Source: an uncultured Gammaproteobacteria bacterium (GTDB taxonomy: Bacteria; Patescibacteriota; Patescibacteriia; Magasanikbacterales; UBA922). Taken from it: a stretch of DNA of 64,000 nucleotides. The translations under genes were made by a program, and so were the position numbers. Shown here piece after piece: positions 1 through 64,000 of the stretch (the stretch's first letter is position 1; each line of letters starts with the position of its first letter). Location: assembly GCA_964345045.1 (NCBI GenBank), contig CAYFPM010000002.1, positions 36,286 through 100,285 on the forward strand, written 5' to 3'. Below the pieces are notes generated by a model, which was not told the origin of the DNA, made no database searches, and worked only from the letters and a program-made list of their open reading frames with translations.

Positions 1-312
1 AAATTTGGTTTGCGGCATTGGGCCTTCTTGGGCATCTACTAGTAGTAGAACTGAATCAATAGAACGCAAAACTCGTTCTACCTCGCTACCAAAGTCGGCA
101 TGGCCTGGGGTGTCTACTATATTAATTTTGGTATCTTTGTAAGTTAATGAAGCATTTTTTGAATAAATTGTAATTCCACGCTCTTGTTCTAGAGCGTTAC
201 TATCCATGCTTTTGTCATCTGTTACCATGCCAGTTTGGCGCATTAAAGCGTCGGTCAAGGTAGTCTTACCATGGTCTACGTGAGCGATGATGGCGATATT
301 TCTTATTTTCAT
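1..312 (-). CDS. typA: GTP-binding protein TypA/BipA, N-terminal part; gene continues beyond the window start
   Basis: Reverse translation from the ATG at 312 reads [28 protein letters not shown]...[39 protein letters not shown], showing the G1/G3 GTPase motifs and a TypA-type N-terminus; it is absent from the ORF track because it is truncated. Confidence 0.85.
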
Positions 313-578
313 AATTTCTGTATATATAAATCAAAGGTTGCACCAAAAAAGCCTCCTTTGACTATTTTCCTTCAAGGCTTACCTTGCGGGATTAAAACGT
401 TCTCTCGTCCCGTACCGAGGTACGAGGTCGGGATGAAAGCAGATTCTACCTAGAATCTGCTTTTTTGTCAATGTTTTAGTCCAAATTTGATTTGCCTCTA
501 TTCTATCCACCGACGATTGACTCAATTTTATAGTCATAATATATTATATGAATACATAATTAAGTATAGCTAACACTT

Positions 579-1187
579 ATGAAACATAAATGGAAAATAA
601 TAATTTTACTTGGAATTGGGATATTGTTACTTGTCACAATTAGTCATTACAAATCTTTTTATCCTAAAAATAAAGAGGTACAAAATATTAGAATAAAAGC
701 TGCAAATAATAAAAATATACCGCCAACAAAAGTGAATATACCTAAAAAAAACACCAACTGCAAAGAATCGACTCAATTATATGAAAATCCTGCGTACCCT
801 TATTTTTCGTTTTATTATAATCCAACATTTTTTACAGTTAAACCGTCAGACTATGGATTTAAAGTATATAGCAAAACGTCTGACTCTCCACTTGCTGGAG
901 CGATATACTATAGGAATATCCCAAACTCAGAACATTATTTGACGATGAGAAAAGATCCAGAATGGAAGTATTACAAAAATAAAACATGGAGAAACAAAAA
1001 TAATGTTTTAATTATGGAATACACTGCAGATATATATGACTCATCTTTCGCAGGGGCAATTTTTGAAAATGGAAACGAGGACGCTGTATTAGATATAAGT
1101 TTTAAATTACCAATGGAGGATGAAGAAATTTGTTTCTTAAAATCACTTATTGAAACAATGACTTTTAAAGCCCTAGAAGAAAATTAA
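579..1187 (+). CDS. hypothetical membrane-anchored protein
   Basis: 202-aa ORF with an N-terminal TM helix (IIILLGIGILLLVTI); no recognisable domain. Confidence 0.5.
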   Translation: MKHKWKIIILLGIGILLLVTISHYKSFYPKNKEVQNIRIKAANNKNIPPTKVNIPKKNTNCKESTQLYENPAYPYFSFYYNPTFFTVKPSDYGFKVYSKTSDSPLAGAIYYRNIPNSEHYLTMRKDPEWKYYKNKTWRNKNNVLIMEYTADIYDSSFAGAIFENGNEDAVLDISFKLPMEDEEICFLKSLIETMTFKALEEN

Positions 1188-1276
1188 TTTACTTTGACTA
1201 CCTAAATTGCCCGCCTCTGGCTGATGTCCCACCGAGTCAGAAACCACAACATCCTCGTTAACAATCCCAACAATTG

Positions 1277-1348
1277 CTCCTCGACCAGGATTCGAACCTG
1301 GAACATCAGCGTTAACAGCGCTGCGTTCTACCATTGAACTATCGAGGA
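1277..1348 (-). tRNA. tRNA-Asn (anticodon GTT)
   Basis: Minus-strand cloverleaf: acceptor TCCTCGA/TCGAGGA, D-arm GTTC-AATGGTA-GAAC, anticodon stem CAGCG / loop CTGTTAA, T-arm CCAGG-TTCGAAT-CCTGG, discriminator G; no CCA is encoded. Confidence 0.85.
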
Positions 1349-1370
1349 ATATAATTAGAAAAAAGAAAAA

Positions 1371-1390
1371 ACTCTCCTTGGCGGAGAGTC
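1371..1390 (-). terminator. intrinsic terminator downstream of the ATP-grasp gene
   Basis: The minus strand reads GACTCTCCGCCAAGGAGAGT as a hairpin followed by a T-run. Confidence 0.5.
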
Positions 1391-1509
1391 TTATCTAATT
1401 ATACAAACAAAACTAGGCTCCGCAGAGGGTGGAGTTATTATTATTCAAATTGTTGAATAAAGTTTGCATAATACTAATAAGTTAGCAGAAGTATTTTAAG
1501 CTGTCAAAT

Positions 1510-2784
1510 CTAGGATCTTTTCCCAATAATAATATCAATTGATTGCTCTACCCTACGAATATCTGCCAAAAGATCTGAACGACTTTTGTTGAAAAGATGA
1601 ATGTTACAAACAGATTTGCCTCCATGCTTGGCAAAGCGGCACATATCGCCAATTTGCTTAAACCTTTTCAATTCTACAAAAGAAACCAATCTTTCTATCT
1701 TTTTTATTCCCTTTAGGGCTTTTAATCTTCCTTCTTTTTTGGAATAAATTTTAAGTGTAGCCGCATAACCTTTTTTCTTTTTTGGTATTTCTACCTTTTT
1801 GCCCATGCGAACCAGCACATCATTGGTAGAGTGATCAATCCCGTAAGATAAATTATATAACTTGTTACGAAACCCTCCAATCCTAGGACCAAGTTCTATA
1901 ACCTTCCACCCCCTGTCCGTTTTTAATAGTTCTACATGGGTAGTGATATTACGCAGACCCAGCGCATGAATAGAAGCTCTGGCAATTTCTTCTGCTTTGG
2001 CAATTTCTTCTTTTGACAAAGTTGTGGGCACAATAGTTTGATAAGCAAAAAAATCATCAAAACCAACTGAGCGACCAGTTTTTACATGAACCAATGGACA
2101 AAAATTTACTCTACCTTTGGAACTAACATAGCCATCTATAGAGTACATCTCCCCTTCCATAAATTCTTCTACCAAAATCTTTGGTTCAATATTTCTTTTG
2201 TTTTTTTTGTAAGCTGTTTTAATTTTTTTAAGAACAGTTTTCAAGGTCTTTTCAAATTCTTCTTCGTGAAAACAAACACTAACGAGCAAACTTTGTGCCA
2301 AACCAGCCGGTTTGAGAACTAGAGGAAAACCAACTTTTTCTTTTACTTTTTGAATTGTTTCCAAAGAATTATCACTAATTACCAAAAACTTTGGAGTAAT
2401 TTTTTTATTATAAATACGAAACATTTCTCGCATCATAATCTTGTCTGTAGCCCAAGAAAGCGAAGCCGCAGTAGCTGTACGCACATATGGTACATGTGGA
2501 ATTACTTTGGCCAGCCAGTGGACAGCAGCCTCTCCCCGACAACTCACAGCGGCAATTCTGTCCAAATATGGCAAGATTGCTTTTTGAATTTTGATTGGAT
2601 TTTTCAAATCACAATTCAACAAAAAATCTACTCCATTTTCCTTAGCTTTCTCTGTCCAATTTTTCTTTTTGGAATCTCTAATTACTGCTACTTTGTAATC
2701 AATCCCCTTTTTCTCTCCATATCCTTTTATACCGGAGACTGTTTCGGACGAAGCAGAATTGATAAATAATATAGTATCTTTCAT
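1510..2784 (-). CDS. ATP-grasp domain protein (carboxylate-amine ligase-like)
   Basis: 424-aa ORF with an ATP-grasp-type central/C-terminal region (KPAGLAQS..., EEFMEGEMYSIDGY..., ELGPRIGG); the substrate cannot be assigned. Confidence 0.6.
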   Translation of the reverse strand: MKDTILFINSASSETVSGIKGYGEKKGIDYKVAVIRDSKKKNWTEKAKENGVDFLLNCDLKNPIKIQKAILPYLDRIAAVSCRGEAAVHWLAKVIPHVPYVRTATAASLSWATDKIMMREMFRIYNKKITPKFLVISDNSLETIQKVKEKVGFPLVLKPAGLAQSLLVSVCFHEEEFEKTLKTVLKKIKTAYKKNKRNIEPKILVEEFMEGEMYSIDGYVSSKGRVNFCPLVHVKTGRSVGFDDFFAYQTIVPTTLSKEEIAKAEEIARASIHALGLRNITTHVELLKTDRGWKVIELGPRIGGFRNKLYNLSYGIDHSTNDVLVRMGKKVEIPKKKKGYAATLKIYSKKEGRLKALKGIKKIERLVSFVELKRFKQIGDMCRFAKHGGKSVCNIHLFNKSRSDLLADIRRVEQSIDIIIGKRS

Positions 2785-2973
2785 ATATTCTTATAATGAA
2801 CCAAGATTATAAAGTAATTTATCCTTACAGTCAATGAATTTCGGCACACATTTTATCCACCTAATTTTTGGCAAATTCACAAAAATTTTATCTTCCAACT
2901 TATCCACAATTGCAGACCAACTCCAGGTAAATTACACTTTATGTAGTAATTAATTACTTAATTAAAAATAAGT

Positions 2974-3639
2974 ATGAATAATATAGTAAAAGGAATTGGA
3001 GTAGCGGCGGTACTGCTACTAATTGGCCAAGGTTGTGCTAGCCAGCCAGCCGCAAACAACAATATGGAAGCTGGTCACAACGACTCTGCAATGCAAGGAG
3101 AAAGCATGATGAAAAGTGATGACAAAATGACAGAAGGAGACAAAATGGAAAAAACTGGCGACAGCATGATGAAAGATGACGCTATGATGGATAACCACTC
3201 TGGAGATGCCATGATGGCAAGTGACAAAATGGAAAAAGATGGAACAATGATGGAAAGTGGAGAAAAAATGATGAAGGATGATACAATGGAAAAAGAAGAT
3301 AATAAAATGATGGAAAGCGAAAAAGTAAGTAAAGGCAGCTACCAAGAATACAGCAACGATAAACTAGCTTTGGCTAATAATGGAGATGCGGTTATATTTT
3401 TTCACGCATCTTGGTGCCCAACCTGTAGAGCTTTGGACAAAGATATAACCAAAAATTTATCTACTATCCCAAATGGATTAACTATCTTAAAAGCTGATTA
3501 TGACAGCCAAATAGAGCTAAGAAAAAAGTACGGCGTCACTTTTCAACACACTATGGTACAAGTTGATGCTAGTGGCAACCTGATAAACAAATGGAGTGGT
3601 GGCAACACTTTGCAAAGCATTGTGTCTAGAGTTAAATAG
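2974..3639 (+). CDS. Met-rich thioredoxin-fold lipoprotein
   Basis: Signal peptide with lipobox (LIGQGC), a Met-rich DxMMKxD repeat region, and a C-terminal thioredoxin motif FFHASWCPTCRALD. Confidence 0.7.
   Translation: MNNIVKGIGVAAVLLLIGQGCASQPAANNNMEAGHNDSAMQGESMMKSDDKMTEGDKMEKTGDSMMKDDAMMDNHSGDAMMASDKMEKDGTMMESGEKMMKDDTMEKEDNKMMESEKVSKGSYQEYSNDKLALANNGDAVIFFHASWCPTCRALDKDITKNLSTIPNGLTILKADYDSQIELRKKYGVTFQHTMVQVDASGNLINKWSGGNTLQSIVSRVK
3040..3330 (+). repeat. intragenic tandem repeat encoding Met-rich MxxM motifs
   Basis: Recurring gacaaaatggaaaaa / atgatgaa units; the antisense ORF 3019..3345 is an artefact of this repeat. Confidence 0.7.
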
Positions 3640-3664
3640 AAAACAAAAAATAAATAAAAAGCAA

Positions 3665-3688
3665 AACCCAGGGCTTTGCCCTGGGTTA
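3665..3688 (+). terminator. intrinsic terminator after the lipoprotein gene
   Basis: Hairpin aaacccagggc-tttg-ccctgggtt followed by a T-rich tract. Confidence 0.55.
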
Positions 3689-3768
3689 CTTATTAAAATA
3701 AAGTTTTTCAAACTCTTCATATTTAACTATACTTAAAAAAATAGCCTACTCTTAACCGATGTGATCAG

Positions 3769-3948
3769 CAGTTGTAGTTACAAAACACTTAAACGTCATC
3801 CTGAATGGAGTGAGTCCAAAGGACGAACGCAAGGAAGGATCTATTCGGACTACCACTGGGATCCTTCTCCCGACTGTGGTCGGGAGAAGGATGACTACAA
3901 TCTACTACGTCACGCTGTAGCTTTAGCGAAGGCGGACTCACTACAACC
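3769..3948. repeat. composite palindromic GTCAT-family element (core 3795..3895, outer inverted repeat gttgtagt/actacaac)
   Basis: Termini gtcatcctga...ggatgac plus an internal 11-bp perfect hairpin cttctcccgac/gtcgggagaag; it shares the gtcatcctga start and gaaggatc/gatccttc core with the copies at 50718 and 56280; the 65-aa ORF 3761..3958 inside it is probably not coding. Confidence 0.6.
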
Positions 3949-3985
3949 TAAAAAATAACCATCTAATTACTAACCACTTAATTAT

Positions 3986-5716
3986 ATGACCCTACTTTTA
4001 GTATCGTTTTTGGCTGGAGTGCTAACCGTGCTAGCCCCGTGTACCTTGCCACTCTTGCCAATTATTGTTGGCCGTACGGCCGACAGCCAATCCAAAAAAA
4101 GACCCCTTATCATTGCCGCCTCGCTCGCGATTGCAATTGTAGTCTTTACTCTACTTCTAAAAGCTTCGACTGCTTTTATAGATATCCCACAAAGTGTGTG
4201 GTCTTATGTGTCAGGTAGTATTATTGGCATCTTTGGACTTGTTTATTTGTTCCCAACTTCTTGGGAAAAATTGTCTACCAAATTTAATTGGTCTGGCTCC
4301 TCTGGAGAACTGCTACAAAAAAGTGCCGAGAAAAAAGGTTTGACTGGAGATATTCTGGTAGGGCTCTCTCTTGGTCCGGTTTTTTCTAGCTGTTCTCCAA
4401 CCTACTTTCTAATTTTGGCTACTGTTCTCCCACAAAACTATGCTACTGGGGTAGTTTACCTAATAGCCTATGCCATTGGTTTATCTCTAATGATGCTTTT
4501 GATTGGGTATCTTGGCCAAAAATTGGTAAGAAGGTTGCAAGGCTTTTCTGATCCTCATGGTAAATTCAAAAGAGGTTTAGGAATTTTGTTTCTCTTAGTT
4601 GGTCTTTTTATTGTAACTGGAGCAGACAAAAAAGTTCAGGCCTTTATTCTTGAAAAAGGTTACTTCGACATTACCAAAATTGAACAAAAATTGTTAACAG
4701 AGCCAATGGCCGAAGATATGGAAGAAGAAATCCCAGAAGTAAGCAGCGCAGCTACCACCAAACAATACCCTCTTTACAAAGAAATTGTTAACCCTTCTGG
4801 ATTTGTAAATAGCGAACCATTTGAACTAAAAGACTTGGTGGGAGAAAAAGTAATTTTGCTAGATATTCTTACCTACAGCTGTATCAACTGCCAACGTACT
4901 TTTCCCTACCTAAATACTTGGTATGAAAAATATAAAGATGCTGGGCTTACTATAGTTGGAATTCACACTCCAGAATTTGCTTTTGAGAAAAAAATAGAAA
5001 ACGTAGAAGACGCTGCCAAAAGATTTGGCCTAGAATTCCCACTGGTGCTAGACAACGATTATGCTACTTGGCGCGCTTATGGCAACCGCTATTGGCCAAG
5101 AAAATATCTAATTGATATTGATGGTAACATTGTTTACGACCACATTGGAGAAGGCGCATACGAAGAAACAGAAAAGAAAATCCAAGAGCTTTTGGAAGAG
5201 CGAATGGAGAGACTAAACCAAGCCATAGTTTTTGAAAAAAGTATCGAAAGACCTGCCGATGCCGAAGAAGTAGACTTTGGAGCACGCCGCAGTAGAGAAA
5301 CTTATTTTGGTTCACTAAGAAACAAAAATCCGGGCTTAACTACAGCTCAAGATGGCAACTTGGTAAGCTTTGCCAAGCCAGAAAATATTAACGCCAATCA
5401 ACTTTACCTAGTAGGAGATTGGGAAATGACTGGTGAATATGCCGAGGCTGTGTCGGAAGATGCTTCTATTATTTTTAACTACAGAGCCAAAAAAGTTTTT
5501 TTGGTACTAAGTAGCGAGGAAGCAGTTCAAGCCGAAGTTTTGGTAGATGGAAAAAAAATTGATTCTGACAAAGGTATTCATGTAGATGAAAATGGATTTG
5601 TAAATGTAGAAAACGAGCAGCTCTATAGACTAATTGAACACGACCAAATAGAAGAGCATACTCTTGAGTTAGAAGTAGAACCAGGCTTGCGCGCCTTTGC
5701 CTTTACCTTTGGTTAA
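3986..5716 (+). CDS. cytochrome c biogenesis CcdA/DsbD-like transmembrane domain fused to a TlpA/ResA-type thioredoxin domain
   Basis: Two membrane Cys motifs (LAPCTLP, SSCSPTYF) typical of the CcdA/DsbD beta domain; the C-terminal domain carries the CxxC motif YSCINCQ in a thioredoxin fold. Confidence 0.8.
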   Translation: MTLLLVSFLAGVLTVLAPCTLPLLPIIVGRTADSQSKKRPLIIAASLAIAIVVFTLLLKASTAFIDIPQSVWSYVSGSIIGIFGLVYLFPTSWEKLSTKFNWSGSSGELLQKSAEKKGLTGDILVGLSLGPVFSSCSPTYFLILATVLPQNYATGVVYLIAYAIGLSLMMLLIGYLGQKLVRRLQGFSDPHGKFKRGLGILFLLVGLFIVTGADKKVQAFILEKGYFDITKIEQKLLTEPMAEDMEEEIPEVSSAATTKQYPLYKEIVNPSGFVNSEPFELKDLVGEKVILLDILTYSCINCQRTFPYLNTWYEKYKDAGLTIVGIHTPEFAFEKKIENVEDAAKRFGLEFPLVLDNDYATWRAYGNRYWPRKYLIDIDGNIVYDHIGEGAYEETEKKIQELLEERMERLNQAIVFEKSIERPADAEEVDFGARRSRETYFGSLRNKNPGLTTAQDGNLVSFAKPENINANQLYLVGDWEMTGEYAEAVSEDASIIFNYRAKKVFLVLSSEEAVQAEVLVDGKKIDSDKGIHVDENGFVNVENEQLYRLIEHDQIEEHTLELEVEPGLRAFAFTFG

Positions 5717-5734
5717 AAAAATTTGAGATAAAAA

Positions 5735-5759
5735 AACCGCTCGAAAGAGCGGTTTTTTT
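5735..5759. terminator. bidirectional intrinsic terminator
   Basis: aaaaaaccgctc-gaaa-gagcggttttttt, with an A-run on one side and a T-run on the other. Confidence 0.7.
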
Positions 5760-5775
5760 ATTAATTTTTTGATAC

Positions 5776-6063
5776 TTAAATATCTTTGTTCAAATCATCG
5801 TTAGCTGAACCCCATTTTTTGTCCCCCCATTGCCAATGTGGTTTTTCTCCAGTGCGCACACAAATTAGTATCAATACAAAAACTAAACCCAATAGCTCAA
5901 AAAGAAACGGCCGCAAACTCTGACTGGCTGAATCGGTTAGATCAATCTGCCAAAAACGCCAATAAGAGAACCCAAAAAATAAAATTAAAACCAACCAACC
6001 CTGCCAGCTACTAGGCTGCCAACCCCAACCGTATTTTTTCGCTTTGAACCATGGTTTCTTCAT
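5776..6063 (-). CDS. small Trp-rich two-TM membrane protein downstream of the RND pump
   Basis: 95-aa ORF beginning 24 nt after the RND stop; two hydrophobic helices. Confidence 0.5.
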   Translation of the reverse strand: MKKPWFKAKKYGWGWQPSSWQGWLVLILFFGFSYWRFWQIDLTDSASQSLRPFLFELLGLVFVLILICVRTGEKPHWQWGDKKWGSANDDLNKDI

Positions 6064-6087
6064 AACTCTCTTTAGATAGCTTAGAAC

Positions 6088-9000
6088 CTATTTAGCATTG
6101 TAAGCCTTGCCAGCTTTATTATAATCCTTCATACAAAGACTAGTATATAGCACTGGAATATAAATTAGGGTTAGGACAGTTGCAAACAAAAGCCCAAAGA
6201 TAATAGTAAAGCCCAGTCCAGCCCAAAGCTCTTCGGAAAGTGCTAGTGGGAATACACCGGCAATAGTGGTAAGTGAAGTTAGCAAAATTGGCTGCATACG
6301 AGCCAAACCTGCTTCTACCACTCCATCTATAAAGTCCATATTTCTAGCCAAGTTCTTGTTGATTCTATCAATCAAGACAATAGCATCGTTTACCACAATC
6401 CCAGAAAGTGACACCAAACCAATAAAGGCTGGTAGACTAAAGGCCAAGTTTAGAATAGCTAGACCAAAGAAAGCTCCTACAATTGCCAATGGCAAAGAAA
6501 AAATAATTACAAATGGTTGTTTGAAAGAATCAAACTGCAAAACCAAGATAAACATGATTAGGAAGATGGCCAAAAACATCGACATAAATATCTCGGTGTA
6601 AGATCTTTGCAAGTCTTCGAACTCTCCACCAACTTCGTACTTAAATCCATTTGGTAAATTAATTTTTTCTTCTACTTGCTTGTTGAAACTATTGTAAATA
6701 GCTCTAATGTCGGCCGTGTCTGTAGTTTGTGCAGTAATCCTTACCACTCTCTCTGCTGCATAGTGAGCTATTTCAAATACAGATGGCTCTAGTTGCAAAT
6801 CGGCTACTTGCTTTATGGTTACAGATTGACCATCTCTAGAAAATAGCAAAATATTTTCCAAGCTCTCGGTATTTTCTAGTTTACCTTTTTTATATTTTAC
6901 TAGTACATCTACATCATCCCCATTTATATTTACTTCTGTAGCTTCGGCACCATAGACTGCCTGGCGGATAGACTGGGCAACAGTAGCTACATCCAATCCA
7001 TAAAAAGCTACTTTTTCTCTATCTATATTAAAAACAAATTCACCAGAAGATTCTTGAATACTATTGTTTACATTTACCAATCCATCTAGCCCTTTGGCAA
7101 TAGTAGTAATCTCTCCAGCAATGGCATACAAAGTTTGCAAATCTTCGCCAAACACACGCACTTCAAATGGGGAACCACTTGGAGGTCCGGCGGCCAACTC
7201 TTGTACTTCCACTTTGGCACCACCAATTGATTGTAATTCTTTTCGGATACTCTTGGCGATTTCAAAACTAGTTCTATCTCTTTCTTCTGGGTCAATTAGG
7301 TTTACAATCAAACTACCAACATGCTCCCCAGAAGCAGCTGCATCACCAGCATAGATAGAATAACCTTCTCCTACGTTGGTTACATAATTTTTTAACTCTG
7401 GCAAAATTCCTACTACTTTTTCTACTTCACCAATTACTTGAGTAGTTTTTTCTAGGTTAGAACCAGTTGGCAACTCTACTCCTACTACAAAGTAGTCAAA
7501 GTCAACCGATGGAAACATTTCTATTCTCATAATCCCAATCACCGGCATCATGATAGTAAAGATCACTAACATAATCGCTCCAGCCACGATACCTCTTCTT
7601 TTTTTCTTAGAAATCAAAATACTTCTAAGAAGTTCTACGTAATCTTTTTTCAAATTATCTAGCAAGTGGTGAACTTTGGAAACTCTATGTCTTTCTCCAT
7701 TTTTTCTTTCGATCCTTTTATAAAATTTGGCAGAAAGAGATGGAATAATGATAAGAGAAACAAACAAAGAAGCCAGCAAAGTAGCCGTAATGGTTTTTGG
7801 CAAAATACCCATATATTCCCCCATAATTCCGGATACCAAAAGCATTGGCAAAAAGGCAGCCACCGTAGTCATAGTACCGGTAATAATCGGCCATTTGTAA
7901 TTCCAAACCGAAAGAATAGCTGCTTCGCGCGGAGTTTTTTTCTGTTTGTACAAATACTCGTTGATACCTTCCATCACAATAATCGAGTTGTCTACCATGA
8001 GCCCTAGAGAAAGAATAAGGGCAAACAAAACCATGCTATTTATAGTCATGCCTTGGACAAAAAGAACAATAAAAGAGATAAGAAAAGCAATCGGGACAGA
8101 AAAACCAGTAATCAAAGCTCCACGGATTCCCAAAACTACAAACAAAATCAAAATGATTAAGAAAGTAGTTTGTAAACCACTTTTACTAAGCCTGGAAATA
8201 TCCTCTTTTATAAAAGTAGAGTTATCATTGGTTCTAATTATTTCCAAATTGGCTGGCAAAATTTCTTTGGCTTGCAAATCTACAATTGCAGCTTCGGCAT
8301 TTTTTACAATGTTTAGAATATTACCACCGGTTCTTTTGTAGATTTGTAGTGAAACTGTGTTTCTAGAACCAGTCCCGTCAAAACCAATTTTGGAGATAGT
8401 ATTTCTTTCTTTAAAACCGTCTCTTATTTCGGCTACGTCTTGTAGATAAATCGGTGCAGAATCTATATAAGTTAAAATAATATCTGATAAATCTTCTACT
8501 CCGGCAAATTTACCTTTTACACGCACGCTATACTTAAAATCACCAATTTCTACTTCTCCAGAAGGGAGATTAAAATTGGAACTAGAAATAGCTCCCACTA
8601 CTTGACCAAGCGAAAGATTGAACTGAGCCAATTTTGATTGATCCACCAAAACTTGAAATTCTCTTTCTACACTACCCAAAACCGAGACTTTGCTTACATC
8701 TGTAAGATCTTCAAAAGAAGCTTGCAAGGTGTCGGCATAATTTTTTAATTCTACTTCCGAATATTCTCCAGCTAAACTATATGTAACAATTGGAAAATCA
8801 TTAAAGTTAATATCTGCCACGACCGGGTCTTCTGCTCCATCTGGGAGTCTTGGTTTGGCTTCGTCTACAGCTTCTTTTAGATCTTCTATACTTTTGTCGA
8901 TATCTGCTTCGGCCGAAAATTCTACAAAAATACTTGCATAACCAATCCCTGCCGAAGAGTTTAACCTTCTTATATTTTCAACATCTTCTATCTTGTCTTC

Positions 9001-9276
9001 TAATTCGTCTACTATTAAATCTTCTATATCGGCCGGACTAGCACCAGGATAGATAGTTGTTACAGAAGCAAAAGGAACCCTAACTTCTGGTTCGGCTTCT
9101 TTGGGCATGGCAGCAATAGCAAAAGCGCCTAGTGAAAAAATCAAAGCCAAAAGAATATAAATAATACGACTGCGCCTAATAAAAAATCCCATTACCGAAT
9201 GCTCACTTTTTGCCAAAGCCTTTTTCATATCTGACTCTAGCACTTCTTCGTGATTTTGCTGCTTATCAAAATCCAT
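6088..9276 (-). CDS. RND family efflux transporter permease (AcrB/AcrD/AcrF-like)
   Basis: 1062 aa with a 12-TM, two-large-periplasmic-loop architecture and RND signature regions. Confidence 0.85.
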   Translation of the reverse strand: MDFDKQQNHEEVLESDMKKALAKSEHSVMGFFIRRSRIIYILLALIFSLGAFAIAAMPKEAEPEVRVPFASVTTIYPGASPADIEDLIVDELEDKIEDVENIRRLNSSAGIGYASIFVEFSAEADIDKSIEDLKEAVDEAKPRLPDGAEDPVVADINFNDFPIVTYSLAGEYSEVELKNYADTLQASFEDLTDVSKVSVLGSVEREFQVLVDQSKLAQFNLSLGQVVGAISSSNFNLPSGEVEIGDFKYSVRVKGKFAGVEDLSDIILTYIDSAPIYLQDVAEIRDGFKERNTISKIGFDGTGSRNTVSLQIYKRTGGNILNIVKNAEAAIVDLQAKEILPANLEIIRTNDNSTFIKEDISRLSKSGLQTTFLIILILFVVLGIRGALITGFSVPIAFLISFIVLFVQGMTINSMVLFALILSLGLMVDNSIIVMEGINEYLYKQKKTPREAAILSVWNYKWPIITGTMTTVAAFLPMLLVSGIMGEYMGILPKTITATLLASLFVSLIIIPSLSAKFYKRIERKNGERHRVSKVHHLLDNLKKDYVELLRSILISKKKRRGIVAGAIMLVIFTIMMPVIGIMRIEMFPSVDFDYFVVGVELPTGSNLEKTTQVIGEVEKVVGILPELKNYVTNVGEGYSIYAGDAAASGEHVGSLIVNLIDPEERDRTSFEIAKSIRKELQSIGGAKVEVQELAAGPPSGSPFEVRVFGEDLQTLYAIAGEITTIAKGLDGLVNVNNSIQESSGEFVFNIDREKVAFYGLDVATVAQSIRQAVYGAEATEVNINGDDVDVLVKYKKGKLENTESLENILLFSRDGQSVTIKQVADLQLEPSVFEIAHYAAERVVRITAQTTDTADIRAIYNSFNKQVEEKINLPNGFKYEVGGEFEDLQRSYTEIFMSMFLAIFLIMFILVLQFDSFKQPFVIIFSLPLAIVGAFFGLAILNLAFSLPAFIGLVSLSGIVVNDAIVLIDRINKNLARNMDFIDGVVEAGLARMQPILLTSLTTIAGVFPLALSEELWAGLGFTIIFGLLFATVLTLIYIPVLYTSLCMKDYNKAGKAYNAK

Positions 9277-9375
9277 AAATTATATTTCTATTTAATTTAA
9301 AGTCCTGTTCACTGTTTACTATTTACTGTTTACAAAAAACAAATCTAATCCTACTCACTACAAACTATCTCACCA

Positions 9376-9418
9376 CGACGTAGCCTTGGCGAAGGCGGGC
9401 TATTAACTCACTACAACC
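9376..9418. repeat. solo copy of the right-end segment of the composite element at 3908..3948
   Basis: gtagccttggcgaaggcgggct...cactacaacc versus gtagctttagcgaaggcggact-cactacaacc; the hairpin is kept by compensatory changes; it overlaps the stop codon of the adaptor gene. Confidence 0.55.
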
Positions 9419-11103
9419 TCTTCACCAACTTCTACTGCACCGGCCGTAGCTACAATACTAGTCAAATTTTCCAAACCGGAAATAATTTGAATTTTGTTTC
9501 CAGAAATTTTTTCTACTTCTACTTCTCTTTTTTCTACTTTGTTTTCTTCGTTCACAGTGTATACAAACTTACCGTCTACTCCTATTTTTACAGCCTCTAG
9601 TGGCAAAAAGATTTCTTGTTCTTCTGTTGGTGTCTTTTGAATTTCCAAACTTACAAATTGTCCAACTACCAATGATTCTGGTTTTTCTGGTAACACAGTA
9701 ATTACCTCTACCTTTTTGGTAATAGGATCAATACTTGGAGCGATATGACTAACCACTGCTTTGTAATCGCCTTCTACCAAAGCTTCGTTGCCAGAAGAAA
9801 TATCTTTCAAGTTACTACTATCTACAAATGTTTTTACTTGCAACCCGTTTACATTAACTACAGATACAACATGCTCTCCACTACTCATTAACTCTCCAAC
9901 TTTGGCGGGCAAAACAGAAACTACACCAGAAATTGGAGATCTAATAACTGTTTTGGACAGTAGGGCTGAAACTTTTTTAACACTAGCTTGACTGCTGGCT
10001 ACTTGAGAATTTTGTACTCGCAAAGCTGCTTCGGCCGAGATGATATCTGCTTCGGCTTGTTTTTCGGTATCGGTCAAATCTTGCACTGCTTTGTTGTAAG
10101 CAATTTCAGTAGTAGACAAACTGGTTTTGGCATTTGCTATATTTTGCAATTGATTGGTAAGCGAAGAATCTTTGGTAGAGACATCGGCTTGAGCAGTTTG
10201 CAAACCAGTCCGCAAACTATCTAAACTAGCTTGATCTAGTGATCCCCCAGTCGGCAAAGCGCTATTTACCATAGCAGTTAACGAAACAAACATATCTCCC
10301 AACTCTACCAAAATTTCGGCAGAATCTTTGGCCATTTTGTCTAACTCTTCGAGACTGGCAGTATTCACAGTTTCCATTAATTGATCCAAGTTTTGTCTTT
10401 TTAATCTTAACTGACGATATTTGGTAGTATTTTGGTTTATAGTAGACGGATCTTGGTTGAATAGTTCTGTTTCAAAAGCATCATTTACTCCTTTGTTATC
10501 TACCCCCAAAATTCTGTCGATAGAAATAAAAGCACTTTTTATACTGCTGTGTACAGAACGCAAAAGAATAGATAAATCTTCGTAAGCATCTTGGACAATC
10601 TGGCTGGTATCGGTATTTTGGCTAATTTTCAAATTATTTTCTGCTGTTTGCAAAACAGCTTTGGCAGCAGCAATATTATTTCCAGCAGTAATTCTGGTTC
10701 TGTCGAGAGCCGCTTGTTGTACCGAAGCTTGAGCCAAATTGGCTTCTAATCCGGCCTGAGCTTGAGCCAAGTCGGCAGATAGGTCAGCACTATTAAAAGC
10801 TACCAAAGTTTGACCAACAGAAACTTGATCACCCAAATTTACATAAACTCTAGCAACTGGAGCAAATACTTCACTTTTTAATTTTACTTGTGCTTTGGAT
10901 TCTACCTGACCATTTACTTCTACTTTGCCTGCAGCATCGTACAAACTAGCCAATTCTATCAATTCGACTGATTTGACTACTTTGGTTGGTTCTTCTTCTA
11001 CTATAGCTTGATTACCAATAACTCTAAAAACAAATAAAATCATAATAGCGACAATCGCCATTACAGGAACGTGTTTCTTCTTTGGTTTTTTGAAAAATTT
11101 CAT
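9403..11103 (-). CDS. efflux RND periplasmic adaptor (membrane fusion protein, HlyD family) with a long coiled-coil hairpin
   Basis: N-terminal TM anchor, a long Ala/Gln-rich coiled coil, and C-terminal beta-barrel/MP domains. Confidence 0.8.
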   Translation of the reverse strand: MKFFKKPKKKHVPVMAIVAIMILFVFRVIGNQAIVEEEPTKVVKSVELIELASLYDAAGKVEVNGQVESKAQVKLKSEVFAPVARVYVNLGDQVSVGQTLVAFNSADLSADLAQAQAGLEANLAQASVQQAALDRTRITAGNNIAAAKAVLQTAENNLKISQNTDTSQIVQDAYEDLSILLRSVHSSIKSAFISIDRILGVDNKGVNDAFETELFNQDPSTINQNTTKYRQLRLKRQNLDQLMETVNTASLEELDKMAKDSAEILVELGDMFVSLTAMVNSALPTGGSLDQASLDSLRTGLQTAQADVSTKDSSLTNQLQNIANAKTSLSTTEIAYNKAVQDLTDTEKQAEADIISAEAALRVQNSQVASSQASVKKVSALLSKTVIRSPISGVVSVLPAKVGELMSSGEHVVSVVNVNGLQVKTFVDSSNLKDISSGNEALVEGDYKAVVSHIAPSIDPITKKVEVITVLPEKPESLVVGQFVSLEIQKTPTEEQEIFLPLEAVKIGVDGKFVYTVNEENKVEKREVEVEKISGNKIQIISGLENLTSIVATAGAVEVGEEVVVS

Positions 11104-11163
11104 ACAAATTAGTTACTTAATGGTGGGGTAATGTACATTACTTCAACCAATTTGTCAACCTAA

Positions 11164-11191
11164 AAAACACTCTAGAAAATGAGTGTTTTTT
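11164..11191. terminator. bidirectional intrinsic terminator
   Basis: aaaaaacactc-tagaaaat-gagtgttttttt. Confidence 0.65.
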
Positions 11192-11207
11192 TGCTTTATT
11201 TAGTCAA

Positions 11208-11516
11208 TTATAGTTGGCAATAAGCTCTATACCCACCTTCCAAATTGGTTACATCTGTATATCCCAAACCAAGTAGAGTTTGGCAAGCTTGGCTAGATCT
11301 ACCACCACCGGCACAACAAGCCACAATCTTGGTGTCTAGATCTGGGATGGCTTCTTTTATTTTTAGTTCTAATACAGGAAGAGGAATATTGTTGGAATTT
11401 TCAATATGGCCTTCTTGCCACTCCTCTGAGCTTCTTACATCTATCAAGGTATGATCTACTCCCTCTTCGAGCATCTTTTTATATTCTTCGCAATTTATTC
11501 TTTTACATTGTGACAT
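11208..11516 (-). CDS. single-domain rhodanese (sulfurtransferase)
   Basis: Active-site loop CCAGGGRS (CX5R). Confidence 0.8.
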   Translation of the reverse strand: MSQCKRINCEEYKKMLEEGVDHTLIDVRSSEEWQEGHIENSNNIPLPVLELKIKEAIPDLDTKIVACCAGGGRSSQACQTLLGLGYTDVTNLEGGYRAYCQL

Positions 11517-11525
11517 ATATTTTAT

Positions 11526-12509
11526 TTATCTTATCCCAATTATTTTTCTTACATCTTTCATTGTTTTTTCAGCCACCTTGTTGGCTTTCTTCCCTCCCTT
11601 GTCCATTATTTTTTGCAAAGATTTTTTGTTGGCCAAAAGTTGGCTACGCTTCTTTCTAAAATCTGCAAAATAATTTGCTAAACTTTCCGAGACTTCTTTT
11701 TTCAAATCTCCATATCTTATATTTCCATTTTTTTCTGCTTTTACAAACTGCTTGTAAACTTTTTCTTCTCCAAATTCTCTTAGCAGCAAAAGTAAATTTT
11801 CTACACCAGGGGCAGACTCTCCAGAACCAGAAGCTGTTACTGCTTTTTTTATTTTCTTTTCTATAGTTTCTGGATCATCAGATAAATTTATGGCATGATT
11901 CTCCCCCTTGCTCTTGCTCATCTTCTTGTTTGGTTCTAGCAAACTCATTACTTTTGGAATTTTGGTTAAGAGTGGTTTGGTTTCTGGGAAATATTTTTTG
12001 TAGCGGTTGTTGAACCAACGAGCTACATCTCTGGTTAGTTCTACGTGCTGAACCTGATCCTGCCCAACTGGCACAAGCTCACCGTGATAGAGCAAAATAT
12101 CTGCTGCTTGTAATATTGGATAGGTAAACAAACCAGTATTTATATTTTTGGCTTGCTGAGTTGATTTGTCTTTGAACTGTGTCATGCGCTCCAACTCTGC
12201 TATAGGTGTCACAGTGTTAAAAATCCAAGTGAGCTCTGCAACTAAAGGAACTGAAGACTGGACAAACAAAGTAGATTTGTCTGGATCAACCCCTGCTGCA
12301 ATTATTTCTGCTGCTAGATTGTAAGTACTCTCATGTCTTTCCTCTGGCGTCATGCCCCCTGTCAAAGAATGATAATCTGCAATAAAAAAATAACAATCGT
12401 ACTTACCAGAGTTTTGGAGTTCTACCCAATTTTTAACTGCTCCCAAGTAATTACCTAGGTGAAGATTGCCTGTAGGCTGGACGCCGGAAAAAATTATTTG
12501 TTTTTTCAT
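11526..12509 (-). CDS. trpS: tryptophan--tRNA ligase
   Basis: HIGH-type motif TGNLHLGNY and KMSKS motif; C-terminal Lys-rich extension. Confidence 0.9.
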   Translation of the reverse strand: MKKQIIFSGVQPTGNLHLGNYLGAVKNWVELQNSGKYDCYFFIADYHSLTGGMTPEERHESTYNLAAEIIAAGVDPDKSTLFVQSSVPLVAELTWIFNTVTPIAELERMTQFKDKSTQQAKNINTGLFTYPILQAADILLYHGELVPVGQDQVQHVELTRDVARWFNNRYKKYFPETKPLLTKIPKVMSLLEPNKKMSKSKGENHAINLSDDPETIEKKIKKAVTASGSGESAPGVENLLLLLREFGEEKVYKQFVKAEKNGNIRYGDLKKEVSESLANYFADFRKKRSQLLANKKSLQKIMDKGGKKANKVAEKTMKDVRKIIGIR

Positions 12510-12660
12510 AAAAAAGTTTATTTATCATATTGTATTACAGATACTACTTTGTGGCAATCATTCTACAATTCACGTCGTATCCTGATTTATAGAATGGACA
12601 GGTCGGCGTAAACAGACCTGCGAGTTCGTATTTAGATTTTTCAAAGAACAGACAAAAAGA

Positions 12661-13458
12661 TTACAAACGAACGCCAGCAATCTCGAGAGCTCTCTGCACC
12701 CAAAGCTCGGTATAGGCCAAATCACCACCGGCGTCCGGGATACGCACCTCGATCATTACCCCGGTCGCCCGAGCCTTGATCCGGATAAGGTCGTACCAGT
12801 TGCGGAGATCGAAGGCCCACCCCTCCTCTATCCCACGCTGGTAGAGAGCTTCGGGGCTTTCGATTGTCCTGGCTGTTGGGTCGTTACCAACAGCCTCTCG
12901 GTAGAGCCACAACCTCTCTCCACCGGAGCGATCGCACATCTTGATCAATTCATCCTGGCCTTCGACCAATCTATTGTAGCGATCAAGCAATCTGGGCCAG
13001 TCCGGGCAGCCGATGTTCAACTGTTCGCTGGTGATACGTAACGCTGGTAAGAGAATGCCGCGTGCGGCAAGAACCTCTGCAACAGCTCTGTACTCAGTTG
13101 TGGGGTAAATGTTTTGCGGCATGTCTGCTGGCGCTACTGGCATACCAAAGTCGATAGTATATCCAAGCCCATTGGCGACGAGTTTAACTACAGACTTAAG
13201 CGCATCGATCTCGGACAACATCGAATGCACGCAACTATGTGGCTTATTGTTCTTGGCCTCCAGCTGACAAGCCGAAGGCTCGGCACTAAAAGTAGCCGGA
13301 TCCAAAAACGGTAGAATCATCGAAGCCGCAGGCGCCAGAACCCCAGACCTTGCGTTGAGAAAGAAACCCTCAATCTCTATAGAAAGAAGGGCAGCATGTG
13401 AATCGTCGAACACGAACTGACTAAAAAAAGCCTCTTCACCATCTTTATTTACAACCAT
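12661..13458 (-). CDS. hypothetical protein on a GC-rich (about 55%) island
   Basis: 265-aa ORF of atypical composition; SD gagg upstream of the start; no recognisable domain. Confidence 0.55.
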   Translation of the reverse strand: MVVNKDGEEAFFSQFVFDDSHAALLSIEIEGFFLNARSGVLAPAASMILPFLDPATFSAEPSACQLEAKNNKPHSCVHSMLSEIDALKSVVKLVANGLGYTIDFGMPVAPADMPQNIYPTTEYRAVAEVLAARGILLPALRITSEQLNIGCPDWPRLLDRYNRLVEGQDELIKMCDRSGGERLWLYREAVGNDPTARTIESPEALYQRGIEEGWAFDLRNWYDLIRIKARATGVMIEVRIPDAGGDLAYTELWVQRALEIAGVRL

Positions 13459-13705
13459 TCAAAAACCTCATTTCTATTTATTCTCCAATAAAACAAAAGA
13501 GCCTCAGCTGCAGAAAGGCTCCATGAAGATCTCCTTGAGTGTCCAAATACGATAAAGTCCACCCAAGAAGAACCTTCATAGAAGCTTTCTTATTTATCGT
13601 ATTTGAATTTTTTAATTTTTCGCCATTACTTAAATTATTTTTTTGCAAACAATCTAAGTGATGGTGAGGTCTCTGAAAGATAAAAAAATTGAGAAGACAA
13701 ACTTG

Positions 13706-13891
13706 TTACGAAACGGTCAATTCTGCTAGCTTTGCCTCCAAAGCTTTGACCGCCTTGTCCATGTTTTTGAACTTGATTTGTTCGAGTCTGTCAGATGATT
13801 CGGCCATTCCATTTTTCGCCATAGCATCTCTCACTGGTCGAATTTGGCCAAGTCTGTACTCGATCTGTCCGATATCATTCTCTCGCATCAT
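13706..13891 (-). CDS. small hypothetical protein (possible coiled coil)
   Basis: 61-aa ORF lying between a terminator and the island gene. Confidence 0.3.
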   Translation of the reverse strand: MMRENDIGQIEYRLGQIRPVRDAMAKNGMAESSDRLEQIKFKNMDKAVKALEAKLAELTVS

Positions 13892-13924
13892 AGGACCTCA
13901 GTCCCCCTTTCAAAAAACCCTCGG

Positions 13925-13950
13925 CGTTAACCGAGGGTATAAAAATGACT
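13925..13950 (-). terminator. intrinsic terminator downstream of the trpR-like gene
   Basis: ccctcgg-cgttaa-ccgaggg followed by a T-run on the minus strand. Confidence 0.6.
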
Positions 13951-13965
13951 TCAACAAAATCAGTT

Positions 13966-14253
13966 TTATGCCTTGGGCAAACGCAAATACTTGAGGATTA
14001 TAGCAAATCCTCCTTTACTCCCTCGCCAAACACTAGCTCCCCTAGTCACCTTGGCAATACTTACTTTTAACTTATTAGAAATAGCTCTTTGTGTTTCTCC
14101 TTTCTCTAGCATATCTACAATACTAATCCTCTGGAGGACATCGTCTATCTCTGCCGGAGTAAGTAGATCTGCCAAAACCTGAGCCATATGAGCTGGGTCT
14201 TTTATAGAGGCAAGAGAGCTTGCTAGTTTATTTTTGGTAAATTTAGGTTTCAT
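13966..14253 (-). CDS. TrpR-like DNA-binding protein, YerC/YecD family
   Basis: Motif ...GETQRAISNKLKVSIAKVTRGA..., typical of Trp-repressor-fold YerC/YecD proteins. Confidence 0.7.
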   Translation of the reverse strand: MKPKFTKNKLASSLASIKDPAHMAQVLADLLTPAEIDDVLQRISIVDMLEKGETQRAISNKLKVSIAKVTRGASVWRGSKGGFAIILKYLRLPKA

Positions 14254-14341
14254 ACGTACTCATGTACTAGTGCAACAGTACAAATATAACCCAAATAAAA
14301 ACAGCCGTCAATTGGCGGCTGTGGATAAAATTCTTTCTACA

Positions 14342-14776
14342 CTAACTAAAAAGGTTCTTGATCTTAGCCAAAACTCCCTTAGCTTTTTCTTTATCTTTTG
14401 TACTCTGCGCTTGGGCTCTAGCTTCTCTAATAATTCTATTTGCCTCTGGGGCATAAACAGCTGGGGCTCCCCCACGTACCATTATCTCTGCAACCTTATT
14501 TGCCATTTCATCGTTCAGCAAAGCCTCTACTACACTCTGGTCTAGGTCTCTACCCATATTGTCGGAGATAAATTTAAGGGCAGCAGCTCTATCTGCTTCT
14601 GTTATCTTAATCTCATTTTCTACTCCTGCATCGGTGCGAACTATATCGTCACGGGTTATTCTTTCTCTTTTAGCAAATTCAGCAGCAGCTCTAGTTTCGC
14701 CATATTTTTGCATGGCTTCAGATGGCTCAACCGGTGGCATGGCCTCTGCTGGAATATGTTCTATTGATTCGGACAT
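14342..14776 (-). CDS. hypothetical protein
   Basis: 144-aa ORF, slightly elevated GC. Confidence 0.5.
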   Translation of the reverse strand: MSESIEHIPAEAMPPVEPSEAMQKYGETRAAAEFAKRERITRDDIVRTDAGVENEIKITEADRAAALKFISDNMGRDLDQSVVEALLNDEMANKVAEIMVRGGAPAVYAPEANRIIREARAQAQSTKDKEKAKGVLAKIKNLFS

Positions 14777-14792
14777 AAAAATCTAGTTAAAA

Positions 14793-15005
14793 TTATTGAT
14801 CAGAAACTATTTTGCGCTTTGGAGCTTCTGGTAGTAACCAAGCTGCCAAAAAATAGGCAACTACAAGCGGGAAAATCCCTGTAGCAAACACTCCCAAAAT
14901 AAATACAATCCGTACAATAATTGGATCAATCTTTAGATACTCCCCAATTCCCCCACAAACTCCGGAAATTTTTTTGTCTTTTGTAGATTTGTATAATCTT
15001 TTCAT
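14793..15005 (-). CDS. PspC domain protein
   Basis: Motif GVCGGIGEYLKIDPIIVR followed by a TM helix. Confidence 0.75.
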   Translation of the reverse strand: MKRLYKSTKDKKISGVCGGIGEYLKIDPIIVRIVFILGVFATGIFPLVVAYFLAAWLLPEAPKRKIVSDQ

Positions 15006-15121
15006 AGGTATAAAAGCTTAAGAGGCTTAAAAAGCTTGAGAGGGTTGAAAGGCAAAATTTCAAGCCTCTCTGGCCAAGCCTGCCGATAGGCAGGCTGTCC
15101 GGCTTCTCAGGCCTCTTTTAA

Positions 15122-17032
15122 TTATACTTCAATCACCACTGGCAAAATCATTGGTCGCTTCTCTGTTTTGGTGAACAAAAACTGACCAATCTTATCGCGG
15201 ATATCGTTTCTAATTTGGTCGGTGTCGGCCCAAGTTTTTGGGTCAGATTCAATAACAAGTTTCTTTACTTTGTGGCGTACGTCTTCAATCAATTTTTTAT
15301 TATCTTTCAAAAACACAAAACCACGAGAGATAATATCTGGATTTTGGACTAGCTTGCCGGTGTGAGAATGAATAGTAGCAATAACTACCACCATACCATC
15401 TTCGGCCAAAACTTGTCTGTCTCGCAACACCACATGTTGAGTATCACTTACTCCCAAACCATCTACAAATACATAATCAGATGGAGCTTTTTCTTTTAGA
15501 ATTTTGTATCCTTTTTTATCAAGTTCCATAATAGTACCATTGTCCGGTACTATAATTTTTTTAGGATCAAAACCATTGGCTTCTGCCAAATTGGCTGCTT
15601 CGCGCAAGAAAAAATGATTGCCATATACCGGCATAAAATAGTCTGGCTTGGTCTGAGACAACATGTCTACAATGTCTGTACGAGTAGAGTGTCCACTAAC
15701 ATGCACATCCATTAAGTCCCCATGAATAACTCTATCGCATTGTCTATAAATATTGTCTTTTAATCTTTGGATAGTCCGTTCATTACCCGGAATTACCGAA
15801 GAAGAAAAAATAATGGTGTCACTCTTACGCAAGGTTACACTTCTATGTTGTTTGTTGGCAATTCTAGAGAGAGCTGCATTTTCTTCACCTTGGGCGCCGG
15901 TACATACAATTACAGTTTTTTTCTCCGGATATTTATCTATATCTTTTATATCTATTAACGTAGCTTTGGCTGGTTTGATATAACCAAGTTCTTTGGCAAT
16001 CTCAATATTCTTTTTCATGCTGTAGCCATCTAGAGCTACTTTTTTGCCTAGGTCTTTGGCCGCTTCCATCAACCATTTTACCCGCTCAACCTGAGACCCA
16101 AAAGTGGTAACAATCACTCTACCCGGAGCTTTGGACAACACCTCATAAAGATTGTCATAAAGCTCTTTGTGAGTAGCATGTCGGCCTTCTTTTAGAGATC
16201 CCAAACTTTCTAGCATCATTACACTGGGTCTTTTTACGTGTTGCAATTGATCGTATTTGATATGGGTTACACCATTTGGCTGTCTTTCCATAGTCCAATC
16301 TCCAGGATGAAGCGCTGTCCCAACTGGAGTTTCCAAAATCGTTCCCATAGAATCCATAATCGAATGTTCCACTTGAAAAAATCCAAGTTTAAAATTACCA
16401 AGTTGCACTTTGTCGGTAATTTTTTTAACTGGAATGGTCTTGATTTTGTTGGCAGTACCTTTTTGATAATCCTCTTGTCTATTTTTTATCATAGCCAGAG
16501 TAAGAGGCATAGCGATTACCGGTGGGTAGCCAAGTTTTTCGAGCAAAATCGGAGCTGCCCCAATGTGGTCAAGGTGACCATGACTAAACACAACCCCGCG
16601 TACATTTTTTTCTTTACCTTCTAAATATTTTATATTTGGAATAATGTAATCAATCCCAGGCATGTTTTCTTCTGGGAACTGTAATCCCATGTCTAGTAAG
16701 ATAATGTCATTTTCATATTCATAAATGACCATGTTTCTTCCTACTTCTTCTTGTCCTCCAATAGGAATAATTCGAAAAACTCCTTTGCCAATTGGATTTA
16801 CTTTGCTAAATTTTTTGTAAGTTTTTTTGGTGTTATAAGTTTTTTTACTAGAAGCTCCCTTTTTACTGGGCCCTCTTTTGCCAGAAGTAGCTCTAGAGGT
16901 TCTAGGTTGCACTTTTTTGTGCGAACCCATTGTTTCTTTGGTGTCAGATTGTTTTCTGCCGGTAGAACTAGATCCACCATAGGTTCGTCTACTTCTCTGC
17001 ACTTTTCTGCCACCACTATTTCTTTTTATCAT
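15122..17032 (-). CDS. rnj: ribonuclease J (beta-CASP metallo-beta-lactamase) with a basic N-terminal extension
   Basis: Motif HGHLDHIG and beta-CASP region; the N-terminal ~90 aa is Lys/Arg/Ser-rich. Confidence 0.9.
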   Translation of the reverse strand: MIKRNSGGRKVQRSRRTYGGSSSTGRKQSDTKETMGSHKKVQPRTSRATSGKRGPSKKGASSKKTYNTKKTYKKFSKVNPIGKGVFRIIPIGGQEEVGRNMVIYEYENDIILLDMGLQFPEENMPGIDYIIPNIKYLEGKEKNVRGVVFSHGHLDHIGAAPILLEKLGYPPVIAMPLTLAMIKNRQEDYQKGTANKIKTIPVKKITDKVQLGNFKLGFFQVEHSIMDSMGTILETPVGTALHPGDWTMERQPNGVTHIKYDQLQHVKRPSVMMLESLGSLKEGRHATHKELYDNLYEVLSKAPGRVIVTTFGSQVERVKWLMEAAKDLGKKVALDGYSMKKNIEIAKELGYIKPAKATLIDIKDIDKYPEKKTVIVCTGAQGEENAALSRIANKQHRSVTLRKSDTIIFSSSVIPGNERTIQRLKDNIYRQCDRVIHGDLMDVHVSGHSTRTDIVDMLSQTKPDYFMPVYGNHFFLREAANLAEANGFDPKKIIVPDNGTIMELDKKGYKILKEKAPSDYVFVDGLGVSDTQHVVLRDRQVLAEDGMVVVIATIHSHTGKLVQNPDIISRGFVFLKDNKKLIEDVRHKVKKLVIESDPKTWADTDQIRNDIRDKIGQFLFTKTEKRPMILPVVIEV

Positions 17033-17202
17033 AAATTATCTAATTAATTATTTTATTTAAGTCTGCAACGTATCGACCAACGTATGCGAAGATTTGCTAC
17101 CTAAGTAGCTTATAAATTATTCCAATATTATTTGAAATAAAATTGCATCGGAAAAGGATTCGAACCTTTTTTAGGCTACTCTTGCCTATCGTCCATGCCG
17201 AT

Positions 17203-19215
17203 TTATTTAGAGGAGTTGTCGCCAAAATTCCATTCTCCTTTGGTTTCCAAAAACCATTCTGTAACATTGGCAAAACGGTCTGCCGGATGAAAAATTCTAA
17301 TTACATCCAAACCTTGCAGAGCTTCTCTTGTAGCATAAGTATAAGTTGGCATATATAAAAATATTGCCGGTTTATCTGCCAAGATCTTTTCTTGAAATTG
17401 TTTGGATAATTCTTCTACTTTGGTTTCGTCATCTGTTTCTCTAATATTTTGCAAAAGAGTATCTACACTTCTGTTTACGTATCTAGCCAAATTCAAACCT
17501 GGAAAGTCTATTTGGGTAGAATGCCAAAAAGGATACTGATCTGGATCACTTCCCAAGATCATGCCATAAAGTAAGACATCATAATCTCTATCTTTTAGAG
17601 TTAATCTAGAGATTTCTTTTGGATCTACCAATTCTATATTGGTTTTTATACCAATCTCTTGCCAAAAACCGGCCATAAGTGCAGAAGCAGATCTATACTC
17701 TGGAGTATCGGCTGTAACCAAATCCAAAACCAAAGTTTTGCCTTCTTTTGTTTGTCTATAAAATGTTTGAGCGCTATTTAATTCATTATCCAATATAGTT
17801 TCTATCTCTGCTAAAATATTATCTTTTTCTGTAGTTGTGCTTGTTTCTCCCTCTTCACTTACTACTGCGAGAGTGCTAGTAGCCGCAGTATCCAGAGCTT
17901 CTTCTCGCTCTTCCAAAAGCTGTTCTCGTCTTTTTTCTCTAAATTCTTCGGCAGAAATTCTATTCCAATTTTTATCCAAAATCTCGTTAGCTTTGACTCT
18001 ATCATAAGGATTTGTCTCTACATTGGGATCAAATCCCGGGAAACCTGGCAAGATAGGGCTATTGATTATTTTGCCTTCATCTTTTAGAGCGTCTCTTAGG
18101 ATTCTATCTTTGTCTAGCGCCAAAGCCATGGCTTCTCGCAAGTTGGCATCTTTCAAAAGTGCTTGTTCGTCTTGATTAAAAAACAGAGCAGTATACTGAG
18201 GCAATTGCAAAGTATGCAAATTTATACTTTTTCTTTCTACTTTTTCTTTCAAATCATGTGGCACAAAACTAAGACCGTCGACTCTTTGACTACGTAGAGA
18301 TTGTATCGCCCCGCTTGGCCCCTCGTATTCTCCAAAAAATTGAAAACTGAATTCTTCTATAAAAGCTGGCTCTCTATAAAATTTTTCAAACCTTACCAAA
18401 TCATAATTAAAGATAAAACCAGTATCATCTTTGGTAAGCTTTTTGAACATAAATGGTCCGGTACCTACCGGTTGAATATTTTGACGATGCAAACGCATAC
18501 GTTCTGGAGAAACATCGAACCAAACGTGCTCTGGCAAAATCCCCACAGTTAAGCTACCCAAAAAAGGAGAAAATGGTTCTTGCAATTCAAATTGCACAGT
18601 ATAATCATCGAGAGCTTCTACCCCTACTCCTTTGAACCCTACCAAAAGAGGACTATTTACAAAGGGGTCTTGAATAGTTTGGATGGTATAAAGCACATCA
18701 CGAGCAGTAAACGGGTTACCATCGTGCCAAGCGATATCTTTTCTCAAATTAAAAATGTAAGTTTTTTTATCATCGCTTATGGTATAACTTTCGGCCAGAT
18801 CCGGAATTAATTCTTGATTTTTGGTATACCGCATAAGTCCGGTATAGGTAAGCTTGGTAATATCCAAATCAATATCATTTAGACTCGCAAAAATAGGGTT
18901 AACTAGCTGAGGGGAACCTACCACAGCTTCGGTATACTTACCCCCCACTTTTGGAACTTTTACTCTATAATCGTCTACAATTACCAAAAAAGACCAGGCC
19001 ACACCCAATATCAAAACCAGAATCGCTGTTTTTATAACTCGTCTTTCTGCATCGGACAGTATATTACCTACCCGTCTTATTTGTTTTAGATTTGGCAATT
19101 TTTTGCTATGTATGGCCTGTACCATTTGTACATCTTTTTTGGTAGATACCAAGGGACGTACTTTTTGCTTTTTTCTCAACAGACGCTCTACATGTTGCCT
19201 AATGTTTGAAAACAC
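17203..19215 (-). CDS. ABC transporter substrate-binding protein, family 5 (oligopeptide/dipeptide type), membrane-anchored
   Basis: 670 aa with an N-terminal TM helix and SBP_bac_5-like layout. Confidence 0.75.
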   Translation of the reverse strand: MFSNIRQHVERLLRKKQKVRPLVSTKKDVQMVQAIHSKKLPNLKQIRRVGNILSDAERRVIKTAILVLILGVAWSFLVIVDDYRVKVPKVGGKYTEAVVGSPQLVNPIFASLNDIDLDITKLTYTGLMRYTKNQELIPDLAESYTISDDKKTYIFNLRKDIAWHDGNPFTARDVLYTIQTIQDPFVNSPLLVGFKGVGVEALDDYTVQFELQEPFSPFLGSLTVGILPEHVWFDVSPERMRLHRQNIQPVGTGPFMFKKLTKDDTGFIFNYDLVRFEKFYREPAFIEEFSFQFFGEYEGPSGAIQSLRSQRVDGLSFVPHDLKEKVERKSINLHTLQLPQYTALFFNQDEQALLKDANLREAMALALDKDRILRDALKDEGKIINSPILPGFPGFDPNVETNPYDRVKANEILDKNWNRISAEEFREKRREQLLEEREEALDTAATSTLAVVSEEGETSTTTEKDNILAEIETILDNELNSAQTFYRQTKEGKTLVLDLVTADTPEYRSASALMAGFWQEIGIKTNIELVDPKEISRLTLKDRDYDVLLYGMILGSDPDQYPFWHSTQIDFPGLNLARYVNRSVDTLLQNIRETDDETKVEELSKQFQEKILADKPAIFLYMPTYTYATREALQGLDVIRIFHPADRFANVTEWFLETKGEWNFGDNSSK

Positions 19216-19263
19216 AAAATTAAAAGATAAAAAGTCCCAAATGGACTTTGGAGAGTTTGGGCG

Positions 19264-19482
19264 TTACAAGATAACACGAAGTAGTGAAACGCCAAAAAAT
19301 AGAATAGATATGATAATTGTTCCCTTGTGCAAAACTGCATCAAGACCTCTTTTGGTACTGTAGATGTTGCTAGAACCACCAAAAGCAGCTCCTAGTCCAG
19401 AACCTTTTTGCTGTAGCAAAATTACTACCATTAGTAGTAGGGCTAGGATTATTTGTAATACTGAGATTATTTGAATCAACAT
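19264..19482 (-). CDS. secG: preprotein translocase subunit SecG
   Basis: 72 aa with two TM helices and the LLQQKGSGLGAAFGG motif. Confidence 0.8.
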   Translation of the reverse strand: MLIQIISVLQIILALLLMVVILLQQKGSGLGAAFGGSSNIYSTKRGLDAVLHKGTIIISILFFGVSLLRVIL

Positions 19483-19652
19483 ATTATAGTGAAGTATACC
19501 GAAACTAACTGATTATGAAAAGTGGGTTAATTTTAGCTTGCTGGCCTATTTTAAATGAAAAGGGTGAAATTGTCAATATCTCCCTATCCCCCTTGATTTT
19601 TTGGTCAAAAATCATCATTCTATATAGATATTTTTTGTTTTTTACTTATCTA

Positions 19653-19681
19653 TTGACAAGAATCTCTCTTATTGCTATAAT
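19653..19681 (+). promoter_or_regulatory. consensus sigma70 promoter upstream of rpmE
   Basis: TTGACA (19653-19658), a 17-nt spacer, then TATAAT (19676-19681). Confidence 0.7.
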
Positions 19682-19753
19682 CCTGACTACTTTTAAGATT
19701 GACTTTTTAAAGCCCTCAGGCTTCTCTAGCCTCTTAAGGCTTCTGCAAAATTT

Positions 19754-20086
19754 ATGAAAAAAGATATTCATCCAAAAAATCATCCTGCTATCTTTGTAGA
19801 TACTTCTTGTGGAGTAGAATTTTTTACTACATCAACTCTAAAATCTGATGAAACCAGAGATGTAGACGGCGTAACCTACATGGTACACCGTACAGAAATT
19901 TCTTCTGCTTCTCACCCATTTTACACTGGCAAACAAATCTTGGTAGATACTGCCAGACGTGTAGAAAAATTCCAAGAAAGAGCTGCCAAACAAGCCCAAG
20001 CTAGTGAAAGCAGAAAAGGTAAAAAAGTAAAAAAAGCCAAAATTAACGCCAAAAAAGAAGCAGAAAAAAAAGACGAATCAAAATAG
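19754..20086 (+). CDS. rpmE: 50S ribosomal protein L31 with a Lys-rich C-terminal tail
   Basis: Begins MKKDIHPKNHP...VDTSCGVEF. Confidence 0.85.
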   Translation: MKKDIHPKNHPAIFVDTSCGVEFFTTSTLKSDETRDVDGVTYMVHRTEISSASHPFYTGKQILVDTARRVEKFQERAAKQAQASESRKGKKVKKAKINAKKEAEKKDESK

Positions 20087-20102
20087 CTACAAAAAATAAA
20101 AA

Positions 20103-20130
20103 AAGCAGGCTTACTTAAGTCTGCTTTTAT
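20103..20130 (+). terminator. intrinsic terminator after rpmE
   Basis: aagcaggctt-actt-aagtctgctttt. Confidence 0.6.
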
Positions 20131-20276
20131 ATTTGCCTATATTAGAGTAAAATTATAAATTAGTAGCTGGTTGATTGGATAATTGGGTTTTAAAGATTAT
20201 TGATAGTAAAAAATGAACAATTAACAAAGAACTACAAATTTATTTCTTAAAACTTACAACTTATTTCTGATTAGTT

Positions 20277-21338
20277 ATGAACGAAAAATACCAAAAAATT
20301 AAAGAACAATACCAAAAACTAGAACAGGAGCTAACAAACCCTGCTATTGTGGCTGATCAAAAAAAATTAAAAGAAACTTCACAAGAATACAATGAACTAA
20401 AACCAGCGATTGAAAAAATAACTGAATTAGAAAAAATCGTAGAGAGTATTGCTGACACCGAATTACTTTTGGCAGACGAAGAAGATGTGGCTACCAGAGA
20501 ATTGGCCGAAGCCGACTTGGCAGAACTAAGAGACAAAAAAATTAAATTGGACGAAGAAGTTGCTGTACTAACTAGACCAAAAGATCCACTAGACAAAAAA
20601 AATGTAATTGTAGAAATAAGAGCTGGAGCTGGTGGTGACGAAGCAGCTCTTTTTGCTGGAGAATTAATGCGCATGTACATGAAATACGGTGAGAAAAAAA
20701 ATTGGAAAACATCCCTTATTAGCGCCAATCAGATTGGGATTGGGGGTTACAAAGAAGTAATTTTTGCTATAGACGGTGTAAATGTGTTCAAAGATATGAA
20801 ATACGAAATGGGTGTGCACCGCGTACAAAGAATCCCAGAAACCGAAAAAGCCGGTCGTGTGCACACATCTACTTCTAGTGTAGCTATACTGCCAGAAATA
20901 GAAGAAACCGAAATTGAAATAAAACAAAACGATTTGAGAATTGATACCTACTGTGCTAGTGGGAATGGTGGCCAAAGTGTAAACACTACTTACAGTGCTG
21001 TGCGTATTACTCATATTCCAACTGGAATTGTCGCTCAGTGTCAAGACGAAAAATCCCAAACTCAAAACAAAATAAAAGCCATGTCGGTACTGCGCGCTAG
21101 AATCTACGAAGCCGAACAAGAAAAAAAAGAAGCAGAATTATCTGAACAAAGAAAAAGCCAAATTGGCACCGGCGACAGAAGTGAAAAAATCAGAACTTAC
21201 AATTTTCCACAAGACAGAATTACGGATCATAGAATAAAACAAAGCTGGAACAACATCCCCAATGTATTGGATGGAGATTTGGACGACGTTATCGAAGCTT
21301 TGCGTACAGCAGATTATGAGGCGAAGGATGGTGAGTAA
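20277..21338 (+). CDS. prfA: peptide chain release factor 1
   Basis: GGQ motif ([10 protein letters not shown]) and an RF1-type domain 2 (QRIPETE at the PxT position). Confidence 0.9.
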
Positions 21339-21387
21339 TGAGTAAAGAGTAACGGTAATGAATTAATTATATAATCAAAGGAGAAAT

Positions 21388-21753
21388 ATGAAGTTAGGAG
21401 AATTTGAGATTTATAAACTTTCTCGTGAAACATCAAAGTATGTGTGGGAGATATATGATCAATTTGATTGGAAGGTGAGAAAAACAATTGGTGATCAATG
21501 GCTAACTTCTACAGATTCTATTAGCGCCAACATAGCCGAGGGTTTTGGTAGATTCCATTTTTTAGACAAAAATAAATTTTATTATAATGCTAGAGGTTCC
21601 TTGTTCGAAGCCTTGGACTGGACAGACAAACTTACAGAAAGGAAAATTATATCTGAAAAACAATCAAAATATATAATTTCAAAACTTATTTATCTAAGGA
21701 TAAAATTGAATACTCATATAAGATCTAATAAAGAAATGAATTCTAAAATTTGA
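21388..21753 (+). CDS. four-helix-bundle protein (23S rRNA intervening-sequence protein family, TIGR02436-like)
   Basis: Motif SISANIAEGFGR; strong SD aaggag 7 nt upstream; flanked by an 11-bp inverted repeat. Confidence 0.75.
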   Translation: MKLGEFEIYKLSRETSKYVWEIYDQFDWKVRKTIGDQWLTSTDSISANIAEGFGRFHFLDKNKFYYNARGSLFEALDWTDKLTERKIISEKQSKYIISKLIYLRIKLNTHIRSNKEMNSKI

Positions 21754-21793
21754 GTAGACATTACTTATTACTCATTACACTTTACCAAAATTC

Positions 21794-23308
21794 ATGAAAA
21801 AACATCTACCTATTGTCTTAATCATATTTTTAGCTCTAACTCTAAGAGTTACACTTTTATTCTTTCGTGGGACTTTGTGGTTTGATGAATTATTTAGTAT
21901 TCATTTTAGCTCTCTGCCTTGGGTAGAAGCCTGGCGCTTTTGGACTTTAGAAACCAATCCTCCACTCTACACCTTTTTACTTCGCTTTTATTTACTCCTA
22001 GGAGATCCCCATAATCCTTTCTTTACTCGGTTCCCTGCCTTTGTTTTTTCGATTCTTTCTATCTTTGCCCTATACAAACTAGCCAAAAAAGTTTTCGACA
22101 AAAACACCGCCATATTTGCTAGTCTTTTCTTTTCTTTATCTGGGATTCATATCTTGGCTAGCACCGAAACTCGTACCTATACCCTACTCGGTCTAATTAC
22201 TATTTTGTCTTATTTTTACTTTTACAAACTTTTTTTTGCAGAAGAAAAAAGTCGCAAAAATTGGATCATTTATACTGTACTTACCACACTTTTACTCTAC
22301 ACTCATCTTACCGCTATTTTGGTACCTCTCACCCACTTATTGGCATTAATCTTGCAACAGCCAAATAAGTTAGATAATCGTCGTTGGTGGTCTAGTCAAA
22401 TTGTGGCTGGAATATTTTGGTTACCTTGGATTATCCCGGCTTTTTTATCCAAATTTAATAGTACAACTACTACTGGTTGGTTTTTTGATGGGGACTTATT
22501 TCAAAATGCCAATATTTTTTCACTACTAGCTACGGGATTTTTTGTAAACAATATTGGAGCCCAGTTTATTTATACTTTTGTAATTATTGCTTTGGTAGTA
22601 GCTGCCATAATTATTAGCCAAAAGTACAGCAAACCAAGTACAGATACAAAAACCAAAAATAGCCTTATATTCTTGGCTTTGTGGGGACTTTTACCAATTG
22701 TCTTTACTTCGCTTTTTAGTATTTTTGTTCCCAAATATGTTTTGTATGCTTACCCGGCTCTCTACATCTTGGCTGGTTATGCAATTACCAGAATTACCCA
22801 AAAGAAAAAAAGCTTGCTAATAATTACTATTGCTGTTTTAATTTCTATTCTACCCTCCAGCACTTTAATTGCTACTAGACCGGTTTTTTCTTGGACACCT
22901 TTTGTAAATTTTGTAGAAAAAGAAGCCAATGATAATTCTCTAGTAATTTTGGCTTTCCCCGAAACTTTGTCTTGGCAACATTTTTACAAAGGAAAAACTC
23001 CTCATGTGGGACTATATTTAAAAGAAGATAATTTAAGTTACGAAGAAAGAATCGTTCGCTACAACTGGAACAAACAGTTAACTAGCGACGAAGAACTAAC
23101 ACTTTGGCTCGACAAAACTATTATAGAACACAACGCCGAGAGAATATTTATTATCCAAAATTCAATTAGTTTCTTTTGGTTACAGGAAATATTATTGAAC
23201 AAAGGCTGGGTTATAAAAGAAAAAATCCGTGCCCCCGGATACTCCGAATCACTTTTATTTTTGCTAGATGCTCCAACAAAAGATAAAGACAATTTTACAG
23301 AAAACTAA
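21794..23308 (+). CDS. glycosyltransferase family 39 (ArnT/PMT-like) polytopic membrane protein
   Basis: 504 aa with about 11 TM helices and an FDELFS (DE-type) motif in the first loop. Confidence 0.65.
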   Translation: MKKHLPIVLIIFLALTLRVTLLFFRGTLWFDELFSIHFSSLPWVEAWRFWTLETNPPLYTFLLRFYLLLGDPHNPFFTRFPAFVFSILSIFALYKLAKKVFDKNTAIFASLFFSLSGIHILASTETRTYTLLGLITILSYFYFYKLFFAEEKSRKNWIIYTVLTTLLLYTHLTAILVPLTHLLALILQQPNKLDNRRWWSSQIVAGIFWLPWIIPAFLSKFNSTTTTGWFFDGDLFQNANIFSLLATGFFVNNIGAQFIYTFVIIALVVAAIIISQKYSKPSTDTKTKNSLIFLALWGLLPIVFTSLFSIFVPKYVLYAYPALYILAGYAITRITQKKKSLLIITIAVLISILPSSTLIATRPVFSWTPFVNFVEKEANDNSLVILAFPETLSWQHFYKGKTPHVGLYLKEDNLSYEERIVRYNWNKQLTSDEELTLWLDKTIIEHNAERIFIIQNSISFFWLQEILLNKGWVIKEKIRAPGYSESLLFLLDAPTKDKDNFTEN

Positions 23309-24155
23309 TCAGCATATTGATCAGTTGGATGCCGAACTCTTGCTTGCTCATGTAATAAAAAAGACACGAGAGTTTGTTATTTCTCATCCAGAATTTTTAC
23401 CTTCAAGTTTTGAGATTTTAAAATTTAGAAGATTTGTAAAAAAAAGACTAAATAACGTACCTTTGGCTTATTTGATTGGTCACAAAGAATTCTTTGGTCT
23501 GGATTTTTTGGTAAACAAACATACTTTGATTCCCAGACCAGATACTGAAATTTTGGTAGAAAAAGTTATTTCAAATATCAAGGAACAAAAAGCAAAAAAA
23601 CAAAATATTCTATTAATAGATGTGGGGACTGGTTCGGGGAATATCCCTGTTTCTATAAAAAAAACAATGGAACAATGGAACAATAAAACAATTACAACTT
23701 ATGCTACAGATATCTCTGCCAAAGCCCTAAAAATAGCCAAAAAGAATGCAAAAAAACATGGAGTAAAAATAGATTTTTTAAAAGGTAATCTTTTGAATCC
23801 GATTTTAAAACAATGGAACAATATAAAAATAGAACAATATAAAAATCTTATAATCACTGCCAACCTACCTTATTTAACCGAAGCTCAATTTGCAAGCGAG
23901 CCTAGCATCCAAAAAGAGCCTAAAACAGCTTTGGTGGCAAACAAGCAAGGCTTGGCACTCTACGAAAAACTCCTAAACCAAATTAAAAAAATAACTAAGA
24001 ACCATGAACTAAGAACTCTAAACTGTTATCTGGAAATAGACCCTACTCAAACCCAAAAAATAAAAACTTTGATAAAACAATATTTACCAAACGCAAACAT
24101 CCAAATTGCCCAGGATTTGGCCGGACATGATAGGGTGGTAAAAATTGAAATTTAA
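23268..24155 (+). CDS. prmC: release factor glutamine methyltransferase (HemK/PrmC)
   Basis: Motifs LIPRPDTE, DVGTGSGNI and NLPY; the exact start is uncertain because it overlaps the upstream ORF. Confidence 0.8.
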   Translation: MLQQKIKTILQKTNQHIDQLDAELLLAHVIKKTREFVISHPEFLPSSFEILKFRRFVKKRLNNVPLAYLIGHKEFFGLDFLVNKHTLIPRPDTEILVEKVISNIKEQKAKKQNILLIDVGTGSGNIPVSIKKTMEQWNNKTITTYATDISAKALKIAKKNAKKHGVKIDFLKGNLLNPILKQWNNIKIEQYKNLIITANLPYLTEAQFASEPSIQKEPKTALVANKQGLALYEKLLNQIKKITKNHELRTLNCYLEIDPTQTQKIKTLIKQYLPNANIQIAQDLAGHDRVVKIEI

Positions 24156-24157
24156 AA

Positions 24158-24183
24158 AACAACCTTATTATAGGTTGTTTTGC
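24158..24183 (+). terminator. intrinsic terminator after prmC
   Basis: aacaacct-tattat-aggttgttttgc. Confidence 0.55.
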
Positions 24184-24250
24184 TTATGCCAAATATGGCT
24201 AAAAAATTGAATTGAGAGAGTGAGAATTTGCTTGTCCCCTAGGGGCCGCA

Positions 24251-24451
24251 TCAGGGAGCTTCGTCATGAAAGACGAATCCCATATTTTTCAAAAACGTCT
24301 CCCCCAAAAGAGTCCTCAAACGCTCCCTGGCATCCTCTTTGGATTTGCCATACTGAATGGCTCCCGGGTAAGCAGGAGCCAAGGCGATGTCTCTTCCATC
24401 CTCTTCTTTCTGAAAACGAATCTGTACGATGATAGTTTTTTTCTCACTCAT
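24251..24451 (-). CDS. HicB-like (UPF0150) antitoxin-fold protein, solitary
   Basis: Motif KEEDGRDIALAPAYPGAIQYGKSKEDA...; strong SD aaggag; GC-rich. Confidence 0.5.
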   Translation of the reverse strand: MSEKKTIIVQIRFQKEEDGRDIALAPAYPGAIQYGKSKEDARERLRTLLGETFLKNMGFVFHDEAP

Positions 24452-24550
24452 CAGGTCTTCTCCTTGCTAAAAAAGCTAGCACAGAAAAAATAAAATGTCA
24501 AGCCTAAGAACACTTTTGACAAAAAAAACAAAAAGGAATAAAGTAGCGGC

Positions 24551-24805
24551 ATGGTGGAGACCATCAATGCAGTAAACTTTCTATACGCGATCGGAGGGGC
24601 AGGTCTGATCGTGCTAGTCGCTATCCTAGCGACTCACGAACGCTGGAGCATCTTCAACTACGAAGATTCCATCAAGAGCTACCAAGATCCTCGAGCCAAG
24701 ATCATGATCAAAAAAATGGAGGCAAAAAGAGCAAAAGAAAAAAGCGAGAGAGCAAATCTACAAAGAAACTCACCGCTCTTGGCCAGGGTCCTTAGCTTGT
24801 TCTAA
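24551..24805 (+). CDS. small hypothetical membrane protein (GC-rich)
   Basis: 84 aa with one TM helix and a charged C-terminus. Confidence 0.45.
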   Translation: MVETINAVNFLYAIGGAGLIVLVAILATHERWSIFNYEDSIKSYQDPRAKIMIKKMEAKRAKEKSERANLQRNSPLLARVLSLF

Positions 24806-24856
24806 GACAAGCTCTTGGCTCAAACAACCCCAGTCCACCTCCCATTCCAAACCAAA

Positions 24857-24885
24857 ACCACCAGCCATTATGCTGGTGGTTTTTT
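24857..24885 (+). terminator. intrinsic terminator closing the small GC-rich island
   Basis: aaccaccagc-catta-tgctggtggttttttt. Confidence 0.65.
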
Positions 24886-24912
24886 ATCCAAAGTTAAACA
24901 GAATCCTAAATT

Positions 24913-26919
24913 CTAATTAAATTTATTTTCTCTGTATATTCTTTTTAATTCATCCACTATCATTCTTTTTTTACTATTTGCTTCGGTACTATTTTCTGCT
25001 AAACCAAGCGCTATCCCAGCTCTGATTAAATAAGTGTGGCCATTTACAATTTTACCCACCCTACACAACACATTATTTTCTCTCATATTTTGACTATGCA
25101 AATCTTCTACAGAATCAACCCCAGTGGCTATAATAAAATGATCTAAATCAGAGACTATGTTTTCTGGTTGGGAAAAATAGTCTTGCCACATTTCTTTTTC
25201 TTCTTCTTGATCCATGTATTTGTCCACTTCATAACCTGCAACTCTGGCCAAATGATTAAAACCTCTAGAGTAGTGTTTAGCAGCATCTTTATGGTGTTTT
25301 GAAAAACCAAGTGAAATTACGGCTCTATTGATATATGCAAGTGGTGTAATAGACTCCCCACTAGAAAATTCTATTGGTCCTATCCCTCTTACATTTTTTG
25401 CGTGTAAGCCAGTTGCATTTATCTTGTCATCTTCTCCTAGACCAAAATTTACGGCATCTACTATTTTTTGCAAATCTTCTCTAACAATCTTCAGATCATT
25501 AAAGTACGTTTCATCCATTGGCTCGTAATATTTAATCTCAAACCCAGCAATTTCTTTTAATACTTCAAGTGTATCTTTCTCGTGGTTCGGAGCATCTTTA
25601 TAATCTTTTGTCATTCCAAGGGCAACTGCGGCTCTATGGACATAGGCAGCAAACTTTATACTTTCTCCTGCTACTGTCAAAACTGCCAAATCTTCCCCCT
25701 TTATATCGGCGCGACGCAATCCAACAACCAAATCTTCGATAGACTCTCCCCGACCAGACATTTTTAAATACCTTTCTAAATCTTCCCCAACAATTTCTGG
25801 ATTCAAAAAATAATCTTTATCCATTTTTGGTTTTATTTGCTCTGGTTTTTCTACCATCTTCGTTGCGTCAACCTCTTCCGGAGAATCTGATTCTTCTGGT
25901 TTCATTAACAAATGTGAAGCAAGATTAAACTTCCATCTTTTTTCATCAGATGTCCAAACAAAATTAGTTACGTCACCTTCTTGCAAAATTCCTTTCGGAG
26001 ATTTCGCTTTAAGATCTTTTTTGGTCATTTCAAAAAATCTATCTATTTTACCTTGGTCATGTACTACAAATGTTCTATTCCCAACCTCATCACAAACCAA
26101 AATAATTTTTCTCAATTTGGGCACAACGATTATCTTGTAACTTTCTTTTCTTACCATACTTGAGTCATTTTTGCCTGTAAAATATTTATTTTCTGATAGG
26201 TCTATCCCCAACTCTTTCAAAACTTCCAAAACATATTTAGATCTTGGGACACTCTCAAAAACCTGTTCCAAGTCTTCTCTATCTCCGTCCTGCATAGAAC
26301 CCTCTCCTGATGGTAAAATTGTTTTATCTGTTGGTACAAAAGCAACTGGCAACTCGACTTCTTCTATTTTATTTTCATCAAATTCTGCAACTTTAGCTTT
26401 AGCTCCATCCAAGTCTTCACTCCCGGGAGTAAAATCTTCAGATGCTTCATCTGGCTCTTGATCAAGCGGATCAAGGATTATATCTCGATCTTCGGTTTCT
26501 GGTCTTTCTTCTTCTCCACTGTCTAAAACTTCAACTTCCTCAGTAACATCATTTACTTCATCTTTTTCTGGTGTAGCAACTGAAACCGTATTATCTTTAA
26601 CTACTTCAACTCTATCTCCAACACTTGCTCCCTTTGCTTCTGTCAAAGGTGGAAAAGTTCTACTAAAAAATAAAGCAGGATTAAACCTGCCAGAAGACAT
26701 ACTTGGATCTCTGTAAGAAGAATGAACCGGGACTAATCTTTTTATTTTGTCCGAATTCAAGCCACCAGAAAAAAATAACTCAGAAAATTCATTATGTACG
26801 GCGGCTCTTTCCTCTTTAGTATTTGCTTTCTTTGCTCTTTCATACAAATCCAAAAATCTTTTTTCCACAGAACCTTCTGGATATTCTCTTCGTCCTCCCC
26901 TTCTGCCTTCTCTTACCAT
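24913..26919 (-). CDS. hypothetical protein with an acidic disordered region and three C-terminal ~90-aa repeats
   Basis: 668 aa; repeats around AYVHRAAVALGMTKDYKDA / AYINRAVISLGFSKHHKDA / YLIRAGIALGLAENSTEAN. Confidence 0.6.
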   Translation of the reverse strand: MVREGRRGGRREYPEGSVEKRFLDLYERAKKANTKEERAAVHNEFSELFFSGGLNSDKIKRLVPVHSSYRDPSMSSGRFNPALFFSRTFPPLTEAKGASVGDRVEVVKDNTVSVATPEKDEVNDVTEEVEVLDSGEEERPETEDRDIILDPLDQEPDEASEDFTPGSEDLDGAKAKVAEFDENKIEEVELPVAFVPTDKTILPSGEGSMQDGDREDLEQVFESVPRSKYVLEVLKELGIDLSENKYFTGKNDSSMVRKESYKIIVVPKLRKIILVCDEVGNRTFVVHDQGKIDRFFEMTKKDLKAKSPKGILQEGDVTNFVWTSDEKRWKFNLASHLLMKPEESDSPEEVDATKMVEKPEQIKPKMDKDYFLNPEIVGEDLERYLKMSGRGESIEDLVVGLRRADIKGEDLAVLTVAGESIKFAAYVHRAAVALGMTKDYKDAPNHEKDTLEVLKEIAGFEIKYYEPMDETYFNDLKIVREDLQKIVDAVNFGLGEDDKINATGLHAKNVRGIGPIEFSSGESITPLAYINRAVISLGFSKHHKDAAKHYSRGFNHLARVAGYEVDKYMDQEEEKEMWQDYFSQPENIVSDLDHFIIATGVDSVEDLHSQNMRENNVLCRVGKIVNGHTYLIRAGIALGLAENSTEANSKKRMIVDELKRIYRENKFN

Positions 26920-26929
26920 ATTTGCAAAA

Positions 26930-28075
26930 TTAATTAATTATTAACTCCCCATTTTGCGACAAAACCTCTACCCAAATTTTACCAGATTTAAATTCTATAA
27001 TTTCACCATCTTCGTTATAAAACTTGGTTCTATCTTTTCTACTAGCTTTTTCCCAAGTCCCTTCTATCTGGTAACCATCGCGAAATACCACAGCTTTGCC
27101 ACTACCAATAGTATCCATCTTTTTTCTACCTACCTCATCTACTACTACTGCTTTTACAAATTGTATTACTACCGTATCGGCCGATATTTCCGAGCCATCC
27201 GAATCTAGCTGCTTGCGTTTGTTTTGGTACCGAGTATAGCTCCCTATTTCTTCGTCGTACTCCCAGCCGGCATCGTAAGTTGGTGAGTAAAAAGAAGCTG
27301 TAAAATTGTAAACACAATTATTTTCTTCTGATTCTTCGTCTATAACACACGGTTCCAACTGACCAAACTTCCAACCTTCATAATTTTCTTTTTCAGCAAA
27401 TTCTTCGTAATCGGAAAAAGCCTTTTCCCAAAGTTTGTTCGAAGTATAAGTATTGTGTGGAGCGCCTCTATCTTTGCTACGCCAAAAATACCAACTTTTG
27501 TAAAATTCATTTATGTTAAAAATTTCTAAATCTTTTATTTTTTCCAAAGCTTCTGGAGAACCCCCAACGTGCATATACATAGTGTCTCCATATTCCCCAA
27601 GCCAATCTAGATAATAAGGTCTGGCACTACGCACCGGGCCAGTTTTTTTCACCTCTTCTTCCAAAAAATAAATAGCCATAAACCTAGGGATATCCCCTTC
27701 TACCGGCGCTTCGTAAACTACTCTAGCTTCCGACAAACCAGATAGGGGCCAAGCGTCTCTACTGTTTTCTATCATAACGGCTACCAAACTTGGATCTACA
27801 TACCTATCCGATTTTACACAAACACCGTCTAATTTTCTTTGGAAATCACATGATTTTTCTTCTTCTACTTCTGGATTTGGATCAATAACTAAACCAGCCT
27901 CTGGCTCCGAAACGAAAAAACTGCGACTGGCATGACCAACCAAAATAACAATAGCTGTTAAAAGTACCAAAGAAGATAATAAATATAGATACTTTACATC
28001 ATCTCCTTCTTGTTTTTGCTTCTTTAATTTCTTTTTAATTTTTACCCAACCTTTTTGGATATGTTTGTGTTTCAT
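26930..28075 (-). CDS. DUF3048 (YerB-like) domain protein, membrane-anchored
   Basis: Motifs ...ENSRDAWPLSGLSEARVVYEAPVEGDIPRFMAIY...RSARPYY... Confidence 0.7.
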   Translation of the reverse strand: MKHKHIQKGWVKIKKKLKKQKQEGDDVKYLYLLSSLVLLTAIVILVGHASRSFFVSEPEAGLVIDPNPEVEEEKSCDFQRKLDGVCVKSDRYVDPSLVAVMIENSRDAWPLSGLSEARVVYEAPVEGDIPRFMAIYFLEEEVKKTGPVRSARPYYLDWLGEYGDTMYMHVGGSPEALEKIKDLEIFNINEFYKSWYFWRSKDRGAPHNTYTSNKLWEKAFSDYEEFAEKENYEGWKFGQLEPCVIDEESEENNCVYNFTASFYSPTYDAGWEYDEEIGSYTRYQNKRKQLDSDGSEISADTVVIQFVKAVVVDEVGRKKMDTIGSGKAVVFRDGYQIEGTWEKASRKDRTKFYNEDGEIIEFKSGKIWVEVLSQNGELIIN

Positions 28076-28124
28076 ATGTCTTTGATAAAGCTTTTATATA
28101 CTACTACTTTTTTGACAAAAATCA

Positions 28125-28148
28125 AATTGAAAAAAGCACCATCCGGTG
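28125..28148. terminator. bidirectional terminator between rplY and the DUF3048 gene
   Basis: aaaagcacc-atcc-ggtgctttttt. Confidence 0.65.
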
Positions 28149-28179
28149 CTTTTTTGGTTTTTGCTTTTTTGAAAGATAT

Positions 28180-28851
28180 TTATTCTTTCTTTTCACCTTC
28201 GGCGGCTTTTTCACCTTCTTCTTCCTTCTTACCTTTTTCTTCTACTTCAATATCTTCTACAGAAGCAGCTTGTGATTCTTCCATAGCTTTCAATTGTTCT
28301 TCGGTTAGAGGAGCTGCTACTTTGGCAATTACCGTGTCGGCATTGTCTTGTACTTTTACGCCTTGTGGAAGTTGTAAATTTTCTACTCTGATTATATCTT
28401 CAAAAGTTTTCAAATTGCTTAGGTCAACTTCTACATGGTGAATAAGATCTTTTGGCAAACAAGTGATAGATAATCTTTCCAAACCTTTGTTCAAAGTACC
28501 ACCCAAAGTTTTTACAGCAGGAGCTTCGCCAACAAATTTTACATCAATTACAGCGTTAATCTCTTTGTCCATGTCGATTTGTCTAAAATCGGCGTGGATA
28601 ATGGTGTCTTTTATAGGATCAAACTGTACTTCTTGAATTAGAACTTTGGTAGTTTGATTGTCTGGTGTAGTTATGTCCACCAAACTGGCGTTACCAGCTT
28701 CTTGGTAAAGTTTTTCAAAAGTTTTATAATCCACTGCTACAGATTTTGGATCTTGCTTTGGACCATACATTACAGCTGGGACAAAACCTTCGGCACGAGT
28801 CTCTTCGGCTGTACCAACTCTGTCTTTTACAGCTATGGCAAAATTTTTCAT
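28180..28851 (-). CDS. rplY: 50S ribosomal protein L25 / general stress protein Ctc
   Basis: Ctc-type L25 with HADFR and GGTLN motifs and an acidic C-terminal tail. Confidence 0.8.
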   Translation of the reverse strand: MKNFAIAVKDRVGTAEETRAEGFVPAVMYGPKQDPKSVAVDYKTFEKLYQEAGNASLVDITTPDNQTTKVLIQEVQFDPIKDTIIHADFRQIDMDKEINAVIDVKFVGEAPAVKTLGGTLNKGLERLSITCLPKDLIHHVEVDLSNLKTFEDIIRVENLQLPQGVKVQDNADTVIAKVAAPLTEEQLKAMEESQAASVEDIEVEEKGKKEEEGEKAAEGEKKE

Positions 28852-28860
28852 AGAATAAAA

Positions 28861-29217
28861 TTATTTTTTTACAAACAGATTTTCTAACTGATAAGGTCTA
28901 TGTAATAGCTCGTGAAAACCGAGAAGATCATCTTCGGAAATTGGCAATTTTGATCGTAGTCTAACTACGTCTCTTGCAGTGAGATCGGTTACCATACCGA
29001 CAGAGCTAATCCCAATTGGAGAGAGGACTATCATAGCCAAAATAGCATTTTGACAACGACCACAAGTAATATGTACCAAGTGGCTATCGGCTCTTTCTTC
29101 CAAAAGATTAACTTTGTCTTCTTCGTAACCATGTCCACAAAGAGGACATTCCTGCATCAATCTTAATTTATCAAAGATAGATTCCGAAGATTTTGCTGGT
29201 TTTGGACTATTTTGCAT
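28861..29217 (-). CDS. hypothetical zinc-ribbon protein
   Basis: CPLCGH...CGRCQN cysteine pairs. Confidence 0.5.
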   Translation of the reverse strand: MQNSPKPAKSSESIFDKLRLMQECPLCGHGYEEDKVNLLEERADSHLVHITCGRCQNAILAMIVLSPIGISSVGMVTDLTARDVVRLRSKLPISEDDLLGFHELLHRPYQLENLFVKK

Positions 29218-29324
29218 AGATCAATAACGTGGCGATTATAGCAGATTAATTTTTTTATGTCAACAGACAGTAATAGTAGCCAAATTATAGCACAAACCCC
29301 ATATACGCTGTCTACTACTAGTTA

Positions 29325-30455
29325 CTACCCAAATATCACACTCTCTTCTTGTCTTTCTTGATTGGAACGGGCAATACTCTCGGCTATCCCAATTAAAAAC
29401 AGGTTAATTATAAGAGAAGACCCCCCATAACTAACAAATGGCAAAGTAAGTCCAGTTACTGGCAAAAGCCCGGTAGCAGCCCCAATATTAAAAACTACTT
29501 GTACCACAAAAAGCATTATAATCCCCATTACAGTATAAGTCCCAAAATCATTTCGACTATTTCTAGCAATTAACATCAATCGCCACAACAAAAGCATATA
29601 CAAAATCAAAACTGTTACGGCTCCAACAAAACCAAGTTCTTCGGCTATTACCGAAAAGATAAAATCTGTTTGAGCCTCTGGCAAAAAATGAAGCTGGCTT
29701 TGTGAACCAAAACCCAAACCTCTACCAAAAAACTGCCCCGCTCCAATGGCAATAATAGATTGAGTCACATTGTAACCAGCTCCCAAAGGATCGGCTTCTG
29801 GATTTAAAAAAGTGGCCAAACGATCTTTTTGATAATCTTGAAAAAGAAAAAACCAACCGATTACAAACATAAAAAGTACGGCCGAAATTAAAAATAATAG
29901 ATATCTTTTTTTGGCGCCCCCTATCAAAAGAAGACCAAACCAAATCCCCCCCAAAACCAAGGCCGATCCCAAATCTGGCTGCATCATAATTAATCCAGCT
30001 AAAACAAAGGTAATAATTCCACTAAGGACTACAAATTGTAATTTGTCGAACCTTCTTCCTTGTCTATACATAAGGAATCCCATAGCCAAAATCAAAGCTA
30101 CTTTGGAGAGCTCGGCCGGCTGAAATGAAAAACCAGCTACCCGAAACCAACCAGTGGTACCACGAATGGTAACTCCAAAAATTAGAACTCCTACCAGCAA
30201 AGCTGCCGATACAATATAGGCAAACTTGGCGCTGGCTTGATAAAAACTCATGTGTACTCTGGCGGCGATTAGCAACACAGCCGAACCGATCCCCAAAGCA
30301 ATTAACTGCGTAGGAAAATAAATAAGATCTTCTCCTCTCGACAAATCTATACTGTATATAGCGGCAAAACCAATCGAAATTAGCACAAACACCACCGCCA
30401 CCAAAAACCAATCATAGCGACGCAAAGAGGAAAGATTGTTTGAGATAAATTTCAT
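29325..30455 (-). CDS. SEDS family peptidoglycan glycosyltransferase (FtsW/RodA/SpoVE)
   Basis: 10-TM protein with a conserved GAGYNVTQS...GRGLGFGSQ region. Confidence 0.85.
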   Translation of the reverse strand: MKFISNNLSSLRRYDWFLVAVVFVLISIGFAAIYSIDLSRGEDLIYFPTQLIALGIGSAVLLIAARVHMSFYQASAKFAYIVSAALLVGVLIFGVTIRGTTGWFRVAGFSFQPAELSKVALILAMGFLMYRQGRRFDKLQFVVLSGIITFVLAGLIMMQPDLGSALVLGGIWFGLLLIGGAKKRYLLFLISAVLFMFVIGWFFLFQDYQKDRLATFLNPEADPLGAGYNVTQSIIAIGAGQFFGRGLGFGSQSQLHFLPEAQTDFIFSVIAEELGFVGAVTVLILYMLLLWRLMLIARNSRNDFGTYTVMGIIMLFVVQVVFNIGAATGLLPVTGLTLPFVSYGGSSLIINLFLIGIAESIARSNQERQEESVIFG

Positions 30456-30632
30456 ATTTGGTCAAAAACTTGTTTAGAAGATTACTCTAGCACAATGTAT
30501 TTTTATAGACAATATTTATATACTAATTTTTTGACTTATTTTAGGTAAAAAACAATCTTTTATTATTGACTAAAATAATTTTTTGTATTATATTTTTATA
30601 AAAGTTATTATATTAAAATATTTTTTACATAT

Positions 30633-30995
30633 ATGAAAAAATGTATCAATACAATTATTGTATCGGCGGTTGTGGCTATTATCTCATCTACTGTAATGTT
30701 TATCATTCTCATGGGAATGTCCGGGAGAGATAATTCCTTAGAGAAAGGAGCACCACAGGCAGCATTTTCTGCCGAGAGCGAAATCCCTATGCCATGTCTT
30801 GCCCAACGTTGTGGCAGCTACGATCCGGATACAAACGACTTTGTAGAAGGAGCACAAGAATATGCCACACTTGTGGACATTATTGATATGGCCTGTCTAG
30901 GTATGATCGGACAAGATCGTAGTGCTATGTCACCATCGGATCAAGAGCGTGCCACCAGCTTTATCACCAAATATTGTGGCCGATTTATTTATTAG
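30633..30995 (+). CDS. hypothetical Cys-containing secreted or membrane protein
   Basis: 120 aa with an N-terminal TM/signal segment and 6 Cys residues. Confidence 0.5.
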   Translation: MKKCINTIIVSAVVAIISSTVMFIILMGMSGRDNSLEKGAPQAAFSAESEIPMPCLAQRCGSYDPDTNDFVEGAQEYATLVDIIDMACLGMIGQDRSAMSPSDQERATSFITKYCGRFIY

Positions 30996-31016
30996 ACGTA
31001 TAAAAAATCAAAAAAA

Positions 31017-31036
31017 AGAGCCTCTCGGCTCTTTTT
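31017..31036 (+). terminator. intrinsic terminator
   Basis: aagagcc-tctc-ggctcttttt. Confidence 0.6.
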
Positions 31037-31119
31037 AAATTTAATTAATTATTTAATCCCCAACAAATAAAACATCTTAATACAAAAAAATCTGCGGAAT
31101 CTGTAAATAATCAGTGTAA

Positions 31120-32016
31120 TCAGCGTCCAATAAATTCCTCTTCATCAAACACATCAAAAGTTGGACTAACTACCACACTACTTACATTTATAGTGCCACC
31201 AAAATAACGCAAATCAATATTTCTTTTTTCACCTGCCAAAAATTGATCCACCACCAAATTTATAACTCCCATTCTTTGGTTGCCACTAAATAACTCTACC
31301 AAAAAAGTCGGTTCCCAATAGCTGTAGGCCGAATCATTGTAAAAATCAAACTGCACACTAGGCACTAGTGGCCCCTCGTTCAAACCGGGTGCACTAAAGT
31401 TAAAATTCTCTACCGAAAATATAATTCTTTCGTTCATAAAACCAGCTACATCGGCAATCTCATGAGCATCGACTCTCTTCCAAGTCACGTCTTCTATTTC
31501 GAACCTGGCGTTGGTAGGAAAAGAACCCAAATCTCTACCCAAAATTGCTACCGGACGTTTTGATGCCGGCATAATTATGGTTTCTACAGTTTCGGTACGA
31601 CTATTTCCAAACACAAAATAATAACGCAAAGTAGCCACCCAATCTTCGTTTATATTGTTTATATCAGCCACAAAGTCATACTTACTGGCCGAACTTTGGT
31701 ATACGCTTATTCTTTCTACTTGCAAATCTTTGGCTCCGTATAATTCGTGCAATGGAACAAAGTTGGTAACTTGTTCTAGTTGTGAACGATGCAATTGCAA
31801 GTCTTGATTGTAACCCACAAACAAATAATGCCCCCACATAAACAAACTAAAACCAACCGTAACTATACACCAAACAACCAAAATTCCTTTACCCATATTG
31901 GCCAATTGCAATTTGTGTTTTAGATACCATTCCCCCATTCTAAGTTTGCGATTGCTAAATTCACCGGTCGGATCTTTGTATGCTTTTAATTTGTCTGGTG
32001 GCTTCTGAAAAATCAT
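31120..32016 (-). CDS. hypothetical membrane-anchored protein
   Basis: 298 aa with one TM helix near the N-terminus. Confidence 0.5.
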   Translation of the reverse strand: MIFQKPPDKLKAYKDPTGEFSNRKLRMGEWYLKHKLQLANMGKGILVVWCIVTVGFSLFMWGHYLFVGYNQDLQLHRSQLEQVTNFVPLHELYGAKDLQVERISVYQSSASKYDFVADINNINEDWVATLRYYFVFGNSRTETVETIIMPASKRPVAILGRDLGSFPTNARFEIEDVTWKRVDAHEIADVAGFMNERIIFSVENFNFSAPGLNEGPLVPSVQFDFYNDSAYSYWEPTFLVELFSGNQRMGVINLVVDQFLAGEKRNIDLRYFGGTINVSSVVVSPTFDVFDEEEFIGR

Positions 32017-32032
32017 AACTTTGTAAGCAAGG

Positions 32033-32108
32033 TAAGTAATAAGCAGATTAAGCAGAGTAAAAATTATTTATGTTACTTACTCTGTCTATTCTGCTTAATC
32101 TGCTTATC
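32033..32108. repeat. AAGCAGATTA(G/A)GCAG palindromic repeat, copy 1
   Basis: taataagcagattaagcagagtaa...ttactctg..ctgcttaatctgcttat inverted arms. Confidence 0.65.
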
Positions 32109-32281
32109 TAATGCTACAATTATACACCAAAAATAAGCCTAATTACACCCCTTGTTTTATATATAGAAAAATGATAAAATCTAGAAGAAATAAAAAGCAT
32201 GAAATCATTAATCTCGACTCCAGTCAGGACTTAGCCTCTCAGCTTAGAGCAAAAAACAAATTGTAAATTACATCTACATAA

Positions 32282-34441
<2,160 letters not shown>

Positions 34442-34458
34442 AAAACTCAACAAACAAA

Positions 34459-34488
34459 AAATCTCTCAAAATTTGAGAGATTTTTTAT
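34459..34488 (+). terminator. intrinsic terminator after gyrB
   Basis: atctctcaaa-at-ttgagagatttttt. Confidence 0.7.
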
Positions 34489-34573
34489 TTTCCACTAATT
34501 TCAAATTTTGAAATCACTGGAATGAGAGAGACTGGCGACATGCCCCCGTTGGCGTAGTCTCGCAAACGCTCTG

Positions 34574-35179
34574 CTAGGTATAACAGAGCAGACGATCATT
34601 CTCTGCCGTATCTGAGTTGACACAAACTATTGCCCTCTTGGGTCTTAGTTCTTTGAGAGAAAGATTCAACCCCTCTTTTCCAGAAAGATCCACCGGATAC
34701 CTATAGGAAGACCAGGGGTGTTCCAATGGCAAGCACATCCTATGCTTGGCGTAGTTCCACCAGTCCGGAATTTTCAGCTCCAGACACTCCGAACCTATCA
34801 AAGAGGCCAAAGCGTGCCACGGATAGTCCAGAATCATGTACGGAAAAGCCGGCTCGATCTCGAAATAAGCTTCGAAGGGATCGACACCAGACAGATCTTG
34901 AAGACTCTGGGGTTTGTTCGTAGGCTCGAGCGGACTCCTCGTGACCGAGACCTTGAACTCGAAGTGGTAGTTGACCACGGCTCGAGTACTCGGCTGGTCG
35001 GCCTGGCAAGTGCAGACGGAGGAGTCCAGGCTCTGGCTTTCTACCGACTGGGGTGGTAGCCCCAGGGACAAGGCAAAAGAGAGCAAGGCGACAGCCAAGG
35101 CGAATAGGGACAAAGTTCCCCAGATCCTCTCCTGGCTATTCGGGCAAGAAGATTGCAAATTGTATTGTGACATTGTCAC
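34574..35179 (-). CDS. hypothetical secreted protein on a GC-rich island
   Basis: GC about 55%; hydrophobic N-terminal segment; probable ATG at 35173 with SD aggagg 6 nt upstream (the ORF track uses GTG at 35179). Confidence 0.55.
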   Translation of the reverse strand: MTMSQYNLQSSCPNSQERIWGTLSLFALAVALLSFALSLGLPPQSVESQSLDSSVCTCQADQPSTRAVVNYHFEFKVSVTRSPLEPTNKPQSLQDLSGVDPFEAYFEIEPAFPYMILDYPWHALASLIGSECLELKIPDWWNYAKHRMCLPLEHPWSSYRYPVDLSGKEGLNLSLKELRPKRAIVCVNSDTAENDRLLCYT

Positions 35180-35213
35180 CTCCTACTTATCAGTTTATCC
35201 ACTCTTGGCAAAC

Positions 35214-35242
35214 TTGACAAGTGGCTCAAATTAGGCTATATT
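35214..35242 (+). promoter_or_regulatory. sigma70 promoter upstream of secE-nusG
   Basis: TTGACA, a 17-nt spacer, then TATATT. Confidence 0.55.
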
Positions 35243-35367
35243 AAGCCTATCATCAATTTCGGCCAAAAGGCCGTTTTAAAATACTTTTTTGTTTGCAAAG
35301 GCTAACAAAGCTGGCAAGGCCTTGTAAGCCTTCTAGGCCTCCTAAGCCTTGCAAGCCTCTAACGCAT

Positions 35368-35562
35368 ATGAACAAAGCTCTAAAAGCTGCCCAAGACTAT
35401 TTCAAAGGATCTATCTCTGAAATGAAAAAAGTCGTTTGGCCTAGCAAAAGACAAACTCAAATCTATACTCTAATCGTAATCGCCATGAGTATTGGCGTAG
35501 CCGTATTTTTTGGAGTACTCGATTATATTTTCAATATTGCCCTAGAGCAAGTAATTAAATAA
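35368..35562 (+). CDS. secE: preprotein translocase subunit SecE
   Basis: Motif SEMKKVVWPSKRQTQIYTLIVIAMSIGVAVFFGVLDY, immediately upstream of nusG; the ORF-track start at 35293 would add a Pro/Lys-rich N-terminal extension. Confidence 0.7.
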   Translation: MNKALKAAQDYFKGSISEMKKVVWPSKRQTQIYTLIVIAMSIGVAVFFGVLDYIFNIALEQVIK

Positions 35563-35585
35563 AATTTGGATTACACATAATTTTT

Positions 35586-36131
35586 ATGGCCAAGCAAACA
35601 TTAAAATTAGGTCGTCGCTGGTATGTACTACATACCTACAGTGGCTACGAAGAAAACGTAAAACACAATTTAGAACAACGTATCGAATCTTTTGATATGC
35701 AAGACAAAATTTTTAGTGTCTTGGTACCAAAGGAAAAAAAGATTAAAATCAAAAATGGTAAACGCCAAGTAATCGAAGAAAAAATCTTCCCAGGTTATGT
35801 AATGGTTGAAATGAATGTAACCGATGATTCTTGGTATGTAGTAAGAAACACCCCAAACGTAACTGGTTTTATTGGTTCTGGGACAACTCCTACTCCTATT
35901 GATCCCAAAGAAATGGAAAACTTACAAAAACGTATGGGTGTGGCCGATCCAACCCACACTATTGACGTAGCTGTAGAAGATCCAGTTCGTATTGTCGATG
36001 GACCATTTAAGAATTTTGAAGGAAAAGTAAGCGCTGTAGACGAAGGTCGTGGCAAGATCAAAGTACTAGTAAGTATGTTTGGCCGCGAAACTCCAATCGA
36101 ACTAGATGCTCTTCAAGTGAAAAAAATCTAA
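35586..36131 (+). CDS. nusG: transcription termination/antitermination factor NusG
   Basis: NGN and KOW domains (WYVLHTYSGYE, IFPGYVMVEM). Confidence 0.9.
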   Translation: MAKQTLKLGRRWYVLHTYSGYEENVKHNLEQRIESFDMQDKIFSVLVPKEKKIKIKNGKRQVIEEKIFPGYVMVEMNVTDDSWYVVRNTPNVTGFIGSGTTPTPIDPKEMENLQKRMGVADPTHTIDVAVEDPVRIVDGPFKNFEGKVSAVDEGRGKIKVLVSMFGRETPIELDALQVKKI

Positions 36132-36236
36132 AAAGGCCGGAGAGGCCTAAGATGCTAAAAAGGCTTGAAAGATCAACTTTCAGCTTCTAGCTTTTCCGGC
36201 ATCTCTAGCTTCTCAAGCTTTTTATATATAATATAT

Positions 36237-36662
36237 ATGTCTAAAAAACTATTAACTCAAATCAAACTTCAAATCATGGGTGGGGCAGCCAATCCGGCTC
36301 CTCCAGTTGGTCCGGCTCTGGGTCAACATGGTCTAAACATCCAAGATTTTTGTACTCAGTTCAACAACGCTACTGCCGACAAAAAAGGCGAAGTGGTGCC
36401 GGTAGTAATCAATGTTTACGAAGATCGTAGCTTTGACTTTATTACCAAAGTTGCCCCAGCTAGCGCTCTTATTAAGAAAGCGGCTGGTCTAAAAAGTGGT
36501 TCTGGCAATCCACTCAAGGACAAAGTTGGCAAAATCACCCAAGCCCAACTTCGTGAAATTGCCGAAAAGAAAATGCCAGACCTAAACGCCAACGATGTAG
36601 AAGCCGCTATGAAAATTATAGCCGGTACTGCCAGACAAATGGGCGTACAAGTAGAAGAATAA
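36237..36662 (+). CDS. rplK: 50S ribosomal protein L11
   Basis: [32 protein letters not shown]...; the ORF-track start at 36165 is an artefactual extension. Confidence 0.9.
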
Positions 36663-36680
36663 AAATCTATACACACAAAA

Positions 36681-36709
36681 ATCAACCCGAAAGGGTTGAT
36701 TTTTATTTT
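36681..36709. terminator. bidirectional intrinsic terminator after rplK
   Basis: aaaaatcaaccc-gaaa-gggttgatttttatttt. Confidence 0.75.
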
Positions 36710-36714
36710 GAAAT

Positions 36715-37005
36715 ATGTTTGTATTGTAAATGCTGAGGCAGCCAGATATTGCTCAATGGGCTTGGGATGCAAGCCTTAGTGTGGGACCGCGCTTCTAGTC
36801 CGAGCGCCTTAGACGCTGCACCTTATCTACGCAAGTAAGATAAGGGAGTTCTGCATAACATCCCCGGAGTTGGTGCGGGCGACTTCGTTAGAGGGTTCTT
36901 CTGCCGGAGGCAGTTGTAAACCGAGTTTCGTACTCATATACTCAAACCAAAAATCATATTGGAGCTAAATCTTCGTATGAACCCGCACTCGATTCATATC
37001 CAAAA
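36715..37005. ncRNA. candidate structured ncRNA (unidentified family)
   Basis: About 290 nt at roughly 50% GC in a 38% background; no ORF of 60 aa or more; bounded by two bidirectional terminators; multiple local hairpins (ggcttg/caagcc, ccttatct/agataagg, ctgcc/ggcag). Confidence 0.4.
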
Positions 37006-37029
37006 ACCAGCCAACAGGCTGGTTTTTAC
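37005..37029. terminator. bidirectional intrinsic terminator
   Basis: aaaaaccagcc-aaca-ggctggttttt. Confidence 0.75.
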
Positions 37030-37086
37030 TTTCCAGCTTGTTGGTGCTAAAATAGATACATAATTCATTAATCATTAATTAAAAAT

Positions 37087-37512
37087 ATGAACCAAGATAA
37101 AAAAAATATTATTAGAAATATCTATCTTTATCTAGTAACTTTGATCGGGTTAATTATGGTGGTTATTCCAGCAGTAGACCTAATCAAGATTACCCTAGAG
37201 TCTACCCTATTCCCCCTAGCTGCCGAAGATGAGTACTACGATCGCGGCCCAGAACCATACATGCTAAAAACAAACATAGATCCAAATAGCACCGAACCAG
37301 TTACAACAGTTACTCTAAACGAATCCGACCAACAGCTATTTGAAAACTGGAAAGAAAATTATAGACGATGGGAAGAACGTGAAAATGATACCGAAAAAAG
37401 AATGGCCATAAGAAGACAAAGAGCCTTGGTAAGAGATATCTCTACTCTAATTGTTGGTCTGGCACTATTCCTTTCACACGGTTCTATTATTCGCAAAAAA
37501 CACAAAAAATAA
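37087..37512 (+). CDS. hypothetical membrane-anchored protein
   Basis: 141 aa with an N-terminal TM helix and a basic C-terminus. Confidence 0.5.
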   Translation: MNQDKKNIIRNIYLYLVTLIGLIMVVIPAVDLIKITLESTLFPLAAEDEYYDRGPEPYMLKTNIDPNSTEPVTTVTLNESDQQLFENWKENYRRWEERENDTEKRMAIRRQRALVRDISTLIVGLALFLSHGSIIRKKHKK

Positions 37513-37521
37513 GTCAAACCA

Positions 37522-37549
37522 AAATCCGAGATAAACTCTCGGATTTTTT
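37522..37549 (+). terminator. intrinsic terminator
   Basis: aaatccgag-ataaact-ctcggatttttt. Confidence 0.7.
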
Positions 37550-37566
37550 AATACACAATCCTGAAC

Positions 37567-37660
37567 CTGTCATTGCGAGGGAACGATAGCGACCGTCGCA
37601 ATCTCTAATACTTTCGTGTGAGATTGCCACGCTCGGCTTTGGCCGAGCTCGCAATGACAG
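37567..37660. repeat. GTCAT-family four-segment palindromic element (gtcattgcgag variant)
   Basis: ctgtcattgcgag...cgcaatctc / gagattgc...ctcgcaatgacag; local hairpins or long-range pairing are both possible. Confidence 0.65.
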
Positions 37661-37727
37661 CATAACTAATGACAGTAGAATAAATTAATTCGTGTTATAA
37701 TATGATCATAAAAATAACAACATAATT

Positions 37728-38648
37728 ATGAAAAATAGAAACTATCACAAAATCGCCATAATCGGAGCCGGCAATGTAGGCTCGGCAGCAGCCTATGCCA
37801 TGGATATCAAGCAAGTAGCCGCTGAAATAGTTTTGATTGATAGAAACGAAAAAAAAGAAGAAGGAGAAGTAATGGACATTGCCGATGGGCTTTGTTTTGT
37901 AGAAACAGGTTGTGTAAAAGGATCGGATTTTCGTGATGCAGCGAGTGCAGACATAATCGTAATAACTGCTGGAGCCAGGCAAAAACCCGGAGAAACCAGA
38001 CTGGATCTAGTAGAAAAAAACAAAAGTATAATGACCTCTATATTCAAAAAAGTTGGCAAAGTAAACAAAAATGCCAAAATTTTGGTAATCTCCAATCCGG
38101 TAGATGTGCTAACTCAACATATCCAAAAAATAACCAAACTCCCGGCCAATCAAGTCTTTGGCAGTGGAACTTGCCTAGACACAGCCAGACTACACACTGC
38201 TTTGGCCGACAAATTCCAGGTTAGCGCCCAAGATGTATCTGGATTTGTAATGGGAGAACATGGAGACAGTGAATTTGTGGCTTGGAGTACAGTTTCTATC
38301 GGTGGCGTACCCATAACAAAGGTAAAAGGTTTTAACAAAAGAATTGCCAACAAAATTGAAAAAGATGTTCGCAAAGAAGCTTACGAAATAATTAATCGCA
38401 AAGGGGCAACTTACTATGGCATTGGCCTAGTTATTGCCGACATTGCCGAAGCTATTTTGTACAATCAACAAAAAATATTGCCGGTTACTTCTGTACTAAA
38501 CAAATGGAATGGATTGAGTGGTGTGGCTCTGGGTGTACCGAGTATAGTAGGTGCAGATGGTATCAAAGATTATTGGCCAATTCCGTTATCCAAAGAAGAA
38601 AAAAAGAAGTTGCAAGCTTCTGCCAAAGTGATTAGGGAGTATTTGTAG
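37728..38648 (+). CDS. ldh: L-lactate dehydrogenase (LDH/MDH family; Gln at the substrate-specificity position)
   Basis: Motifs IIGAGNVGS, GARQKPGETRLDL and GEHGDSE. Confidence 0.8.
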   Translation: MKNRNYHKIAIIGAGNVGSAAAYAMDIKQVAAEIVLIDRNEKKEEGEVMDIADGLCFVETGCVKGSDFRDAASADIIVITAGARQKPGETRLDLVEKNKSIMTSIFKKVGKVNKNAKILVISNPVDVLTQHIQKITKLPANQVFGSGTCLDTARLHTALADKFQVSAQDVSGFVMGEHGDSEFVAWSTVSIGGVPITKVKGFNKRIANKIEKDVRKEAYEIINRKGATYYGIGLVIADIAEAILYNQQKILPVTSVLNKWNGLSGVALGVPSIVGADGIKDYWPIPLSKEEKKKLQASAKVIREYL

Positions 38649-38689
38649 GTTGGTTAAATATTTGTATATGAAAAATAAAAAATGACCAC

Positions 38690-38712
38690 GATGGTCATTT
38701 TTACTTTGTATA
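38690..38712 (+). terminator. intrinsic terminator after ldh
   Basis: aatgacc-acgat-ggtcatttttac. Confidence 0.6.
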
Positions 38713-38895
38713 TTTTTAGTACCTCTTACAACACTGTGTATCTGGCTCAATTAACAAGTAATTTCATTTACATTTTATTATATTGATTATCTTTTTCTGA
38801 AAGAATATTTGGCTCATCAATAACCAAAAGGAATCTGTGTGGAACCGTCGCTCCAACTCCACACAGATGGTGGTAGAAGCGACGGTTCCTGTCCG

Positions 38896-39228
38896 TCAGT
38901 TCAAGATGCCCGAAACTCCGAATTTCGCCACCCAGAAGTAGATGGTCTTCCCCCACCACGAGTGGGGTTCGAGCGGATTGACGTTGTAGATGCCTCCAGG
39001 CTGTGGAGACAGCTCAAGAAGAGTGCCATCGTGGAACGTCGTCACTCGATCGACGATACCCACGATCAGGTCCCAGAAACGAACCGGAACTCTCAAACTC
39101 TTACAGACCATCTCATGGTCAATCTTCGGAAGGTTGACCCGACGCACGGCGTGAGCCAAACTGCTGGGGTTGAGGGGTCGGCCACTATCGTCAAGAATGG
39201 AACGTCTGTACCAATCTGATTGCATCAA
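38896..39228 (-). CDS. hypothetical protein on a GC-rich island
   Basis: GC about 55% across 38830-39290; probable ATG at 39225 with SD ggagg 8 nt upstream. Confidence 0.5.
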   Translation of the reverse strand: MMQSDWYRRSILDDSGRPLNPSSLAHAVRRVNLPKIDHEMVCKSLRVPVRFWDLIVGIVDRVTTFHDGTLLELSPQPGGIYNVNPLEPHSWWGKTIYFWVAKFGVSGILN

Positions 39229-39570
39229 GATCTCCTCCGAGGTTATGCCGGCTGGTGAACTCCAGACGGACGTTTCACAATATCATAAAAATGGACATTT
39301 GTCAATGATTTAGTTAAAATTTTAGCTAATTTTAGCTCTTTTCTACCAAAAGATTTAAAATTAATGTCTATCGTTGTTTGGATGTTGAAGTTTCTAGTTT
39401 TGGAAAAACAAAAAAAAGAGGCTTTAACCTTATATTTCGAAAACAAAGAGCCGAACTTCGCATACACCGAAACGTTGTGATGGAATCACTCACCCTACTC
39501 TATTGAGAGCAATTAAAAAAATCAATCAAAAAACCCCTCTTTCTCGAGGAGTTTTTTAATTTATCTTTAT

Positions 39571-42500
39571 TTATTCATTCAAGAGAATATTCAATTCCTT
39601 CCTAGTATCTTTGTCGAGCGTCTTGGTTACTGGCAAGTCATTATCTTTTTGAAATCTTTCCAAAGCCTCTTCTAAAGTAGTCCCAAAGAAAGGAGTCGTT
39701 TCATAAAGGTAAAAATATTCCATTTCGTGCAAAACCTTTTTCAACTCACTAACATCCTGGTCTTCGTCTTGAAAATTAAGATCTTTTTTAAACGGTCCAA
39801 TATCAGCTTCTGTATAGTCCTCTCCTCCCGGATATTTGTCGAACAAAGTTTGATCCAAATAAATCAGATCATCATACTCATAACCAAGCTTGGAAAAAGT
39901 ATAATCTGTGTTGAATTTCCTCCAGCTAGAATCTTCGAATATATAAGAGTAGCTAGACTCTGGGAATCTTACAATTTCTCCTTCTCTTGGTACATAATTC
40001 TTACCAGGCAAAACTGGGCCAGCAGGATCTTCTGGAATTTGATCCAAGATCTCTTGTGCCTCTATTACCACATCGCCCAAAGAAGAAAAATGAGTAAAGA
40101 ATAAATCTTCATTTTCTACTAATCTTTTGGTACAATTTTCTGTTATTAAATATATTTGCCCAGGCAAGGCAGCGGCATATGGTTTGTCTGCTTCTAGTGG
40201 GCAAACTTCGTTATTTGTATTACCACCATCCAAATCTCTAGTTTCAAAAAACGGGAAAATTGATTTTATTCCAACGATTATAGAATCAAATATAGAGTCT
40301 TCTTCGTACAAAGAAGAAGTTCTGGCTGTGTTATCGCTTTTTCTCAATATCTCACTCAAATCTTCTATGTTCTCAATTTCTTGCTCTGTTAATTCTATAG
40401 ATACTTCTTCATCATAATAAATCCCACTAAAAAGTTTGAATCTAACATAAATTACTTTGTCACCAATCCCTTCCGACAAAACCCAAGGTAGCGAATCTTG
40501 ATAAGGGAAAACAAAGGCATTTTGAAAAGTAATATCTTCTGAAATCATAATTTCTTCAGCATTGTCTATAGCAAAACTCAACAAGACTTTTCTAGAATTA
40601 GTTTTTTCTTCGCCCCCATTTATGGTAACAGCCGACATAGCTACTCCGTTTTCTCCTATAGAGTACTGCACAGAAGAACCTCTCGATACTGCTCCCCCGC
40701 TAACCGAAACCGAATCAGATTCTGCACTAACCACAGCATCTTCTTCTACCGGTGGATAATAAACAATAGCAACGTCTTGGAAAACAGGACTAGATGTAGT
40801 GATCCCGTCTGTGGTTAAAGCTGCTTGATATTGAATATATCTATGTCCATCTGTTACACAACCATTGGCAGAGATATCGTCTCCACTAGCTACAGCAGTA
40901 CAAGAAGCAAAATCTGTAGCACCGCTCATATCACTACTATTATCTGTTCTAACTTTTACTGTGGTGCTAGCAGAGTTGCCAGTAGCTGTATAAGTAAGTG
41001 TCCCCCAAGTTTCGGCCTCTGTAGTATCGAATATTGCAGAAGTAAGAGTCGCCGAACTATTTACTCGAGATTCTACACTACCCACAGAATAAAAATTAGC
41101 TGGATCAGATTGGTTGTTGTATTCCGTTTCAATATACGTAGCGCTTAGAGTAGACGGAGCTAGACGGATTTCATCCAAAGTTCCATCAAATTGACGAACA
41201 GTATCATTGGGATGAGCACCAATTCTAATATCACAACCCGCATCCCCAATAAGCGAGCCAGCAGCAGTATCTCTTTTTAGATAACTACTTACGGCGACAC
41301 CATCTATATAAAATTTAGAATCTGTAGCTCCCAAACTATTGGCATAGGTAAATACAACATGGTGCCAAGATGTTTTGGGGGTAAAATCTGTATCGGAATT
41401 TACAGCTTCGGCATCCGAAGTAGTGTATTCTCTACCCCACATAAAAACCGGATTAGCTGTAGCTGGTTGGCTATCCCAGGCCAAGTAAACATCGCCTGTA
41501 TCGTCGTATTGAATCTCCCAACCACCGCTATTACAACTTCCCAAATATTTGGTAATAAGCCTACCACCATATTGATCAGATCCAGGAGTAGCGTCTCCTT
41601 TTATCCAAAAACTTACCGACATATCGGTCAAGTCGTCTATAGTAGAATCAGTAGCTACATCCAAAACCCTACCGGCGCTAGATGGGTTCTCCACAAATTG
41701 GATAGCGTTACCCAATTGTCCGCTAACAGAATGACTGCTAGAAAAATTAGCATTGGTTGCATTACCATGGTTACTATTGGCCGAATCACAAACTTCGAAA
41801 CCAGCACCACTACAACTACCGTCGGTGCTAATACTAGGGTCTTCTTCGAAGTGCCAAACAGCAGCATAAGCAGAACTCCATGTACTAGCATTATTTGATA
41901 CGTTTGCACTAGCATTACCATAATAAACATAAATATCTGTATCGGCAGCACTACTAACACTTGGCACATTGACCCAAGCTTGCATGGTGCTAGCGGTAGT
42001 GGATACAGATACAACTTCTCTATTTAGGACAGTTGTTCCATCCGAACTGGTGAAAACCAAATCCGTACCATTAGTATTTACATTAGAAAAAAAGTGAGAG
42101 TCAAAATTATCTTCGGTAACCAAAACTGGAAAATTGGATTGAGTAGAAGAAACTTGGGTAGAGTCTATAGTTATTTTTCTTCTATAGAGCCAAGCCGTGT
42201 CGTACCAACCAGTAGTGGTGGCAGCTTCGAATTGACCAGTAGTGGTGGTATAAGCTGTAGTGGCAGACTGGTATTGGTTGCTAGTATTTGTACCGACTCC
42301 ACTAGACCAATCGGTCTGGGTCCAGGTAGAACCGCTGGCATAAGCCAAAGAAACATTGCCCACCAAACCATAGCTAACAGCCAAGGTAAATGCCAAATAA
42401 GAAAAAGCTGTCAACGAAGTGAGCGCAATAGAGGTTTTGCGTCTTTTTCTGTATAGTTGATAAGAAAAACCTTCTTTATTAAATAGAGTTGGATCTATCT

Positions 42501-42675
42501 TGTAAGTTTTTTTGAAATAAAGAGGAAAAGAGACCAAATTAAGAACTAATTCATGAAAAGACATTTTCAAAAATTTTGGAATTCTAAAAACATGATCTTT
42601 GTGAGAAAGTTCTTTTTTTGAAGCAACTACATTGACAGAGTATTTGTCGATTAAACCTAACCATTTTTTCTTCAT
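39571..42675 (-). CDS. large membrane-anchored surface protein with DUF2341 + LamG (concanavalin A-like) + C-terminal peptidoglycan-binding domain, paralog 1
   Basis: N-terminal TM, then WYDTAWLYRRKITID...NFPVLV (DUF2341-like), then a LamG-like region (AVWHFEE...SFWIK...HHVVFTY...LDEIRL), then a PG_binding_1-like C-terminus; the start is set at M42 (MKKKWLGL) by alignment with the paralog; the ORF-track start at 42798 overlaps the next gene. Confidence 0.75.
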   Translation of the reverse strand: MKKKWLGLIDKYSVNVVASKKELSHKDHVFRIPKFLKMSFHELVLNLVSFPLYFKKTYKIDPTLFNKEGFSYQLYRKRRKTSIALTSLTAFSYLAFTLAVSYGLVGNVSLAYASGSTWTQTDWSSGVGTNTSNQYQSATTAYTTTTGQFEAATTTGWYDTAWLYRRKITIDSTQVSSTQSNFPVLVTEDNFDSHFFSNVNTNGTDLVFTSSDGTTVLNREVVSVSTTASTMQAWVNVPSVSSAADTDIYVYYGNASANVSNNASTWSSAYAAVWHFEEDPSISTDGSCSGAGFEVCDSANSNHGNATNANFSSSHSVSGQLGNAIQFVENPSSAGRVLDVATDSTIDDLTDMSVSFWIKGDATPGSDQYGGRLITKYLGSCNSGGWEIQYDDTGDVYLAWDSQPATANPVFMWGREYTTSDAEAVNSDTDFTPKTSWHHVVFTYANSLGATDSKFYIDGVAVSSYLKRDTAAGSLIGDAGCDIRIGAHPNDTVRQFDGTLDEIRLAPSTLSATYIETEYNNQSDPANFYSVGSVESRVNSSATLTSAIFDTTEAETWGTLTYTATGNSASTTVKVRTDNSSDMSGATDFASCTAVASGDDISANGCVTDGHRYIQYQAALTTDGITTSSPVFQDVAIVYYPPVEEDAVVSAESDSVSVSGGAVSRGSSVQYSIGENGVAMSAVTINGGEEKTNSRKVLLSFAIDNAEEIMISEDITFQNAFVFPYQDSLPWVLSEGIGDKVIYVRFKLFSGIYYDEEVSIELTEQEIENIEDLSEILRKSDNTARTSSLYEEDSIFDSIIVGIKSIFPFFETRDLDGGNTNNEVCPLEADKPYAAALPGQIYLITENCTKRLVENEDLFFTHFSSLGDVVIEAQEILDQIPEDPAGPVLPGKNYVPREGEIVRFPESSYSYIFEDSSWRKFNTDYTFSKLGYEYDDLIYLDQTLFDKYPGGEDYTEADIGPFKKDLNFQDEDQDVSELKKVLHEMEYFYLYETTPFFGTTLEEALERFQKDNDLPVTKTLDKDTRKELNILLNE

Positions 42676-42745
42676 ATGGTTTTTGGCTATTATAATATGA
42701 TTTCTAAATTTATTATACATAATTGATAAAAACGTAGAAATATAA

Positions 42746-43267
42746 TTATTTCTCCATTTTTTTGACAGTGATTTTTGCCAGTTCAGCCTTCCAGCCAATT
42801 AGATTGGCCAACAATTGAACAAAGGATGATACACCTGCTATGGCCAAAACCAACCAAAAATACCAGGTAATTGGTAATAGATAATATAGAGCCACGGTAA
42901 AAACAGATATCCATACCCCTACACACCACGGACAACCCAAGAGATCGGCGAAAAGTCTTCTTAGTCCTTTTTTAGGTTTTGATCTATATGTATAAACTAT
43001 TCCTTTTTCTTTTTTTTCTGATTTTACCAAAAACATATCCCTAATAAACTGGGACACTTGATCGTATACCAATAACCTAGTTAATCTAAAAGCAGCAAAA
43101 ACCAAAATAGTAAACTCCCAGATTGTTATATCGTTAAGATCTTTTATTGAAAAATTTGTATAAAAAGATAGCAAATAAGTAAAAAATATTACTAATGCAA
43201 AAAATATTATTGTGAGAAGAAAGCTTAAAAAAACTCCACTTCCCTTCTCCTTTTTTGTAACCTCCAT
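42746..43267 (-). CDS. DUF1360 family membrane protein
   Basis: 4 TM helices with an LLGCPWCVGVW motif. Confidence 0.65.
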   Translation of the reverse strand: MEVTKKEKGSGVFLSFLLTIIFFALVIFFTYLLSFYTNFSIKDLNDITIWEFTILVFAAFRLTRLLVYDQVSQFIRDMFLVKSEKKEKGIVYTYRSKPKKGLRRLFADLLGCPWCVGVWISVFTVALYYLLPITWYFWLVLAIAGVSSFVQLLANLIGWKAELAKITVKKMEK

Positions 43268-43358
43268 AAGATGATTCTAAGTATAGAACAATTATAACAA
43301 ACTCTTGACAAATTAACCAGTTTAAGGTATAAATAGTCTGCATTATTCATCGGTGGAA

Positions 43359-43376
43359 CCCTACCCGTAAGTAGGG
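43359..43376 (+). promoter_or_regulatory. GC-rich hairpin in the rplA leader (possible L1 autoregulatory site)
   Basis: ccctac-ccgtaa-gtaggg, 25 nt upstream of the rplA start. Confidence 0.3.
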
Positions 43377-43400
43377 GCTCGTACCACTAAAAATATTCTT

Positions 43401-44078
43401 ATGAGTAAAAGAATAGAAGATCTAAAGGGTAAGATCGACAAAACCAGATCTTACGCCTTGGAAGAAGCATTGCAATTGGTAAAAGACACCAGCAATGTAA
43501 AATTTGATGCTTCTGTAGAAGCACACGTTAGACTAGGGATCGACCCTAAAAAGGGTGATCAACAAATCCGCGCTACTGTGGTATTGCCACACGGAACTGG
43601 TAAAACCAAAAAAGTAGCGGCCTTTGTAGGCGCCAACGACGAAGCTGCCGCCAAAGCTGGTGGAGCAGACTTTGTATACGGAGAAGAAGAAATAAAAAAG
43701 ATTAAAGATACGGGTAAAATAGAATTTGATGTAGCCGTAGCTAGCCCGGAAATGATGCCAAAATTGGCTGTAGCTGCCAAGATCTTAGGTCCCAAAGGAC
43801 TTATGCCAAATCCAAAGACCGATACAGTTGGTCCAGATGTGAAAAAAATGGTAGAAGATCTTAAAAAGGGTAAAGCCGCTTTTAAAAATGATGATGGAGC
43901 CAACATCCACCAAAATATTGGTAAAGTAAGCTTTGACCTAAAACAACTAAAAGAAAACTTCAATGCTTTTGTAGAAGCTTTGCAAAAAGCCAAGCCAACT
44001 ACTAGCAAAGGTAGTTATATAAAAGCGGTTTACTTGACTAGCTCTATGGGGCCAAGTGTAAAAGTAGTATTGGAATAA
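43401..44078 (+). CDS. rplA: 50S ribosomal protein L1
   Basis: Region ...DPKKGDQQIRATVVLPHGTGK... Confidence 0.9.
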   Translation: MSKRIEDLKGKIDKTRSYALEEALQLVKDTSNVKFDASVEAHVRLGIDPKKGDQQIRATVVLPHGTGKTKKVAAFVGANDEAAAKAGGADFVYGEEEIKKIKDTGKIEFDVAVASPEMMPKLAVAAKILGPKGLMPNPKTDTVGPDVKKMVEDLKKGKAAFKNDDGANIHQNIGKVSFDLKQLKENFNAFVEALQKAKPTTSKGSYIKAVYLTSSMGPSVKVVLE

Positions 44079-44093
44079 ACAAATAGAAAACCA

Positions 44094-44121
44094 AAAAACC
44101 AGTCAATTGACTGGTTTTTTT
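44094..44121. terminator. bidirectional terminator between rplA and LamG paralog 2
   Basis: aaaaaaccagtc-aatt-gactggttttttt. Confidence 0.75.
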
Positions 44122-44133
44122 ATTTAAATGAAA

Positions 44134-47085
44134 TTAGCTATTTAAAATGGTATTCAGCAGTGCTCTGGTAGCTCTATCCAAATTTCCTGTTTCTTGCAAT
44201 TTGTTTTTTCTTTGGAATCTTTTTAGAGCATCTTCTAGATTGGTACTAAAAAATGGGGTGGTTTCATATTGTTGAAAATGACCTTGTTTGTGAAGTAAAG
44301 CTTTTAGGTCGACTACATCTTGGTGAGAATCTTGAAATTTTAAATTCTTTAGATAAGGTCCTATGTCCGCCTCGGTGTAAGTTTCGCCAACGACATATTT
44401 ACCAAATACGCTCTTGTCTATCAACAAAATACTATTGTAACTATGTCCAAGCTGACGAAGGGTAAACTGAGAATTAAAACTTCTCCATTTGTTGTCTTCC
44501 AATATATATATATTAGAATCATCCGAAACTTTTGCCAAAACTCCTTCTTCTAATTCTATTTCTGGGTTAAGTGTCATCGGTCCGGCTGTATCCAAGTTGA
44601 TTTGATCTAACTCTGCTTGGGTAACAAATTGGACAGCTCCCAAAGAAAGATTATAACTATCAAAAGAATATTTATCTAAAAACGGTCTCTTGGTACATTC
44701 TGGCGTGATGAAAAATAGAGTGGCATCTACATAAGAGCGATGAACTTCTCCAATAGTCGCAGGGCAAACAAAATCATCTGCATAGGCTCCTCCTCCATTT
44801 GAATTTGCACCTGTAGAAGTATCCCCCTCATCTCCATTTGGGATCACATTCATAGCGCCTTCTTCAAATACCAAGGTCTTTTCTACATCATAATAAAAAC
44901 CATTATATAATTTGAATCTTACATACAAATTCTTTTCACCATAACCTTCGGAAAGTGTCCATTCCATTTCTTCTGCAAAAGGAATAAACTTGGCATTGGC
45001 AAAAGTAATATCTTCGGAAATGGCTACAGATTCTACATCTCGTAAACCATACTTCAACAAGACTTTATTTTCATCACTTTCTATTTTTTCAATTGTGACA
45101 GCTTCTAATGGAATTCCATCTTTGCCTACACTTCTGGAAACAGAAGTACTAGCCCCAGCTCCCCCAGCTACACTACCAGTATTGGAAGTGGTACTAGAAG
45201 CCGAAGGCACGGTATAAGCAATAGAAATATCCTGAAAAACCGGAGAAGAGGTAGTGATACTATCTGTAGTAAGAGTAACTTCGTATTGTACATATCTATC
45301 CCCATCGGTTACACAACCATTGCCAGAGATATCTGTCCCCGAAGTAATAGTGGTACAAGAACCAAAAGCTGTTGCTCCACTCATATCACTACTACTATCT
45401 GTTCTTACTTTTACAGTAGTACTGGCAGAGTTCCCAGTAGCAGTGTAGGTCAAATTACCCCAACTTTGGGCATTGGTGGTATCAAAAATGGCAGAAGTTA
45501 ATACTGCTGTGCTGGTAACAGCGTATTCCAAAGCAGAGACAGAATAAAAAGTCGAAGGACTATTTTGATTGTTGTATTCGGTTTCTACATACTGTGGAGT
45601 AACTACACTGGTAGCAAGACGAAGTTCGTCCAAACCACCATGAAAAGGTCTATCGTCCCCACCACGAGCACCAATATACAAATCACAAGCAGCATCACTC
45701 ACATGTGCACCAGCACCAGCCACATTTGATGGGTAATAAGCAGCTTCCACACCATTTATAAAAAATCTACCACTGGTACCTGTGTAATTATCATCCCAAG
45801 TAAATACCACATGTTGCCAAGCATCTTCTGTAACAGTTAGGTTATCGGTAATAAAGAACGAATCAGTAGTTGCATTATCTTTGTCCCACACCAATACCTG
45901 ATCGTACCCACTTGGCTGACTGCTACCATCCCAAACATTTCCGTTGTTATCATACAAAAGTTCCCAACCTTCTAAACAAACTTTCTCAAAAATAGTATGG
46001 TTATTGTCCGAAGAAAAGGCACTATCCGGGTTCATCCAAAAAGAAACCGAATAATCACCTAGATCGTCTATGCTACTACCACTAAAGGCTTTTAATCTTT
46101 TGCTTGTACCAAATCTATAACCAGTACCAAAAGGAGAACTAGTCGCATAAGAGGCATCGAAACCAGTAGATGTAGCATGGTTGGCATTTCCAGCCGAATC
46201 ACAAGTAGAATATATTCCTCCACCACAGGCACCATCGGTAGTAGCAGTCGGGTCTTCGTCCAAATGCCAAACTGCAGCATAGGTGGAACTCCAAACTGTA
46301 GTATCGTCAGTTTGAGCGTCTCCAGTATCACTATTACCAAAATACATATAAATATCTGTATCGGCGTCGTCTGGCAAAGAACTAATTCTTACCCAAGCCT
46401 CGAATTGAGAAGTGCTAGAGTTGAAAGCTACAATTTCTCTGGGTAAGAGAGTTCCACTACTATCTGTAAATAGAATGTCTGCTCCGGTATTTTGGATAAC
46501 ATTGTTAAAAAAGTCGGCTCCAAGATTATCTTCTGTAATAAGCACTGGAAAATTGGACAGTGTAGAAGAAACTTGATTTTGGTCTATAGTAATTTTTTGT
46601 CTGTAGCCCCAAGCTGTGTTATACCAACCTGTAGTAGTGGCCGCTTCGAATTGTCCGGTAGTGGTAGTATAAGCAAAACTAACAGATTCGTACTGATTGC
46701 CAGTATCTATCCCTACTCCACCAGACCAATCGGTCTGGGTCCAAGAAGTACTAGTAGCCAAGGCTGTAGACAAATTGGAAAATAAACTAAAACCTAAACT
46801 GATTGCCAGGTAAGAAAATACTAATAACGAGCTAACCCCGAATGAAAGTCGACGTTTTCTATAATGATGAAACGAAAAACCTTCATTATTAAAAATCTTA
46901 TGGTCTAATCTATGGGTTCGCCTTATATAAAGAGGGACAGACAAAAAACCGATCGCAATTTCGTGTACCAAAATATTTAGTAAGTGTAAAAAAGCCAAAA
47001 TAGGGTGTTTATCCTTTAACCCCTTTTTGACCAAATCCACTCTACTAGATAAAAAGTGGAGTAATTTAAGCCATTTATTATTCAT
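44134..47085 (-). CDS. large DUF2341 + LamG + peptidoglycan-binding membrane protein, paralog 2
   Basis: 983 aa, collinear with the protein at 39571..42675 (for example GQFEAATTTGWYNTAWGYRQKITID, SATAFGSCT, a C-terminal PG-binding-like domain). Confidence 0.75.
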   Translation of the reverse strand: MNNKWLKLLHFLSSRVDLVKKGLKDKHPILAFLHLLNILVHEIAIGFLSVPLYIRRTHRLDHKIFNNEGFSFHHYRKRRLSFGVSSLLVFSYLAISLGFSLFSNLSTALATSTSWTQTDWSGGVGIDTGNQYESVSFAYTTTTGQFEAATTTGWYNTAWGYRQKITIDQNQVSSTLSNFPVLITEDNLGADFFNNVIQNTGADILFTDSSGTLLPREIVAFNSSTSQFEAWVRISSLPDDADTDIYMYFGNSDTGDAQTDDTTVWSSTYAAVWHLDEDPTATTDGACGGGIYSTCDSAGNANHATSTGFDASYATSSPFGTGYRFGTSKRLKAFSGSSIDDLGDYSVSFWMNPDSAFSSDNNHTIFEKVCLEGWELLYDNNGNVWDGSSQPSGYDQVLVWDKDNATTDSFFITDNLTVTEDAWQHVVFTWDDNYTGTSGRFFINGVEAAYYPSNVAGAGAHVSDAACDLYIGARGGDDRPFHGGLDELRLATSVVTPQYVETEYNNQNSPSTFYSVSALEYAVTSTAVLTSAIFDTTNAQSWGNLTYTATGNSASTTVKVRTDSSSDMSGATAFGSCTTITSGTDISGNGCVTDGDRYVQYEVTLTTDSITTSSPVFQDISIAYTVPSASSTTSNTGSVAGGAGASTSVSRSVGKDGIPLEAVTIEKIESDENKVLLKYGLRDVESVAISEDITFANAKFIPFAEEMEWTLSEGYGEKNLYVRFKLYNGFYYDVEKTLVFEEGAMNVIPNGDEGDTSTGANSNGGGAYADDFVCPATIGEVHRSYVDATLFFITPECTKRPFLDKYSFDSYNLSLGAVQFVTQAELDQINLDTAGPMTLNPEIELEEGVLAKVSDDSNIYILEDNKWRSFNSQFTLRQLGHSYNSILLIDKSVFGKYVVGETYTEADIGPYLKNLKFQDSHQDVVDLKALLHKQGHFQQYETTPFFSTNLEDALKRFQRKNKLQETGNLDRATRALLNTILNS

Positions 47086-47189
47086 ATAAAAGAATATAAC
47101 ATATTTTTTAAAAAAGGGGAATAAATAATCTCTTGCTGGGGTTAATTTTATTTGTTACACTCCACTTAAATTTGAATAAACAAAAATAT

Positions 47190-47660
47190 ATGTCAGAAAG
47201 ACCAAGTTGGGATAAATATTTTATGGATATCGCTAGTGTAGTTGGCACTAGATCTACTTGTGATAGAGGCAAAACAGGAGCCGTGCTAGCCAGAAATAAT
47301 CATATCTTGGTAACTGGCTATGCTGGTGCTCCCAGAGGACTACCCCACTGCGATGACATTGGCCACCAACTAAAAACTGTTCGTCACGAAGATGGAAGAG
47401 AAACCGAGCACTGCTTGCGAACTGCCCATGCCGAACAAAATGCTCTAATCCAAGCCGCTAGAATTGGGGTACCTGTAGAAGGAGCTACAGTCTATTGTAG
47501 TATGACCCCCTGTGCCGCCTGTGCCAAAATGCTTATAAACGCCGGGGTAAAAAGAATAGTATGTGCCAAACGCTACCACGCCGGAGAAGAATCAGAAGAA
47601 ATGTTTAGACAAGTTGGCGTAGAATTAAAATTTTTTGATGACGGGGTGGAGACCTATTAG
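47190..47660 (+). CDS. dCMP deaminase
   Basis: Motifs HAEQNAL and PCAACAKM; start at MSERPSW. Confidence 0.85.
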   Translation: MSERPSWDKYFMDIASVVGTRSTCDRGKTGAVLARNNHILVTGYAGAPRGLPHCDDIGHQLKTVRHEDGRETEHCLRTAHAEQNALIQAARIGVPVEGATVYCSMTPCAACAKMLINAGVKRIVCAKRYHAGEESEEMFRQVGVELKFFDDGVETY

Positions 47661-47695
47661 ATAGATAACCAGTAAATTGTGAGTGTAGCACAACC

Positions 47696-47777
47696 CGTCA
47701 TTCCCAGCTTGACTGGGAATCCAGATAATGAGCAAGTCCTTGCACATAACTGGATTCCCGTTTGCACGGGAATGACG
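47696..47777. repeat. GTCAT-family four-segment palindromic element (cgtcattccc variant)
   Basis: cgtcattccca/tgggaatccag ... ctggattccc/gggaatgacg. Confidence 0.65.
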
Positions 47778-47823
47778 ATTTAAGGAACCATGCACTACAA
47801 ACCAAAACTATGAACTATTGGCT

Positions 47824-48381
47824 ATGAACAATAAACTAATAATTGGAATCGTAGGACAAATGGCTGCGGGCAAAGGAACCGCCGCTAATTATTTGAAAGA
47901 AAAGTATGGTGCCAGCACTTATACTTTTTCAACTATGCTAGGTGATGTGCTAGATAGATTTCATCTAGAAAGAAACCGAGACAATTTTATAAAAATATCC
48001 GAGCAAATGCGCTCTACCTTTGGTGAAGACATAATGGCCAAAACCATGGCCAATGACGTAAAAAAAGATAGTAATAATCTAATTGTAGTAGAGGGAGTAA
48101 GGAGAGACGCTGACATAGAATATCTAAGCCAAATGGAGGGATTTGTGCTCGTAGAAATTTTTGCTAATATGGAAAAAAGATTTGAAAGAACCAAAAAGCG
48201 TGGTGAAAAAATAGATGATAATGACAAAACTTTTGAAGAGTTCGAAGCAGATCACCAAAGATCTACCGAACTTTCTACAGTAGAAGTTGCCAAACAAGCC
48301 ACAATTAGAATAGATAATAATGGCACACTTGAAGAACTTTATACACAGCTAGACAGTTTAATTAAGCAAAATAAGGATTAA
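47824..48381 (+). CDS. P-loop nucleoside monophosphate kinase-like protein (adenylate/dNMP-kinase fold), specificity unknown
   Basis: P-loop GQMAAGKGT; lies inside the dNTP-metabolism gene run; the ORF-track start at 47818 is TTG, and the ATG at 47824 is more likely. Confidence 0.6.
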   Translation: MNNKLIIGIVGQMAAGKGTAANYLKEKYGASTYTFSTMLGDVLDRFHLERNRDNFIKISEQMRSTFGEDIMAKTMANDVKKDSNNLIVVEGVRRDADIEYLSQMEGFVLVEIFANMEKRFERTKKRGEKIDDNDKTFEEFEADHQRSTELSTVEVAKQATIRIDNNGTLEELYTQLDSLIKQNKD

Positions 48382-48426
48382 GCAGATTAGGCAGGTTAAG
48401 AATTTTACTTACTCTGCTTAATCCTG
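48375..48426. repeat. AAGCAGATTAGGCAG palindromic repeat, copy 2
   Basis: ggattaagcagattaggcag...tctgcttaatcc; overlaps the kinase stop codon and lies 10 nt before dut. Confidence 0.65.
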
Positions 48427-48435
48427 TTTATTTTT

Positions 48436-48861
48436 ATGAAAGTTAAAGTTAAAAAAACTCACCCAGATGCAAAAATGCCAAGTTACGCTCACCCCGGAGA
48501 TGTAGGTTTGGATATGTATTCTGTAGATGAAGCAGTTATAGAACCTGGTGATAGAAAATTGCTCAACTGCGGTTTTGCTCTAGAATTTCCAGAAGGTTAC
48601 GCCGCCATAGTAAAAGACAAAGGTGGCCCTCCTCACAAATATGGTTTACACTGCTTGGGCGGAGTTTTTGACGCCGGCTATCGTGGCGAGTACAATGTAA
48701 ATCTTGTAAATTTGGGTCACGAAAAAGTAACCATAGAAAAAGGACAAAAAATCGCTCAATTGGTTTTGTTTCCAGTAGCCATTGCCGAACTAGAAGAGAC
48801 CGAGGAATTGAGTGATAGTAGTAGAAAAGATGGGAAGTTTGGAAGCACTGGAGTATTCTAA
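48436..48861 (+). CDS. dut: dUTP diphosphatase
   Basis: Trimeric dUTPase motifs (GDVGLDMY, GVFDAGYRGE, RKDGKFGSTG). Confidence 0.9.
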   Translation: MKVKVKKTHPDAKMPSYAHPGDVGLDMYSVDEAVIEPGDRKLLNCGFALEFPEGYAAIVKDKGGPPHKYGLHCLGGVFDAGYRGEYNVNLVNLGHEKVTIEKGQKIAQLVLFPVAIAELEETEELSDSSRKDGKFGSTGVF

Positions 48862-48868
48862 CATTTTA

Positions 48869-48914
48869 GTTCATCGTTCTTGGTTCTTAGTTCTGAGAAC
48901 CAAGAACGATGAAC
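48869..48914 (+). promoter_or_regulatory. 18-bp perfect inverted repeat hairpin between dut and thyA
   Basis: gttcatcgttcttggttc - ttagttctga - gaaccaagaacgatgaac. Confidence 0.6.
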
Positions 48915-48929
48915 CATGAACTACTAAAT

Positions 48930-49802
48930 ATGAGAAATTATCTAGATATTGTAAAAAAAGTTTTGGAGGAAGGAGTGTACAAAGTAGACCGCACTGGAAC
49001 TGGTTGCTATTCTGTAGCCGGAGTTTTGTTTGAACACAACATGGCCGACGGTTTTCCACTGCTTACTACCAAAAAGATGCCCTATAAAATTATTGCTAGC
49101 GAACTAGAATTTTTTATAAAAGGAATTACAGACAAAGAATGGCTAAAGGAAAGAAAAAACCATATCTGGGACGAATGGGCCAACCCAAAAAAAGCTCCTT
49201 ATGGGCACGACGAAGAAAGTAAGAAAAAAATGATGGAAGAAAGAGACCTAGGCCCGGTTTACGGATTCCAATGGCGTAACTTTAATGCTCCATACTACAA
49301 CTTTGACACAGATTATTCTGGCCAGGGTGTAGACCAATTTAAATACGTAGTTGAAACTCTTAAAAATAATCCTAGCGACAGACGCATGCTCGTAGTCGCC
49401 TGGAACCCGGCGATGAAAGATCAAATGGCCTTGCCGCCTTGCCACTACGCCTGGCAAGTGACTGTAACTGGTGGAAAACTAAACCTAATGTGGAACCAAA
49501 GATCAGTAGATGTTATGCTTGGACTCCCCTTTAATATTGCTAGCTACGCTACCCTACTCCACTTACTTGCCAAAGAAGCTGGTCTCGAAGAAGGTCGTTT
49601 GGTAGGATTTTTGGGGGACACCCATATTTACAAAAACCATGTAGAGGGCGCCAAAGAGCAACTAACCCGTGATCCAAACAAGCACAAATTACCAAAGCTG
49701 GTTACAGAAAACTTTACTTCTATTTACGATTGGACTTATACCGATAGTAAAGTCACTGATTACGAAAGTTACCCAAGAATTAAATTTGATATTGCAGTGT
49801 AG
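48930..49802 (+). CDS. thyA: thymidylate synthase (ThyA)
   Basis: Active-site LPPCHYAWQV; MRNYLDIVKKVLEEG N-terminus; the ORF-track ATG at 48909 lies inside the hairpin arm. Confidence 0.9.
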   Translation: MRNYLDIVKKVLEEGVYKVDRTGTGCYSVAGVLFEHNMADGFPLLTTKKMPYKIIASELEFFIKGITDKEWLKERKNHIWDEWANPKKAPYGHDEESKKKMMEERDLGPVYGFQWRNFNAPYYNFDTDYSGQGVDQFKYVVETLKNNPSDRRMLVVAWNPAMKDQMALPPCHYAWQVTVTGGKLNLMWNQRSVDVMLGLPFNIASYATLLHLLAKEAGLEEGRLVGFLGDTHIYKNHVEGAKEQLTRDPNKHKLPKLVTENFTSIYDWTYTDSKVTDYESYPRIKFDIAV

Positions 49803-49861
49803 ATGGTTCATAGCCAATCGCCAATAGTTAATAGTTTATAATTTATATTTAAGGGGGAATT

Positions 49862-50215
49862 ATGAAAACATATAAAGATCTTGATGTGTGGAAAAAGTCC
49901 ATAGAACTAGTTATAGAACTGTATAGGATTACAAAACTATTGCCCATTGAAGAAAAGTTTGGGCTGGTATCACAAATGCGGCGTTGTACTGTATCGATCC
50001 CCTCAAACATTGCAGAAGGTTATGCTAGAAAAAATAGAAAAGAAAACGCCCAATTTGTAAATATTGCATTCGGTTCTGGTACAGAATTGGAAACCCAAAT
50101 AATTATTGTAAAAAAGTTAAATCTAATAAAACAAGAAGAATTTACAAAAGCAGATCAATTATTGGACAGTGTATTACGAATGCTTTATAGGTATCGTGAA
50201 TCACTTTACCAATAA
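49862..50215 (+). CDS. four-helix-bundle protein (23S rRNA intervening-sequence protein family)
   Basis: Motifs DLDVWKKS...SIPSNIAEGYAR; strong SD aggggg; flanked by roughly 25-30 bp inverted repeats. Confidence 0.8.
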   Translation: MKTYKDLDVWKKSIELVIELYRITKLLPIEEKFGLVSQMRRCTVSIPSNIAEGYARKNRKENAQFVNIAFGSGTELETQIIIVKKLNLIKQEEFTKADQLLDSVLRMLYRYRESLYQ

Positions 50216-50239
50216 ACGATTGGCTATGAACTATTGGCT

Positions 50240-50719
50240 ATGCACCAAATATCTCTAGTTGCCGCAATTTCCAAAAACAACTGTATTGGCAAAGACAATA
50301 CCCTGCCTTGGGATATCCCGGCAGATATGAAAAGGGTAAAAGAATTAACCATTGGTAGAAATGTAATCATGGGACGCAAAACTTGGGAATCAATCCCAGA
50401 AAAATTCCGTCCATTACCAAAAAGAAAAAATATTATTATTACCCGAAACAATAATTTGGAAGTGCCAGAAGGAGTAGAAGTTTATAATAGTATCGAAGAA
50501 GCCATTGAAAGGCATAAAGGTGAAGAGATTGTTGGTTTTGGAGGTCAAAGAATTTTTGAAGAAATGATGCCAATAGCCGATGTGCTCTACATTACCCACG
50601 TCGATCAAGAAGTAGACGAGTGCCAAGCTTATTTCCCAGAGATAGATCAAAAAATTTGGCAAGAAACAGAAAGAGAAGATTTCGATGGCTATTCGTTTGT
50701 AACTTATAAAAAAACCTAG
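50240..50719 (+). CDS. folA: dihydrofolate reductase
   Basis: Region ISLVAAISKNNCIGKDNTLPW...GRKTWESIP; the ORF-track start at 50234 is TTG, and the ATG at 50240 is more likely. Confidence 0.9.
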   Translation: MHQISLVAAISKNNCIGKDNTLPWDIPADMKRVKELTIGRNVIMGRKTWESIPEKFRPLPKRKNIIITRNNNLEVPEGVEVYNSIEEAIERHKGEEIVGFGGQRIFEEMMPIADVLYITHVDQEVDECQAYFPEIDQKIWQETEREDFDGYSFVTYKKT

Positions 50720-50798
50720 TCATCCTGAGCGAAACGCAGTGGAGCCGAAGGATCCCAGTGGGAGTCCGAAGAGATCCTTCGCTCAGCTCAGGATGACT
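50718..50798. repeat. GTCAT-family palindromic element with 16-bp terminal inverted repeats
   Basis: agtcatcctgagcgaa ... ttcgctcagctcaggatgact with an inner gaaggatc/gatccttc hairpin; overlaps the folA stop codon. Confidence 0.7.
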
Positions 50799-50810
50799 TT
50801 CTCATAAACT

Positions 50811-51524
50811 ATGGACTACAAAGGCAAATTCATAATGATAGAAGGCACAGATGGATCGGGCAAAAGCCTACAGACCAGTCTTCTTTTGGATAGATTAAAA
50901 AAAGAAGGCCAAGAAGTAGAGCAAATTAGCTTTCCCCAGTATGGAGAGCCTAGCGCTGCTATGGTAGAACTTTATCTAAATGGTAAATTTGGAGAAGCTG
51001 AAGATGTTACTCCTTATCAAAGTTCTATTTTTTATGCAGTCGACAGATATGCCGGAGCAAAAAAAATTACAAACTGGCTTGAAGAAGGCAAGACAGTAAT
51101 TGCCAACCGATATGTAGCTTCGAACATGGGACACCAAGGTGGCAAAATAAAAGATGAAAAAGCCAGAGAAGAATATTTCAAATGGAACTACGATTTGGAA
51201 TATAATATTTTTAAAATTCCCAAACCAGAACTCAACATAATCTTGCACGTAAGCCCAGAAATGTCGCAAAAACTAGTGGATCAAAAAGATGAAAGAGCTT
51301 ATCTAAATGGCAAAAAAAGAGACATTCATGAAGATGATATTAATCATCTAAAGGATGCCGAAGCTGCTTATCTACATATAGCCAAAATATACCCAGAATT
51401 CAAAGTAATAGAATGTATGAAAGGTACAGAAATAGAAACTCCAGAAGAAATTCACGAAAAAATCTGGCAAGAAGTAGAAAAAATACTCGAGGGGTGGTAT
51501 AATCTAGCTAATTCAAACTCATAA
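50811..51524 (+). CDS. tmk: thymidylate kinase
   Basis: P-loop EGTDGSGKS and an extended C-terminus. Confidence 0.85.
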   Translation: MDYKGKFIMIEGTDGSGKSLQTSLLLDRLKKEGQEVEQISFPQYGEPSAAMVELYLNGKFGEAEDVTPYQSSIFYAVDRYAGAKKITNWLEEGKTVIANRYVASNMGHQGGKIKDEKAREEYFKWNYDLEYNIFKIPKPELNIILHVSPEMSQKLVDQKDERAYLNGKKRDIHEDDINHLKDAEAAYLHIAKIYPEFKVIECMKGTEIETPEEIHEKIWQEVEKILEGWYNLANSNS

Positions 51525-51554
51525 ATCAAAAATTTTAATTCTAAAATCAATAAT

Positions 51555-52325
51555 ATGCTGATTTCAGCTTGGGATCTGGTTATCGCCAGCAAAAACTTGT
51601 ATATAAAACACTACAAGTTATTTTTGCAATACACTATATTGCTATACATACCGTCTATAATTGTGACAGGACTTTCTTATCTAATTACAGGACCAACAGG
51701 AACCAACAACGTTAGTCTACTTACATTTATAATTCCGTTTTTATTCTTACTGGCAGCCCTGTTTAGCTTTTGGGTTACCATTGCTTTTATCCGAGTAATT
51801 GCTGCTAGCTACATGGGTAGACCCATGAAATCTATAAAAGAAGAATTACTCGATGCCAAAAATTATTTATGGCCAGCTATCTTTGCTTCTATCCTCTCTG
51901 GTCTAGCAGTACTTGGAGGCTTTATCTTGCTTATTATCCCTGGTATTATTTTTTCTATTTGGTTTGCTTTTGTAGTTTATTCTGTAATTATGGATGGTCA
52001 CAGAGGCGTAGAATCTCTTCGCTATAGCAAGGGTTTGGTAAAAGGCAGATGGTTTGAAGTTTTCTGGAGATTGCTCTTGCCAGGATTAGTTTATTTTGTA
52101 ATCGCTGCTGTTATTCAAGTACCTTTCGATTACCTAGCCAATGCTTCTAATTCTCCTATAGTAGTAATTATTTCTGTAGTTATCTCTACTCTAGTTTCAC
52201 TATTGCTTACTCCTTTTATTACCGGAGCACAAACCATTCTTTACGAAGAACTTAAAAAAGTTCCTGTAGAAACCCAAAACCCAACTCCAAAAGAAACTGA
52301 ATCTGTTGAGCCGCCAAAAAAATAA
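51555..52325 (+). CDS. hypothetical polytopic membrane protein
   Basis: 256 aa with about 6 TM helices. Confidence 0.55.
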   Translation: MLISAWDLVIASKNLYIKHYKLFLQYTILLYIPSIIVTGLSYLITGPTGTNNVSLLTFIIPFLFLLAALFSFWVTIAFIRVIAASYMGRPMKSIKEELLDAKNYLWPAIFASILSGLAVLGGFILLIIPGIIFSIWFAFVVYSVIMDGHRGVESLRYSKGLVKGRWFEVFWRLLLPGLVYFVIAAVIQVPFDYLANASNSPIVVIISVVISTLVSLLLTPFITGAQTILYEELKKVPVETQNPTPKETESVEPPKK

Positions 52326-52349
52326 ATATAAAATTTTTGTAAAAATACC

Positions 52350-52378
52350 AAAGCCCCGGCCAAAAGCCGGGTCTTTTC
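52350..52378 (+). terminator. intrinsic terminator
   Basis: gccccggcc-aaaa-gccgggtcttttc. Confidence 0.6.
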
Positions 52379-52417
52379 AATGTACCGACGACGTGATAAT
52401 CTAACCTGTGAATAAAC

Positions 52418-52480
52418 AATAAGCAGATTAGGCAGAATAAGCAGTTTTTGCTTAATTCTTACTCTGCCTAATCTGCTTAC
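52418..52480. repeat. AAGCAGATTAGGCAG palindromic repeat, copy 3
   Basis: aagcagattaggcag pairs perfectly (15 bp) with ctgcctaatctgctt; 16 nt upstream of gatB. Confidence 0.7.
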
Positions 52481-52495
52481 TACTTACAAAAAGCT

Positions 52496-54040
52496 ATGTC
52501 TAAATACACCCCCATAATCGGCATGGAAGTGCATGTAGAACTGAAGACCAACTCCAAGATGTTTTGTAGTTGCAAAAATGATCCAGATACCAAAGAGCCA
52601 AACAAAAATATTTGTGAAATTTGCTTGGGTCACCCTGGTACTCTGCCCGTGCCAAATAGACGAGCTATAGAGTGGACGGTACTTATTGGCAAAGCACTGG
52701 GTTGCCAAATTCGAGAACTTTCCAAATTTGATCGCAAACACTACTTTTATCCAGACCTACCAAAAGGTTACCAAGTTTCCCAATACGACGAACCAATTGC
52801 CGAAGGCGGTGAGATTACTTTATTTCTACCACTGGCCGAAAACCCCAGAGACGTAGCCAAAATTGGCATAACCAGAGCTCATCTAGAAGAAGACACTGCC
52901 AAACTACTTCACGATACCGATGGTAGCACCCTAGTAGATTTTAATAGAGCTAGCACTCCCCTAGTAGAAATTGTGACGGATCCAGATTTTATGTCGGCTC
53001 TAGAAGCCAAGACTTATTGCCAAGAGCTGCAACGGATTATGCGTTACCTAGAAGTAAGTGACGCCGATATGGAAAAAGGTCACATGCGTTGCGAAGCCAA
53101 TGTGTCTTTGCAAGAAACTGGCAAATTTGAAATTGTCGATGGTGTGGTCAAACCACTTGGGGACTACAAATTAAACAACAAAGTAGAAGTCAAAAATATC
53201 AATTCTTTCAAAGCTGTAGAAAAAGCGATCCAGTTTGAAATTGATAGACAAACCAAAATGTTGGAAGAAGGCAAAGATTGGCTGCAACAAACCAGAGGTT
53301 GGGATGAGAATAAAAGTGAAACTGTAATGCAAAGAACCAAAGAAAACGCTAGTGATTACCGTTATTTTCCAGAACCAGATATTCCTCCTTTTCATCCGCT
53401 CAAATTAGAAATCCCTAGTTTGCCAGAATTACCCATTAAAAAAAGAATAAGATTTCACGAAGAATATGGTTTTTCTTATTCCGATGCCAGGCTACTTACA
53501 GACAACAAAGTTTGGGCTGGTTTTACCGAAGAAGTAATGAGTGAACTAATTGACTGGCTCTACAACTTGCCAGAAGTAAAGGGAGATAGTGACGAGATAA
53601 GAGAAGAAAAGAAAAACAAAATCGCCAAGCTAGCTGGCGGCTGGCTTACTAGCAAGCTAATGGGAGCACTTTCCGAAAGAAACATGGACATAAAAAATCT
53701 TAATCTTAGTGCCGAAAACTTGGCCGAGCTAATCGCTCTTGTTTATACAGACAGAGTTAACTCTACCAACGCTCTAAAAATCTTAAACGAAATGATTGAT
53801 TCGGATGTTGACCTAGACCCTACCCACATTATGGAAGAAAAAGGTTATGGCCAGATCAAGGATACCGAAGCGATTGGCAAACTGGTAGAGGATGTTATAG
53901 AGAGTTACCCCAAGCAAGTAGAAGAATTCCGCGCTGGCAAAGAACCTATTATTAAATTTTTAATTGGCATGGTCATGAAAGCTAGTGAAGGGTCTGCGGA
54001 TCCGGGAATGGTGGAAAAATTGTTGCGAGAGCAATTATAA
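52496..54040 (+). CDS. gatB: Asp-tRNA(Asn)/Glu-tRNA(Gln) amidotransferase subunit B
   Basis: N-terminus MSKYTPIIGMEVHVELKTNSKMFCSC with GatB-type N- and C-terminal domains. Confidence 0.9.
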   Translation: MSKYTPIIGMEVHVELKTNSKMFCSCKNDPDTKEPNKNICEICLGHPGTLPVPNRRAIEWTVLIGKALGCQIRELSKFDRKHYFYPDLPKGYQVSQYDEPIAEGGEITLFLPLAENPRDVAKIGITRAHLEEDTAKLLHDTDGSTLVDFNRASTPLVEIVTDPDFMSALEAKTYCQELQRIMRYLEVSDADMEKGHMRCEANVSLQETGKFEIVDGVVKPLGDYKLNNKVEVKNINSFKAVEKAIQFEIDRQTKMLEEGKDWLQQTRGWDENKSETVMQRTKENASDYRYFPEPDIPPFHPLKLEIPSLPELPIKKRIRFHEEYGFSYSDARLLTDNKVWAGFTEEVMSELIDWLYNLPEVKGDSDEIREEKKNKIAKLAGGWLTSKLMGALSERNMDIKNLNLSAENLAELIALVYTDRVNSTNALKILNEMIDSDVDLDPTHIMEEKGYGQIKDTEAIGKLVEDVIESYPKQVEEFRAGKEPIIKFLIGMVMKASEGSADPGMVEKLLREQL

Positions 54041-54056
54041 ATAATTTAAAGAAACT

Positions 54057-54084
54057 AAAAGCCTTGACAAAAGGCTTTTTTGTT
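54057..54084 (+). terminator. intrinsic terminator after gatB
   Basis: aaaagcctt-gacaa-aaggcttttttg. Confidence 0.7.
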
Positions 54085-54121
54085 TGTATAAAATAGCAGT
54101 CAAAAACCTTGAGGAGGTCCG

Positions 54122-55033
54122 ATGACACACATAATTTTGACCGTAGTCGGGTACCTTGGCCTAAACCTAGCGATATGGTTGTCGCTGGGTGAAGGTGGCC
54201 TGGTCATGATCGCTTTTAGCAACATGCTGGGGGCACTAATCACTTTCATCCGCTTCCGAACGGAGGTGGATTCTCAGCAAAGAGAAATCAAGTGGCTGCC
54301 AGCCCTTAGTGGCTCGCTCGGTATTTTGCTCATAGTGTACGGGCTGCGTTCTTCGCACGCCCACCTGCCAGTAAGCCTATCGATAGAGGCAGTCTACAAC
54401 ACCTTTGCTACCCTAACCTGGCCAATGTTTGTGTTCTTGCACTGGGTGGCTCCAAAGCACTTTTCCGATCGACCCAATACCCTCGATATCTTCTGCCACG
54501 TGCTTATGTTCGGCATGGTAGTCCTAAGGTTTGCAACCTACAGCGGGTTCGAACCTTCCGAAAACATCTGGGTGGTTTTTATCCCAGTGTGTGGCTACAT
54601 GCTGTTCAACATCAGTATCAAGCTGTCGGGTGGGCACCGCATGACCAACATTGCAATGAACATCGGTGGTGGTGTCCTGTTACTCCTAATGGCCGGCAAG
54701 ACTGGCGAGCTAAGAGCCTCGAGCTTTACGCCTCAGTACGTAGCCGCCCTCACAATAGGTGCACTTAGCATCTACACGGTGGTGAGTCGCCTAGGAGCAA
54801 GCTACAAGCACTTCATCGGTCGAGGACAAGCCTCTCTGGTCGCCCCGCTGGTCTACGACGGTATCCTAGTGGCATCTCCAGCTATTATGTATTTCACCGA
54901 CGAAGCCCAACACTTCACCCGGTGGACAATTGTAGTGGCTCTTGGCATGCTGGTCATAACGGCGATTCGCTATTTTGGCCACCAGCGTAGTCTAGTAAGC
55001 AGCGCCGCAGCCAAACCTCAAGAAGAGACATAA
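54122..55033 (+). CDS. hypothetical polytopic membrane protein on a GC-rich island
   Basis: GC about 55%; SD gaggagg 5 nt upstream; about 8 TM helices. Confidence 0.55.
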   Translation: MTHIILTVVGYLGLNLAIWLSLGEGGLVMIAFSNMLGALITFIRFRTEVDSQQREIKWLPALSGSLGILLIVYGLRSSHAHLPVSLSIEAVYNTFATLTWPMFVFLHWVAPKHFSDRPNTLDIFCHVLMFGMVVLRFATYSGFEPSENIWVVFIPVCGYMLFNISIKLSGGHRMTNIAMNIGGGVLLLLMAGKTGELRASSFTPQYVAALTIGALSIYTVVSRLGASYKHFIGRGQASLVAPLVYDGILVASPAIMYFTDEAQHFTRWTIVVALGMLVITAIRYFGHQRSLVSSAAAKPQEET

Positions 55034-55214
55034 TCCCCACCCGCTTCGCGCTTGGTGGGTTCATTCATTTTTATAGACAAATTATAATTTGCCAACCCAA
55101 ATCCTCTGTGTTAAAATAATTCTCGATATGAATAAAAAAATCGCAGAAAAAGACATGGAGACAAATAATCAAAGCCAATGGCCACTCTGATAGGAGTGGT
55201 CTTTTTTTAAAAAT

Positions 55215-56273
55215 ATGAAAGACTCTCAACTAATCCTAAAAAATGGAATTACCTTCCGAGGCTACTCCCCTCTTTGGCAAAAAGACTTCTACCCAGGCGA
55301 GGTTGTGTTTACTACTGGCATGACTGGTTATGTAGAGTCTCTTACCGATCCGTCGTACGCCGGCCAAATCCTTACCTTTACCTACCCCCTAATTGGCAAC
55401 TACGGCGTACCAAGTAAAACAAAGTGGGAATCAAAAAAAATCCATGCTCGTGGAGTGATAATAAGCGAAACTACCGATAACTGGAGCCACAGCGCTGCCA
55501 AGTTGTCTTTTTTGGAATGGCTAAAAGAACAAAGTGTACCAATAATAACAGGGGTAGACACCAGAGAATTAACAAAATTGCTCCGAGATCACGGCGTGAT
55601 GCTCGGAGGTATTGATAGTTCTCTGTCATTGCGAGGAGCGGAGCGACGTGGCAATCTCATTGATCCGAACAAAACCAATTTAGTCGCCGAAGTCTCGATC
55701 AAAAAAACCAAAATTTATGGCAAAGGTAAAAAAACTTTGATCGCTGTAGACTGTGGCATGAAAGAAAATATTATTCGTGATTTACAAAAATTTAAGTGGA
55801 CCATAAAGCGTGTACCTTTTGATTATGATTACACCAATGAAAAATACGATGCCGTGTTTGTTTCCAATGGACCAGGTGACCCAAAGATGGCCAAAACCAC
55901 TATAGAAATTTTGAAAAAAGCAATGGCATCCAAAAAACCAATTTTTGGAATTTGCCTAGGCTCACAAATTATAGGGCTAGCGGCTGGAGCCAAAACCTAC
56001 AAACTTCCCTATGGTCACCGAGGCCAAAACCAACCATGCCAAAGTAGCCAAGATGAAACTTGTCTAATAACTAGCCAAAATCATGGCTATGCCATAAAAG
56101 AAAGTACTTTGCCAAAAGGTTGGTATGTTAATTTTAAAAATTTAAACGATAATTCTGTAGAAGGAATTGCCCACAAAAAATTGCCGTTTTTCTCAGTCCA
56201 GTTTCATCCAGAAGCTGCTCCAGGCCCTACCGATGCTAGCAATTTGTTTGAACAGTTTTATGATTTAGTCTAA
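55215..56273 (+). CDS. carA: carbamoyl-phosphate synthase small subunit
   Basis: N-terminal CPSase small-chain domain plus a class-I GATase domain (GICLG, FHPEA). Confidence 0.9.
   Translation: MKDSQLILKNGITFRGYSPLWQKDFYPGEVVFTTGMTGYVESLTDPSYAGQILTFTYPLIGNYGVPSKTKWESKKIHARGVIISETTDNWSHSAAKLSFLEWLKEQSVPIITGVDTRELTKLLRDHGVMLGGIDSSLSLRGAERRGNLIDPNKTNLVAEVSIKKTKIYGKGKKTLIAVDCGMKENIIRDLQKFKWTIKRVPFDYDYTNEKYDAVFVSNGPGDPKMAKTTIEILKKAMASKKPIFGICLGSQIIGLAAGAKTYKLPYGHRGQNQPCQSSQDETCLITSQNHGYAIKESTLPKGWYVNFKNLNDNSVEGIAHKKLPFFSVQFHPEAAPGPTDASNLFEQFYDLV
55623..55658 (+). repeat. in-frame copy of a GTCATTGCGAG-family half-element inside carA
   Basis: ctgtcattgcgagg-agcggagcgacgtg-gcaatctc versus the intergenic ctgtcattgcgagg-gaacgatagcgaccgtc-gcaatctc at 37567. 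Confidence 0.35.
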
Positions 56274-56279
56274 TTTTTA

Positions 56280-56367
56280 AGTCATCCTGAGCGAAGTGAA
56301 GGATCCCAGTTAAAGTAAGAGATTCTTCGACTTCACTCTGCGTTGCTCCGTTTCGCTCAGAATGACT
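56280..56367. repeat. GTCAT-family palindromic element between carA and carB
   Basis: agtcatcctgagcgaa ... ttcgctcagaatgact; its terminal atgact supplies the spurious ATG at 56362. Confidence 0.7.
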
Positions 56368-56385
56368 AAATACTCCGCAAAACCT

Positions 56386-59300
56386 ATGAATAAAGCACAA
56401 ACAATCAAAAAAGTCCTTATCCTTGGCTCTGGTGGCTTGCGTATTGGCCAGGCAGGAGAGTTTGACTACTCTGGTTCTCAAGCTATCAAAGCCTTGAAAG
56501 AAGAAGGTATTTTTACAATTTTGGTAAACCCAAATATTGCTACTGTGCAAACAGATAATTCTATGGCCGATCAAGTTTATTTGCAACCACTGAACGTAAG
56601 TACCATAGAAAAAATAATTAAAAAAGAAAAACCAGATTCTCTACTTCTTAGTTTTGGTGGTCAAACTGCTCTTAACTTAGGACTAAAATTGGATGAACTA
56701 GGCATTTTGAAAAAGTATAATGTAAAAATATTGGGGACTCCGGTAAGAACTATCAAAATCACCGAAGACCGTGAACTTTTTAAAAACTCTCTGGATGAAA
56801 TAAGCGTAAAAACTGCCAAAAGTATTGCTGTAACCAAAGTAACCGATGCTATAAAAGCTGCCAAAAAAATTGGCTACCCCGTTATGATGCGATCGGGTTA
56901 TTCACTTGGTGGATTGGGTTCTGGCATGGTCAAAAACGAAAATGAACTAAAAGAAAAAGCTACCGAAGCTTTGCATGCTGCTCCCCAAATTTTAATCGAA
57001 GAATATCTTGGTGGCTGGAAAGAGGTTGAGTACGAAATTGTAAGAGACTCGGCCGACAATACTATTACCGTATGCAACATGGAAAATTTTGATCCCATGG
57101 GTATTCATACCGGAGAAAGTATTGTAATAGCCCCAAGTCAGACTCTAAATAACCAAGAATACCACCTGCTTCGCGAAGTCGCTATTAAAACTGCCAGACA
57201 CATTGGCATAGTTGGCGAGTGCAATATCCAATACGCTCTTAACCCCAAAAATGGAGATTATAGAGTAATCGAAATTAACGCCAGGCTATCTCGTTCTAGT
57301 GCTTTGGCTAGTAAAGCTACTGGCTACCCTCTAGCTTTTGTCGCAGCCAAGCTGTCTCTGGGAATAAAGCTAAACGAAATCAAAAATGCCGTTACAAAAA
57401 AAACCTCGGCTTTTTTTGAACCAGCACTCGACTACTTGGTAGTAAAAATCCCTCGTTGGGATACAAACAAATTGAAAGAAGCCGATCGCAAAATTGGTTC
57501 GGAGATGAAAAGTGTGGGTGAAGTAATGGCTATTGGGAGATCTTTCCCAGAAGCTTTGCAAAAAGCGGTGCGCATGCTAAACATTGGGGTTTATGGCCTA
57601 GGGGATTACCCCTATAAAATAAAAAATTTAGAAGAAGAAATAGAATTTGCCACCGACCGTAGACTCTTTGCCCTTTATAAATTCTTTTTGAAAAACGGAT
57701 CAGTAGAAAAAGCTCATGAACTTTCCAAAATAGACAACTGGTTTTTGAGTCATTTGCAAACTATAGCCAAAGCTGAAAAAAAATTTAAAAAAGAAAAAAA
57801 GCTGACCAAAGAAACTTTGCTAGCAGCCAAAAAACTAGGCTTTTCGGACAAATACACTGCTGACAGAAGAAATGAAAGACAAGAAAATATTCGCAAATTT
57901 AGAATTAAAAATAAAATAGTACCGGTAGTAAAACAAATAGATACTTTGTCCGGAGAATTTCCAGCCGAAACCAATTATCTTTACCTCACTTACCATGGTA
58001 CAGAAAATGATTTGAAAAAATCTAAACAAAAACCAATTATTGTGCTTGGTTCTGGCCCCTATTGTATTGGCTCTTCGGTAGAATTTGACTGGTGTGCAGT
58101 AAATACAGCCAGAGAACTAAGAAAGCAAGGCAAATCTGCAATTATAATTAATTCTAATCCAGAAACTGTTTCTACAGATTACGATGAATCAGATAGATTA
58201 TATTTTGAAGAACTTACTCTAGAGCGCGTGCGCGACATTTATGATTTTGAAAATAGCCAAGGTTTGATTGTGTCTGTTGGTGGACAAATCGCCAACAACT
58301 TGGCACTACTGCTCGAAAAGAAAAATTACAATATTCTTGGCACCGCTGCCAAGGATATTGATAGAGCCGAAAACCGCCAGGTCTTTTCTGCACTTTTGAA
58401 TAAACTAGAAGTTGATCAACCTGCTTGGAGAGAAGTTGGAAATATTGCAGAAGCAGAAGATTTTGCAGACAAAGTTGGTTACCCGGTTTTGGTGCGCCCA
58501 TCTTATGTATTGTCTGGAGCCGCTATGAATGTAATAAAAGATGAAATGGAAATGGAAAAATACTTGGGTGACGCCGCTATAGTCTCACCAGATCACCCGG
58601 TGGTAGTCTCCAAATTTATAAAAAATGCCAAAGAGCTAGAGGTGGACGGCGTTGCCAAAAATGGTGAAATAATTATTTATGCTATTTCTGAACATGTAGA
58701 AAATGCTGGCGTGCACTCTGGAGATGCTACCATAGTTCTCCCGCCACAAAGACTTTATTTGGAAACTATTAGAAAAGCCAAAAATATTAGCAAAGAAATT
58801 GTAAAAAATTTAAATATTACCGGTCCGTTCAACATTCAATTTTTGGCCAAAAATAATTGGCTCAAAGTAATTGAATGCAACTTGCGCGCCTCTCGCTCTT
58901 TCCCTTTTGTCTCAAAGGTTACTGGCCATAACTTTATAAAAATATCTACTCAAATACTTCTTAATAAATACAAAAAAGAAGAATACCAAACTCTAGATCT
59001 AGACTATGTAGGCGTAAAAACTCCGCAGTTTTCGTACAGCCGACTAAAAGGAGCCAACCCAGTGGCTCATGTAGAGATGGCCTCTACTGGCGAAGTGGCA
59101 GTGATTGCCGACAATTACCTAGAAGCTTTTTACACCTCTTGGTTGGCTACAGAACAAGAGATCAAGGGCAAGAAGATACTCTTGAGCATTGGCGACGAAA
59201 ATAAGGCCAAGTTGCTAGAGCAAATTGAAAAACTTGACGAGCAAGGCTGGGAGATTTACTCTACAGAGAATACTCATAGGTACTTGGCCGAACGGGGCAT

Positions 59301-59577
59301 CGCCAGCACTTTTCTTTATAAACTTAGCGAAGAATCCAGCCCAAATATTGCCGAGGCAATTACCGAACAAGAAGTGGATTTGATTATAAATATTCCAAGG
59401 AATAATCTAAAGCAAGGGCAAATTACAGACGGTTACAAAATTAGGCGTCTAGCCATAGACCATCACATTCCGCTAATTACAAATCTAAAAATTGCTCAAG
59501 CTTTTTTGCAAGCTTTGATAGAACTAAAGGCAGAAAATTTAGAACCAAAAGCTTGGCAAGAATTTATTAAAAAATAA
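56386..59577 (+). CDS. carB: carbamoyl-phosphate synthase large subunit
   Basis: Duplicated ATP-grasp halves (ILILGSGGLRIGQAGEFDYSG and VLGSGPYCIGSSVEFDWC); start placed at MNKAQTIKKV. Confidence 0.9.
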   Translation: MNKAQTIKKVLILGSGGLRIGQAGEFDYSGSQAIKALKEEGIFTILVNPNIATVQTDNSMADQVYLQPLNVSTIEKIIKKEKPDSLLLSFGGQTALNLGLKLDELGILKKYNVKILGTPVRTIKITEDRELFKNSLDEISVKTAKSIAVTKVTDAIKAAKKIGYPVMMRSGYSLGGLGSGMVKNENELKEKATEALHAAPQILIEEYLGGWKEVEYEIVRDSADNTITVCNMENFDPMGIHTGESIVIAPSQTLNNQEYHLLREVAIKTARHIGIVGECNIQYALNPKNGDYRVIEINARLSRSSALASKATGYPLAFVAAKLSLGIKLNEIKNAVTKKTSAFFEPALDYLVVKIPRWDTNKLKEADRKIGSEMKSVGEVMAIGRSFPEALQKAVRMLNIGVYGLGDYPYKIKNLEEEIEFATDRRLFALYKFFLKNGSVEKAHELSKIDNWFLSHLQTIAKAEKKFKKEKKLTKETLLAAKKLGFSDKYTADRRNERQENIRKFRIKNKIVPVVKQIDTLSGEFPAETNYLYLTYHGTENDLKKSKQKPIIVLGSGPYCIGSSVEFDWCAVNTARELRKQGKSAIIINSNPETVSTDYDESDRLYFEELTLERVRDIYDFENSQGLIVSVGGQIANNLALLLEKKNYNILGTAAKDIDRAENRQVFSALLNKLEVDQPAWREVGNIAEAEDFADKVGYPVLVRPSYVLSGAAMNVIKDEMEMEKYLGDAAIVSPDHPVVVSKFIKNAKELEVDGVAKNGEIIIYAISEHVENAGVHSGDATIVLPPQRLYLETIRKAKNISKEIVKNLNITGPFNIQFLAKNNWLKVIECNLRASRSFPFVSKVTGHNFIKISTQILLNKYKKEEYQTLDLDYVGVKTPQFSYSRLKGANPVAHVEMASTGEVAVIADNYLEAFYTSWLATEQEIKGKKILLSIGDENKAKLLEQIEKLDEQGWEIYSTENTHRYLAERGIASTFLYKLSEESSPNIAEAITEQEVDLIINIPRNNLKQGQITDGYKIRRLAIDHHIPLITNLKIAQAFLQALIELKAENLEPKAWQEFIKK

Positions 59578-59592
59578 TTTAATTATTTAACT

Positions 59593-60513
59593 ATGCCAGT
59601 AAACTTCAAAGGCAGGGATATTATTTCTATACAAGATATATCCAAAGCAGATATTTTGCAGGTAGTAAAAATTGCAGAAAATTTGAAAAAAAATCCAAAA
59701 ACCAAATTATTAAAAGGCAAAGTAATGGGAAGTTGTTTTTTTGAACCTTCTACTAGAACCAGACTTTCTTTTGAAGCTGCTATGAATAAACTGGGTGGTA
59801 AAGTAATTGGTTTTGCAGACCCAAAAATGACTTCGTCCAAAAAAGGTGAAACCCTTTTTGACACTACCAAAATGGTCAGTCAGTACGTAGATGTTGTGGT
59901 AATGAGACATAGCATAGAAGGAGCTGCCAGAAGAGCCACCGAAGCCAGTAATGTACCGGTAATTAATGCTGGGGATGGTGCCAACCAACATCCTTCACAA
60001 ACTTTGCTTGATTTATTTACTATCAAAGAGTCCCAAAAAAAACTAAATGGTTTGCATATTGCAATAGTAGGCGATCTTAAATATGGTCGTACAGTTCATT
60101 CTCTGGCAGAAGCTCTCAAACATTTTGGGGCCAGACTTTACTTTGTAGCACCCAAAGAAATCCAAATGCCAAATTATATTTGTGATAAATTAAAAGCAGA
60201 GGGAGTTAAATTTTCCTTTCACGACACAATAGAATCTGTAATAAATAAAGTCGATATTCTATACATGACAAGAATTCAAGAAGAAAGATTTGCCGACAAA
60301 TTGGAATACGAAAAACTTAAAAACTCTTTTGTTTTGACTTTGGATCATTTGAAAAAAGCCAAAAGTAATATGAAAGTTTTGCATCCTTTACCAAGAGTTG
60401 ATGAAATTGAATACAAAATAGACAAAACTAAACACGCCTACTATTTTGAACAAGCTCAAAATGGTCTTTTTGTAAGACAAGCTCTCTTAGCCTTAACTCT
60501 TGGAAAAATCTAA
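59593..60513 (+). CDS. pyrB: aspartate carbamoyltransferase catalytic subunit
   Basis: Motifs STRTR and HPSQ. Confidence 0.9.
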
Positions 60514-60514
60514 T

Positions 60515-60976
60515 ATGAAAAAAACTTTGTCTGTAGCCGCTATCAAAAACGGCACTGTAATAGACCATATAGATGCTGGCAATGCTCTAAAAATTATCAA
60601 ACTACTAAGGCTACCCTCTGAACACAGACTGGTAACCACAGGTCTAAACTTGCCTAGCAAAGCCATGGGCAAAAAAGACATTATAAAAGTAGAGGGAAGA
60701 GAACTAACTGAAAAAGAAGTCAACACAGTGGCTATACTCGCTCCCAAAGCTAGCGTAAATATTATCAAAAACTACGAAGTCAAAAAGAAAATACCTATAC
60801 ATATTCCAGAAATAATTGAACAAATAATTAAGTGCCCCAACCCCACTTGTATCTGTAACAATGAAAAAATGGACACCAAATTCCATACCGAAGAAAGAAA
60901 AAAAGAATTAAGATTAACTTGTCACTATTGCGAAAAGCAATTTAAAAAAGAAGAAATTAAAGAATATAACGAATAA
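60515..60976 (+). CDS. pyrI: aspartate carbamoyltransferase regulatory subunit
   Basis: Motif IKNGTVIDHI and a C-terminal Cys4 zinc domain. Confidence 0.8.
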   Translation: MKKTLSVAAIKNGTVIDHIDAGNALKIIKLLRLPSEHRLVTTGLNLPSKAMGKKDIIKVEGRELTEKEVNTVAILAPKASVNIIKNYEVKKKIPIHIPEIIEQIIKCPNPTCICNNEKMDTKFHTEERKKELRLTCHYCEKQFKKEEIKEYNE

Positions 60977-60977
60977 C

Positions 60978-62201
60978 ATGATTGAAATAAAAAACGCTAC
61001 CAATATAAAAGGTGAAGTAAAAGATTATTTAATTGAAAGTTCTAGTGACAAAGTCATAGATGCCACTGGACTAACGATAATGCCTGCTCTAACAGACCCT
61101 CATGTTCACTTTCGTGTTCCCGGAGCCGAGCACAAAGAAAATTGGGTTACCGGAGCTAGGGCTGCTATAGCCGGTGGAGTGACCACAGTACTCGACATGC
61201 CAAACAATAATCCAAGCATTACTACCAAAGAAAGATTGCAAGAAAAAAAACAAATTATAAATGAGCAATTGGAAGAAGCAGAAATTCCTCTAAGATACCA
61301 ACTCTACATTGGAGCAACAGAAGACAAGGTAAACGAAATAGAAAATGCCAAAGGCGAATATGTTGGCATCAAAGTTTTTTTGGGCCAAAGCACTGGTGAC
61401 CTATTGATGCAAAGCCAAGCAGCTTTTGAAAAAGTTTGTGAAACAGCTGCCAAAGTTGGTGCCATAGTCGCCGTACATTCCGAAGATGATTTGGTTATGA
61501 ACGAAGCTAAAAGAGAACTTGAAAAAAATAAAGAAAAATTAGAAGTTACCGACCACCCCAAAATTAGACATCGTGAAGCTGCTATAGCCGCCATGAAAAA
61601 AGCTATTGCTGCTTGCAAAAAGTATGGCAATCGCATGTACATCTTGCACGCCAGTACCAAAGAAGAGGTAGACCTAATAAAAGAGGCCAAAGCCGATGGA
61701 TTGGATATTTTTCTAGAGACTACCCCTCACCATTTGTTCTTGGACGAGGTAGATCTTGGCAAAAAAGGAACCATGGTACAAATGAACCCACCGCTACGCA
61801 CCAAAGCCGATATAGAGGCCTTGTGGCAGGGTTTGAGAGATGGTACAGTGGATACTATTGGAACCGACCATGCCCCGCATACATTAGAGGAAAAACAACA
61901 GCCCTATGGCCAGGCTCCTTCTGGGGTGCCAGGCATAGAAAACTATTTGGCTTTGCTACTAAATGCAAATAAAGAAGGCAAAATAAGCCTAGAAAAAATA
62001 GTAGAAACTACTCAAAGAAATATAAACAAAATCTTTGGCCTAGAGCCAAACAAAGATGTAGTTTTGGTAGATTTGAACAAAACCAAAACTATAGAAGACA
62101 GCGACCAAAAAACCAAATGCGGTTGGTCGCCCTACTCTGGCATGACCCTAACTGGTTGGCCGGTTTATACAATAATGAAAGGTAAAATTTACAAAATTTG
62201 A
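60978..62201 (+). CDS. pyrC: dihydroorotase
   Basis: Metal-binding DPHVHFR motif and amidohydrolase fold. Confidence 0.85.
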   Translation: MIEIKNATNIKGEVKDYLIESSSDKVIDATGLTIMPALTDPHVHFRVPGAEHKENWVTGARAAIAGGVTTVLDMPNNNPSITTKERLQEKKQIINEQLEEAEIPLRYQLYIGATEDKVNEIENAKGEYVGIKVFLGQSTGDLLMQSQAAFEKVCETAAKVGAIVAVHSEDDLVMNEAKRELEKNKEKLEVTDHPKIRHREAAIAAMKKAIAACKKYGNRMYILHASTKEEVDLIKEAKADGLDIFLETTPHHLFLDEVDLGKKGTMVQMNPPLRTKADIEALWQGLRDGTVDTIGTDHAPHTLEEKQQPYGQAPSGVPGIENYLALLLNANKEGKISLEKIVETTQRNINKIFGLEPNKDVVLVDLNKTKTIEDSDQKTKCGWSPYSGMTLTGWPVYTIMKGKIYKI

Positions 62202-62211
62202 ATCATAACAC

Positions 62212-62679
62212 ATGGAATTTTTTTTACTACTATCATTTCTTTTGCTATATAGCGTATATCACAAACTTGAAAAAATTAATCTATTGGCAAAACACAATAC
62301 AATTGTTCTTAGCTATTACGAAAAGCTTCTTTTAAAGAAAGAGATTATAAACTTACATGACGTATTTGAGTCTAGGAGACTTATAAGAATAGACGTGGAT
62401 GATAAAAAATATAAAAAACTTGTTAAAACTGTTGTATCATGTGATAAAGATTTTAAAGAACTTAAACGTTATATAAGTTATTCTGATAAATATAAGAACT
62501 CAAGTGTAATGGAAGAAATGGCAGAGGATGCTGTGTACAAAAAAAATCATATTGATGTACTAGAAATACTAAAAATAATAAATAAAAATAAAATAAAAGA
62601 AAGTGGAGAGAAAGAGGAAGAATGGGTATATAGAAATTATGGAAAAAATTTCTTCTTTTCAGATGAAGAAGAAATATAA
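62212..62679 (+). CDS. hypothetical AT-rich ORFan inserted between pyrC and pyrD
   Basis: 155 aa at about 25% GC; Lys/Glu-rich with an N-terminal hydrophobic segment. Confidence 0.45.
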   Translation: MEFFLLLSFLLLYSVYHKLEKINLLAKHNTIVLSYYEKLLLKKEIINLHDVFESRRLIRIDVDDKKYKKLVKTVVSCDKDFKELKRYISYSDKYKNSSVMEEMAEDAVYKKNHIDVLEILKIINKNKIKESGEKEEEWVYRNYGKNFFFSDEEEI

Positions 62680-62702
62680 GTAACTGGAATCTTAATTTAA
62701 GT

Positions 62703-63611
62703 ATGTTAGAAACAAATTTTTTGGGAAAAAATTTTTCCAATCCCCTAGTTTTGGCTTCGGGAGTTTTAGGAGTTACTGGCGCCAGCATGGCTAGAGTTAT
62801 TAGAAATGGAGCTGGCGGAGTAACTATCAAATCATTATCAAAAGAACCAAGAAAGGGCCACCCCAATCCAACCATGTTTGGAACTGAAGAATACTTCCAC
62901 AACGCAGTTGGATTATCTAATCCCGGAGTCCACGAAGGCCTAGACGAAATTAAAAAATACAAAGAACTAACTCCGGCTCCAATGATTGGGTCTATTTTTG
63001 CTGGCACTCCAGAAGAATTTGCCGAAGTGGCCGAGGTATGTAACCAAGCTCCAATCGATATGCTAGAAATTAATGTATCTTGCCCAAACGTAAGTACAGA
63101 ATTTGGCGACCCTTTTGCCTACTCTGCCCCGGCAATAGAGACCATTACCAAAAAAGTCAAAGAAAAATCCAATGTGCCAGTAATAATTAAACTATCTCCA
63201 AACGCTTGGAATATTGCCGAACTAGCCAAAGCAGCCGAAGCTGCTGGAGCCGATGGACTGTGTTGTGTAAACACTGTTAGCGGCATGGTAATTGATGTGC
63301 GAGCCAGAAGACAAATTCTGCACAACCGCCAAGGTGGGATTTCTGGAAAAGCTCTCTTCCCGATTGCCCTTAATGCTGTACACCAAGTTTACAAAGCTGT
63401 AAAAATCCCCATTATTGGAACTGGCGGCATCACCACTGGCGACGATGCTTTGCAGATGATTATGGCTGGAGCTACCCTACTTGGTGTTGGCTCGGCAGTT
63501 TACCACCGCGGCGACGAAGTATTTGCAGACATTACAAATGAAATGAGAAATATAATGCAAGAAGAAGGGATAAATAATTTAGATGAGATTCGGGGTGTAG
63601 TTCACGATTAA
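62703..63611 (+). CDS. pyrD: dihydroorotate dehydrogenase catalytic subunit (class 1)
   Basis: Region GVTIKSLS...NVSCPN...IIGTGGI. Confidence 0.85.
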   Translation: MLETNFLGKNFSNPLVLASGVLGVTGASMARVIRNGAGGVTIKSLSKEPRKGHPNPTMFGTEEYFHNAVGLSNPGVHEGLDEIKKYKELTPAPMIGSIFAGTPEEFAEVAEVCNQAPIDMLEINVSCPNVSTEFGDPFAYSAPAIETITKKVKEKSNVPVIIKLSPNAWNIAELAKAAEAAGADGLCCVNTVSGMVIDVRARRQILHNRQGGISGKALFPIALNAVHQVYKAVKIPIIGTGGITTGDDALQMIMAGATLLGVGSAVYHRGDEVFADITNEMRNIMQEEGINNLDEIRGVVHD

Positions 63612-63717
63612 AAATAATTCCTCCCCCTAGTAGGGGGAGGCTAGGAGGGGGTTATCGGTCGTATTGTGGCCTCTCTCTGCCTCTCCCCTACAAGGGGAGA
63701 GAACTTAAAAAGAAAAT

Positions 63718-64000
63718 ATGAAATCTATAGACAAACCCATCATGATGCCTATAGCAGACATCACCGAAGAAAATGCCAATGTAAAAACTTTTTGGTTTGA
63801 TTTTGAACTGCCTAGTAAACCTGGTCAATTTGTAATGGTCTGGGTACCAGGAGTAGACCAAAAACCTTTTTCTATTGCTTACAACACTGGCAAAAGATTT
63901 GGGCTAAGTATTTTTGCGGTTGGCCCACTTTCAAACAAACTTTTTGAAATGAAAGTTGGTGACAGAGTTGGTATTACTGGGCCATACGGAGTGCCCTACA
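63718..64000 (+). CDS. pyrK: dihydroorotate dehydrogenase electron-transfer subunit PyrK, N-terminal part; gene continues beyond the window end
   Basis: N-terminus MKSIDKPIMMPIADITEENANVKTFWFDF...GQFVMVWVPG, an FAD-binding beta-barrel start. Confidence 0.75.
   Translation, partial: MKSIDKPIMMPIADITEENANVKTFWFDFELPSKPGQFVMVWVPGVDQKPFSIAYNTGKRFGLSIFAVGPLSNKLFEMKVGDRVGITGPYGVPY

Follow-up and report, generated by a model that had tools for sequence, protein, structure and literature searches.

Short extragenic palindromes carrying an unpaired CGTC tag form a REP superfamily that includes Neisseria dRS3 and Rickettsia RPE-4 and RPE-6 (Di Nocera, De Gregorio, Rocco 2013, BMC Genomics 14:522; PMC3733652). 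The units of this superfamily consist of an unpaired 4-nt tag (CGTC, with variants TGTC and CCTC), a stem of 8-9 bp whose first pairs are A-T and T-A, and a loop of 4-5 nt; they occur mostly as head-to-head dimers with a 20-100-nt spacer, clusters are rare, and no transposase has been found with them (PMC3733652). The Ssn proteins are GIY-YIG site-specific ssDNA nucleases whose targets are the NTS or Ssn-related motifs (SRM) (Chenal et al. 2025, Nat Commun 16:2388; PMC11893778). Biochemical work has shown that they recognize and cleave NTS hairpins solely in the form of ssDNA, the C directly after the stem being the base most critical for SsnA binding. The search pattern published for the motif is HGTCWYN(0-2)YYVSBRHN(0-5)WNVSBRGN(0-2)RNCYNB, and the cognate nuclease is a single-domain GIY-YIG protein (cd10448), the gene for which is typically flanked by the motif (PMC11893778).

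The locus analyzed here is of this known kind, the widespread CGTC-tagged REPs that are targets of Ssn single-strand nucleases. Within the 64-kb stretch of DNA under study (the window), three small tagged DNA hairpin repeats are piled up in the spacer between a thioredoxin-like gene (2974-3639) and a ccdA-like gene (3986-5716), upstream of the latter. The segment 3794-3949 is probably a cluster of CGTC-type REP hairpin repeats rather than a dedicated RNA or protein element. It consists of a head-to-head dimer of two tagged units (E1, 3794-3896) and a 56-nt element (3894-3949) with a third hairpin. The left unit of the dimer (3794-3841, + strand) is degenerate, with the tag CGTC (3794-3797), stem arms ATCC...GGAT and then C, its apical part being swapped for a 29-nt insert with a small GTCC-AAA-GGAC hairpin; it aligns with two other dimers of the window, E2 and E3. 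The right unit (3859-3896, - strand), tagged AGTC, has a perfect 14-bp stem (ATCCTTCTCCCGAC/GTCGGGAGAAGGAT) with the 4-nt loop CACA, again followed by C. The preliminary description had reported a perfect 11-bp hairpin here; the perfect hairpin is present (3859-3892), but its real length is 14 bp. The inner arms and the N18 spacer between them (3834-3867) read GAAGGATC-TATTCGGACTACCACTGG-GATCCTTC. This inner core was found again by repeat search, inverted and 94% complementary over 34 nt, at 50747-50780, and a search with its pattern gave 2 matches vs 0.00 expected.

Both dimer units start AT...AT, and the arrangement GTC-AT...AT-C holds in the two E1 units as it does in every other GTCAT-type unit of the window, with the C directly after the stem in all of those checked. 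These features fit membership of the E1 dimer units in the CGTC-tagged REP superfamily, together with Neisseria dRS3/NTS and Rickettsia RPE-4/6. The 56-nt element (+ strand, ACTACAA...CTCACTACAACCT) carries a hairpin of a second type, termed H2 (3908-3937, + strand, CGTC-ACGC-T-GTAGC-TTTA-GCGAA-G-GCG-GAC), which has the tag of the dimer units (CGTC at 3908-3911) but a CGCC/GGCG-type stem and a conserved apex, GTAGC-YTTR-GCGAA. It has the GTC but not the 3' C. Its stem starts A-C-G-C, without the A-T, T-A start, and no description of it was found in the accessible papers, so that it is filed with the CGTC family on tag and design only.

All complementary segments listed in the preliminary description are present, and only GTTGTAGT is shifted by 2 nt, to 3771-3778 rather than 3769. 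This segment is complementary to ACTACAAC at 3940-3947, GTCATCC lies at 3795 and GGATGAC at 3889-3895, and AGTGAGTCC lies at 3809-3817 and GGACTCACT at 3934-3942. As folded over a 196-nt region, the - strand (-71.5 kcal/mol, z -5.5) is more stable than the + strand (-63.8 kcal/mol, z -4.0 vs dinucleotide shuffles), and for neither strand was any shuffle as stable as the native sequence. The right unit of E1 is very stable as DNA on its own (-16.3 kcal/mol, z -7.9), and the left unit is no more stable than shuffles (z -0.12). The minimum free energy (MFE) structure makes up ~1% of the ensemble, which is consistent with competing pairings. The mutually exclusive folds proposed earlier are thus plausible, but they follow simply from the juxtaposition of a few inverted copies of identical short arms.

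A strong RNA fold with such a low MFE frequency makes alternative folds plausible and could be read as a cis-regulatory RNA switch in the 5' leader of the ccdA-like thiol-disulfide gene, as had been suggested. If a putative promoter-like site identified by consensus scan (TTTTCA-17-TATACT, 3705-3733, + strand) is used, the composite would lie in the ~250-nt leader of this gene; a terminator-like hairpin (3665-3687; consensus scan, called on the - strand only) lies 3' of the thioredoxin-like gene. Many REPs are moreover considered transcribed (Di Nocera et al., PMC3733652), and the orthologous spacer of one relative likewise contains a hairpin dimer. However, it is the - strand that folds better, and the orthologous spacers argue against a conserved leader element. 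In four relatives with 70-73% identical CcdA proteins, the thioredoxin-ccdA spacer measures 86-128 nt, as compared with 346 nt here; no such element is present in three of these spacers, and the fourth has a CGTC-tagged dimer of different sequence. The comparison of homologous loci that had been recommended thus returned one occupied spacer, and with a different dimer. The units were either gained in this lineage or lost in the relatives, which are too distant for gain and loss to be distinguished. Such units are also located 3' of folA, in the carA-carB spacer, within the carA gene and in divergent spacers, and relative to the adjacent genes the family has no preferred orientation (21 sense, 17 antisense, 17 convergent and 12 divergent, as based on crude gene calls). 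In addition, the recommended Rfam search found no match to the composite: at gathering and at permissive thresholds, nothing relevant was detected in the window, the region or 14 related loci. An RNA switch at this locus is therefore considered highly improbable.

The same absence from three of four relatives' spacers, the unrelated contexts in both orientations and the lack of an Rfam match count against the structured sRNA that had been listed as another option. We give next to no credence to a composite that encodes either a stand-alone small RNA or a 65-aa protein. The structure is stable and the ORF (3761-3958, + strand) is uninterrupted; however, no promoter-plus-terminator pair was found around the composite by consensus scan, the only match of the ORF among 5.8 billion proteins is to itself, and no Pfam domain was detected in it. 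It is made of repeat units that are found elsewhere in other frames and on other strands, and as a gene it was rejected, in agreement with the earlier view that it is an artefact. The GUA/GAA internal loop could also be read as a sarcin-ricin-like or loop-E-like RNA motif, but this was set aside in view of the absence of strand bias in the family and of the DNA substrate of the known partner.

The second copy of the right end reported earlier is real. It spans 9357-9419 (+ strand, 56-63 nt, hairpin at 9373-9401), aligns with 3886-3955 at 81% column identity and extends over the stop codon (9403-9405) of a membrane-fusion-protein gene (9403-11103, - strand). A covariance model built from unrelated genomes, R1, matched the two H2 copies and nothing else within the window (3903-3943, 35.9 bits, E ~4e-6; 9366-9406, 35.0 bits, E ~6e-6). 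This copy could be regarded as the solo end of a miniature transposable element (MITE) that comprises the whole block 3771-3947 with GTTGTAGT and ACTACAAC as terminal repeats. The MFE fold of the + strand makes use of the 8-bp terminal complementarity, the second stretch AGTGAGTCC (3809) matches the adjoining part of the right end, and the right ~60 nt do recur at 9357-9419. However, GTTGTAGT as an inverted copy of the right end is marginal, being equaled in 13 of 500 shuffles (62 of 500 with long gaps), and it is at best a doubtful outer stem or inverted-copy remnant. The interior units occur independently elsewhere, and the window and its flanks contain no further full copy. As for target-site duplication, the 9357-9419 copy sits between direct CTCACTACAA repeats (9354 and 9407), and locus-specific 8-11-nt direct repeats flank 8.3% of H2 hairpins in other genomes vs 1.2% in controls. 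The direct repeats at both H2 copies are identical in sequence, which indicates parts of the element rather than target duplications; the block as a whole has no flanking direct repeat, and around 76 related dimers no target-site duplication was found (offsets 0-3, lengths 1-8). A single MITE is thus very unlikely. The repeat-element part of that suggestion is supported, as the modules recur in the window and in many other genomes, and a cluster of REP-type tagged hairpins describes the locus better than a MITE.

The preferred reading, a cluster of CGTC-type REP hairpins, is consistent with the distribution of the units across the window, in which the GTCAT type occupies seven loci (units or dimers; six of the seven extragenic) and the GTAGC type two. 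The dimer type has at least six further occurrences, one of them in-frame within carA; the tags are TGTC, CGTC or AGTC, and in the dimers E1, E2, E3, E4 and E6, which are 81-103 nt long, the tags point outward. E2 (50718-50798; AGTCATCCTGAGCGAA...CTCAGGATGACT; DNA fold z -5.7) and E3 (56280-56367; z -3.1) belong to the E1 subfamily, the former filling the folA-tmk spacer (flanking genes by Pfam) and the latter lying in the carA-carB spacer. E4 (37568-37659; TGTCATTGCGAG...CTCGCAATGACA; -28.9 kcal/mol, z -6.6) has TGTC tags and ATTGC/GCAAT stems, and E6 (47696-47777; CGTCATTCCCAGCTTGACTGGGAATCCAG ... CTGGATTCCCGTTTGCACGGGAATGACG; z -7.8) consists of nearly canonical Neisseria-type NTS units. 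Two solo TGTC-tagged units complete the set: E5 (32291-32330, - strand) in a divergent spacer and E7 (55624-55658, + strand) in carA, where it adds a short peptide in a variable linker. One 10-kb extension of the window contained one more GTAGC-type variant and other hairpin families, and no nuclease gene was found in it.

Both hairpin types occur in many phyla and on viral contigs, with compensatory changes that preserve the stems. The pattern GTAGCNTTNGCGAAGGCGG matched >120 stretches from many phyla, and the four bases CGCC just beyond it are at least 90% conserved; the pattern GTCATNNNGAGCGAAGCGANNNATC matched >120 metagenome stretches and 96 viral-contig stretches. The free NNN/NNN stem positions are complementary in 234 of 254 units, representing at least eight different stems, and GTC is preceded by T in 225 of the 254 and by C in 22. 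Dimers of the wider family have their tags outward and a median length of ~90 nt, an architecture that, together with the T or C before GTC, fits the published description (PMC3733652). Among H2 hairpins, covariation is seen at the outer pair (UA 44, CG 39, GC 4, AU 3), the loop-closing pair is CG in 75 and UA in 38 cases, and the observed score was reached by none of 500 shuffles. The stems are thus apparently under selection, as judged from these alignments. Hairpin classes can also nest within one another's loops (loci L073 and L110).

Inverted doublets with a spacer resemble REPINs, and the absence of target duplication as well as the GTAG contained in the third hairpin would also suit classical REP/REPIN elements mobilised by a RAYT, an IS200/IS605-type tyrosine transposase. 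However, the tag here is CGTC, TGTC or AGTC instead of an unpaired GTAG, and the GTAG of the third hairpin lies inside the outer stem as part of an internal loop. No RAYT homologue was found in ~80 kb of this genome with E. coli RayT as the query, and ~2.3 Mb of related loci contain four IS200/RAYT-like ORFs, of which three could be placed, with the nearest unit at least 0.7 kb away (the fourth, in L236, is unplaced). CGTC REPs have no transposase in the published survey either (PMC3733652), and the genes that are flanked by units encode small GIY-YIG proteins. Mobilisation by a RAYT is accordingly hard to credit. In five loci fetched by DNA pattern alone, a small GIY-YIG gene is directly flanked on both sides by such units, and in a protein-first search, 7 of 7 viral loci (6 independent) were flanked by hairpin repeats, five of them GTCAT-type. 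This association was obtained independently of the published nuclease work. The proteins encoded beside units in other genomes are single-domain and ~95-110 aa long; they are known by Pfam GIY-YIG only, and their best PDB relative is UPF0213 BH0048.

By architecture, the E1 dimer units are predicted Ssn-related motifs. The published SRM pattern matches none of the three units of the composite, and the sole true repeat unit that it matches in the window is 47750-47777 (- strand), the nearly Neisseria-type right unit of E6 (0.13 matches per window in Markov controls). It also misses canonical GAGCGAAGCGA-apex units that flank GIY-YIG genes, which indicates that the pattern is narrower than the family. 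When the DNA becomes single-stranded, during replication, transformation, or phage or conjugative transfer, each unit would fold, as in the published systems, and a cognate Ssn-type GIY-YIG nuclease may bind the hairpin with its flanking C and cut a few nucleotides 5' of the tag. It would be this nuclease-hairpin interaction, rather than an RNA function, that accounts for the conservation and spread of the family. In ~80 kb of this genome (the window and flanks L001 and L358), no Ssn-like GIY-YIG gene was found, so the nuclease partner is putative in this organism; that the nuclease step operates here is conceivable, at somewhat less than even chances. At the thioredoxin-ccdA locus, the most likely role of the units is that of passengers. 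Transcription of the spacer, if it occurs, would give RNA hairpins in the ccdA leader, with effects on mRNA stability that would be incidental at most.

The H2 hairpins may form a class of their own. They combine the tag TGTC or CGTC with a CGCC/GGCG stem and the invariant apex GTAGC-YTTR-GCGAA. In at least ten phyla and on viral contigs, this apex and the GA-GC-GAA-GC-GA apex show hardly any variation, in contrast to the covarying stems. Neither class is covered by the SRM pattern, Rfam or the sequences printed in the searchable open literature, and literature searches with the unit sequence strings gave unrelated primer matches or nothing. It is a tentative and rather unlikely proposal that the GTAGC-apex hairpins are an undescribed sister class of the CGTC/Ssn hairpins, perhaps along with the GA-GC-GAA-GC-GA-apex class, each corresponding to a GIY-YIG specificity group. 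If true, every hairpin class would stand for its own specificity group among the small GIY-YIG ssDNA nucleases, and even CPR genomes of ~1 Mb would carry several nuclease-target families in parallel; extra classes with nucleases of their own would enlarge the catalogue of site-specific ssDNA cutters. An anecdotal link exists in locus L040, where a GTAGC hairpin lies 7 nt upstream of the start of a short, ~80-aa GIY-YIG type. The ~80-aa type as the GTAGC partner does not go beyond this anecdotal link, because a protein-first viral scan gave only 34-36% identical phage genes without flanking hairpins.

These results have consequences for annotation. Hairpin clusters yield spurious ORFs such as the 65-aa ORF and false start codons (the carB start at 56362 lies within the element's ATGAC), adjoin or cover stop codons (those of folA and, at 9403, of the membrane-fusion gene), and can sit in-frame in essential genes such as carA. 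The known range of the CGTC-tagged REP/Ssn-motif family now extends to viral contigs and to a small genome of the Patescibacteria type, and the published search pattern misses large classes of it, those with GAGCGAAGCGA and GTAGC apices. Nothing special on the regulation of ccdA follows from the composite.

Among known systems, MITEs such as Correia/NEMIS, ERIC and Nezha are likewise small, structured, multi-copy and intergenic, and can be co-transcribed with their neighbors, but the block described here has no convincing terminal inverted repeats, target-site duplication or related insertion sequence. The REP/REPIN-RAYT systems and BIMEs of Enterobacteria and Pseudomonas share short GC-rich extragenic palindromes, inverted doublets that fold into long hairpins, the lack of target duplication, mosaic clusters in spacers and a single-copy nuclease gene between its own repeats. 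However, the tag here is not GTAG, the enzyme is a GIY-YIG nuclease rather than an HUH tyrosine transposase, and, unlike the lineage-specific REP sequences, the apical motifs are conserved between phyla. The carA unit (55624-55658), in-frame in an essential gene, parallels Rickettsia palindromic elements and other intragenic REPs; this likeness concerns the carA copy, the composite at 3769-3948 being extragenic.

The closest likeness in repeat design is to the CGTC REPs, with which the units share the tag CGTC or TGTC, the A-T, T-A stem start (dimer units), a short tail after the stem, outward-tag dimers, and a multi-copy, mainly extragenic distribution with a few in-frame intragenic copies and no dedicated transposase. 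Stems and apices are longer and more variable here (the 14-bp stem and the 29-nt insert), one unit is tagged AGTC, the wider family includes the GA-GC-GAA-GC-GA apex, the locus is a trimer whereas clusters are rare in the published set, the Patescibacteria/CPR-type host, Magasanikbacteria-like as judged from protein names, falls outside the five phyla listed there (PMC3733652), and copies are also found on viral contigs. Compared with the NTS/SRM-Ssn system, the three units of the composite and the abundant GAGCGAAGCGA-apex class fall outside the published degenerate pattern, but the design HGTC + W-Y + palindrome + C is the same, both dimer units have GTC just 5' and C just 3' of the palindrome, and the units are likewise grouped around genes.

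The structured block at 3769-3948 lies in a 346-nt spacer in a low-GC metagenomic contig (ENA ERZ930068, PRJEB17505), whose proteins have their nearest relatives in Candidatus Magasanikbacteria and other Patescibacteria. A thioredoxin-like gene lies upstream (2974-3639, + strand) and a DsbD_TM/CcdA-redoxin-thioredoxin fusion gene downstream (3986-5716, + strand), and GC within the block rises to 0.53, compared with ~0.3 in the flanks. Three tagged REP-type hairpins, clustered as a trimer, make up the block: one is degenerate, one is intact and the third has a sister design. They fall into two parts. In Part 1 (3794-3896), two units stand inverted with their tags outward: the left one reads CGTC-ATCC, a 29-nt insert and GGAT-C (tag CGTC, C after the stem), the spacer is TATTCGGACTACCACTGG, and the right one, on the - strand, consists of AGTC, ATCCTTCTCCCGAC-CACA-GTCGGGAGAAGGAT and then C. 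Folded as DNA, the right unit gives a hairpin of very high stability (-16.3 kcal/mol, z -7.9); the degenerate left unit does not stand out from shuffles (z -0.12). Part 2 (3894-3949) reads ACTACAA-N7-CGTC-ACGC-T-GTAGC-TTTA-GCGAA-G-GCG-GAC-TCACTACAACCT.

All complementary segments listed in the preliminary description are present, at the coordinates reported except for GTTGTAGT, which starts at 3771 rather than 3769. Folded as RNA, the + strand of the 196-nt region reaches -63.8 kcal/mol (z -4.0) and the - strand -71.5 kcal/mol (z -5.5), and no shuffle equalled either value. The competing pairings proposed earlier are real, because the minimum free energy structure accounts for only ~1% of the ensemble; they are most likely a by-product of juxtaposed inverted units rather than a dedicated switch. 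With four occurrences of the ATCC/GGAT arms, pairing is possible both within a unit and between partner units, and the right-end pieces ACTACAAC and GGACTCACT have complements farther left in the block. The outermost stem offers a marginal gain over chance. The 65-aa ORF across the block, already suspected to be an artefact, is translated repeats: a search of 5.8 billion clustered proteins returned nothing but the ORF itself, and no Pfam domain is present.

A conserved leader element of the ccdA gene was considered and is ruled out by the corresponding spacers of four relatives with CcdA fusion proteins 70-73% identical. The trx-ccdA gene pair is kept in all four, with spacers of 86-128 nt, yet three contain no block-like sequence there and the fourth carries a different CGTC-tagged dimer (CGTCATCTCGAGCGA...TCGAGATGACG). 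The block is most likely a passenger in the spacer, and its structure most likely arises from inverted units lying side by side.

Related units are present elsewhere in the window. The inner arms and spacer of the block recur inverted at 50747-50780 (94% matched), within a dimer (50718-50798) that exactly fills the folA-tmk spacer; its tag takes in the final A and G of the TAG that stops folA, and tmk begins at an ATG 13 nt past the end of the dimer. A third member of this dimer subfamily lies in the carA-carB spacer (56280-56367). The mechanical ORF start of carB, ATG 56362, is the ATG within the terminal ATGAC of this element; the source-contig gene caller and the conserved CarB N-terminus favour ATG 56386. 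A looser search of the window added four loci: a TGTC-tagged dimer with ATTGC stems (37568-37659), a solo unit (32291-32330), a near-canonical Neisseria-type dimer (47696-47777), and a solo TGTC-tagged unit, TGTCATTGCGAGGAGCGGAGCGACGTGGCAATCTC (55624-55658), in-frame in carA (55215-56273). The last codes for LSLRGAERRGNL, and in a printed alignment human CPS1 is ~6 residues shorter at the matching linker. All intact dimers in the window fold as DNA far better than shuffles (z -3.1 to -7.8). The proposed second copy of the right end near 9376-9418 is genuine and reaches over 9357-9419 (81% column identity); a covariance model of this third hairpin type, here termed the GTAGC type, found exactly two copies in the window, at 3903-3943 and 9366-9406. 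The second element (9354-9419) sits between direct CTCACTACAA repeats, contains the stop codon (9403-9405) of a membrane-fusion-protein gene, and supplies that gene's last codons (EVVVS*) from the right-hand repeat.

Both designs are widespread. The GTAGC-type pattern GTAGCNTTNGCGAAGGCGG matches at least 120 stretches in species-representative genomes, although with 17 specified bases and 596 Gb searched possibly tens of these are random; hosts among the matches listed include Acidobacteriota, Verrucomicrobiota, Planctomycetota, Bacteroidota, Patescibacteria and Alphaproteobacteria. Outside the pattern the listed matches agree, sharing a CGCC just upstream with a conservation of 90% or more, itself preceded by a C-T-n-G-(T/C) context. 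Covariation is seen at the outermost free pair of the stem (UA 44, CG 39, GC 4, AU 3), and 75 sequences have C..G and 38 have T..A at the two free positions of the loop. For the GTCAT type, in which GTC precedes an AT-starting stem, the pattern GTCATNNNGAGCGAAGCGANNNATC matches at least 120 metagenome stretches and 96 viral-contig stretches. In 234 of 254 units the free triplets complement each other, against ~5% expected if free to vary, and they form at least eight different stems; the base before GTC is T in 225 and C in 22 of the 254, and the units are usually paired as tag-outward dimers, whose median length is close to 90 nt. Both types form tandem arrays, and in fetched loci L073 and L110 a hairpin of one type is nested within the other's loop. 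Further module nesting is seen in the stretch extending 10 kb past the window end (L358), where a GTAGC-type hairpin at 17481-17530 carries a GAGCGAAGCG-like insert in its loop (GCCACGCCGTAGCTTGGAGCGAAGCGCAAAGCGAAGGCGGGCA).

When scored against crude gene calls, hairpins of the GTAGC type favour no particular orientation towards the genes beside them (21 sense, 17 antisense, 17 convergent, 12 divergent), and those inside predicted ORFs are split evenly between strands. Rfam 15 holds no family for either type, and no target-site duplication was found at 76 dimers. Together, these results point to a DNA-level rather than an RNA-level element.

Other repeats also populate this region. An AT-rich palindromic family (TAAGCAGATTAGGCAG...CTGCCTAATCTGCTTA) in three spacers (32024-32100, 48363-48423, 52404-52487) may represent a further repeat family or bidirectional terminators. 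Spacers also hold short repeats of the 8-nt type, tandem or dispersed (AACAATGG; GAACTATTGGCTATGAAC and its inverse), at 23653-23846, 47803-47850, 49804-49839 and 50212-50247, and similar heptamer/octamer runs stand beside GTAGC-type hairpins in other phyla (loci L051, L055, L091, L108). Another GC-rich spacer hairpin family (CCTCCCCCTAGTAGGGGGAGG, CTCTCCCCTACAAGGGGAGAG, CTCCCCCTATCAGGGGAAG) occurs in L358 at 10909-11016 and 13730-13850. In addition, two paralogous genes of ~1000 aa (39571-42798 and 44134-47085, both - strand) have common stretches 74-78% identical, 4.4-4.5 kb apart.

Among 19 ORFs with GTCAT units on both sides, two encode ~110-aa GIY-YIG proteins, and profile-based screening of every fetched locus uncovered five GIY-YIG genes directly sandwiched by such units; in two of the five, the reading frame continues into the inverted unit and ends at its TGA. 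When viral contigs were scanned starting from the protein, seven loci (six independent) emerged, all bordered by palindromic repeats, five of GTCAT type. Such proteins form a very large family: at least 7,998 clusters scored, most of them 93-111 aa long, with names including 'GIY-YIG nuclease family protein'. Two viral loci (L347, L350) carry Ssn-like GIY-YIG genes with a different palindrome, GGCGTGGATGCCCGGCACAAGGCCGGGCACGGG, on both sides, which suggests separate nuclease/hairpin pairs. A 46.8-kb viral contig (IMG/VR 2808606664_000001) that gave five separate loci includes a 169-aa ORF between inverted tandem arrays of 20-nt half-units (TTGTCATGTTGAGCCTCTAT), interspersed with full dimers (L311, 1180-2563). 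Neither an Ssn-like nor a RAYT-like gene was found in the window and 16 kb of flanks.

Chenal et al. 2025 (PMC11893778) reported that Neisseria NTS (CGTCATTCCCGCGMAVGCGGGAATCYRG) and related SRM hairpins border ~94-aa single-domain GIY-YIG genes (Ssn), so the gene association seen here is a rediscovery. SsnA binding is confined to the single-stranded DNA form of the hairpin, and the cut falls a few nucleotides upstream; binding depends critically on the C after the palindrome and cutting on the three bases in front of the palindrome, and the system modulates natural transformation (PMC11893778). From this literature and the other genomes, hairpins such as those of the block may be recognised as single-stranded DNA by an Ssn-type nuclease in this organism too. 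The published SRM pattern has two matches in the window, and only 47750-47777, the right unit of the 47696-47777 dimer, is a true repeat unit; the other (55287, - strand) is not. The pattern matches none of the three block units and misses the GAGCGAAGCGA-apex class. The units of the 47696-47777 dimer are nearly identical in design to Neisseria meningitidis NTS (CGTCATTCCC-N8-GGGAATCCAG), which is striking for a Patescibacteria-type genome.

The CGTC-tagged REP superfamily, defined by Di Nocera et al. 2013 (PMC3733652) and including Neisseria dRS3 and Rickettsia RPE-4/6, has the tag CGTC (often TGTC), a stem starting A-T, T-A, a short tail, chiefly head-to-head dimers, intragenic copies and no dedicated transposase. 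Placement of the block dimer in this family is well supported. We found no published description of the GTAGC-apex hairpin, the only part of the finding with some novelty; it shares its tag and design with the CGTC-tagged REP and Ssn hairpins.

Follow-up and report, generated by a model that had tools for sequence, protein, structure and literature searches.

Three palindromic repeats lie at the edges of genes in the 64,000-nucleotide stretch of DNA analysed here (the window; 38 % G+C), close enough to start codons to raise the question of whether they control the genes that follow. An earlier note had described them and offered three possible identities, namely a palindromic operator bound by a dimeric regulator, a REP-like element acting in stability or termination, and a MITE, with the position at start codons as a hint at regulation. 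All three palindromes were confirmed, and the distances given for them to gene starts and to one stop codon were correct to within 1-2 nt. As the arms are runs of short units which include degenerate outer units, the palindromes reach slightly further out than first described. They are located as follows, with no strand assigned to any of them:

32024-32108, no strand: copy 1 palindrome, exact units at 32040-32106
48363-48426, no strand: copy 2 palindrome, exact units at 48379-48420
52413-52486, no strand: copy 3 palindrome, exact units at 52420-52479

The three palindromes (52-85 nt each) are without an ORF, and their arms are composed of tandem 9-nt units of the form TA(A/G)GCAGA(T/G/A). A search with AAGCAGATTARGCAG, allowing up to two mismatches, gave seven matches across the window, each of them located in one of the three copies, against a mean of 0.40 in shuffled sequence and with seven or more matches in 0/100 shuffles. 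The arm units include TAAGCAGAT, TAGGCAGAG and TAAGCAGAA, with outer units such as TAAGCAAGG and TAAGTAA being degenerate. Copy 1 comprises a left arm of TAAGCAAGG-TAAGTAA-TAAGCAGAT-TAAGCAGAG and a right arm of CTCTGTCTA-TTCTGCTTA-ATCTGCTTA, joined by a loop consisting of an A/T-rich stretch and an ATG. It is flanked by gyrB, 283 nt downstream, and by an unannotated 298-aa gene on the minus strand (31120-32016), whose ATG at 32016 is 16 nt away. Copy 2 occupies the whole 54-nt spacer between a dNMP-kinase-like gene and dut, with a partly degenerate right arm that ends 9 nt before the dut ATG, and the stop codon of the kinase gene (TAA, 48379-48381) is the TAA of its first exact unit. Copy 3, the loop of which contains GCTTAA, is found between a DUF7847 gene and gatB and ends 15 nt before the gatB ATG (52496). 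The hairpin arms had been put at up to 15 perfect bp; the perfect stems are slightly longer, copy 3 having 17 bp and copy 1 having 16-19 bp. When folded as RNA, either strand of the copies yields between -21 and -40 kcal/mol (z-scores between -4.8 and -7.0). All three copies occur between protein-coding genes and none in 23S or 16S rRNA, with Rfam identifying one tRNA in the window. The TAA or TAG that the units carry every 9 nt was also considered as an in-frame back-up stop, and its frame relative to the upstream stop was inconsistent, except where the unit itself supplies the stop.

The surroundings of copies 1 and 3 include three short signals:

52355-52371, plus strand: canonical intrinsic terminator belonging to the upstream gene, with CCCGGCCAAAAGCCGGG and then TCTTTTC, called by the terminator scan and distinct from copy 3
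52393-52402, plus strand: GTGATAATCT, putative extended -10 box of gatB, at the place where relatives carry TGCTAAAAT or TGCTACAAT
32119-32124, minus strand: perfect TATAAT hexamer, 12 nt outside copy 1

If GTGATAATCT is taken as the -10 box of gatB, copy 3 would lie within the transcribed leader, between this box and the ATG. Similarly, if the TATAAT hexamer serves as the -10 box of the gene at 31120-32016, copy 1 would form the 5' end of its mRNA. A scan for two-hexamer promoters made no call at the -10-like boxes beside copies 1 and 3. A promoter in the right arm was also considered, given a -10-like TAATCT there, and is unsupported, as this sequence is accompanied by neither a properly spaced TG nor a -35 box and the scans were negative.

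The conservation expected of a regulatory site was not observed among relatives. In 80 gatB loci (GatB identity 44-74 %; 1,023,953 bp) only two marginal unit clusters occur, neither of them near gatB. Upstream of gatB these relatives possess a terminator (GGGTCTTTTCAAT), an extended -10-like box (TGCTAAAAT or TGCTACAAT, TGnTAAAAT) and the ATG, with no palindrome. The window incorporates the same terminator and GTGATAATCT, but with the palindrome between the box and the ATG. One relative, represented by locus L193, retains the whole gene order of dCMP deaminase, kinase, dut, thyA, IVP (see below), folA, tmk, DUF7847 and gatB, with 85 % and 76 % identity to the window for thyA and gatB, respectively. 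Its kinase-dut spacer measures 12 nt, its gatB leader extends for 9 nt after TGCTACAAT, and no TAAGCAG unit cluster occurs across the 11.4 kb of this locus. These spacers being empty, two of the three window sites (copies 2 and 3) have empty orthologous counterparts. The ends of the element read TA...TA, with the TA forming part of the inverted repeat. The empty sites available for comparison have diverged beyond alignment, and a target-site duplication could not be demonstrated. Exact-protein look-ups for close strains with presence/absence polymorphism returned the same sampled population only.

An exact scan for the 21-nt core, with one genome per species, matched 97 stretches. Approximately forty of these were set aside as simple (GATTAAGCA)n microsatellites or repeats within coding sequence, from unrelated bacteria, while the remainder represent true palindromes of the unit in Candidatus Magasanikbacteria, other Patescibacteria and several metagenome-assembled genomes (MAGs) labelled 'uncultured Gammaproteobacteria'. 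Their distribution is patchy, yet several Patescibacteria MAGs carry multiple copies. The MAGs with elements include LCOG01, LBXR01, JACQQA01, CAYFPJ01 and CAZINT01. The element-bearing loci (439 kb) contain thirty-six palindromes in which a forward (F) array is followed by a reverse (R) array, as well as thirty half or mixed arrays. In these loci, the spacing of units is exactly 9 nt in 111/134 cases and the unit can be described as TA(A 170 / G 68)GCAG, followed by A and (T 117 / G 63 / A 41). Each arm holds between one and six exact units, the number being variable and the two arms often unequal. No match was found in the viral contigs searched for the element, and the conserved sequence that precedes the arrays in two loci (L009 and L034) has no match in Rfam. 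A role as DNA-uptake sequence was considered and rejected, the 7-mer TAAGCAG occurring at about chance level outside the three elements of the window.

The palindromes are intergenic and usually take up the entire spacer, with a start codon 2-31 nt from one arm, a distance that is approximate as the genes of the foreign loci were delimited by crude ORF calls. The stop codon on the other side lies between -3 and about 20 nt from the other arm, so that stops are abutted as tightly as starts, and in at least nine cases the stop codon of the neighbouring gene is the first TAA of the element's own unit. Half-arrays of F units alone persist beside stop codons. The proximity to start codons is thus a consequence of very short intergenic spacers rather than of start-specific placement. 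Likewise, the occurrence of F arrays after stops and R arrays before starts follows automatically from palindromes and their half-remnants, and does not constitute evidence. The genes beside the elements are functionally unrelated, and include dnaK/dnaJ, gatA, gatB, dut, hpf, murJ, an aminoacyl-tRNA synthetase gene and purine biosynthesis genes.

In some loci the two arrays bracket a gene. Searching all the fetched DNA locally with profiles revealed genes for the PF05635/TIGR02436 four-helix-bundle protein (S23p, Avd-like; here IVP), a very large family of 'hypothetical' genes, and these are generally situated between inverted arrays of short tandem units, with the unit differing from element to element:

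L055 and L084: TAAGCAG
L111: CATTAAAA
L106: GACTACAG
L153: AAAGTTCAT
L092 (Bacteroidota genome): GTGCTCAG
Window, 21388-21753: GAGTAAT

For 11/16 IVP genes the flanks are more complementary than the 95th percentile among 188 control genes. The IVP genes with TAAGCAG arms form one clade, found in seven independent Patescibacteria loci (L055, L084, L184, L185, L187, L189 and L191), and the five members of the L055 clade that were fetched additionally are 53-68 % identical. A TAAGCAG F array is located 6-20 nt before the IVP ATG in 7/7 loci, and the R array starts at the IVP stop codon (...GCTTAA followed directly by TCTGC...) in 6/7, the exception being L187, where it comes after an extra 120-aa ORF of no recognised identity. 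ORF-less TAAGCAG copies also occur within two of the IVP-bearing loci (L184, 246-312; L185, 6225-6284), and constructs from which the IVP gene has been deleted can be aligned with the window copies from one end to the other, in the order F units, A/T-rich leader and R units. The junction between gatC and gatA occurs in three states: L127 has an empty 8-nt spacer there, L036 carries a TAAGCAG palindrome lacking the ORF, and L191 carries the element with its IVP gene (gatC-IVP-gatA). A further IVP-bearing copy is found at the murB-hpf junction in L189 (murB-IVP-hpf).

No IVP gene with TAAGCAG arms was found in the 64-kb window. Elements with other units are present there, with an IVP gene, without an ORF or as half-arrays:

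49804-50247, plus strand: full-length sister-family element, IVP gene 49862-50215 between GTTCATAG/CCAATAG arrays at 49804-49839 and 50212-50247
48868-48924, no strand: ORF-less GTTCATAG-family palindrome in the dut-thyA spacer
47808-47830 and 23995-24017: GTTCATAG-family half-arrays
21333-21783, plus strand: third element, IVP-family gene 21388-21753 (PF05635 E 1.5e-19) with GAGTAAT-type arrays at 21333-21362 and about 21758-21783

The first of these is wedged between thyA and folA, and its arms pair in both the minimum free energy and the centroid folds, while the third element is located between prfA and a PMT_2 glycosyltransferase gene. All six members of the IVP clade to which the thyA-folA element belongs (window, L105, L193, L194, L196 and L198) have GTTCATAG/CCAATAG arms and never TAAGCAG, this prediction having been tested on the five members beyond the window's own. 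The IVP clade therefore tracks the unit family of the arms. Furthermore, the IVP gene is co-oriented with the gene just upstream in 13/15 cases (p 0.007), the two exceptions being without arrays. This co-orientation indicates that the elements are sense-oriented inside host transcription units, and they apparently lack a promoter. The IVP proteins are small (~120 aa) and basic (pI 9.1-9.5), with 2GSC and 2RLD as related solved structures. No transposase was found between or near the arrays in any locus examined (64 kb and fragments), and the annotated part of the window (~56 kb) includes no gene for a transposase, a regulator or a reverse transcriptase.

The anatomy of the palindromes, their patchiness with empty sites, the collinearity with IVP-bearing copies, the tracking of arm units by IVP clade and the sense orientation of the IVP genes point to the same explanation. 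The palindromes are probably ORF-less, MITE-like members of a family of selfish elements that resemble the intervening sequences (IVSs) of rRNA and are co-transcribed with host genes. Among the identities offered in the earlier note, the evidence thus favours the mobile, MITE/REP-like one. A full-length member would consist of a forward array of 9-nt TARGCAGAN units, a short A/T-rich leader with the gene for the ~120-aa basic PF05635/TIGR02436 protein, and an inverted array of the same units starting at the IVP stop codon, and the window copies would represent the two arrays joined by a remnant of the leader. Such elements would insert at gene junctions within the transcription units of the host, either in the leader of an mRNA or in the spacer between two cistrons. 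Transcription probably proceeds through the copies, including the intercistronic copy 2. In the RNA, the paired arrays would form a helix of 17-30 bp, which by analogy with rRNA IVSs may be expected to be a substrate of RNase III and to be cleaved within the stem. A search of the fetched DNA, covering only a small part of each genome, yielded no RNase III signature. A helix just past the transcription start would form a 5'-terminal hairpin, and the window includes a gene for RNase J. In either position, the expected effect of the helix would be to shorten or divide the transcripts of the host, not to regulate them. The ORF-less form could have arisen through deletion of the IVP gene, or the palindrome could have captured the gene, and ORF-less copies may either decay in place or propagate independently; the supposed remnants which the loops contain (ATG for copy 1, GCTTAA for copy 3) are short and unit-like.

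The closest parallels are found in rRNA. Knowledge of the rRNA IVSs and of their S23p proteins goes back to about 1990, with S23p-carrying 23S IVSs occurring in Coxiella burnetii, Leptospira, Brucella and Xanthomonas, and short ORF-less IVSs in Salmonella and others. The classical sites of insertion are helix 25 or 45 of the 23S rRNA, and to our knowledge no mechanism of mobility is known even for these rRNA IVSs. The 23S rRNA IVS of C. burnetii has been described as a selfish element of 428-444 nt with an S23p ORF between terminal inverted repeats, which form a 28-bp stem that is cut by RNase III in its middle, and the arm incorporates two or three tandem GACAGAT heptamers, their number depending on the strain (PMC4990558). 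The structure of the Xanthomonas S23p is described as a homopentamer, and the origin of the IVSs, their means of spread and the function of S23p are still open questions (PMC4990558). Among the Candidate Phyla Radiation (CPR, the Patescibacteria), rRNA genes contain both IVP ORFs and short ORF-less insertions (PMC11270868). The TAAGCAG elements share with these IVSs an inverted-repeat stem (17-30 bp, against 28 bp in Coxiella), tandem arm repeats in variable number (9-nt TARGCAGAN units against GACAGAT heptamers), a cargo which, when present, is a ~120-aa basic PF05635 four-helix-bundle protein, the coexistence of ORF-bearing and ORF-less forms, a sporadic distribution and an apparently promoterless existence riding on host transcription. 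They differ in being located in the mRNA leaders and intercistronic spacers of protein-coding operons, in occurring as many copies and several unit families per genome, and in abutting or overlapping stop and start codons. The anatomy is that known from rRNA IVSs, and the location outside rRNA, between ordinary genes of a Patescibacteria bacterium with a tiny genome, looks like the new aspect. No description of IVS-type elements outside rRNA was found in the literature searched, and this absence is not in itself proof of novelty.

The small, basic four-helix-bundle IVP also resembles the Avd protein of diversity-generating retroelements (DGRs; NF033474, and PF22296 for bAvd). Against the DGR Avd model (NF033474) the IVP proteins score weakly and below the cut-off (E 3e-6 to 4e-14). 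Unlike DGR avd genes, the IVP genes stand alone between inverted unit arrays, and no reverse transcriptase, template repeat or variable repeat adjoins the IVP genes examined.

An unlikely, though the best surviving, alternative is that the palindromes are RNA elements of use to the host, REP-like stem-loops, intercistronic or 5'-terminal, that stabilise or punctuate mRNAs, for instance by protecting against RNase J or by providing RNase III sites, perhaps as a post-transcriptional regulon bound by the ring-shaped IVP via the 9-nt units. The stems are very stable, the copies appear to lie within transcription units, after putative -10 boxes or between cistrons, the window encodes RNase J, and F-only half-arrays have been kept next to stop codons. 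The tracking of unit family by IVP clade is what specific binding predicts, but co-descent predicts it likewise. However, relatives express the same genes without copies at the same junctions, the flanked genes are unrelated in function, and the numbers of units in the arms are asymmetric and variable. Nor is there an excess of fold stability on the sense strand; among the twenty-five copies of known orientation, hairpin stability favours neither strand (13 vs 12, p 0.81), and the strand asymmetry of G:U versus A:C, taken as a test of selection at the RNA level, likewise is without bias. The lack of a sense-strand stability bias argues against selection for mRNA structure and for a passively carried palindrome.

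It is less probable still that the palindromes are conventional MITEs, non-autonomous DNA transposons dependent on a transposase that acts in trans from a gene elsewhere (an IS630/Tc1-like enzyme targeting TA, for instance), with IVP as an occasional cargo. Rickettsia palindromic elements (RPEs) can overlap gene ends, and REP and Correia elements may affect mRNA stability. As with MITEs, the Correia elements of Neisseria, the RPEs and REP/BIME sequences, the TAAGCAG palindromes are short, non-coding, multi-copy intergenic inverted repeats that appear to be co-transcribed; filled and empty sites exist between relatives, and gene ends are overlapped as by RPEs. The small size, the terminal inverted repeats and the termini which start and end with TA (TA-AGCAG...CTGCT-TA) fit a MITE, and the lending of the first TAA as stop codon to a neighbouring gene by at least nine copies fits insertion at TA or TAA. 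By contrast, the arms are arrays of 9-nt micro-units in variable number and not a fixed terminal inverted repeat, and a target-site duplication has not been demonstrated. The arms bracket IVP only (7/7 clade loci, once together with the extra small ORF), and the full-length partner carries an Avd-like protein instead of a recognisable DDE or Y1/RAYT transposase, with no Y1 transposase in the annotated regions of the window. The copies also differ from REP/BIME sequences, which are imperfect palindromes of 20-40 nt with a GTAG-type head and a RAYT, in their length of 52-85 nt and in having no conserved tetranucleotide head.

A palindromic operator, or operator array, for a DNA-binding regulator of the downstream genes is very improbable. 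The palindromes are near start codons and -10-like boxes, and repeated units could seat several protomers. However, the motif is missing from orthologous leaders, an outcome which the earlier note itself had named as refuting its idea, the downstream genes have no function in common, copy 2 lies between two cistrons and takes in a stop codon, the 9-bp period of the units is off the helical repeat, and the same arrays flank a mobile-looking gene (IVP). The cognate HTH regulator suggested by the earlier note is not encoded in the annotated ~56 kb of the window, and neither an HTH protein nor any other regulator is found near any copy.

The weakest of the alternatives, that the palindromes are intrinsic (bidirectional) terminators or else TIGR- or CRISPR-like arrays of guide RNAs, can be given hardly any credence: the hairpins do lie between genes, but the stems are A/T-rich rather than G+C-rich and are not followed by a T-run, and the scan calls only the separate terminator upstream of copy 3. 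Patescibacteria host TIGR-Tas systems with stem-loop arrays, which share with the window copies palindromic stems in CPR genomes and short (~9 nt) modules. The TIGR arrays are, however, tandem, with variable stems, dual spacers of 8-12 nt, box C/D motifs and an adjacent Nop-domain Tas gene, while the window copies have conserved stems and loops of 5-20 nt, are dispersed and are accompanied by no Nop-domain gene, and TIGR-Tas identity was ruled out on this architecture.

On the preferred reading of IVS-like selfish elements, a broader generalisation may be put forward tentatively, although it is more doubtful than the reading itself. IVP genes, their family-specific arrays of 7-9 nt units and the ORF-less palindromes might together constitute a widespread, unrecognised selfish class at gene junctions, of which the 23S IVS would be a special case. 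An Avd-like ring protein would recognise its own array, and spread might occur via RNA excised by RNase III or via a folded single strand, and not via a transposase. If IVS-type elements are routine in mRNA leaders and between cistrons, IVSs would no longer be an rRNA curiosity, many natural filled and empty sites would become available for study, and the IVP protein would gain a concrete candidate ligand in its own unit array. For the annotation of Patescibacteria genomes, such elements would explain palindromes at start codons that can be mistaken for operators, terminators or guide-RNA arrays, and would flag sites at which long hairpins probably cap the mRNAs of the host or lead to their cleavage. 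The 'Gammaproteobacteria' label of several element-bearing MAGs is not credible: the DnaK encoded beside one such element scores 386 bits against that of E. coli, and 367-373 bits against the DnaK of Geobacillus, another bacterial DnaK and mitochondrial Hsp70.

The first repeat family of the window, built of GTTCATAG/CCAATAG units, occurs as a full element, with a gene for the PF05635/TIGR02436 four-helix-bundle protein (IVP) between inverted arrays, as a palindrome of both arrays without this gene, and as two half-arrays. A third element of the window combines a PF05635 gene with GAGTAAT-type units. The repeats and paralogous genes of the window discussed here are:

3834-3867 and 50747-50780, G+C-richer palindrome of 34 nt, present twice (GAAGGATC...GATCCTTC)
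21333-21783, GAGTAAT-type element, with inverted arrays flanking the PF05635 gene at 21388-21753
23995-24017 and 47808-47830, half-arrays of the CCAATAG family
39571-42798 and 44134-47085, pair of large paralogues that carry DUF2341, Laminin_G_3 and PG_binding_1 domains
47690-47780, 5' of the kinase gene, a long inverted repeat rich in G+C (CCCGTCATTCCCAGCTTGACTGGGAATCCAG ... CTGGATTCCCGTTTGCACGGGAATGACG)
48868-48924, CCAATAG-family palindrome lacking the IVP gene, between dut and thyA
49804-50247, full IVP-bearing CCAATAG-family copy, between thyA and folA

Both the IVP-bearing insertion between thyA and folA and a dut-thyA palindrome are common to the window and its syntenic relative L193. 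The GAGTAAT-type element is inserted 3' of prfA and keeps this gene apart from prmC and the PMT_2 glycosyltransferase gene. The two 34-nt palindromes, the second of which lies in the folA-tmk spacer, show 94 % mutual complementarity and form a further small dispersed hairpin family. The inverted repeat upstream of the kinase gene is dissimilar to the unit-based families. The large paralogues share about 76 % identity over several segments and flank the ribosomal protein L1 gene on both sides, with this gene lying about 6.7 kb from the L11 gene (36165-36662).

Additional unit families are present at the same kinds of junction in other genomes, and IVP-bearing elements of further composition were also found. 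These comprise the following, by locus:

L041 2712-2840, GAAGGCTCA 9-mers at the murB-hpf junction
L193 2840-2915, 7-mers (CTGATAA/TATCAGC) 5' of the kinase gene
L131 8265-8419, G+C-rich hairpin at the gatC-gatA junction
L105 about 2100-2280, AGTAACT units upstream of gatB
L153 11500-11942, IVP-bearing element with AAAGTTCAT units directly downstream of gatB, in a more distant relative
L187 4385-4747, second ORF (120 aa) between the IVP gene and right arm of a TAAGCAG-armed element

The L187 ORF has no match in Pfam or NCBIfam. In L120, gatC and gatA are spaced 3.4 kb apart, with an array-less IVP gene included. A sequence of ~25 nt (GTCGGGATACGCCGGGTAAACTCCA), for which no Rfam match was found, stands immediately before a forward array of units on each of two contigs from a single MAG (L009 1890-1919; L034 1404-1433).

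An extended -10-like box (TGCTACAAT) stands only 9 nt upstream of the gatB ATG in some relatives (L193 7420-7447; L116 gatB upstream), which implies mRNAs with almost no leader. Few of the examined starts carry a Shine-Dalgarno sequence.

Pure (GATTAAGCA)n 9-mer microsatellites, with copy numbers of up to 12 or more, occur in unrelated bacteria, including Gallionellaceae, Rhodoferax, Rheinheimera and Anaerolineae (L004, L011, L043, L051, L062, L070, L095 and others), and in a few cases, such as L053 and L042, the inverted-array arrangement is also found. Patescibacteria-type elements and IVP genes are furthermore present in more than ten MAGs named 'uncultured Gammaproteobacteria bacterium' (L008, L016, L033, L035, L037, L045, L088 and others). 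This label looks wrong; the DnaK of one such MAG is no nearer to that of E. coli than to that of Geobacillus.

Follow-up and report, generated by a model that had tools for sequence, protein, structure and literature searches.

In the literature, LamG/concanavalin and DUF2341 proteins of the CPR (Patescibacteria) and DPANN are already regarded as adhesion factors. Large surface proteins of this kind number in the hundreds in Patescibacteria and in DPANN and Asgard archaea, where NCBI names them either 'DUF2341 domain-containing protein' or 'LamG-like jellyroll fold domain-containing protein', and they carry an N-terminal cassette composed of a hydrophobic helix, the sequence WTQTDWSGG, DUF2341, Laminin_G_3 and a further beta-sandwich, here termed module A. 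Most of them begin with a short signal or anchor and continue after the cassette into fn3, Big, PKD, CarboxypepD_reg, Calx-beta or peptidase modules. DUF2341 is also known as a fusion to channel subunits of the MotA/TolQ/ExbB type (PMC12505986). Gram-positive adhesins bound non-covalently to the wall, and surface proteins of the 'periscope' type, place a lectin head at the N-terminus, then a beta-sandwich stalk and, at the C-terminus, a wall anchor. Aap/SasG, with a legume-lectin-like domain, is an example (PMC9999234). For ribosomal protein L1, an L1-interacting autoregulatory mRNA element has been reported (Fu et al., 2013, PMC3616713; Nevskaya et al., 2005, as cited there), and it lies directly 5' of rplA in Cyanobacteria, Actinobacteria and Chloroflexi and at a second Firmicute site (PMC3616713).

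Here we describe a locus, within a 64,000-nucleotide stretch of DNA (the window) from a Candidatus Magasanikbacteria organism (Patescibacteria/CPR), in which two large proteins, giant1 and giant2, are encoded on both sides of rplA. Their N-terminal cassette is like that of the CPR/DPANN/Asgard family, at 25–60% identity, and the presumed role in surface attachment is alike. Unlike most family members, the giants start with an N-terminal module of about 85 residues in place of a short signal or anchor, and they end in a module termed B2 and in PG_binding_1. They have the DUF2341 beta-sandwich in common with the MotA/TolQ/ExbB fusions, whereas they are stand-alone ectodomain proteins with no channel domain.

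Overall organization of the locus

The genes and composition features around rplA are as follows.

35293–35562, plus strand: secE, from the precomputed Pfam SecE match on an identical ENA contig; upstream of nusG in relatives
35586–36131, plus strand: nusG (Pfam NusG 7.3e-31, plus KOW)
36237–36662, plus strand: rplK (L11; Pfam Ribosomal_L11_N and Ribosomal_L11), ATG start, 141 aa
36730–36990, no strand assigned: GC-rich stretch, possible small RNA, between two terminator-like hairpins
37087–37512, plus strand: 141-aa membrane protein, DUF5671-like (Pfam 25 bits, below the 28.4-bit cut-off)
37728–38648, plus strand: L-lactate/malate dehydrogenase, ldh (Pfam Ldh_1_N and Ldh_1_C)
38801–39300, no strand assigned: GC-rich island with overlapping ORFs at 38839–39219 (plus) and 38896–39228 (minus)
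39524–39561, minus strand: terminator-like hairpin just past the giant1 stop codon
39571–42675, minus strand: giant1 (P0003), 1034 aa; N-terminal membrane module, DUF2341, LamG-homologous region, module A, B1, B2 and PG_binding_1
42746–43267, minus strand: DUF1360 membrane protein, 173 aa (Pfam PF07098, 6.4e-26, 90.8 bits, cut-off 21)
43401–44078, plus strand: rplA (L1), 225 aa (Pfam Ribosomal_L1 3e-56)
44134–47085, minus strand: giant2, whole gene, 983 aa, identical to database protein P0001
47190–47660, plus strand: dCMP deaminase, heading a nucleotide-metabolism cluster (kinase, dut, thyA, folA)

The names nusG, rplK, ldh and rplA given in the first-pass annotation were upheld by Pfam. The mechanical ORF of rplK opens at a TTG at 36165, and the call on the ENA contig is 141 aa. 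The full ORF of giant1 spans 39571–42798 (minus), and the ATG at 42675 is the most probable true start, from which the protein is identical to database protein P0003; an extended −10-like sequence, TGTATAAT, lies upstream of this start codon. Both giants are encoded on the minus strand, and the 'opposite strand' that had been assigned to giant2 holds relative to rplA only.

The two giants, which are 45% identical across their full length (BLASTP, 845 bits), bracket the plus-strand rplA as paralogs, as had been proposed, and no further paralog was found within the window. Around them the only repeats seen, in a search that covered DGR-like template/variable repeats, were the direct repeats that derive from the paralogs themselves. 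These lie 4.4 kb apart on either side of rplA and contain blocks of about 280 nt that are 76% identical. Such repeats can be misjoined, and an ENA contig stops inside giant2, as assemblies often do at repeats, which would be in keeping with an assembly or binning artefact. However, this independent assembly (L084) matches the window at 29571–45332, a span of 15.7 kb from gyrB through the first 1.2 kb of giant2, at 100% identity, so that the arrangement is not an artefact of a single assembly. The order gyrB–secE–nusG–rplK...rplA...dCMP deaminase–dut–thyA is moreover that of the closest relatives, and the paralogs are just about 45% identical at the protein level. A misjoin is hardly credible against these observations.

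The GC-rich region after ldh, which had been noted as an ORFan, is real in its composition: the island at 38801–39300 has about 52–59% GC, against about 38% for the window, with no match in Pfam, NCBIfam or Rfam and no similar sequence in the rest of the window or among relatives' loci. The stretch at 36730–36990 is bounded by terminator-like hairpins at about 36681–36712 and 37003–37030 and folds with z = −3.1; it has no convincing Rfam match and is not conserved in relatives. The five GC-rich islands show no similarity to each other or to relatives' loci. At the gathering threshold, Rfam matched tRNA-Asn alone in the whole window, and permissive searches of 34400–39650 and 43250–43460 left the GC-rich stretches and the rplA leader (the latter at E <= 10) unmatched.

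Domain architecture and modelled structure of the giants

The AlphaFold2 model of giant2 has a mean pLDDT of 80.7 and resolves seven modules, all of them on the minus strand.

46756–47085: residues 1–110, conserved N-terminal module with helices 3–23 and 28–54 and a TM helix at 72–100
46261–46752: residues 112–275, WTQTDWSGG strand and DUF2341 beta-sandwich (Pfam, model)
45541–46248: residues 280–515, LamG/concanavalin-A-like jelly roll (Pfam Laminin_G_3, Foldseek)
45202–45528: residues 520–628, module A beta-sandwich, which follows LamG in hundreds of large proteins
44851–45138: residues 650–745, module B1, an Ig/FN3-like beta-sandwich found as many repeats in other proteins
44341–44763: residues 775–915, module B2, built from two beta-beta-beta-alpha-beta-alpha repeats and containing a conserved Cys pair; no Pfam family
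44137–44328: residues 920–983, PG_binding_1 three-helix bundle (Pfam 1.4e-10, model)

The succession of an N-terminal segment, a single clear TM helix, DUF2341, LamG, beta-rich modules and a PG_binding_1 tail, which had been read from the translations, was confirmed by the domain calls and the model. DUF2341 (PF10102) scores 3.8e-9 and 37.3 bits in giant1 and 1.2e-7 and 32.5 bits in giant2, with a gathering cut-off of 23.4, and PG_binding_1 (PF01471) scores 1.9e-8 and 34.8 bits in giant1 and 1.4e-10 and 41.7 bits in giant2, with a cut-off of 23; the neighbouring DUF1360 protein likewise lies above its gathering score. Laminin_G_3 (PF13385) is found in giant2 at 5.6e-17 and 62.7 bits (cut-off 27.6). 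In giant1 Pfam makes no call in this region at E <= 0.1, and because of this the LamG assignment there derives from homology to giant2, with which residues 339–575 are colinear in the alignment; this part of the proposed architecture therefore stands by Pfam for giant2 and by homology for giant1. In the model, the LamG jelly roll has pLDDT values of mostly 80–97, and the PG_binding_1 helices run over residues 922–933, 950–960 and 971–982. The N-terminal module of giant2 contains an FNxEGxSYxxYRxRR loop within residues 1–110. Searches of B2 and of the N-terminal module against Pfam (E <= 10) and PDB profiles returned scattered single-member noise. The conserved Cys pairs of the giants fit an extracytoplasmic location.

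Foldseek relates the LamG domain of giant2 to domain 4 of AbnA, to the Hc fragment of the tetanus/botulinum (clostridial neurotoxin) family and to the lectin domain of trans-sialidase, with E values of 1e-8 to 1e-6, and its structural matches are lectin or CBM-type domains only. These matches bear on the idea that the giants are wall- or polysaccharide-degrading enzymes, targeted by PG_binding_1 either for remodelling of the cell's own wall or for breaching that of a host. PG_binding_1 is indeed a common targeting domain of lytic enzymes, among them SleB, amidases and CtpB, and B2, with no known function, and a ConA-like domain of the 'glucanase' superfamily would leave room for activity. Yet the matches of the giants to SleB, amidase and CtpB are weak and run through PG_binding_1 only, the Pfam family is the non-catalytic Laminin_G_3, the structural neighbours are not GH16-type glucanases, and the searches revealed no hydrolase family or fold in any part of the protein. 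We consider an enzymatic function very unlikely.

A subfamily with conserved ends and an exchangeable middle

An exhaustive HMMER search of 1.84 billion clusters with the C-terminal half of giant2 as the query returned only seven representatives that combine the N-terminal module with the B2/PG_binding_1 tail. What marks out this subfamily is that both of its ends are conserved, a membrane module at the N-terminus and B2 plus PG_binding_1 at the C-terminus, with a middle that can be exchanged. The N-terminal module comprises an amphipathic or hydrophobic helix with an invariant Glu, the basic FNxEGxSYxxYRxRR loop and one clear TM helix, and B2 is a module of about 145 residues that carries no annotation. 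In one member (P0184), fn3 replaces DUF2341–LamG while the N-terminal module is kept. The conserved ends and exchangeable middle are the distinctive part of the finding, set beside the TM–WTQTDW–DUF2341–LamG–module A cassette, which heads many large proteins at the N-terminus.

The N-terminal segment, of about 80 residues, holds eight invariant residues across seven divergent proteins. As these residues are kept despite the ectodomain swap in P0184, their conservation goes beyond the needs of a plain membrane anchor, and this would suit transmembrane sensors that report the state of a host surface or cell wall to a cytoplasmic N-terminal module. RsgI-type anti-sigma factors bear extracellular carbohydrate-binding modules, and they offer an analogy, though nothing closer than that. 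On the other hand, the module has no similarity to anti-sigma, kinase or other signalling domains, and sigma factor or regulator genes lie beside no member of the subfamily, which makes a sensor function distinctly unlikely.

The genomic contexts are also informative. The ortholog of giant2 (P0002) lies between RNase Y and HU, and the six contexts of subfamily members other than the window (L001, L082, L083, L085, L086 and L087) are mutually unrelated. The giants might be adhesins at the tip of, or accessory to, a type IV pilus-like system, a role put forward for archaeal DUF2341 proteins (arCOG03508) by analogy with PilY1: DUF2341 proteins occur in archaeal T4P loci (Makarova et al., 2016, PMC4858521), a Methanococcus DUF2341 gene scores in a transformation screen among epd pilus genes, and the DUF2341 domain annotation is that of a predicted T4P-like component. 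Against this, T4P genes were found neither among the scanned ORFs of the window nor in the other contexts examined, with pilin, ATPase and TadC-type genes absent near the giants and in the six contexts, where a weak T4SS_pilin match in L083 is the only hint. No class III signal peptide is present, the N-terminus being taken up by a different conserved module that leads into a TM helix, and a C-terminal PG_binding_1 suits attachment to a wall better than a place at a pilus tip. A pilus function is thus unlikely.

The DUF1360 gene sits 70 bp upstream of giant1, and an association of DUF1360 with the giants had been put forward. It does not recur: DUF1360 was found beside none of the other subfamily members in the six contexts and in none of 28 Magasanikbacteria rplA loci. 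A channel partner of the MotA/TolQ/ExbB type had likewise been expected and reported as missing. Its absence stands, as no such domain was found in the giants, in the other Pfam-scanned ORFs of the window or in genes next to the relatives; the expectation itself falls, since the cassette mostly heads large stand-alone proteins that are secreted or anchored.

Putative control elements of rplA

The product of rplA has its best matches among L1 proteins of Magasanikbacteria, at 73–76% identity. Three elements accompany the gene.

43305–43333, plus strand: promoter-like site, TTGACA, 17-nt spacer, TATAAA, read from the sequence
43353–43387, plus strand: L1-operator-like RNA, GUGG-AA-[CCCUAC...GUAGGG hairpin]-GCUCGUA-CCAC
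44093–44120, no strand assigned: palindromic hairpin, terminator-like in both directions, located where rplA and giant2 converge

The gene thus looks monocistronic, as had been stated, with its own promoter-like site and a terminator-like hairpin, and similar TTGACA...TATAAA/T sites precede rplA in many Magasanikbacteria loci. A divergent control region of 133 bp is common to rplA and the DUF1360–giant1 unit.

The L1-operator-like pattern has a single match in the window, and its 3' end lies 14 nt ahead of the rplA start codon. Among 81 sources (80 related loci and the window), the motif stands directly 5' of rplA in 70. Its hairpin (P2) shows compensatory changes at all six pairs, with P1 invariant; 94% of the cells are paired, compared with 42–49% in slid controls, and none of 500 shuffles attained the observed covariation. 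Its invariant GUGGGA...ACCAC is similar to the sequence at the base of the L1 stalk of 23S rRNA, GGUGGGAG...AUACCACC in Escherichia coli. Like the L1-interacting RNA of the published survey (PMC3616713), the element has a short stem, an asymmetric internal loop with G-A and then an unpaired residue, and conserved flanking G-C pairs, and both directly precede rplA. In contrast to the published examples, it occurs in Patescibacteria, outside the coverage of that survey, and it persists where rplK lies kilobases away or is missing from the neighbourhood. From this similarity and position, the RNA at 43353–43387 is probably a member of the known L1-regulator class, through which L1 would regulate its own synthesis.

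Separation of rplA from rplK in relatives

The gap between rplK and rplA in the window is 6.7 kb, and the giants had been thought to break a conserved linkage. The 80 related loci, 36 of them closest (Magasanikbacteria) and 44 more distant, give a different picture: the two genes are adjacent in 36/44 of the more distant loci and in just 5/36 of the closest, all without giants. In the closest set the gap is 1–2.9 kb in eight loci, rplK is absent within 3–10 kb or more in 18, one locus is rearranged and four have too little upstream sequence to judge, so that 31 were not scored as adjacent, these last four included. The gaps of relatives contain ldh, a D-2-hydroxyacid dehydrogenase or a Kazal/DUF6970 protein; in L002 and L008, too, ldh separates rplK from rplA, and homologs of the 141-aa membrane protein are found between the two genes in several relatives. 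Homologs of the dCMP deaminase cluster come after rplA in most of the 80 loci. The absence of rplJ and rplL was also borne out, in that neither was detected in the window or near rplA in the 80 loci by E. coli queries run without a positive control.

Separation of the two genes is therefore common in Magasanikbacteria, whereas the giants are found near rplA in no relative: homologs were absent from all 80 loci, and phmmer at E <= 10 likewise found none in 28 Magasanikbacteria loci. The giants are lineage-specific insertions. The idea that giant surface proteins tend to accumulate around rplA in relatives was also considered and rejected, as the neighbours of the gene are mostly housekeeping genes (UvrA, UvrD, topoisomerase I, CorA, a MiaB-like protein and acetyl-CoA synthetase); large ORFs occur near rplA in L005 (2006 aa, FliG_N match only) and L023 (2022 aa, Big_5/CarboxypepD_reg).

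It might still be that the position is functional, either through co-regulation of the giants with rplA, for which the 133-bp control region could serve, or through rplA, set between the 76% identical blocks of the direct-repeat paralogs, guarding the duplication from recombinational loss. An identity of 76% at the nucleotide level is low for homologous recombination, however, and the bracket is so far confined to one lineage, with unrelated housekeeping genes beside rplA and no giant homolog near it in relatives and with the giant2 ortholog P0002 located elsewhere. We regard a functional position as highly improbable, and the best explanation of the place of the giants beside rplA is that it is incidental.

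In this order rplA may be described as an autonomous unit with a promoter-like site, an L1-operator RNA and a terminator-like hairpin, which, unlinked from rplK, would stay linked to the dCMP deaminase–kinase–dut–thyA cluster. The promoter-like site and the L1-operator RNA are plausibly why the conserved ribosomal linkage could dissolve. Because rplA is split from rplK across the order and has its own control element, the arrangement is mostly ordinary for the group, and since the linkage was already dissolved clade-wide, the combination that had seemed unusual amounts to a lineage-specific insertion of common CPR surface-protein genes at a place that varies throughout the clade. The DUF1360–giant1 pair and giant2 would have been inserted in this lineage at two junctions flanking rplA.

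Conclusions

The giants are best explained as old paralogs of a rare envelope-protein subfamily, and we think it probable, as the best explanation overall, that they are lectin-type adhesins or tethers lying incidentally beside an autonomous rplA. They most likely act as non-enzymatic, surface-displayed lectin-type adhesins or membrane-to-wall tethers, in which the N-terminus would stay in the cell's own membrane or be cleaved there, the ConA-like domain would bind a glycan and the PG-binding tail would grip peptidoglycan, either the cell's own or that of a host. The middle would consist of the widespread DUF2341–LamG–module A lectin cassette and an Ig-like spacer, and the C-terminal B2 and PG_binding_1 would form the wall-binding unit. 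With the Aap/SasG type, the giants have in common a lectin head, Ig/FN3-like spacers, a wall-binding C-terminus and the lack of an enzyme, whereas they have no LPXTG/sortase signal and no long repeat stalk, their wall binding would use PG_binding_1 and their N-terminus may stay membrane-anchored; with no sequence homology between them, this is an analogy and not family membership.

The geometry depends on the N-terminus. In giant2 and distant members the second N-terminal helix is hydrophobic enough for a second TM helix, and in three subfamily members AxA-like sites follow the TM helix, so that the N-terminal module could be a long, cleaved signal peptide. If the N-terminus is instead kept in the membrane, the lectin head would be membrane-proximal, which is an unusual placement for an adhesin. 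No relative with a known function was detected for B2, which might thus have a catalytic or other role. A bolder reading, which we hold to be doubtful, is that the conserved ends form a new envelope scaffold of Patescibacteria from membrane to peptidoglycan with interchangeable ligand-binding cassettes (DUF2341–LamG, Calx-beta or fn3), the N-terminal module, with its invariant Glu inside the membrane and its FNxEGxSYxxYRxRR loop, perhaps serving in signalling or partner docking instead of simple anchoring, and B2 being a new wall- or host-binding family.

Current views of LamG/DUF2341 surface proteins and of L1 autoregulation, both established ideas, stand. Within this CPR order the 'orphan' rplA is no anomaly, and the class of L1-interacting RNAs that directly precede rplA would be extended to Patescibacteria. 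B2 and the N-terminal module are two definable, unannotated domain families and, if the adhesin or tether reading is true, the giants would be candidates for the attachment of Magasanikbacteria to a partner or for the integrity of their envelope.

Gene arrangement and taxonomic placement

On sequence grounds, the source genome is assigned to the CPR/Patescibacteria: the L1 protein of the window shares 73–76% identity with L1 of several Candidatus Magasanikbacteria MAGs, and the lower-ranking matches are from Uhr-, Falkow-, Kuenen- and Moranbacteria. The region around rplA, which is flanked by two large surface-protein genes (giant1 and giant2), is arranged as follows.

35293–35562, +, secE
35586–36131, +, nusG
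36237–36662, +, rplK
37087–37512, +, DUF5671-like 141-aa membrane protein
37728–38648, +, ldh
38801–39300, GC-rich island
39571–42675, −, giant1
42746–43267, −, DUF1360 protein
43401–44078, +, rplA
44134–47085, −, giant2
After giant2, all +, dCMP deaminase, P-loop kinase, dut, thyA and folA

Giant1 and ldh are each followed by a terminator-like hairpin, and a further one separates the convergent genes rplA and giant2. The gene arrangement and domain observation of the first-pass annotation were borne out by the ORFs, the Pfam calls and an independent ENA assembly; 15.7 kb of the region is 100% identical to the latter, and an assembly artefact is not favoured as the origin of the arrangement.

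The window contains five GC-rich islands (12581–13440, 34661–35220, 36721–36960, 38801–39300 and 54101–55080), with ~50–59% GC versus ~38% for the window. Pfam gave no match for the island ORFs 12661–13458, 34574–35179, 38839–39219 and 38896–39228, a permissive Rfam search gave nothing convincing for the islands within 34400–39650, and Rfam at the gathering threshold gave nothing for 12581–13440 and 54101–55080. The five islands show no similarity to one another, are absent from the loci of relatives and could be ORFans, foreign DNA or novel RNAs. Just 3′ of rplK (36681–37030), a GC-rich stretch of ~260 nt lies between two palindromic terminator-like hairpins; it has an RNA fold z-score of −3.1, has no Rfam match, is unconserved in relatives and could be a small RNA. 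By eye, ORFs 49862–50215 and 21388–21753 (117 and 121 aa), one of which lies within the thyA–folA nucleotide cluster, may belong to one four-helix-bundle protein family.

Linkage of rplK and rplA in relatives

Species-representative genomes supplied 80 rplA loci, each with 10-kb flanks, onto which the window proteins were mapped; rplK and rplA were counted as adjacent when at most 600 bp apart.

Position of rplK relative to rplA, by L1 identity
Below 61%: 44 loci; adjacent 36; separated 5; rearranged 0; no upstream rplK 3 (1 with at least 3 kb of upstream sequence, 2 with less)
At least 61% (Magasanikbacteria): 36 loci; adjacent 5; separated 8 (1.0–2.9 kb); rearranged 1; no upstream rplK 22 (18 with 3–10 kb or more of upstream sequence, 4 with less)

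The giants had been proposed to break a conserved rplK–rplA linkage; only five of the 36 Magasanikbacteria loci keep adjacency, and no homologue of the giants was found across the 80 loci. The reported absence of rplJ and rplL was upheld, as tblastn with E. coli L7/L12 and L10 queries, run without a positive control, found neither gene in the window or the 80 loci. Loss of the linkage is thus an order-wide trait, and the lack of rplJL reaches as far as the sampled ABY1 and Paceibacteria-type relatives; the giants caused neither. A functional linkage of the giants with rplA is likewise not favoured.

The closest relatives (loci L002, L003, L004, L008 and L026) retain the order gyrB–secE–nusG–rplK–gap–rplA, and the stretch between rplK and rplA contains ldh, a D-2-hydroxyacid dehydrogenase, the DUF5671-like protein or a secreted protein of Kazal/DUF6970 type. 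The conserved 3′ partners of rplA are dCMP deaminase, kinase, dut and thyA, with pyruvate-kinase-barrel and PEP-utilizer ORFs occasionally intervening, and on its 5′ side the relatives carry unrelated genes of housekeeping function (UvrA, UvrD, topoisomerase I, CorA, a MiaB-like protein).

Many Magasanikbacteria carry one to three ORFs of ~340–370 aa after rplA, at the position of giant2 (L003 10701–12867 and equivalent positions in L004, L009, L015 and L022); those scanned in L003 encode a pyruvate-kinase barrel that lacks its normal C-terminal domain, and a PEP-utilizer mobile domain protein. Unrelated giant ORFs occur within a few kilobases of rplA, where most relatives have housekeeping genes, in L005 (3151–9171; 2006 aa, FliG_N as the sole match) and L023 (1153–7221; 2022 aa, Big_5 and CarboxypepD_reg repeats). 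The gyrB ORF of L008 (4043–7429; 1128 aa) has halves matching the window GyrB split by ~1.26 kb of in-frame sequence of intein-like appearance.

Leader RNA of rplA

Upstream of rplA, a promoter-like TTGACA-17-TATAAA (43305–43333, +) is followed by a leader RNA, GUGGAA-CCCUAC-CCGUAA-GUAGGG-GCUCGUA-CCAC (43353–43387, +), which ends 14 nt before the AUG. Of 81 Patescibacteria sources (the 80 loci and the window), 70 have the motif GUGG(G/A)A, hairpin, a few residues and ACCAC immediately 5′ of rplA, independently of rplK adjacency. In an alignment of 40 sequences the outer helix is invariant and compensatory changes are present at each of the six hairpin pairs; paired cells amount to 94% versus 42–49% with slid partner columns, and the covariation score is 0.57 versus 0.15 in shuffles, none of 500 of which reached the observed value. 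No Rfam model matches this RNA. The motif also appears similar to the base of the L1 stalk in 23S rRNA.

The L1 operator is an already known regulator class. Fu et al. 2013 (PMC3616713) described an L1-interacting RNA, a short stem with an internal G–A bulge, immediately 5′ of rplA in Cyanobacteria, Actinobacteria, Chloroflexi and Firmicutes, and the window leader matches it in form and position. The best reading of rplA is thus that of an independent cistron, probably under autoregulation, and its own control plausibly explains how linkage to rplK could erode. What is new is the documentation of Magasanikbacteria rplA decoupled from rplK with its putative operator-like RNA retained.

Architecture and distribution of the giants

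As called mechanically, the giant1 ORF begins with TTG 42798, whereas translation from ATG 42675 gives 1034 aa, identical to the public database protein P0003 and aligned with residue 1 of giant2. The two are paralogs, as claimed, with 45% identity over the full length; no third paralog was found in the window. Direct repeats between the genes are seen as ~280-nt blocks of 76% nucleotide identity, with no DGR-like structure at either, and each has a separate −10-like element near its start codon. Pfam detected DUF2341 and PG_binding_1 in both proteins and Laminin_G_3 in giant2; LamG of giant1 is assigned by homology to the giant2 module, as this region lies beneath Pfam detection. The AlphaFold2 model of giant2 (mean pLDDT 80.7) has seven modules.

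1–110, N-terminal helices (3–23, 28–54) and TM helix (72–100)
112–275, DUF2341 sandwich
280–515, LamG jelly roll
520–628, module A
650–745, module B1
775–915, module B2
920–983, PG_binding_1

B2 is built from two beta-beta-beta-alpha-beta-alpha repeats that carry a conserved pair of cysteines (consensus C...VYYIT..CTKRPF...PKVYLL...WI.SE.VF..LGY.W.WIEDV), for which neither a Pfam family nor a PDB relative was found.

Searched exhaustively with HMMER, the C-terminal half of giant2 matched 1131 representatives (E ≤ 1e-3). The matches are modular: module A follows LamG in most proteins among the matches listed, B1 outside the giants is a repeat unit, B2 occurs with CBM_4_9, with fn3 or as a lone domain, and PG_binding_1 is common. 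Many 800–2000-aa proteins of Patescibacteria, Asgard and DPANN archaea and others begin with one cassette: a hydrophobic helix, WTQTDWSGG, DUF2341, LamG and module A. The ~85-residue N-terminal extension was found in only seven representatives (P0001, P0002, P0003, P0047, P0133, P0146 and P0184), all ending in PG_binding_1, with K20, E42, P51, F65, N66, G69, Y75 and R78 invariant. Calx-beta modules are added to the ectodomains of P0133, P0146 and P0047, and in P0184 fn3 wholly replaces DUF2341–LamG; the overall picture is one of conserved ends and a swappable middle.

The giant2 ortholog P0002 (54% identity) is encoded between RNase Y and HU, and P0192, P0133, P0047, P0146 and P0184 occupy five further contexts, mutually unrelated. 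In all six, DUF1360, rplA, MotA/ExbB genes and T4P operons are missing from the vicinity, and the claimed association with DUF1360 does not extend to them. Upstream of RNase Y, the P0002 contig carries a GC-rich segment (L001 130–900) with ORFan-like overlapping ORFs that resembles the window islands, with zero sequence similarity to island 38780–39330.

Predicted function of the giants

Foldseek comparison of the giant2 model with the PDB returned only lectin/CBM-type ConA-like domains (AbnA domain 4, clostridial neurotoxin Hc and trans-sialidase lectin domains), and domain searches detected no enzymatic domain in any part of the giants, which argues against a lytic enzyme. The absence of a T4P operon near all six relatives argues against a T4P tip adhesin, and a transmembrane sensor is also not favoured. 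The giants are rather likely to be non-enzymatic, surface-displayed, wall-associated lectin adhesins or membrane-to-wall tethers. The N-terminus would be embedded in the cell's own membrane or cleaved there, a glycan would be the ligand of the ConA-like head, the beta-sandwiches would serve as spacers, and B2 with PG_binding_1 would hold peptidoglycan. AxA-like sites follow the TM helix in three of the seven members with the N-terminal module and in none of the other four, and this module may be either retained or cleaved; helix 28–54, hydrophobic in giant2 and distant members but not in giant1, may be membrane-spanning.

Proteins with LamG/concanavalin and DUF2341 domains are already routinely cited as putative CPR/DPANN attachment factors. 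What is new here is a rare subfamily architecture, combining the N-terminal module with B2 and a PG_binding_1 tail, together with two previously unannotated domain families.

Follow-up and report, generated by a model that had tools for sequence, protein, structure and literature searches.

An IVP gene between inverted heptamer arrays at the thyA-folA junction

The window analyzed here is a 64-kb stretch of DNA from a Magasanikbacteria-like host genome, and all window features described below lie on its forward strand. Among its genes are cdd, a kinase gene, dut, thyA, folA, tmk, and gatB, neighbors that we class as nucleotide-metabolism genes, with no reverse transcriptase among them. Between thyA (thymidylate synthase; positions 48909 to 49802; PF00303, E = 3e-95) and folA (dihydrofolate reductase; 50243 to 50719; PF00186, E = 1.1e-51) lies a gene at 49862 to 50215 for a 117-amino-acid (aa) protein of the four-helix-bundle family known as 23S rRNA intervening-sequence protein (IVP), or TIGR02436. 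The first-pass annotation had placed an IVS-family gene between inverted repeats at this junction, and we confirm it: the gene sits within an imperfect inverted repeat whose arms (49804 to 49839 and 50212 to 50247) span 36 nt at 78% complementarity, form the longest inverted pair within 600 nt anywhere in the window, and align with a score 7 standard deviations above that of shuffled flanks (locus L001, which is the same sequence). The left arm begins 2 nt past the thyA stop codon (TAG, 49800 to 49802), and the right arm overlaps the IVP stop codon (50213 to 50215) and contains the folA start codon (ATG, 50243), from which the folA N terminus aligns with those of relatives. The cassette totals ~445 nt. 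Three independent assemblies contain this same sequence, which rules out an assembly artifact.

Rather than forming a simple inverted repeat, both arms consist of tandem ~7-nt units (CCAATAG/TTCATAG). On the left (49804 to 49846), the units read TTCATAG, CCAATCG, CCAATAG, TTAATAG, and TTTATAA; on the right (50212 to 50247), they read ATAAACG, ATTGGCT, ATGAACT, ATTGGCT, and ATGCACC, including the 14-nt double unit ATTGGCT-ATGAACT. TRF reported a period of 7 at 49823 to 49852 and a period of 14 at 50215 to 50242. The cassette thus shows the features of a heptanucleotide tandem array, namely, ~3 to 6 tandem 7-nt units within an intergenic spacer. A scan of the cassette found no full promoter or terminator consensus, from which we infer that it would be transcribed within a cdd-kinase-dut-thyA-folA-tmk operon. 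A TATAAT hexamer between the left arm and the start codon (49837 to 49842) could be the −10 box of an internal promoter, and comparable boxes occupy the equivalent position in cassettes on viral contigs; the promoter scan of the cassette found no −35 partner for it. TATAAT-like hexamers are frequent by chance in an AT-rich genome. No Rfam family matched the cassette, one tRNA being the sole match in the window, and no transposase was found with it. Likewise, no target-site duplication was found at the arm ends, where the outer bases (GTGTAGA and AATATCT) differ.

Profile searches assigned the protein to PF05635 (E = 7.8e-38; 129.4 bits against a cutoff of 33.8) and TIGR02436 (120 bits against a cutoff of 24), and 4,704 hits to proteins of the IVS/S23p type were recovered. 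Such four-helix-bundle proteins have been known for over three decades, and solved structures are available; we know of no function for them. The conserved family motif, QMRR..SIPSNIAEGyaR....E..F...A.GS..ELeTQ, does not include an HUH/Y motif, and profile searches of the IVP protein gave no recognizable nuclease or recombinase motif, the only match besides PF05635 being a weak similarity to bAvd (PF22296, E = 1.5e-4, 22.6 bits against a cutoff of 40; NF033474, 27.4 bits against a cutoff of 80). The protein also matches PDB entry 2GSC (XCC0516; E = 7.8e-23), which has five chains and is described as a homopentamer (PMC4990558); by this homology, we predict a four-helix-bundle fold and a homopentameric assembly. 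Compared with related cassettes, dN/dS is 0.06 to 0.13, with dS above 1.3 or saturated, which indicates that the protein is under purifying selection.

Related elements elsewhere in the window

A second, divergent IVP gene (21388 to 21753; 121 aa; PF05635, E = 1.5e-19, 70.6 bits) lies between prfA and a gene for a PMT-type glycosyltransferase. It has inverted heptamer arms of its own, unlike the units at thyA-folA: the left arm, GGTGAGTAATGAGTAAAGAGTAACGGTAATG (21330 to 21361), runs over the last codons and stop codon of prfA, and the right arm, CATTACTTATTACTCATTACACTTTACC, occupies 21759 to 21786. Apart from one match with two mismatches, these units are absent elsewhere in the window. Both IVP genes have a strong Shine-Dalgarno sequence, AAGGGGG at 49851 to 49857, 4 nt 5′ of the ATG, in the thyA-folA cassette and AAGGAG in the second, while an SD-like match at a usable distance was seen in only ~2 to 3 of the 47 other window genes. 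The earlier claim that a strong Shine-Dalgarno sequence distinguishes the cassette gene from native genes therefore stands for the two window copies but not for the family, in which frequencies outside these copies were 40% versus 20%, and we rejected it as a general cassette hallmark.

Units of the thyA-folA cassette recur, in right-arm orientation, as a one-armed array at 47806 to 47838 over the start of the kinase gene (ATG, 47824), where TRF also detected a period of 7. The solo copy of the right-flank motif reported at this start codon is borne out by the 19-mer CTATGAACTATTGGCTATG, exact at both 47808 to 47826 and 50224 to 50242; the chance expectation is 0.03 matches, and the observed count was reached in 0 of 100 shuffles. 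In most relatives, cdd and the kinase gene abut or overlap at the equivalent position. The dut-thyA junction carries a gene-less heptamer hairpin of TTAGTTC/AGAACCA units (48866 to 48921; 22-nt arms, 95% complementary), which belongs to the same class of element as the cassettes, without an open reading frame (ORF).

Empty sites and relocated cassettes in relatives

In nine relatives with ThyA proteins 68 to 79% identical to that of the window, thyA and folA are only 2 to 27 nt apart. Sites in relatives are thus mostly empty, as the first-pass annotation had proposed checking, and this comparison of sequences shows an insertion into a junction that is otherwise tight. Five further relatives have unrelated hairpins at thyA-folA. 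A 1.07-kb insert at the same junction in relative L020 was considered as a further cassette and rejected, being a Fic-domain gene without flanking arrays.

Four loci (L004, L005, L009, and L018) encode IVPs 69 to 82% identical to the window copy, and CCAATAG/TTCATAG arrays flank the IVP genes of all four as well as that of the window. Across different genomes, cassettes of this subfamily occupy the junctions thyA|folA, folA|tmk, ybaB|recR, and epimerase|asnB. Because cassettes with the same units are found at four junctions, the initial description of an inserted cassette carrying its own repeats is correct; the data give no sign of recent or frequent mobility. The insertion in the window and in L004 was inherited from a common ancestor, synonymous sites between the copies are saturated, and all copies from one species share a single site. 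Comparative genomics points to mobility in which relocations are old. Arm units have been retained among related cassettes despite a synonymous dS above 1.3 or saturated. The arms co-vary with the gene subfamily, are conserved in sequence though synonymous sites are saturated, and are a property of the gene, not of the insertion site or the host genome.

Genomes with the cognate IVP cassette also contain hairpins of these units that enclose no gene. Assembly UBA11699 has one at thyA|folA (locus L017) and, at locus L009, a cassette plus a solo hairpin at 387 to 420, while L004 has a solo hairpin at dut|thyA (2085 to 2145). A precise deletion of the ORF was rejected as the origin of the L017 hairpin, since inspection of its loop revealed no recognizable remnant of a cassette interior. 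In a ThyA tree, L017 falls in another clade.

Flanking arrays across the IVP family

We compared 81 IVP genes from metagenomes with 158 control genes of the same loci. The flank inverted-repeat score had a median of 27 at IVP genes and 15 at controls and reached at least 24 in 67% and 2.5%, respectively (p = 1.8e-20), so that flanking inverted arrays are 27 times commoner at IVP genes than at their neighbors; in about one-third of family members, no flanking inverted repeat was detectable. Repeats around other IVS-family copies, which the first-pass annotation had asked about, are thus found in two-thirds of those surveyed and around the second window copy. The opposite combination, with repeats missing elsewhere and relatives carrying the gene without them, was not what we found, which supports that annotation's interpretation.

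The arrays have further features in common. Lag-7 autocorrelation was 0.41/0.38 at IVP flanks versus 0.30 in controls, and lags 7 and 8 were enriched while lags 6 and 9 were not. The two arms of a cassette pair better with each other than with arms taken from other cassettes (median of 26 versus 14; p = 1e-27), and on the three two-IVP contigs where the arms of both cassettes could be read, one of them the window, the units differ between cassettes. In the family at large, cassettes are polar, with the coding strand G rich upstream and C rich downstream: GC skew was +0.41 upstream and −0.32 downstream, and both expected signs were found in 80% of cases versus 16%. The window's own left arm is not G skewed. 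Both neighbors were co-oriented in 51 of 68 cases, with gaps of ~10 to 80 nt. Cassettes split conserved, translationally coupled operons such as thyA-folA, ybaB-recR, cas10-cmr3, and cas6-cas4.

The same layout recurs in plasmids of cyanobacteria, Bacteroidota, and Gemmatimonadota and in viral contigs. Heptamer-type arrays were found on at least one side of 13 of 14 plasmid IVP genes (from Nostoc, Anabaena, Geminocystis, Picosynechococcus, Leptolyngbya, Pseudanabaena, Riemerella, and Gemmatirosa) and at 7 of 7 copies on viral contigs; the arrays of the Pseudanabaena copy are in direct rather than inverted orientation. None of the 81 surveyed copies was located in rRNA; a poorly coding flank was seen at one locus only, and Rfam detected no rRNA at that locus or at 14 others scanned. 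Full-text literature searches turned up no paper making a general connection between IVP genes and heptamer arrays at their flanks, the sole mention being a local one, in Coxiella.

Comparison with known elements

The closest likeness is to the ORF-bearing intervening sequences (IVSs) of 23S rRNA in Coxiella burnetii and Leptospira. The Coxiella IVS is 428 to 444 nt long, is closed by a 28-bp terminal stem, and has two to three tandem GACAGAT heptamers 5′ of S23p; RNase III makes its 5′ cut where the first of these heptamers begins (PMC4990558). The thyA-folA cassette resembles it in size, in the terminal inverted repeats forming a long closing stem (36 nt at 78% here), in the IVP/S23p-family ORF placed in the loop after tandem purine-rich heptamers, and in the existence of short versions without a gene. 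Location separates the two: rRNA IVSs lie within 23S or 16S genes, typically in helix 25 or 45, while the window cassette lies between protein genes of an operon. The window stem is also less perfect, RNase III excision has been demonstrated for the rRNA elements and is inferred here, and purifying selection acts on the window protein, in contrast to the Coxiella ORF, which is in decay and seemingly unexpressed (PMC4990558).

A second likeness is to REP/REPIN-RAYT systems (REPtrons), in which RAYT genes are flanked by inverted REPs. Here, too, a single gene is bracketed by a short repeat in inverted orientation, gene-less hairpins of that repeat have been seen in intergenic spacers, each gene subfamily has its own repeat, and transmission is largely vertical, relocation being rare. 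Solo copies of the cassette units were seen in UBA11699, in L004, and in the window; a same-locus count of solo copies gave no significant excess. Unlike RAYT, the IVP is a small four-helix bundle without HUH/Y1 transposase motifs, and the cassette arm is a ~7-nt tandem array rather than one palindromic REP.

Heptanucleotide arrays themselves are familiar, notably as the STRR arrays of heterocystous cyanobacteria. They are also described with the unit GGGAATC in Xanthomonas and GGGGA(C/T)T in Nostoc (PMC4692102), as TAACTGA in Beggiatoaceae (PMC4679880), and as four- to five-unit elements in Geobacter (PMC2700814). The cassette arms share with them the 7-nt unit, ~4 units per array, placement between co-directional genes, and frequent occurrence as convergent (inverted) pairs, and just such arrays border the IVP genes on Nostoc plasmids. 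These papers treat the arrays as free-standing (G-quadruplexes, regulator sites, or translational control), and the passages searched in the three papers cited make no link to IVP genes.

Other mobile elements compare less well. Integron gene cassettes are likewise small promoter-less units arranged co-directionally in an expressed array, but the window cassette has neither an integrase nor a single downstream attC; we rejected this assignment given repeats on both sides of the ORF and housekeeping neighbors. IS elements and MITEs, the latter sharing terminal inverted repeats and gene-less derivatives, were rejected for want of a target-site duplication and a transposase (family). Avd, the accessory protein of diversity-generating retroelements (DGRs), binds nucleic acid and the reverse transcriptase of its retroelement, and DGR targets also use a hairpin or cruciform. 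The IVP shares its homologous four-helix-bundle fold, and no domain is found near DGR reverse transcriptases more often than PF05635 (PMC10053308). That our IVP is an orphan Avd, the remnant of a DGR, is nevertheless extremely unlikely: both bAvd scores are far under the curated cutoffs, the neighboring nucleotide-metabolism genes include no reverse transcriptase, and the repeats within 49700 to 50350 include no template/variable pair. On these grounds, we rejected a DGR.

RNA folding and a proposed mode of action

In both MFE and centroid folds, the terminal stem closes each of the two window cassettes. For the thyA-folA cassette, positions 49797 to 49820 pair with about 50225 to 50243, with the thyA stop codon at the predicted base of the stem, and the fold is more stable than expected (z = −3.66; equaled in 0 of 100 shuffles). 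The second cassette overall folds no better than shuffles (z = −1.0). Among 60 arm pairs, there was no excess of sense-strand G·U-compatible mismatches (53 versus 63 antisense compatible; p = 0.4), and most arm mismatches are transversions. These counts give no sign of selection on RNA pairing as such, and we dropped an RNA-specific pairing signature as proof of selection on the RNA stem.

We consider it probable that the element is an IVS-type hairpin cassette residing in an mRNA operon rather than in rRNA, with RNase III as its proposed processing enzyme. The cassette has three parts, a left ~7-nt array, an IVP/S23p gene with its own ribosome-binding site, and a right array of the same units in inverted orientation, and its arms would pair in the operon transcript to form a stem placing the thyA stop codon beside the folA start codon. 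By analogy with the rRNA IVSs of Coxiella, Leptospira, and Salmonella, this stem may be a substrate of RNase III, cleavage by which would release the IVP mRNA and separate the thyA and folA messages. Arm sequence constraint together with tandem periodicity suggests that the heptamer units are also read by something, most plausibly by the predicted pentameric IVP protein itself.

Alternative explanations

It is also conceivable, though rather unlikely, that the heptamer hairpins are the replicating unit, much as in REPIN-RAYT systems, with the IVP acting in trans at the DNA level to recognize, maintain, or disperse the units; gene-less hairpins would then be non-autonomous copies and RNA processing would be incidental. 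The architecture is that of RAYT genes between inverted REPs, and the subfamily-specific units conserved across saturated synonymous sites, the cognate gene-less hairpins in UBA11699 and L004, and the one-armed array at 47806 to 47838 would all be accommodated. Tandem periodicity would suit repeated binding by a multimer such as the five-chain 2GSC, the wobble bias specific to RNA is missing, and the direct-orientation arrays of Pseudanabaena still flank the gene. However, the protein has no recognizable nuclease or recombinase motif, and extra solo copies of cassette units in their own loci, too short for a firm count, numbered 0.55 per 10 kb versus 0.61 in unrelated loci. Moreover, strong coding-strand polarity points to a strand-specific role at the level of RNA or expression, and most solo hairpins in the window are of other unit types (TAAGCAG and TTAGTTC), for which the 64 kb contain no cognate IVP. 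Another proposal is that the IVP is an ordinary, vertically inherited accessory gene, neither cassette nor mobile, whose flanks are generic hairpins of the lineage (operon punctuation, mRNA stabilizers or attenuators, or repeats grown by slippage). Every junction of the window's thyA-folA operon does have some hairpin, several relatives have unrelated ones at thyA|folA, and common descent of the window and L004 insertions and the single site within species would be expected. We regard this proposal as unlikely and largely refuted by the present data, namely, the 27-fold association with IVP genes, the same units accompanying related IVPs at four junctions, different units in two cassettes on one contig, empty sites in close relatives, and the same layout in distant phyla.

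The arrays might instead serve chiefly as translation insulators, their inverted symmetry being a by-product. Since 7 is not a multiple of 3, tandem units containing TAG close all three frames and could stop ribosomes arriving from either side; in the window's left arm, TAG at 49800, 49811, 49825, and 49832 closes frames 0, 2, and 1 within 35 nt. Across the survey, TAG was enriched 3.2-fold upstream in sense and 2.75-fold downstream in antisense (0.85 to 0.9 in controls), and all three frames were closed by stops inside 30 nt in 40% versus 15% upstream and in 43% versus 5% downstream in antisense. The enrichment of lags 7 and 8 over 6 and 9 would fit, and the TAACTGA heptamers of Beggiatoa are discussed similarly (PMC4679880). 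Many cyanobacterial units (CAGGGAA, AAGGGGA, and GGAGTCA), however, contain no sense-strand stop codon, host genes already have their own, and arm complementarity, unit conservation, and G/C polarity would be left unexplained, making insulation as the chief role very unlikely.

Implications

The data show that IVP genes and heptamer arrays are physically coupled, the gene lying inside inverted arrays of subfamily-specific heptamers. This coupling spans candidate-phyla bacteria, cyanobacteria, Bacteroidota, Gemmatimonadota, and viral contigs and, by the published account, the classical Coxiella rRNA IVS. It joins two loose ends, the IVS/S23p proteins without a known function and the repeatedly catalogued, unexplained heptanucleotide arrays, and makes both questions accessible to simple experiments. 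As a conjecture that we ourselves regard as doubtful, IVP genes with inverted heptamer arrays could constitute a widespread and so far unrecognized class of hairpin element analogous to RAYT/REPIN, in which an Avd-like pentameric protein would read its own units, with ORF-less rRNA IVSs and the heptamer arrays, as yet unexplained, of cyanobacteria, Xanthomonas, Geobacter, and candidate-phyla bacteria as its non-autonomous progeny. For annotation, operon-splitting placement could explain the reported "CRISPR association" of the domain as an artifact of insertion rather than a functional link.

An IVP cassette between thyA and folA

In this Patescibacteria/Magasanikbacteria-like bacterium, the space between thyA (48909 to 49802) and folA (50243 to 50719), both identified by Pfam, is filled by a compact unit (49797 to 50254) consisting of one 23S rRNA intervening-sequence protein (IVP) gene (49862 to 50215, 117 aa) between a left arm and an inverted right arm, much as the first-pass annotation had described. 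Profile searches matched the protein to PF05635 (E = 7.8e-38) and TIGR02436 (120 bits; cut-off, 24), and its nearest solved relative is Xanthomonas XCC0516 (PDB 2GSC). The arms (49804 to 49839 and 50212 to 50247; 36 nt each, 78% complementarity) are built of tandem ~7-nt units (TTCATAG, CCAATAG, and variants) and form the longest inverted pair separated by at most 600 nt in the entire 64-kb window. The left arm starts 2 nt after the thyA stop, and the start codon of folA lies within the right arm. A solo copy of the right-flank motif had also been reported near 47808; there, a right-arm 19-mer recurs exactly (47808 to 47826; chance expectation, 0.03 matches). Three independent assemblies carry the cassette sequence without a difference.

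A second, divergent IVP gene (21388 to 21753; PF05635, E = 1.5e-19) has prfA on one side and a PMT-type glycosyltransferase gene on the other. Its inverted arms (left, 21330 to 21361, overlapping the last prfA codons; right, 21759 to 21786) are made of GAGTAAT-type heptamers, a unit different from that of the first cassette, and none of these units was found elsewhere in the window except for one hit with two mismatches. Native leaders are A/T-rich, and Shine-Dalgarno sequences are almost wholly absent from the 49 window genes examined. The two IVP genes clearly break this pattern: both have strong ones (AAGGAG before the second) and the 47 other genes almost none, confirming that the enclosed gene is unlike native genes in this respect.

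Coupling of IVP genes and inverted heptamer arrays across the family

As controls for 81 distinct IVP genes from a metagenome scan (mostly 45 to 61% identical to the query), we used 158 further genes located at those loci. When upstream flanks were aligned to reverse-complemented downstream flanks, the median score was 27 for IVP genes and 15 for controls, and scores of at least 24 were reached by 67% and 2.5%, respectively (p = 1.8e-20), so that inverted repeats do surround other copies; the top control outlier was itself another, more divergent IVP gene. Lag-7 autocorrelation was 0.41 upstream and 0.38 downstream of IVP genes versus 0.30 in controls, with lag 8 likewise raised and lags 6 and 9 not. 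TAG was enriched 3.2-fold on the upstream sense strand and 2.75-fold on the downstream antisense strand (controls, 0.85- to 0.9-fold). Arms aligned much more closely with their own partners than with arms exchanged among cassettes (median, 26 versus 14; p = 1e-27), showing that the two arms of each cassette co-vary. Coding-strand GC skew was +0.41 upstream and -0.32 downstream (controls, about 0), with the expected sign on both sides in 80% of IVP genes and 16% of controls, and the orientation of the gene within its hairpin is therefore fixed. Since the left arm of the first cassette is roughly G/C-neutral (that of the second is G-rich), this polarity counts as a family-level property. The cassettes fill gaps of roughly 10 to 80 nt, and both neighbors were co-oriented in 51 of 68 cases, a raw count at IVP loci alone. 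The inverted-array layout is a property of the IVP gene family, and the thyA-folA locus exemplifies a coupling for which we found no published description.

Similar arrays occur around IVP genes outside the candidate phyla, on plasmids and viral contigs. On plasmids of Nostoc, Anabaena, Geminocystis, Picosynechococcus, Leptolyngbya, Pseudanabaena, Riemerella, and Gemmatirosa, heptamer-type arrays flanked 13 of the 14 IVP genes inspected on one side or both, about ten as clear inverted pairs, with units (including GGGAGTA, CAGGGAA, AAGGGGA, and GGAGTCA) that are G-rich upstream and C-rich downstream. Cassettes also lie inside cas operons (cas6-IVP-cas4, cas10-IVP-cmr3, and IVP-cas4) on plasmids of Pseudanabaena (locus L178), Picosynechococcus (L185), and Anabaena sp. 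90 (L186). Such insertion, with the adjacent repeat arrays, may be why "23S rRNA IVP" has been listed as a CRISPR-associated domain (PMC10910872). Arrays accompanied all seven IVP copies on viral contigs. In several cassettes on viral contigs L189 to L194, a -10-like box (TGATATAAT, GATGATAAAAT, ATGATATAGT, TGGTATACT) between left arm and start codon, about 40 to 60 nt upstream of where the IVP begins, suggests that a promoter is part of some cassettes. The L194 open reading frame contains an in-frame stop.

Insertion and selection

A ThyA scan of 185,579 species genomes yielded 80 loci, with thyA and folA 2 to 27 nt apart in most relatives; in L015 (ThyA 79% identical), the junction reads ...TAATTATG.... 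On a neighbor-joining ThyA tree, the sister of the window, L004, has the ortholog of this cassette, with an IVP 82% identical, and the next branch, L018, is empty at thyA-folA and has at folA-tmk an IVP 69 to 70% identical with the same arm units. Related IVPs flanked by CCAATAG/TTCATAG arrays occur at ybaB-recR (L009) and epimerase-asnB (L005). The empty sites and the related cassettes at other junctions show that the thyA-folA cassette is an insertion, as first proposed. Gene-less hairpins of the same units were found at thyA-folA in L017 (85 nt; from the same assembly as L009 and in a ThyA clade other than that of the window) and at dut-thyA in L004. Unrelated short-period hairpins occupy thyA-folA in L016, L019, L024, L025, and L039, and in L020 (1724 to 2700) this position is taken by a gene with a Fic domain (HPFKDGNGRTGR), which has a promoter-like TTGACA...TAAAAT and lacks flanking arrays. 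The site is evidently permissive to other insertions as well.

Across five cassettes with CCAATAG-type arms, dN/dS was 0.06 to 0.13 with synonymous sites saturated. The IVP protein is under purifying selection and hence functional. Because the arm units have persisted far longer than neutral sequence survives, their sequence matters beyond complementarity alone.

Possible processing and the role of the arms

The Coxiella burnetii intervening sequence (IVS), 428 to 444 nt in helix 45 of 23S rRNA, has a 28-bp terminal stem with an S23p open reading frame in its loop and is excised by RNase III; two to three tandem GACAGAT heptamers, variable in number among strains, lie upstream of S23p, and the 5' cut falls at the start of the first (PMC4990558). 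The thyA-folA cassette resembles it in size, gene family, closing stem, and heptamer arm but, unlike it, sits in an mRNA operon; it is best read as a cassette of the IVS type whose host context is unusual. Heptamer arrays, often convergent pairs between co-directional genes, are described in Xanthomonas and Nostoc (PMC4692102), Beggiatoaceae (PMC4679880), and Geobacter (PMC2700814). IVP genes are not mentioned in the passages of these papers that were examined, and full-text literature searches returned no general statement linking the two.

A lone TATAAT (49837 to 49842) could belong to an internal promoter. No promoter or terminator consensus was found inside the first cassette, and the operon, which begins with cdd, ends at a terminator-like hairpin (52355 to 52371), so that the cassette is probably co-transcribed with it. 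In predicted folds, a terminal stem closes both window cassettes (first, z = -3.66, with 0 of 100 shuffles as good; second, z = -1.0), and in the first it would bring the stop of thyA next to the start of folA. The mechanisms by which cassettes are processed and move are inferred. If the stem behaves like those of rRNA IVSs, it could plausibly be cut by RNase III, a step that would release the IVP message and split the thyA message from that of folA.

The arms might act purely through RNA structure. However, no bias toward sense-strand G.U is seen among the mismatches of the arms (53 versus 63), the arrays of the Pseudanabaena plasmid copy are direct rather than inverted, and a stem alone needs neither tandem periodicity nor sequence conservation. 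These points argue for an additional reader of the heptamers, most plausibly the pentameric IVP itself, which is the rival reading of an arrangement resembling REPIN-RAYT systems of repeats and a cognate trans-acting gene. Alternatively, TAG-bearing units could provide stop insulation in three frames, which would fit the TAG enrichment in the candidate-phyla subset but not the cyanobacterial units.

Other repeats and GC islands

Every junction of the cdd-kinase-dut-thyA-folA-tmk operon in the window has a hairpin, and close relatives without one were seen at cdd-kinase and thyA-folA, the two junctions compared; at cdd-kinase, the heptamer hairpin of L004 is a different one (TGATAAN/TATCAGC). 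The operon hairpins (47700 to 47780, 48361 to 48436, 48866 to 48921, and 50718 to 50798) comprise a GTCATTCCC...GGGAATGAC type, a ATTAAGCAG 9-mer, a TTAGTTC 7-mer (arms of 22 nt with 95% complementarity), and a GTCATCCTGAGCG... type. A family of TAAGCAG-type hairpins with 9-nt units has at least three members in intergenic spacers (32039 to 32107, 52413 to 52486, and 48363 to 48436), with no cognate gene found in the 64-kb window, and other 9-nt arrays (GCCTTCTAA, GCTTAAGAG) lie at 35299 to 35362 and 15011 to 15051. Imperfect GTCATCCTGAGCGAA...GGATC-type palindromes at 56277 to 56370 and 50718 to 50798, both intergenic, look like a separate dispersed hairpin family. Four islands of 51 to 52% GC (window, 38%) between ordinary genes (12571 to 13440, 34521 to 35230, 38791 to 39310, and 54101 to 55110) had no Pfam hit in their longest open reading frames, no mutual similarity, and no Rfam match at E ≤ 0.1. 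These islands might represent unknown structured RNAs or genes of foreign origin. Short tandem repeats of 7 to 8 nt (AACAATGG, AACAATAG, AACTAAG) occur within the prmC coding region at 23663 to 23692, 23809 to 23846, and 23993 to 24024.
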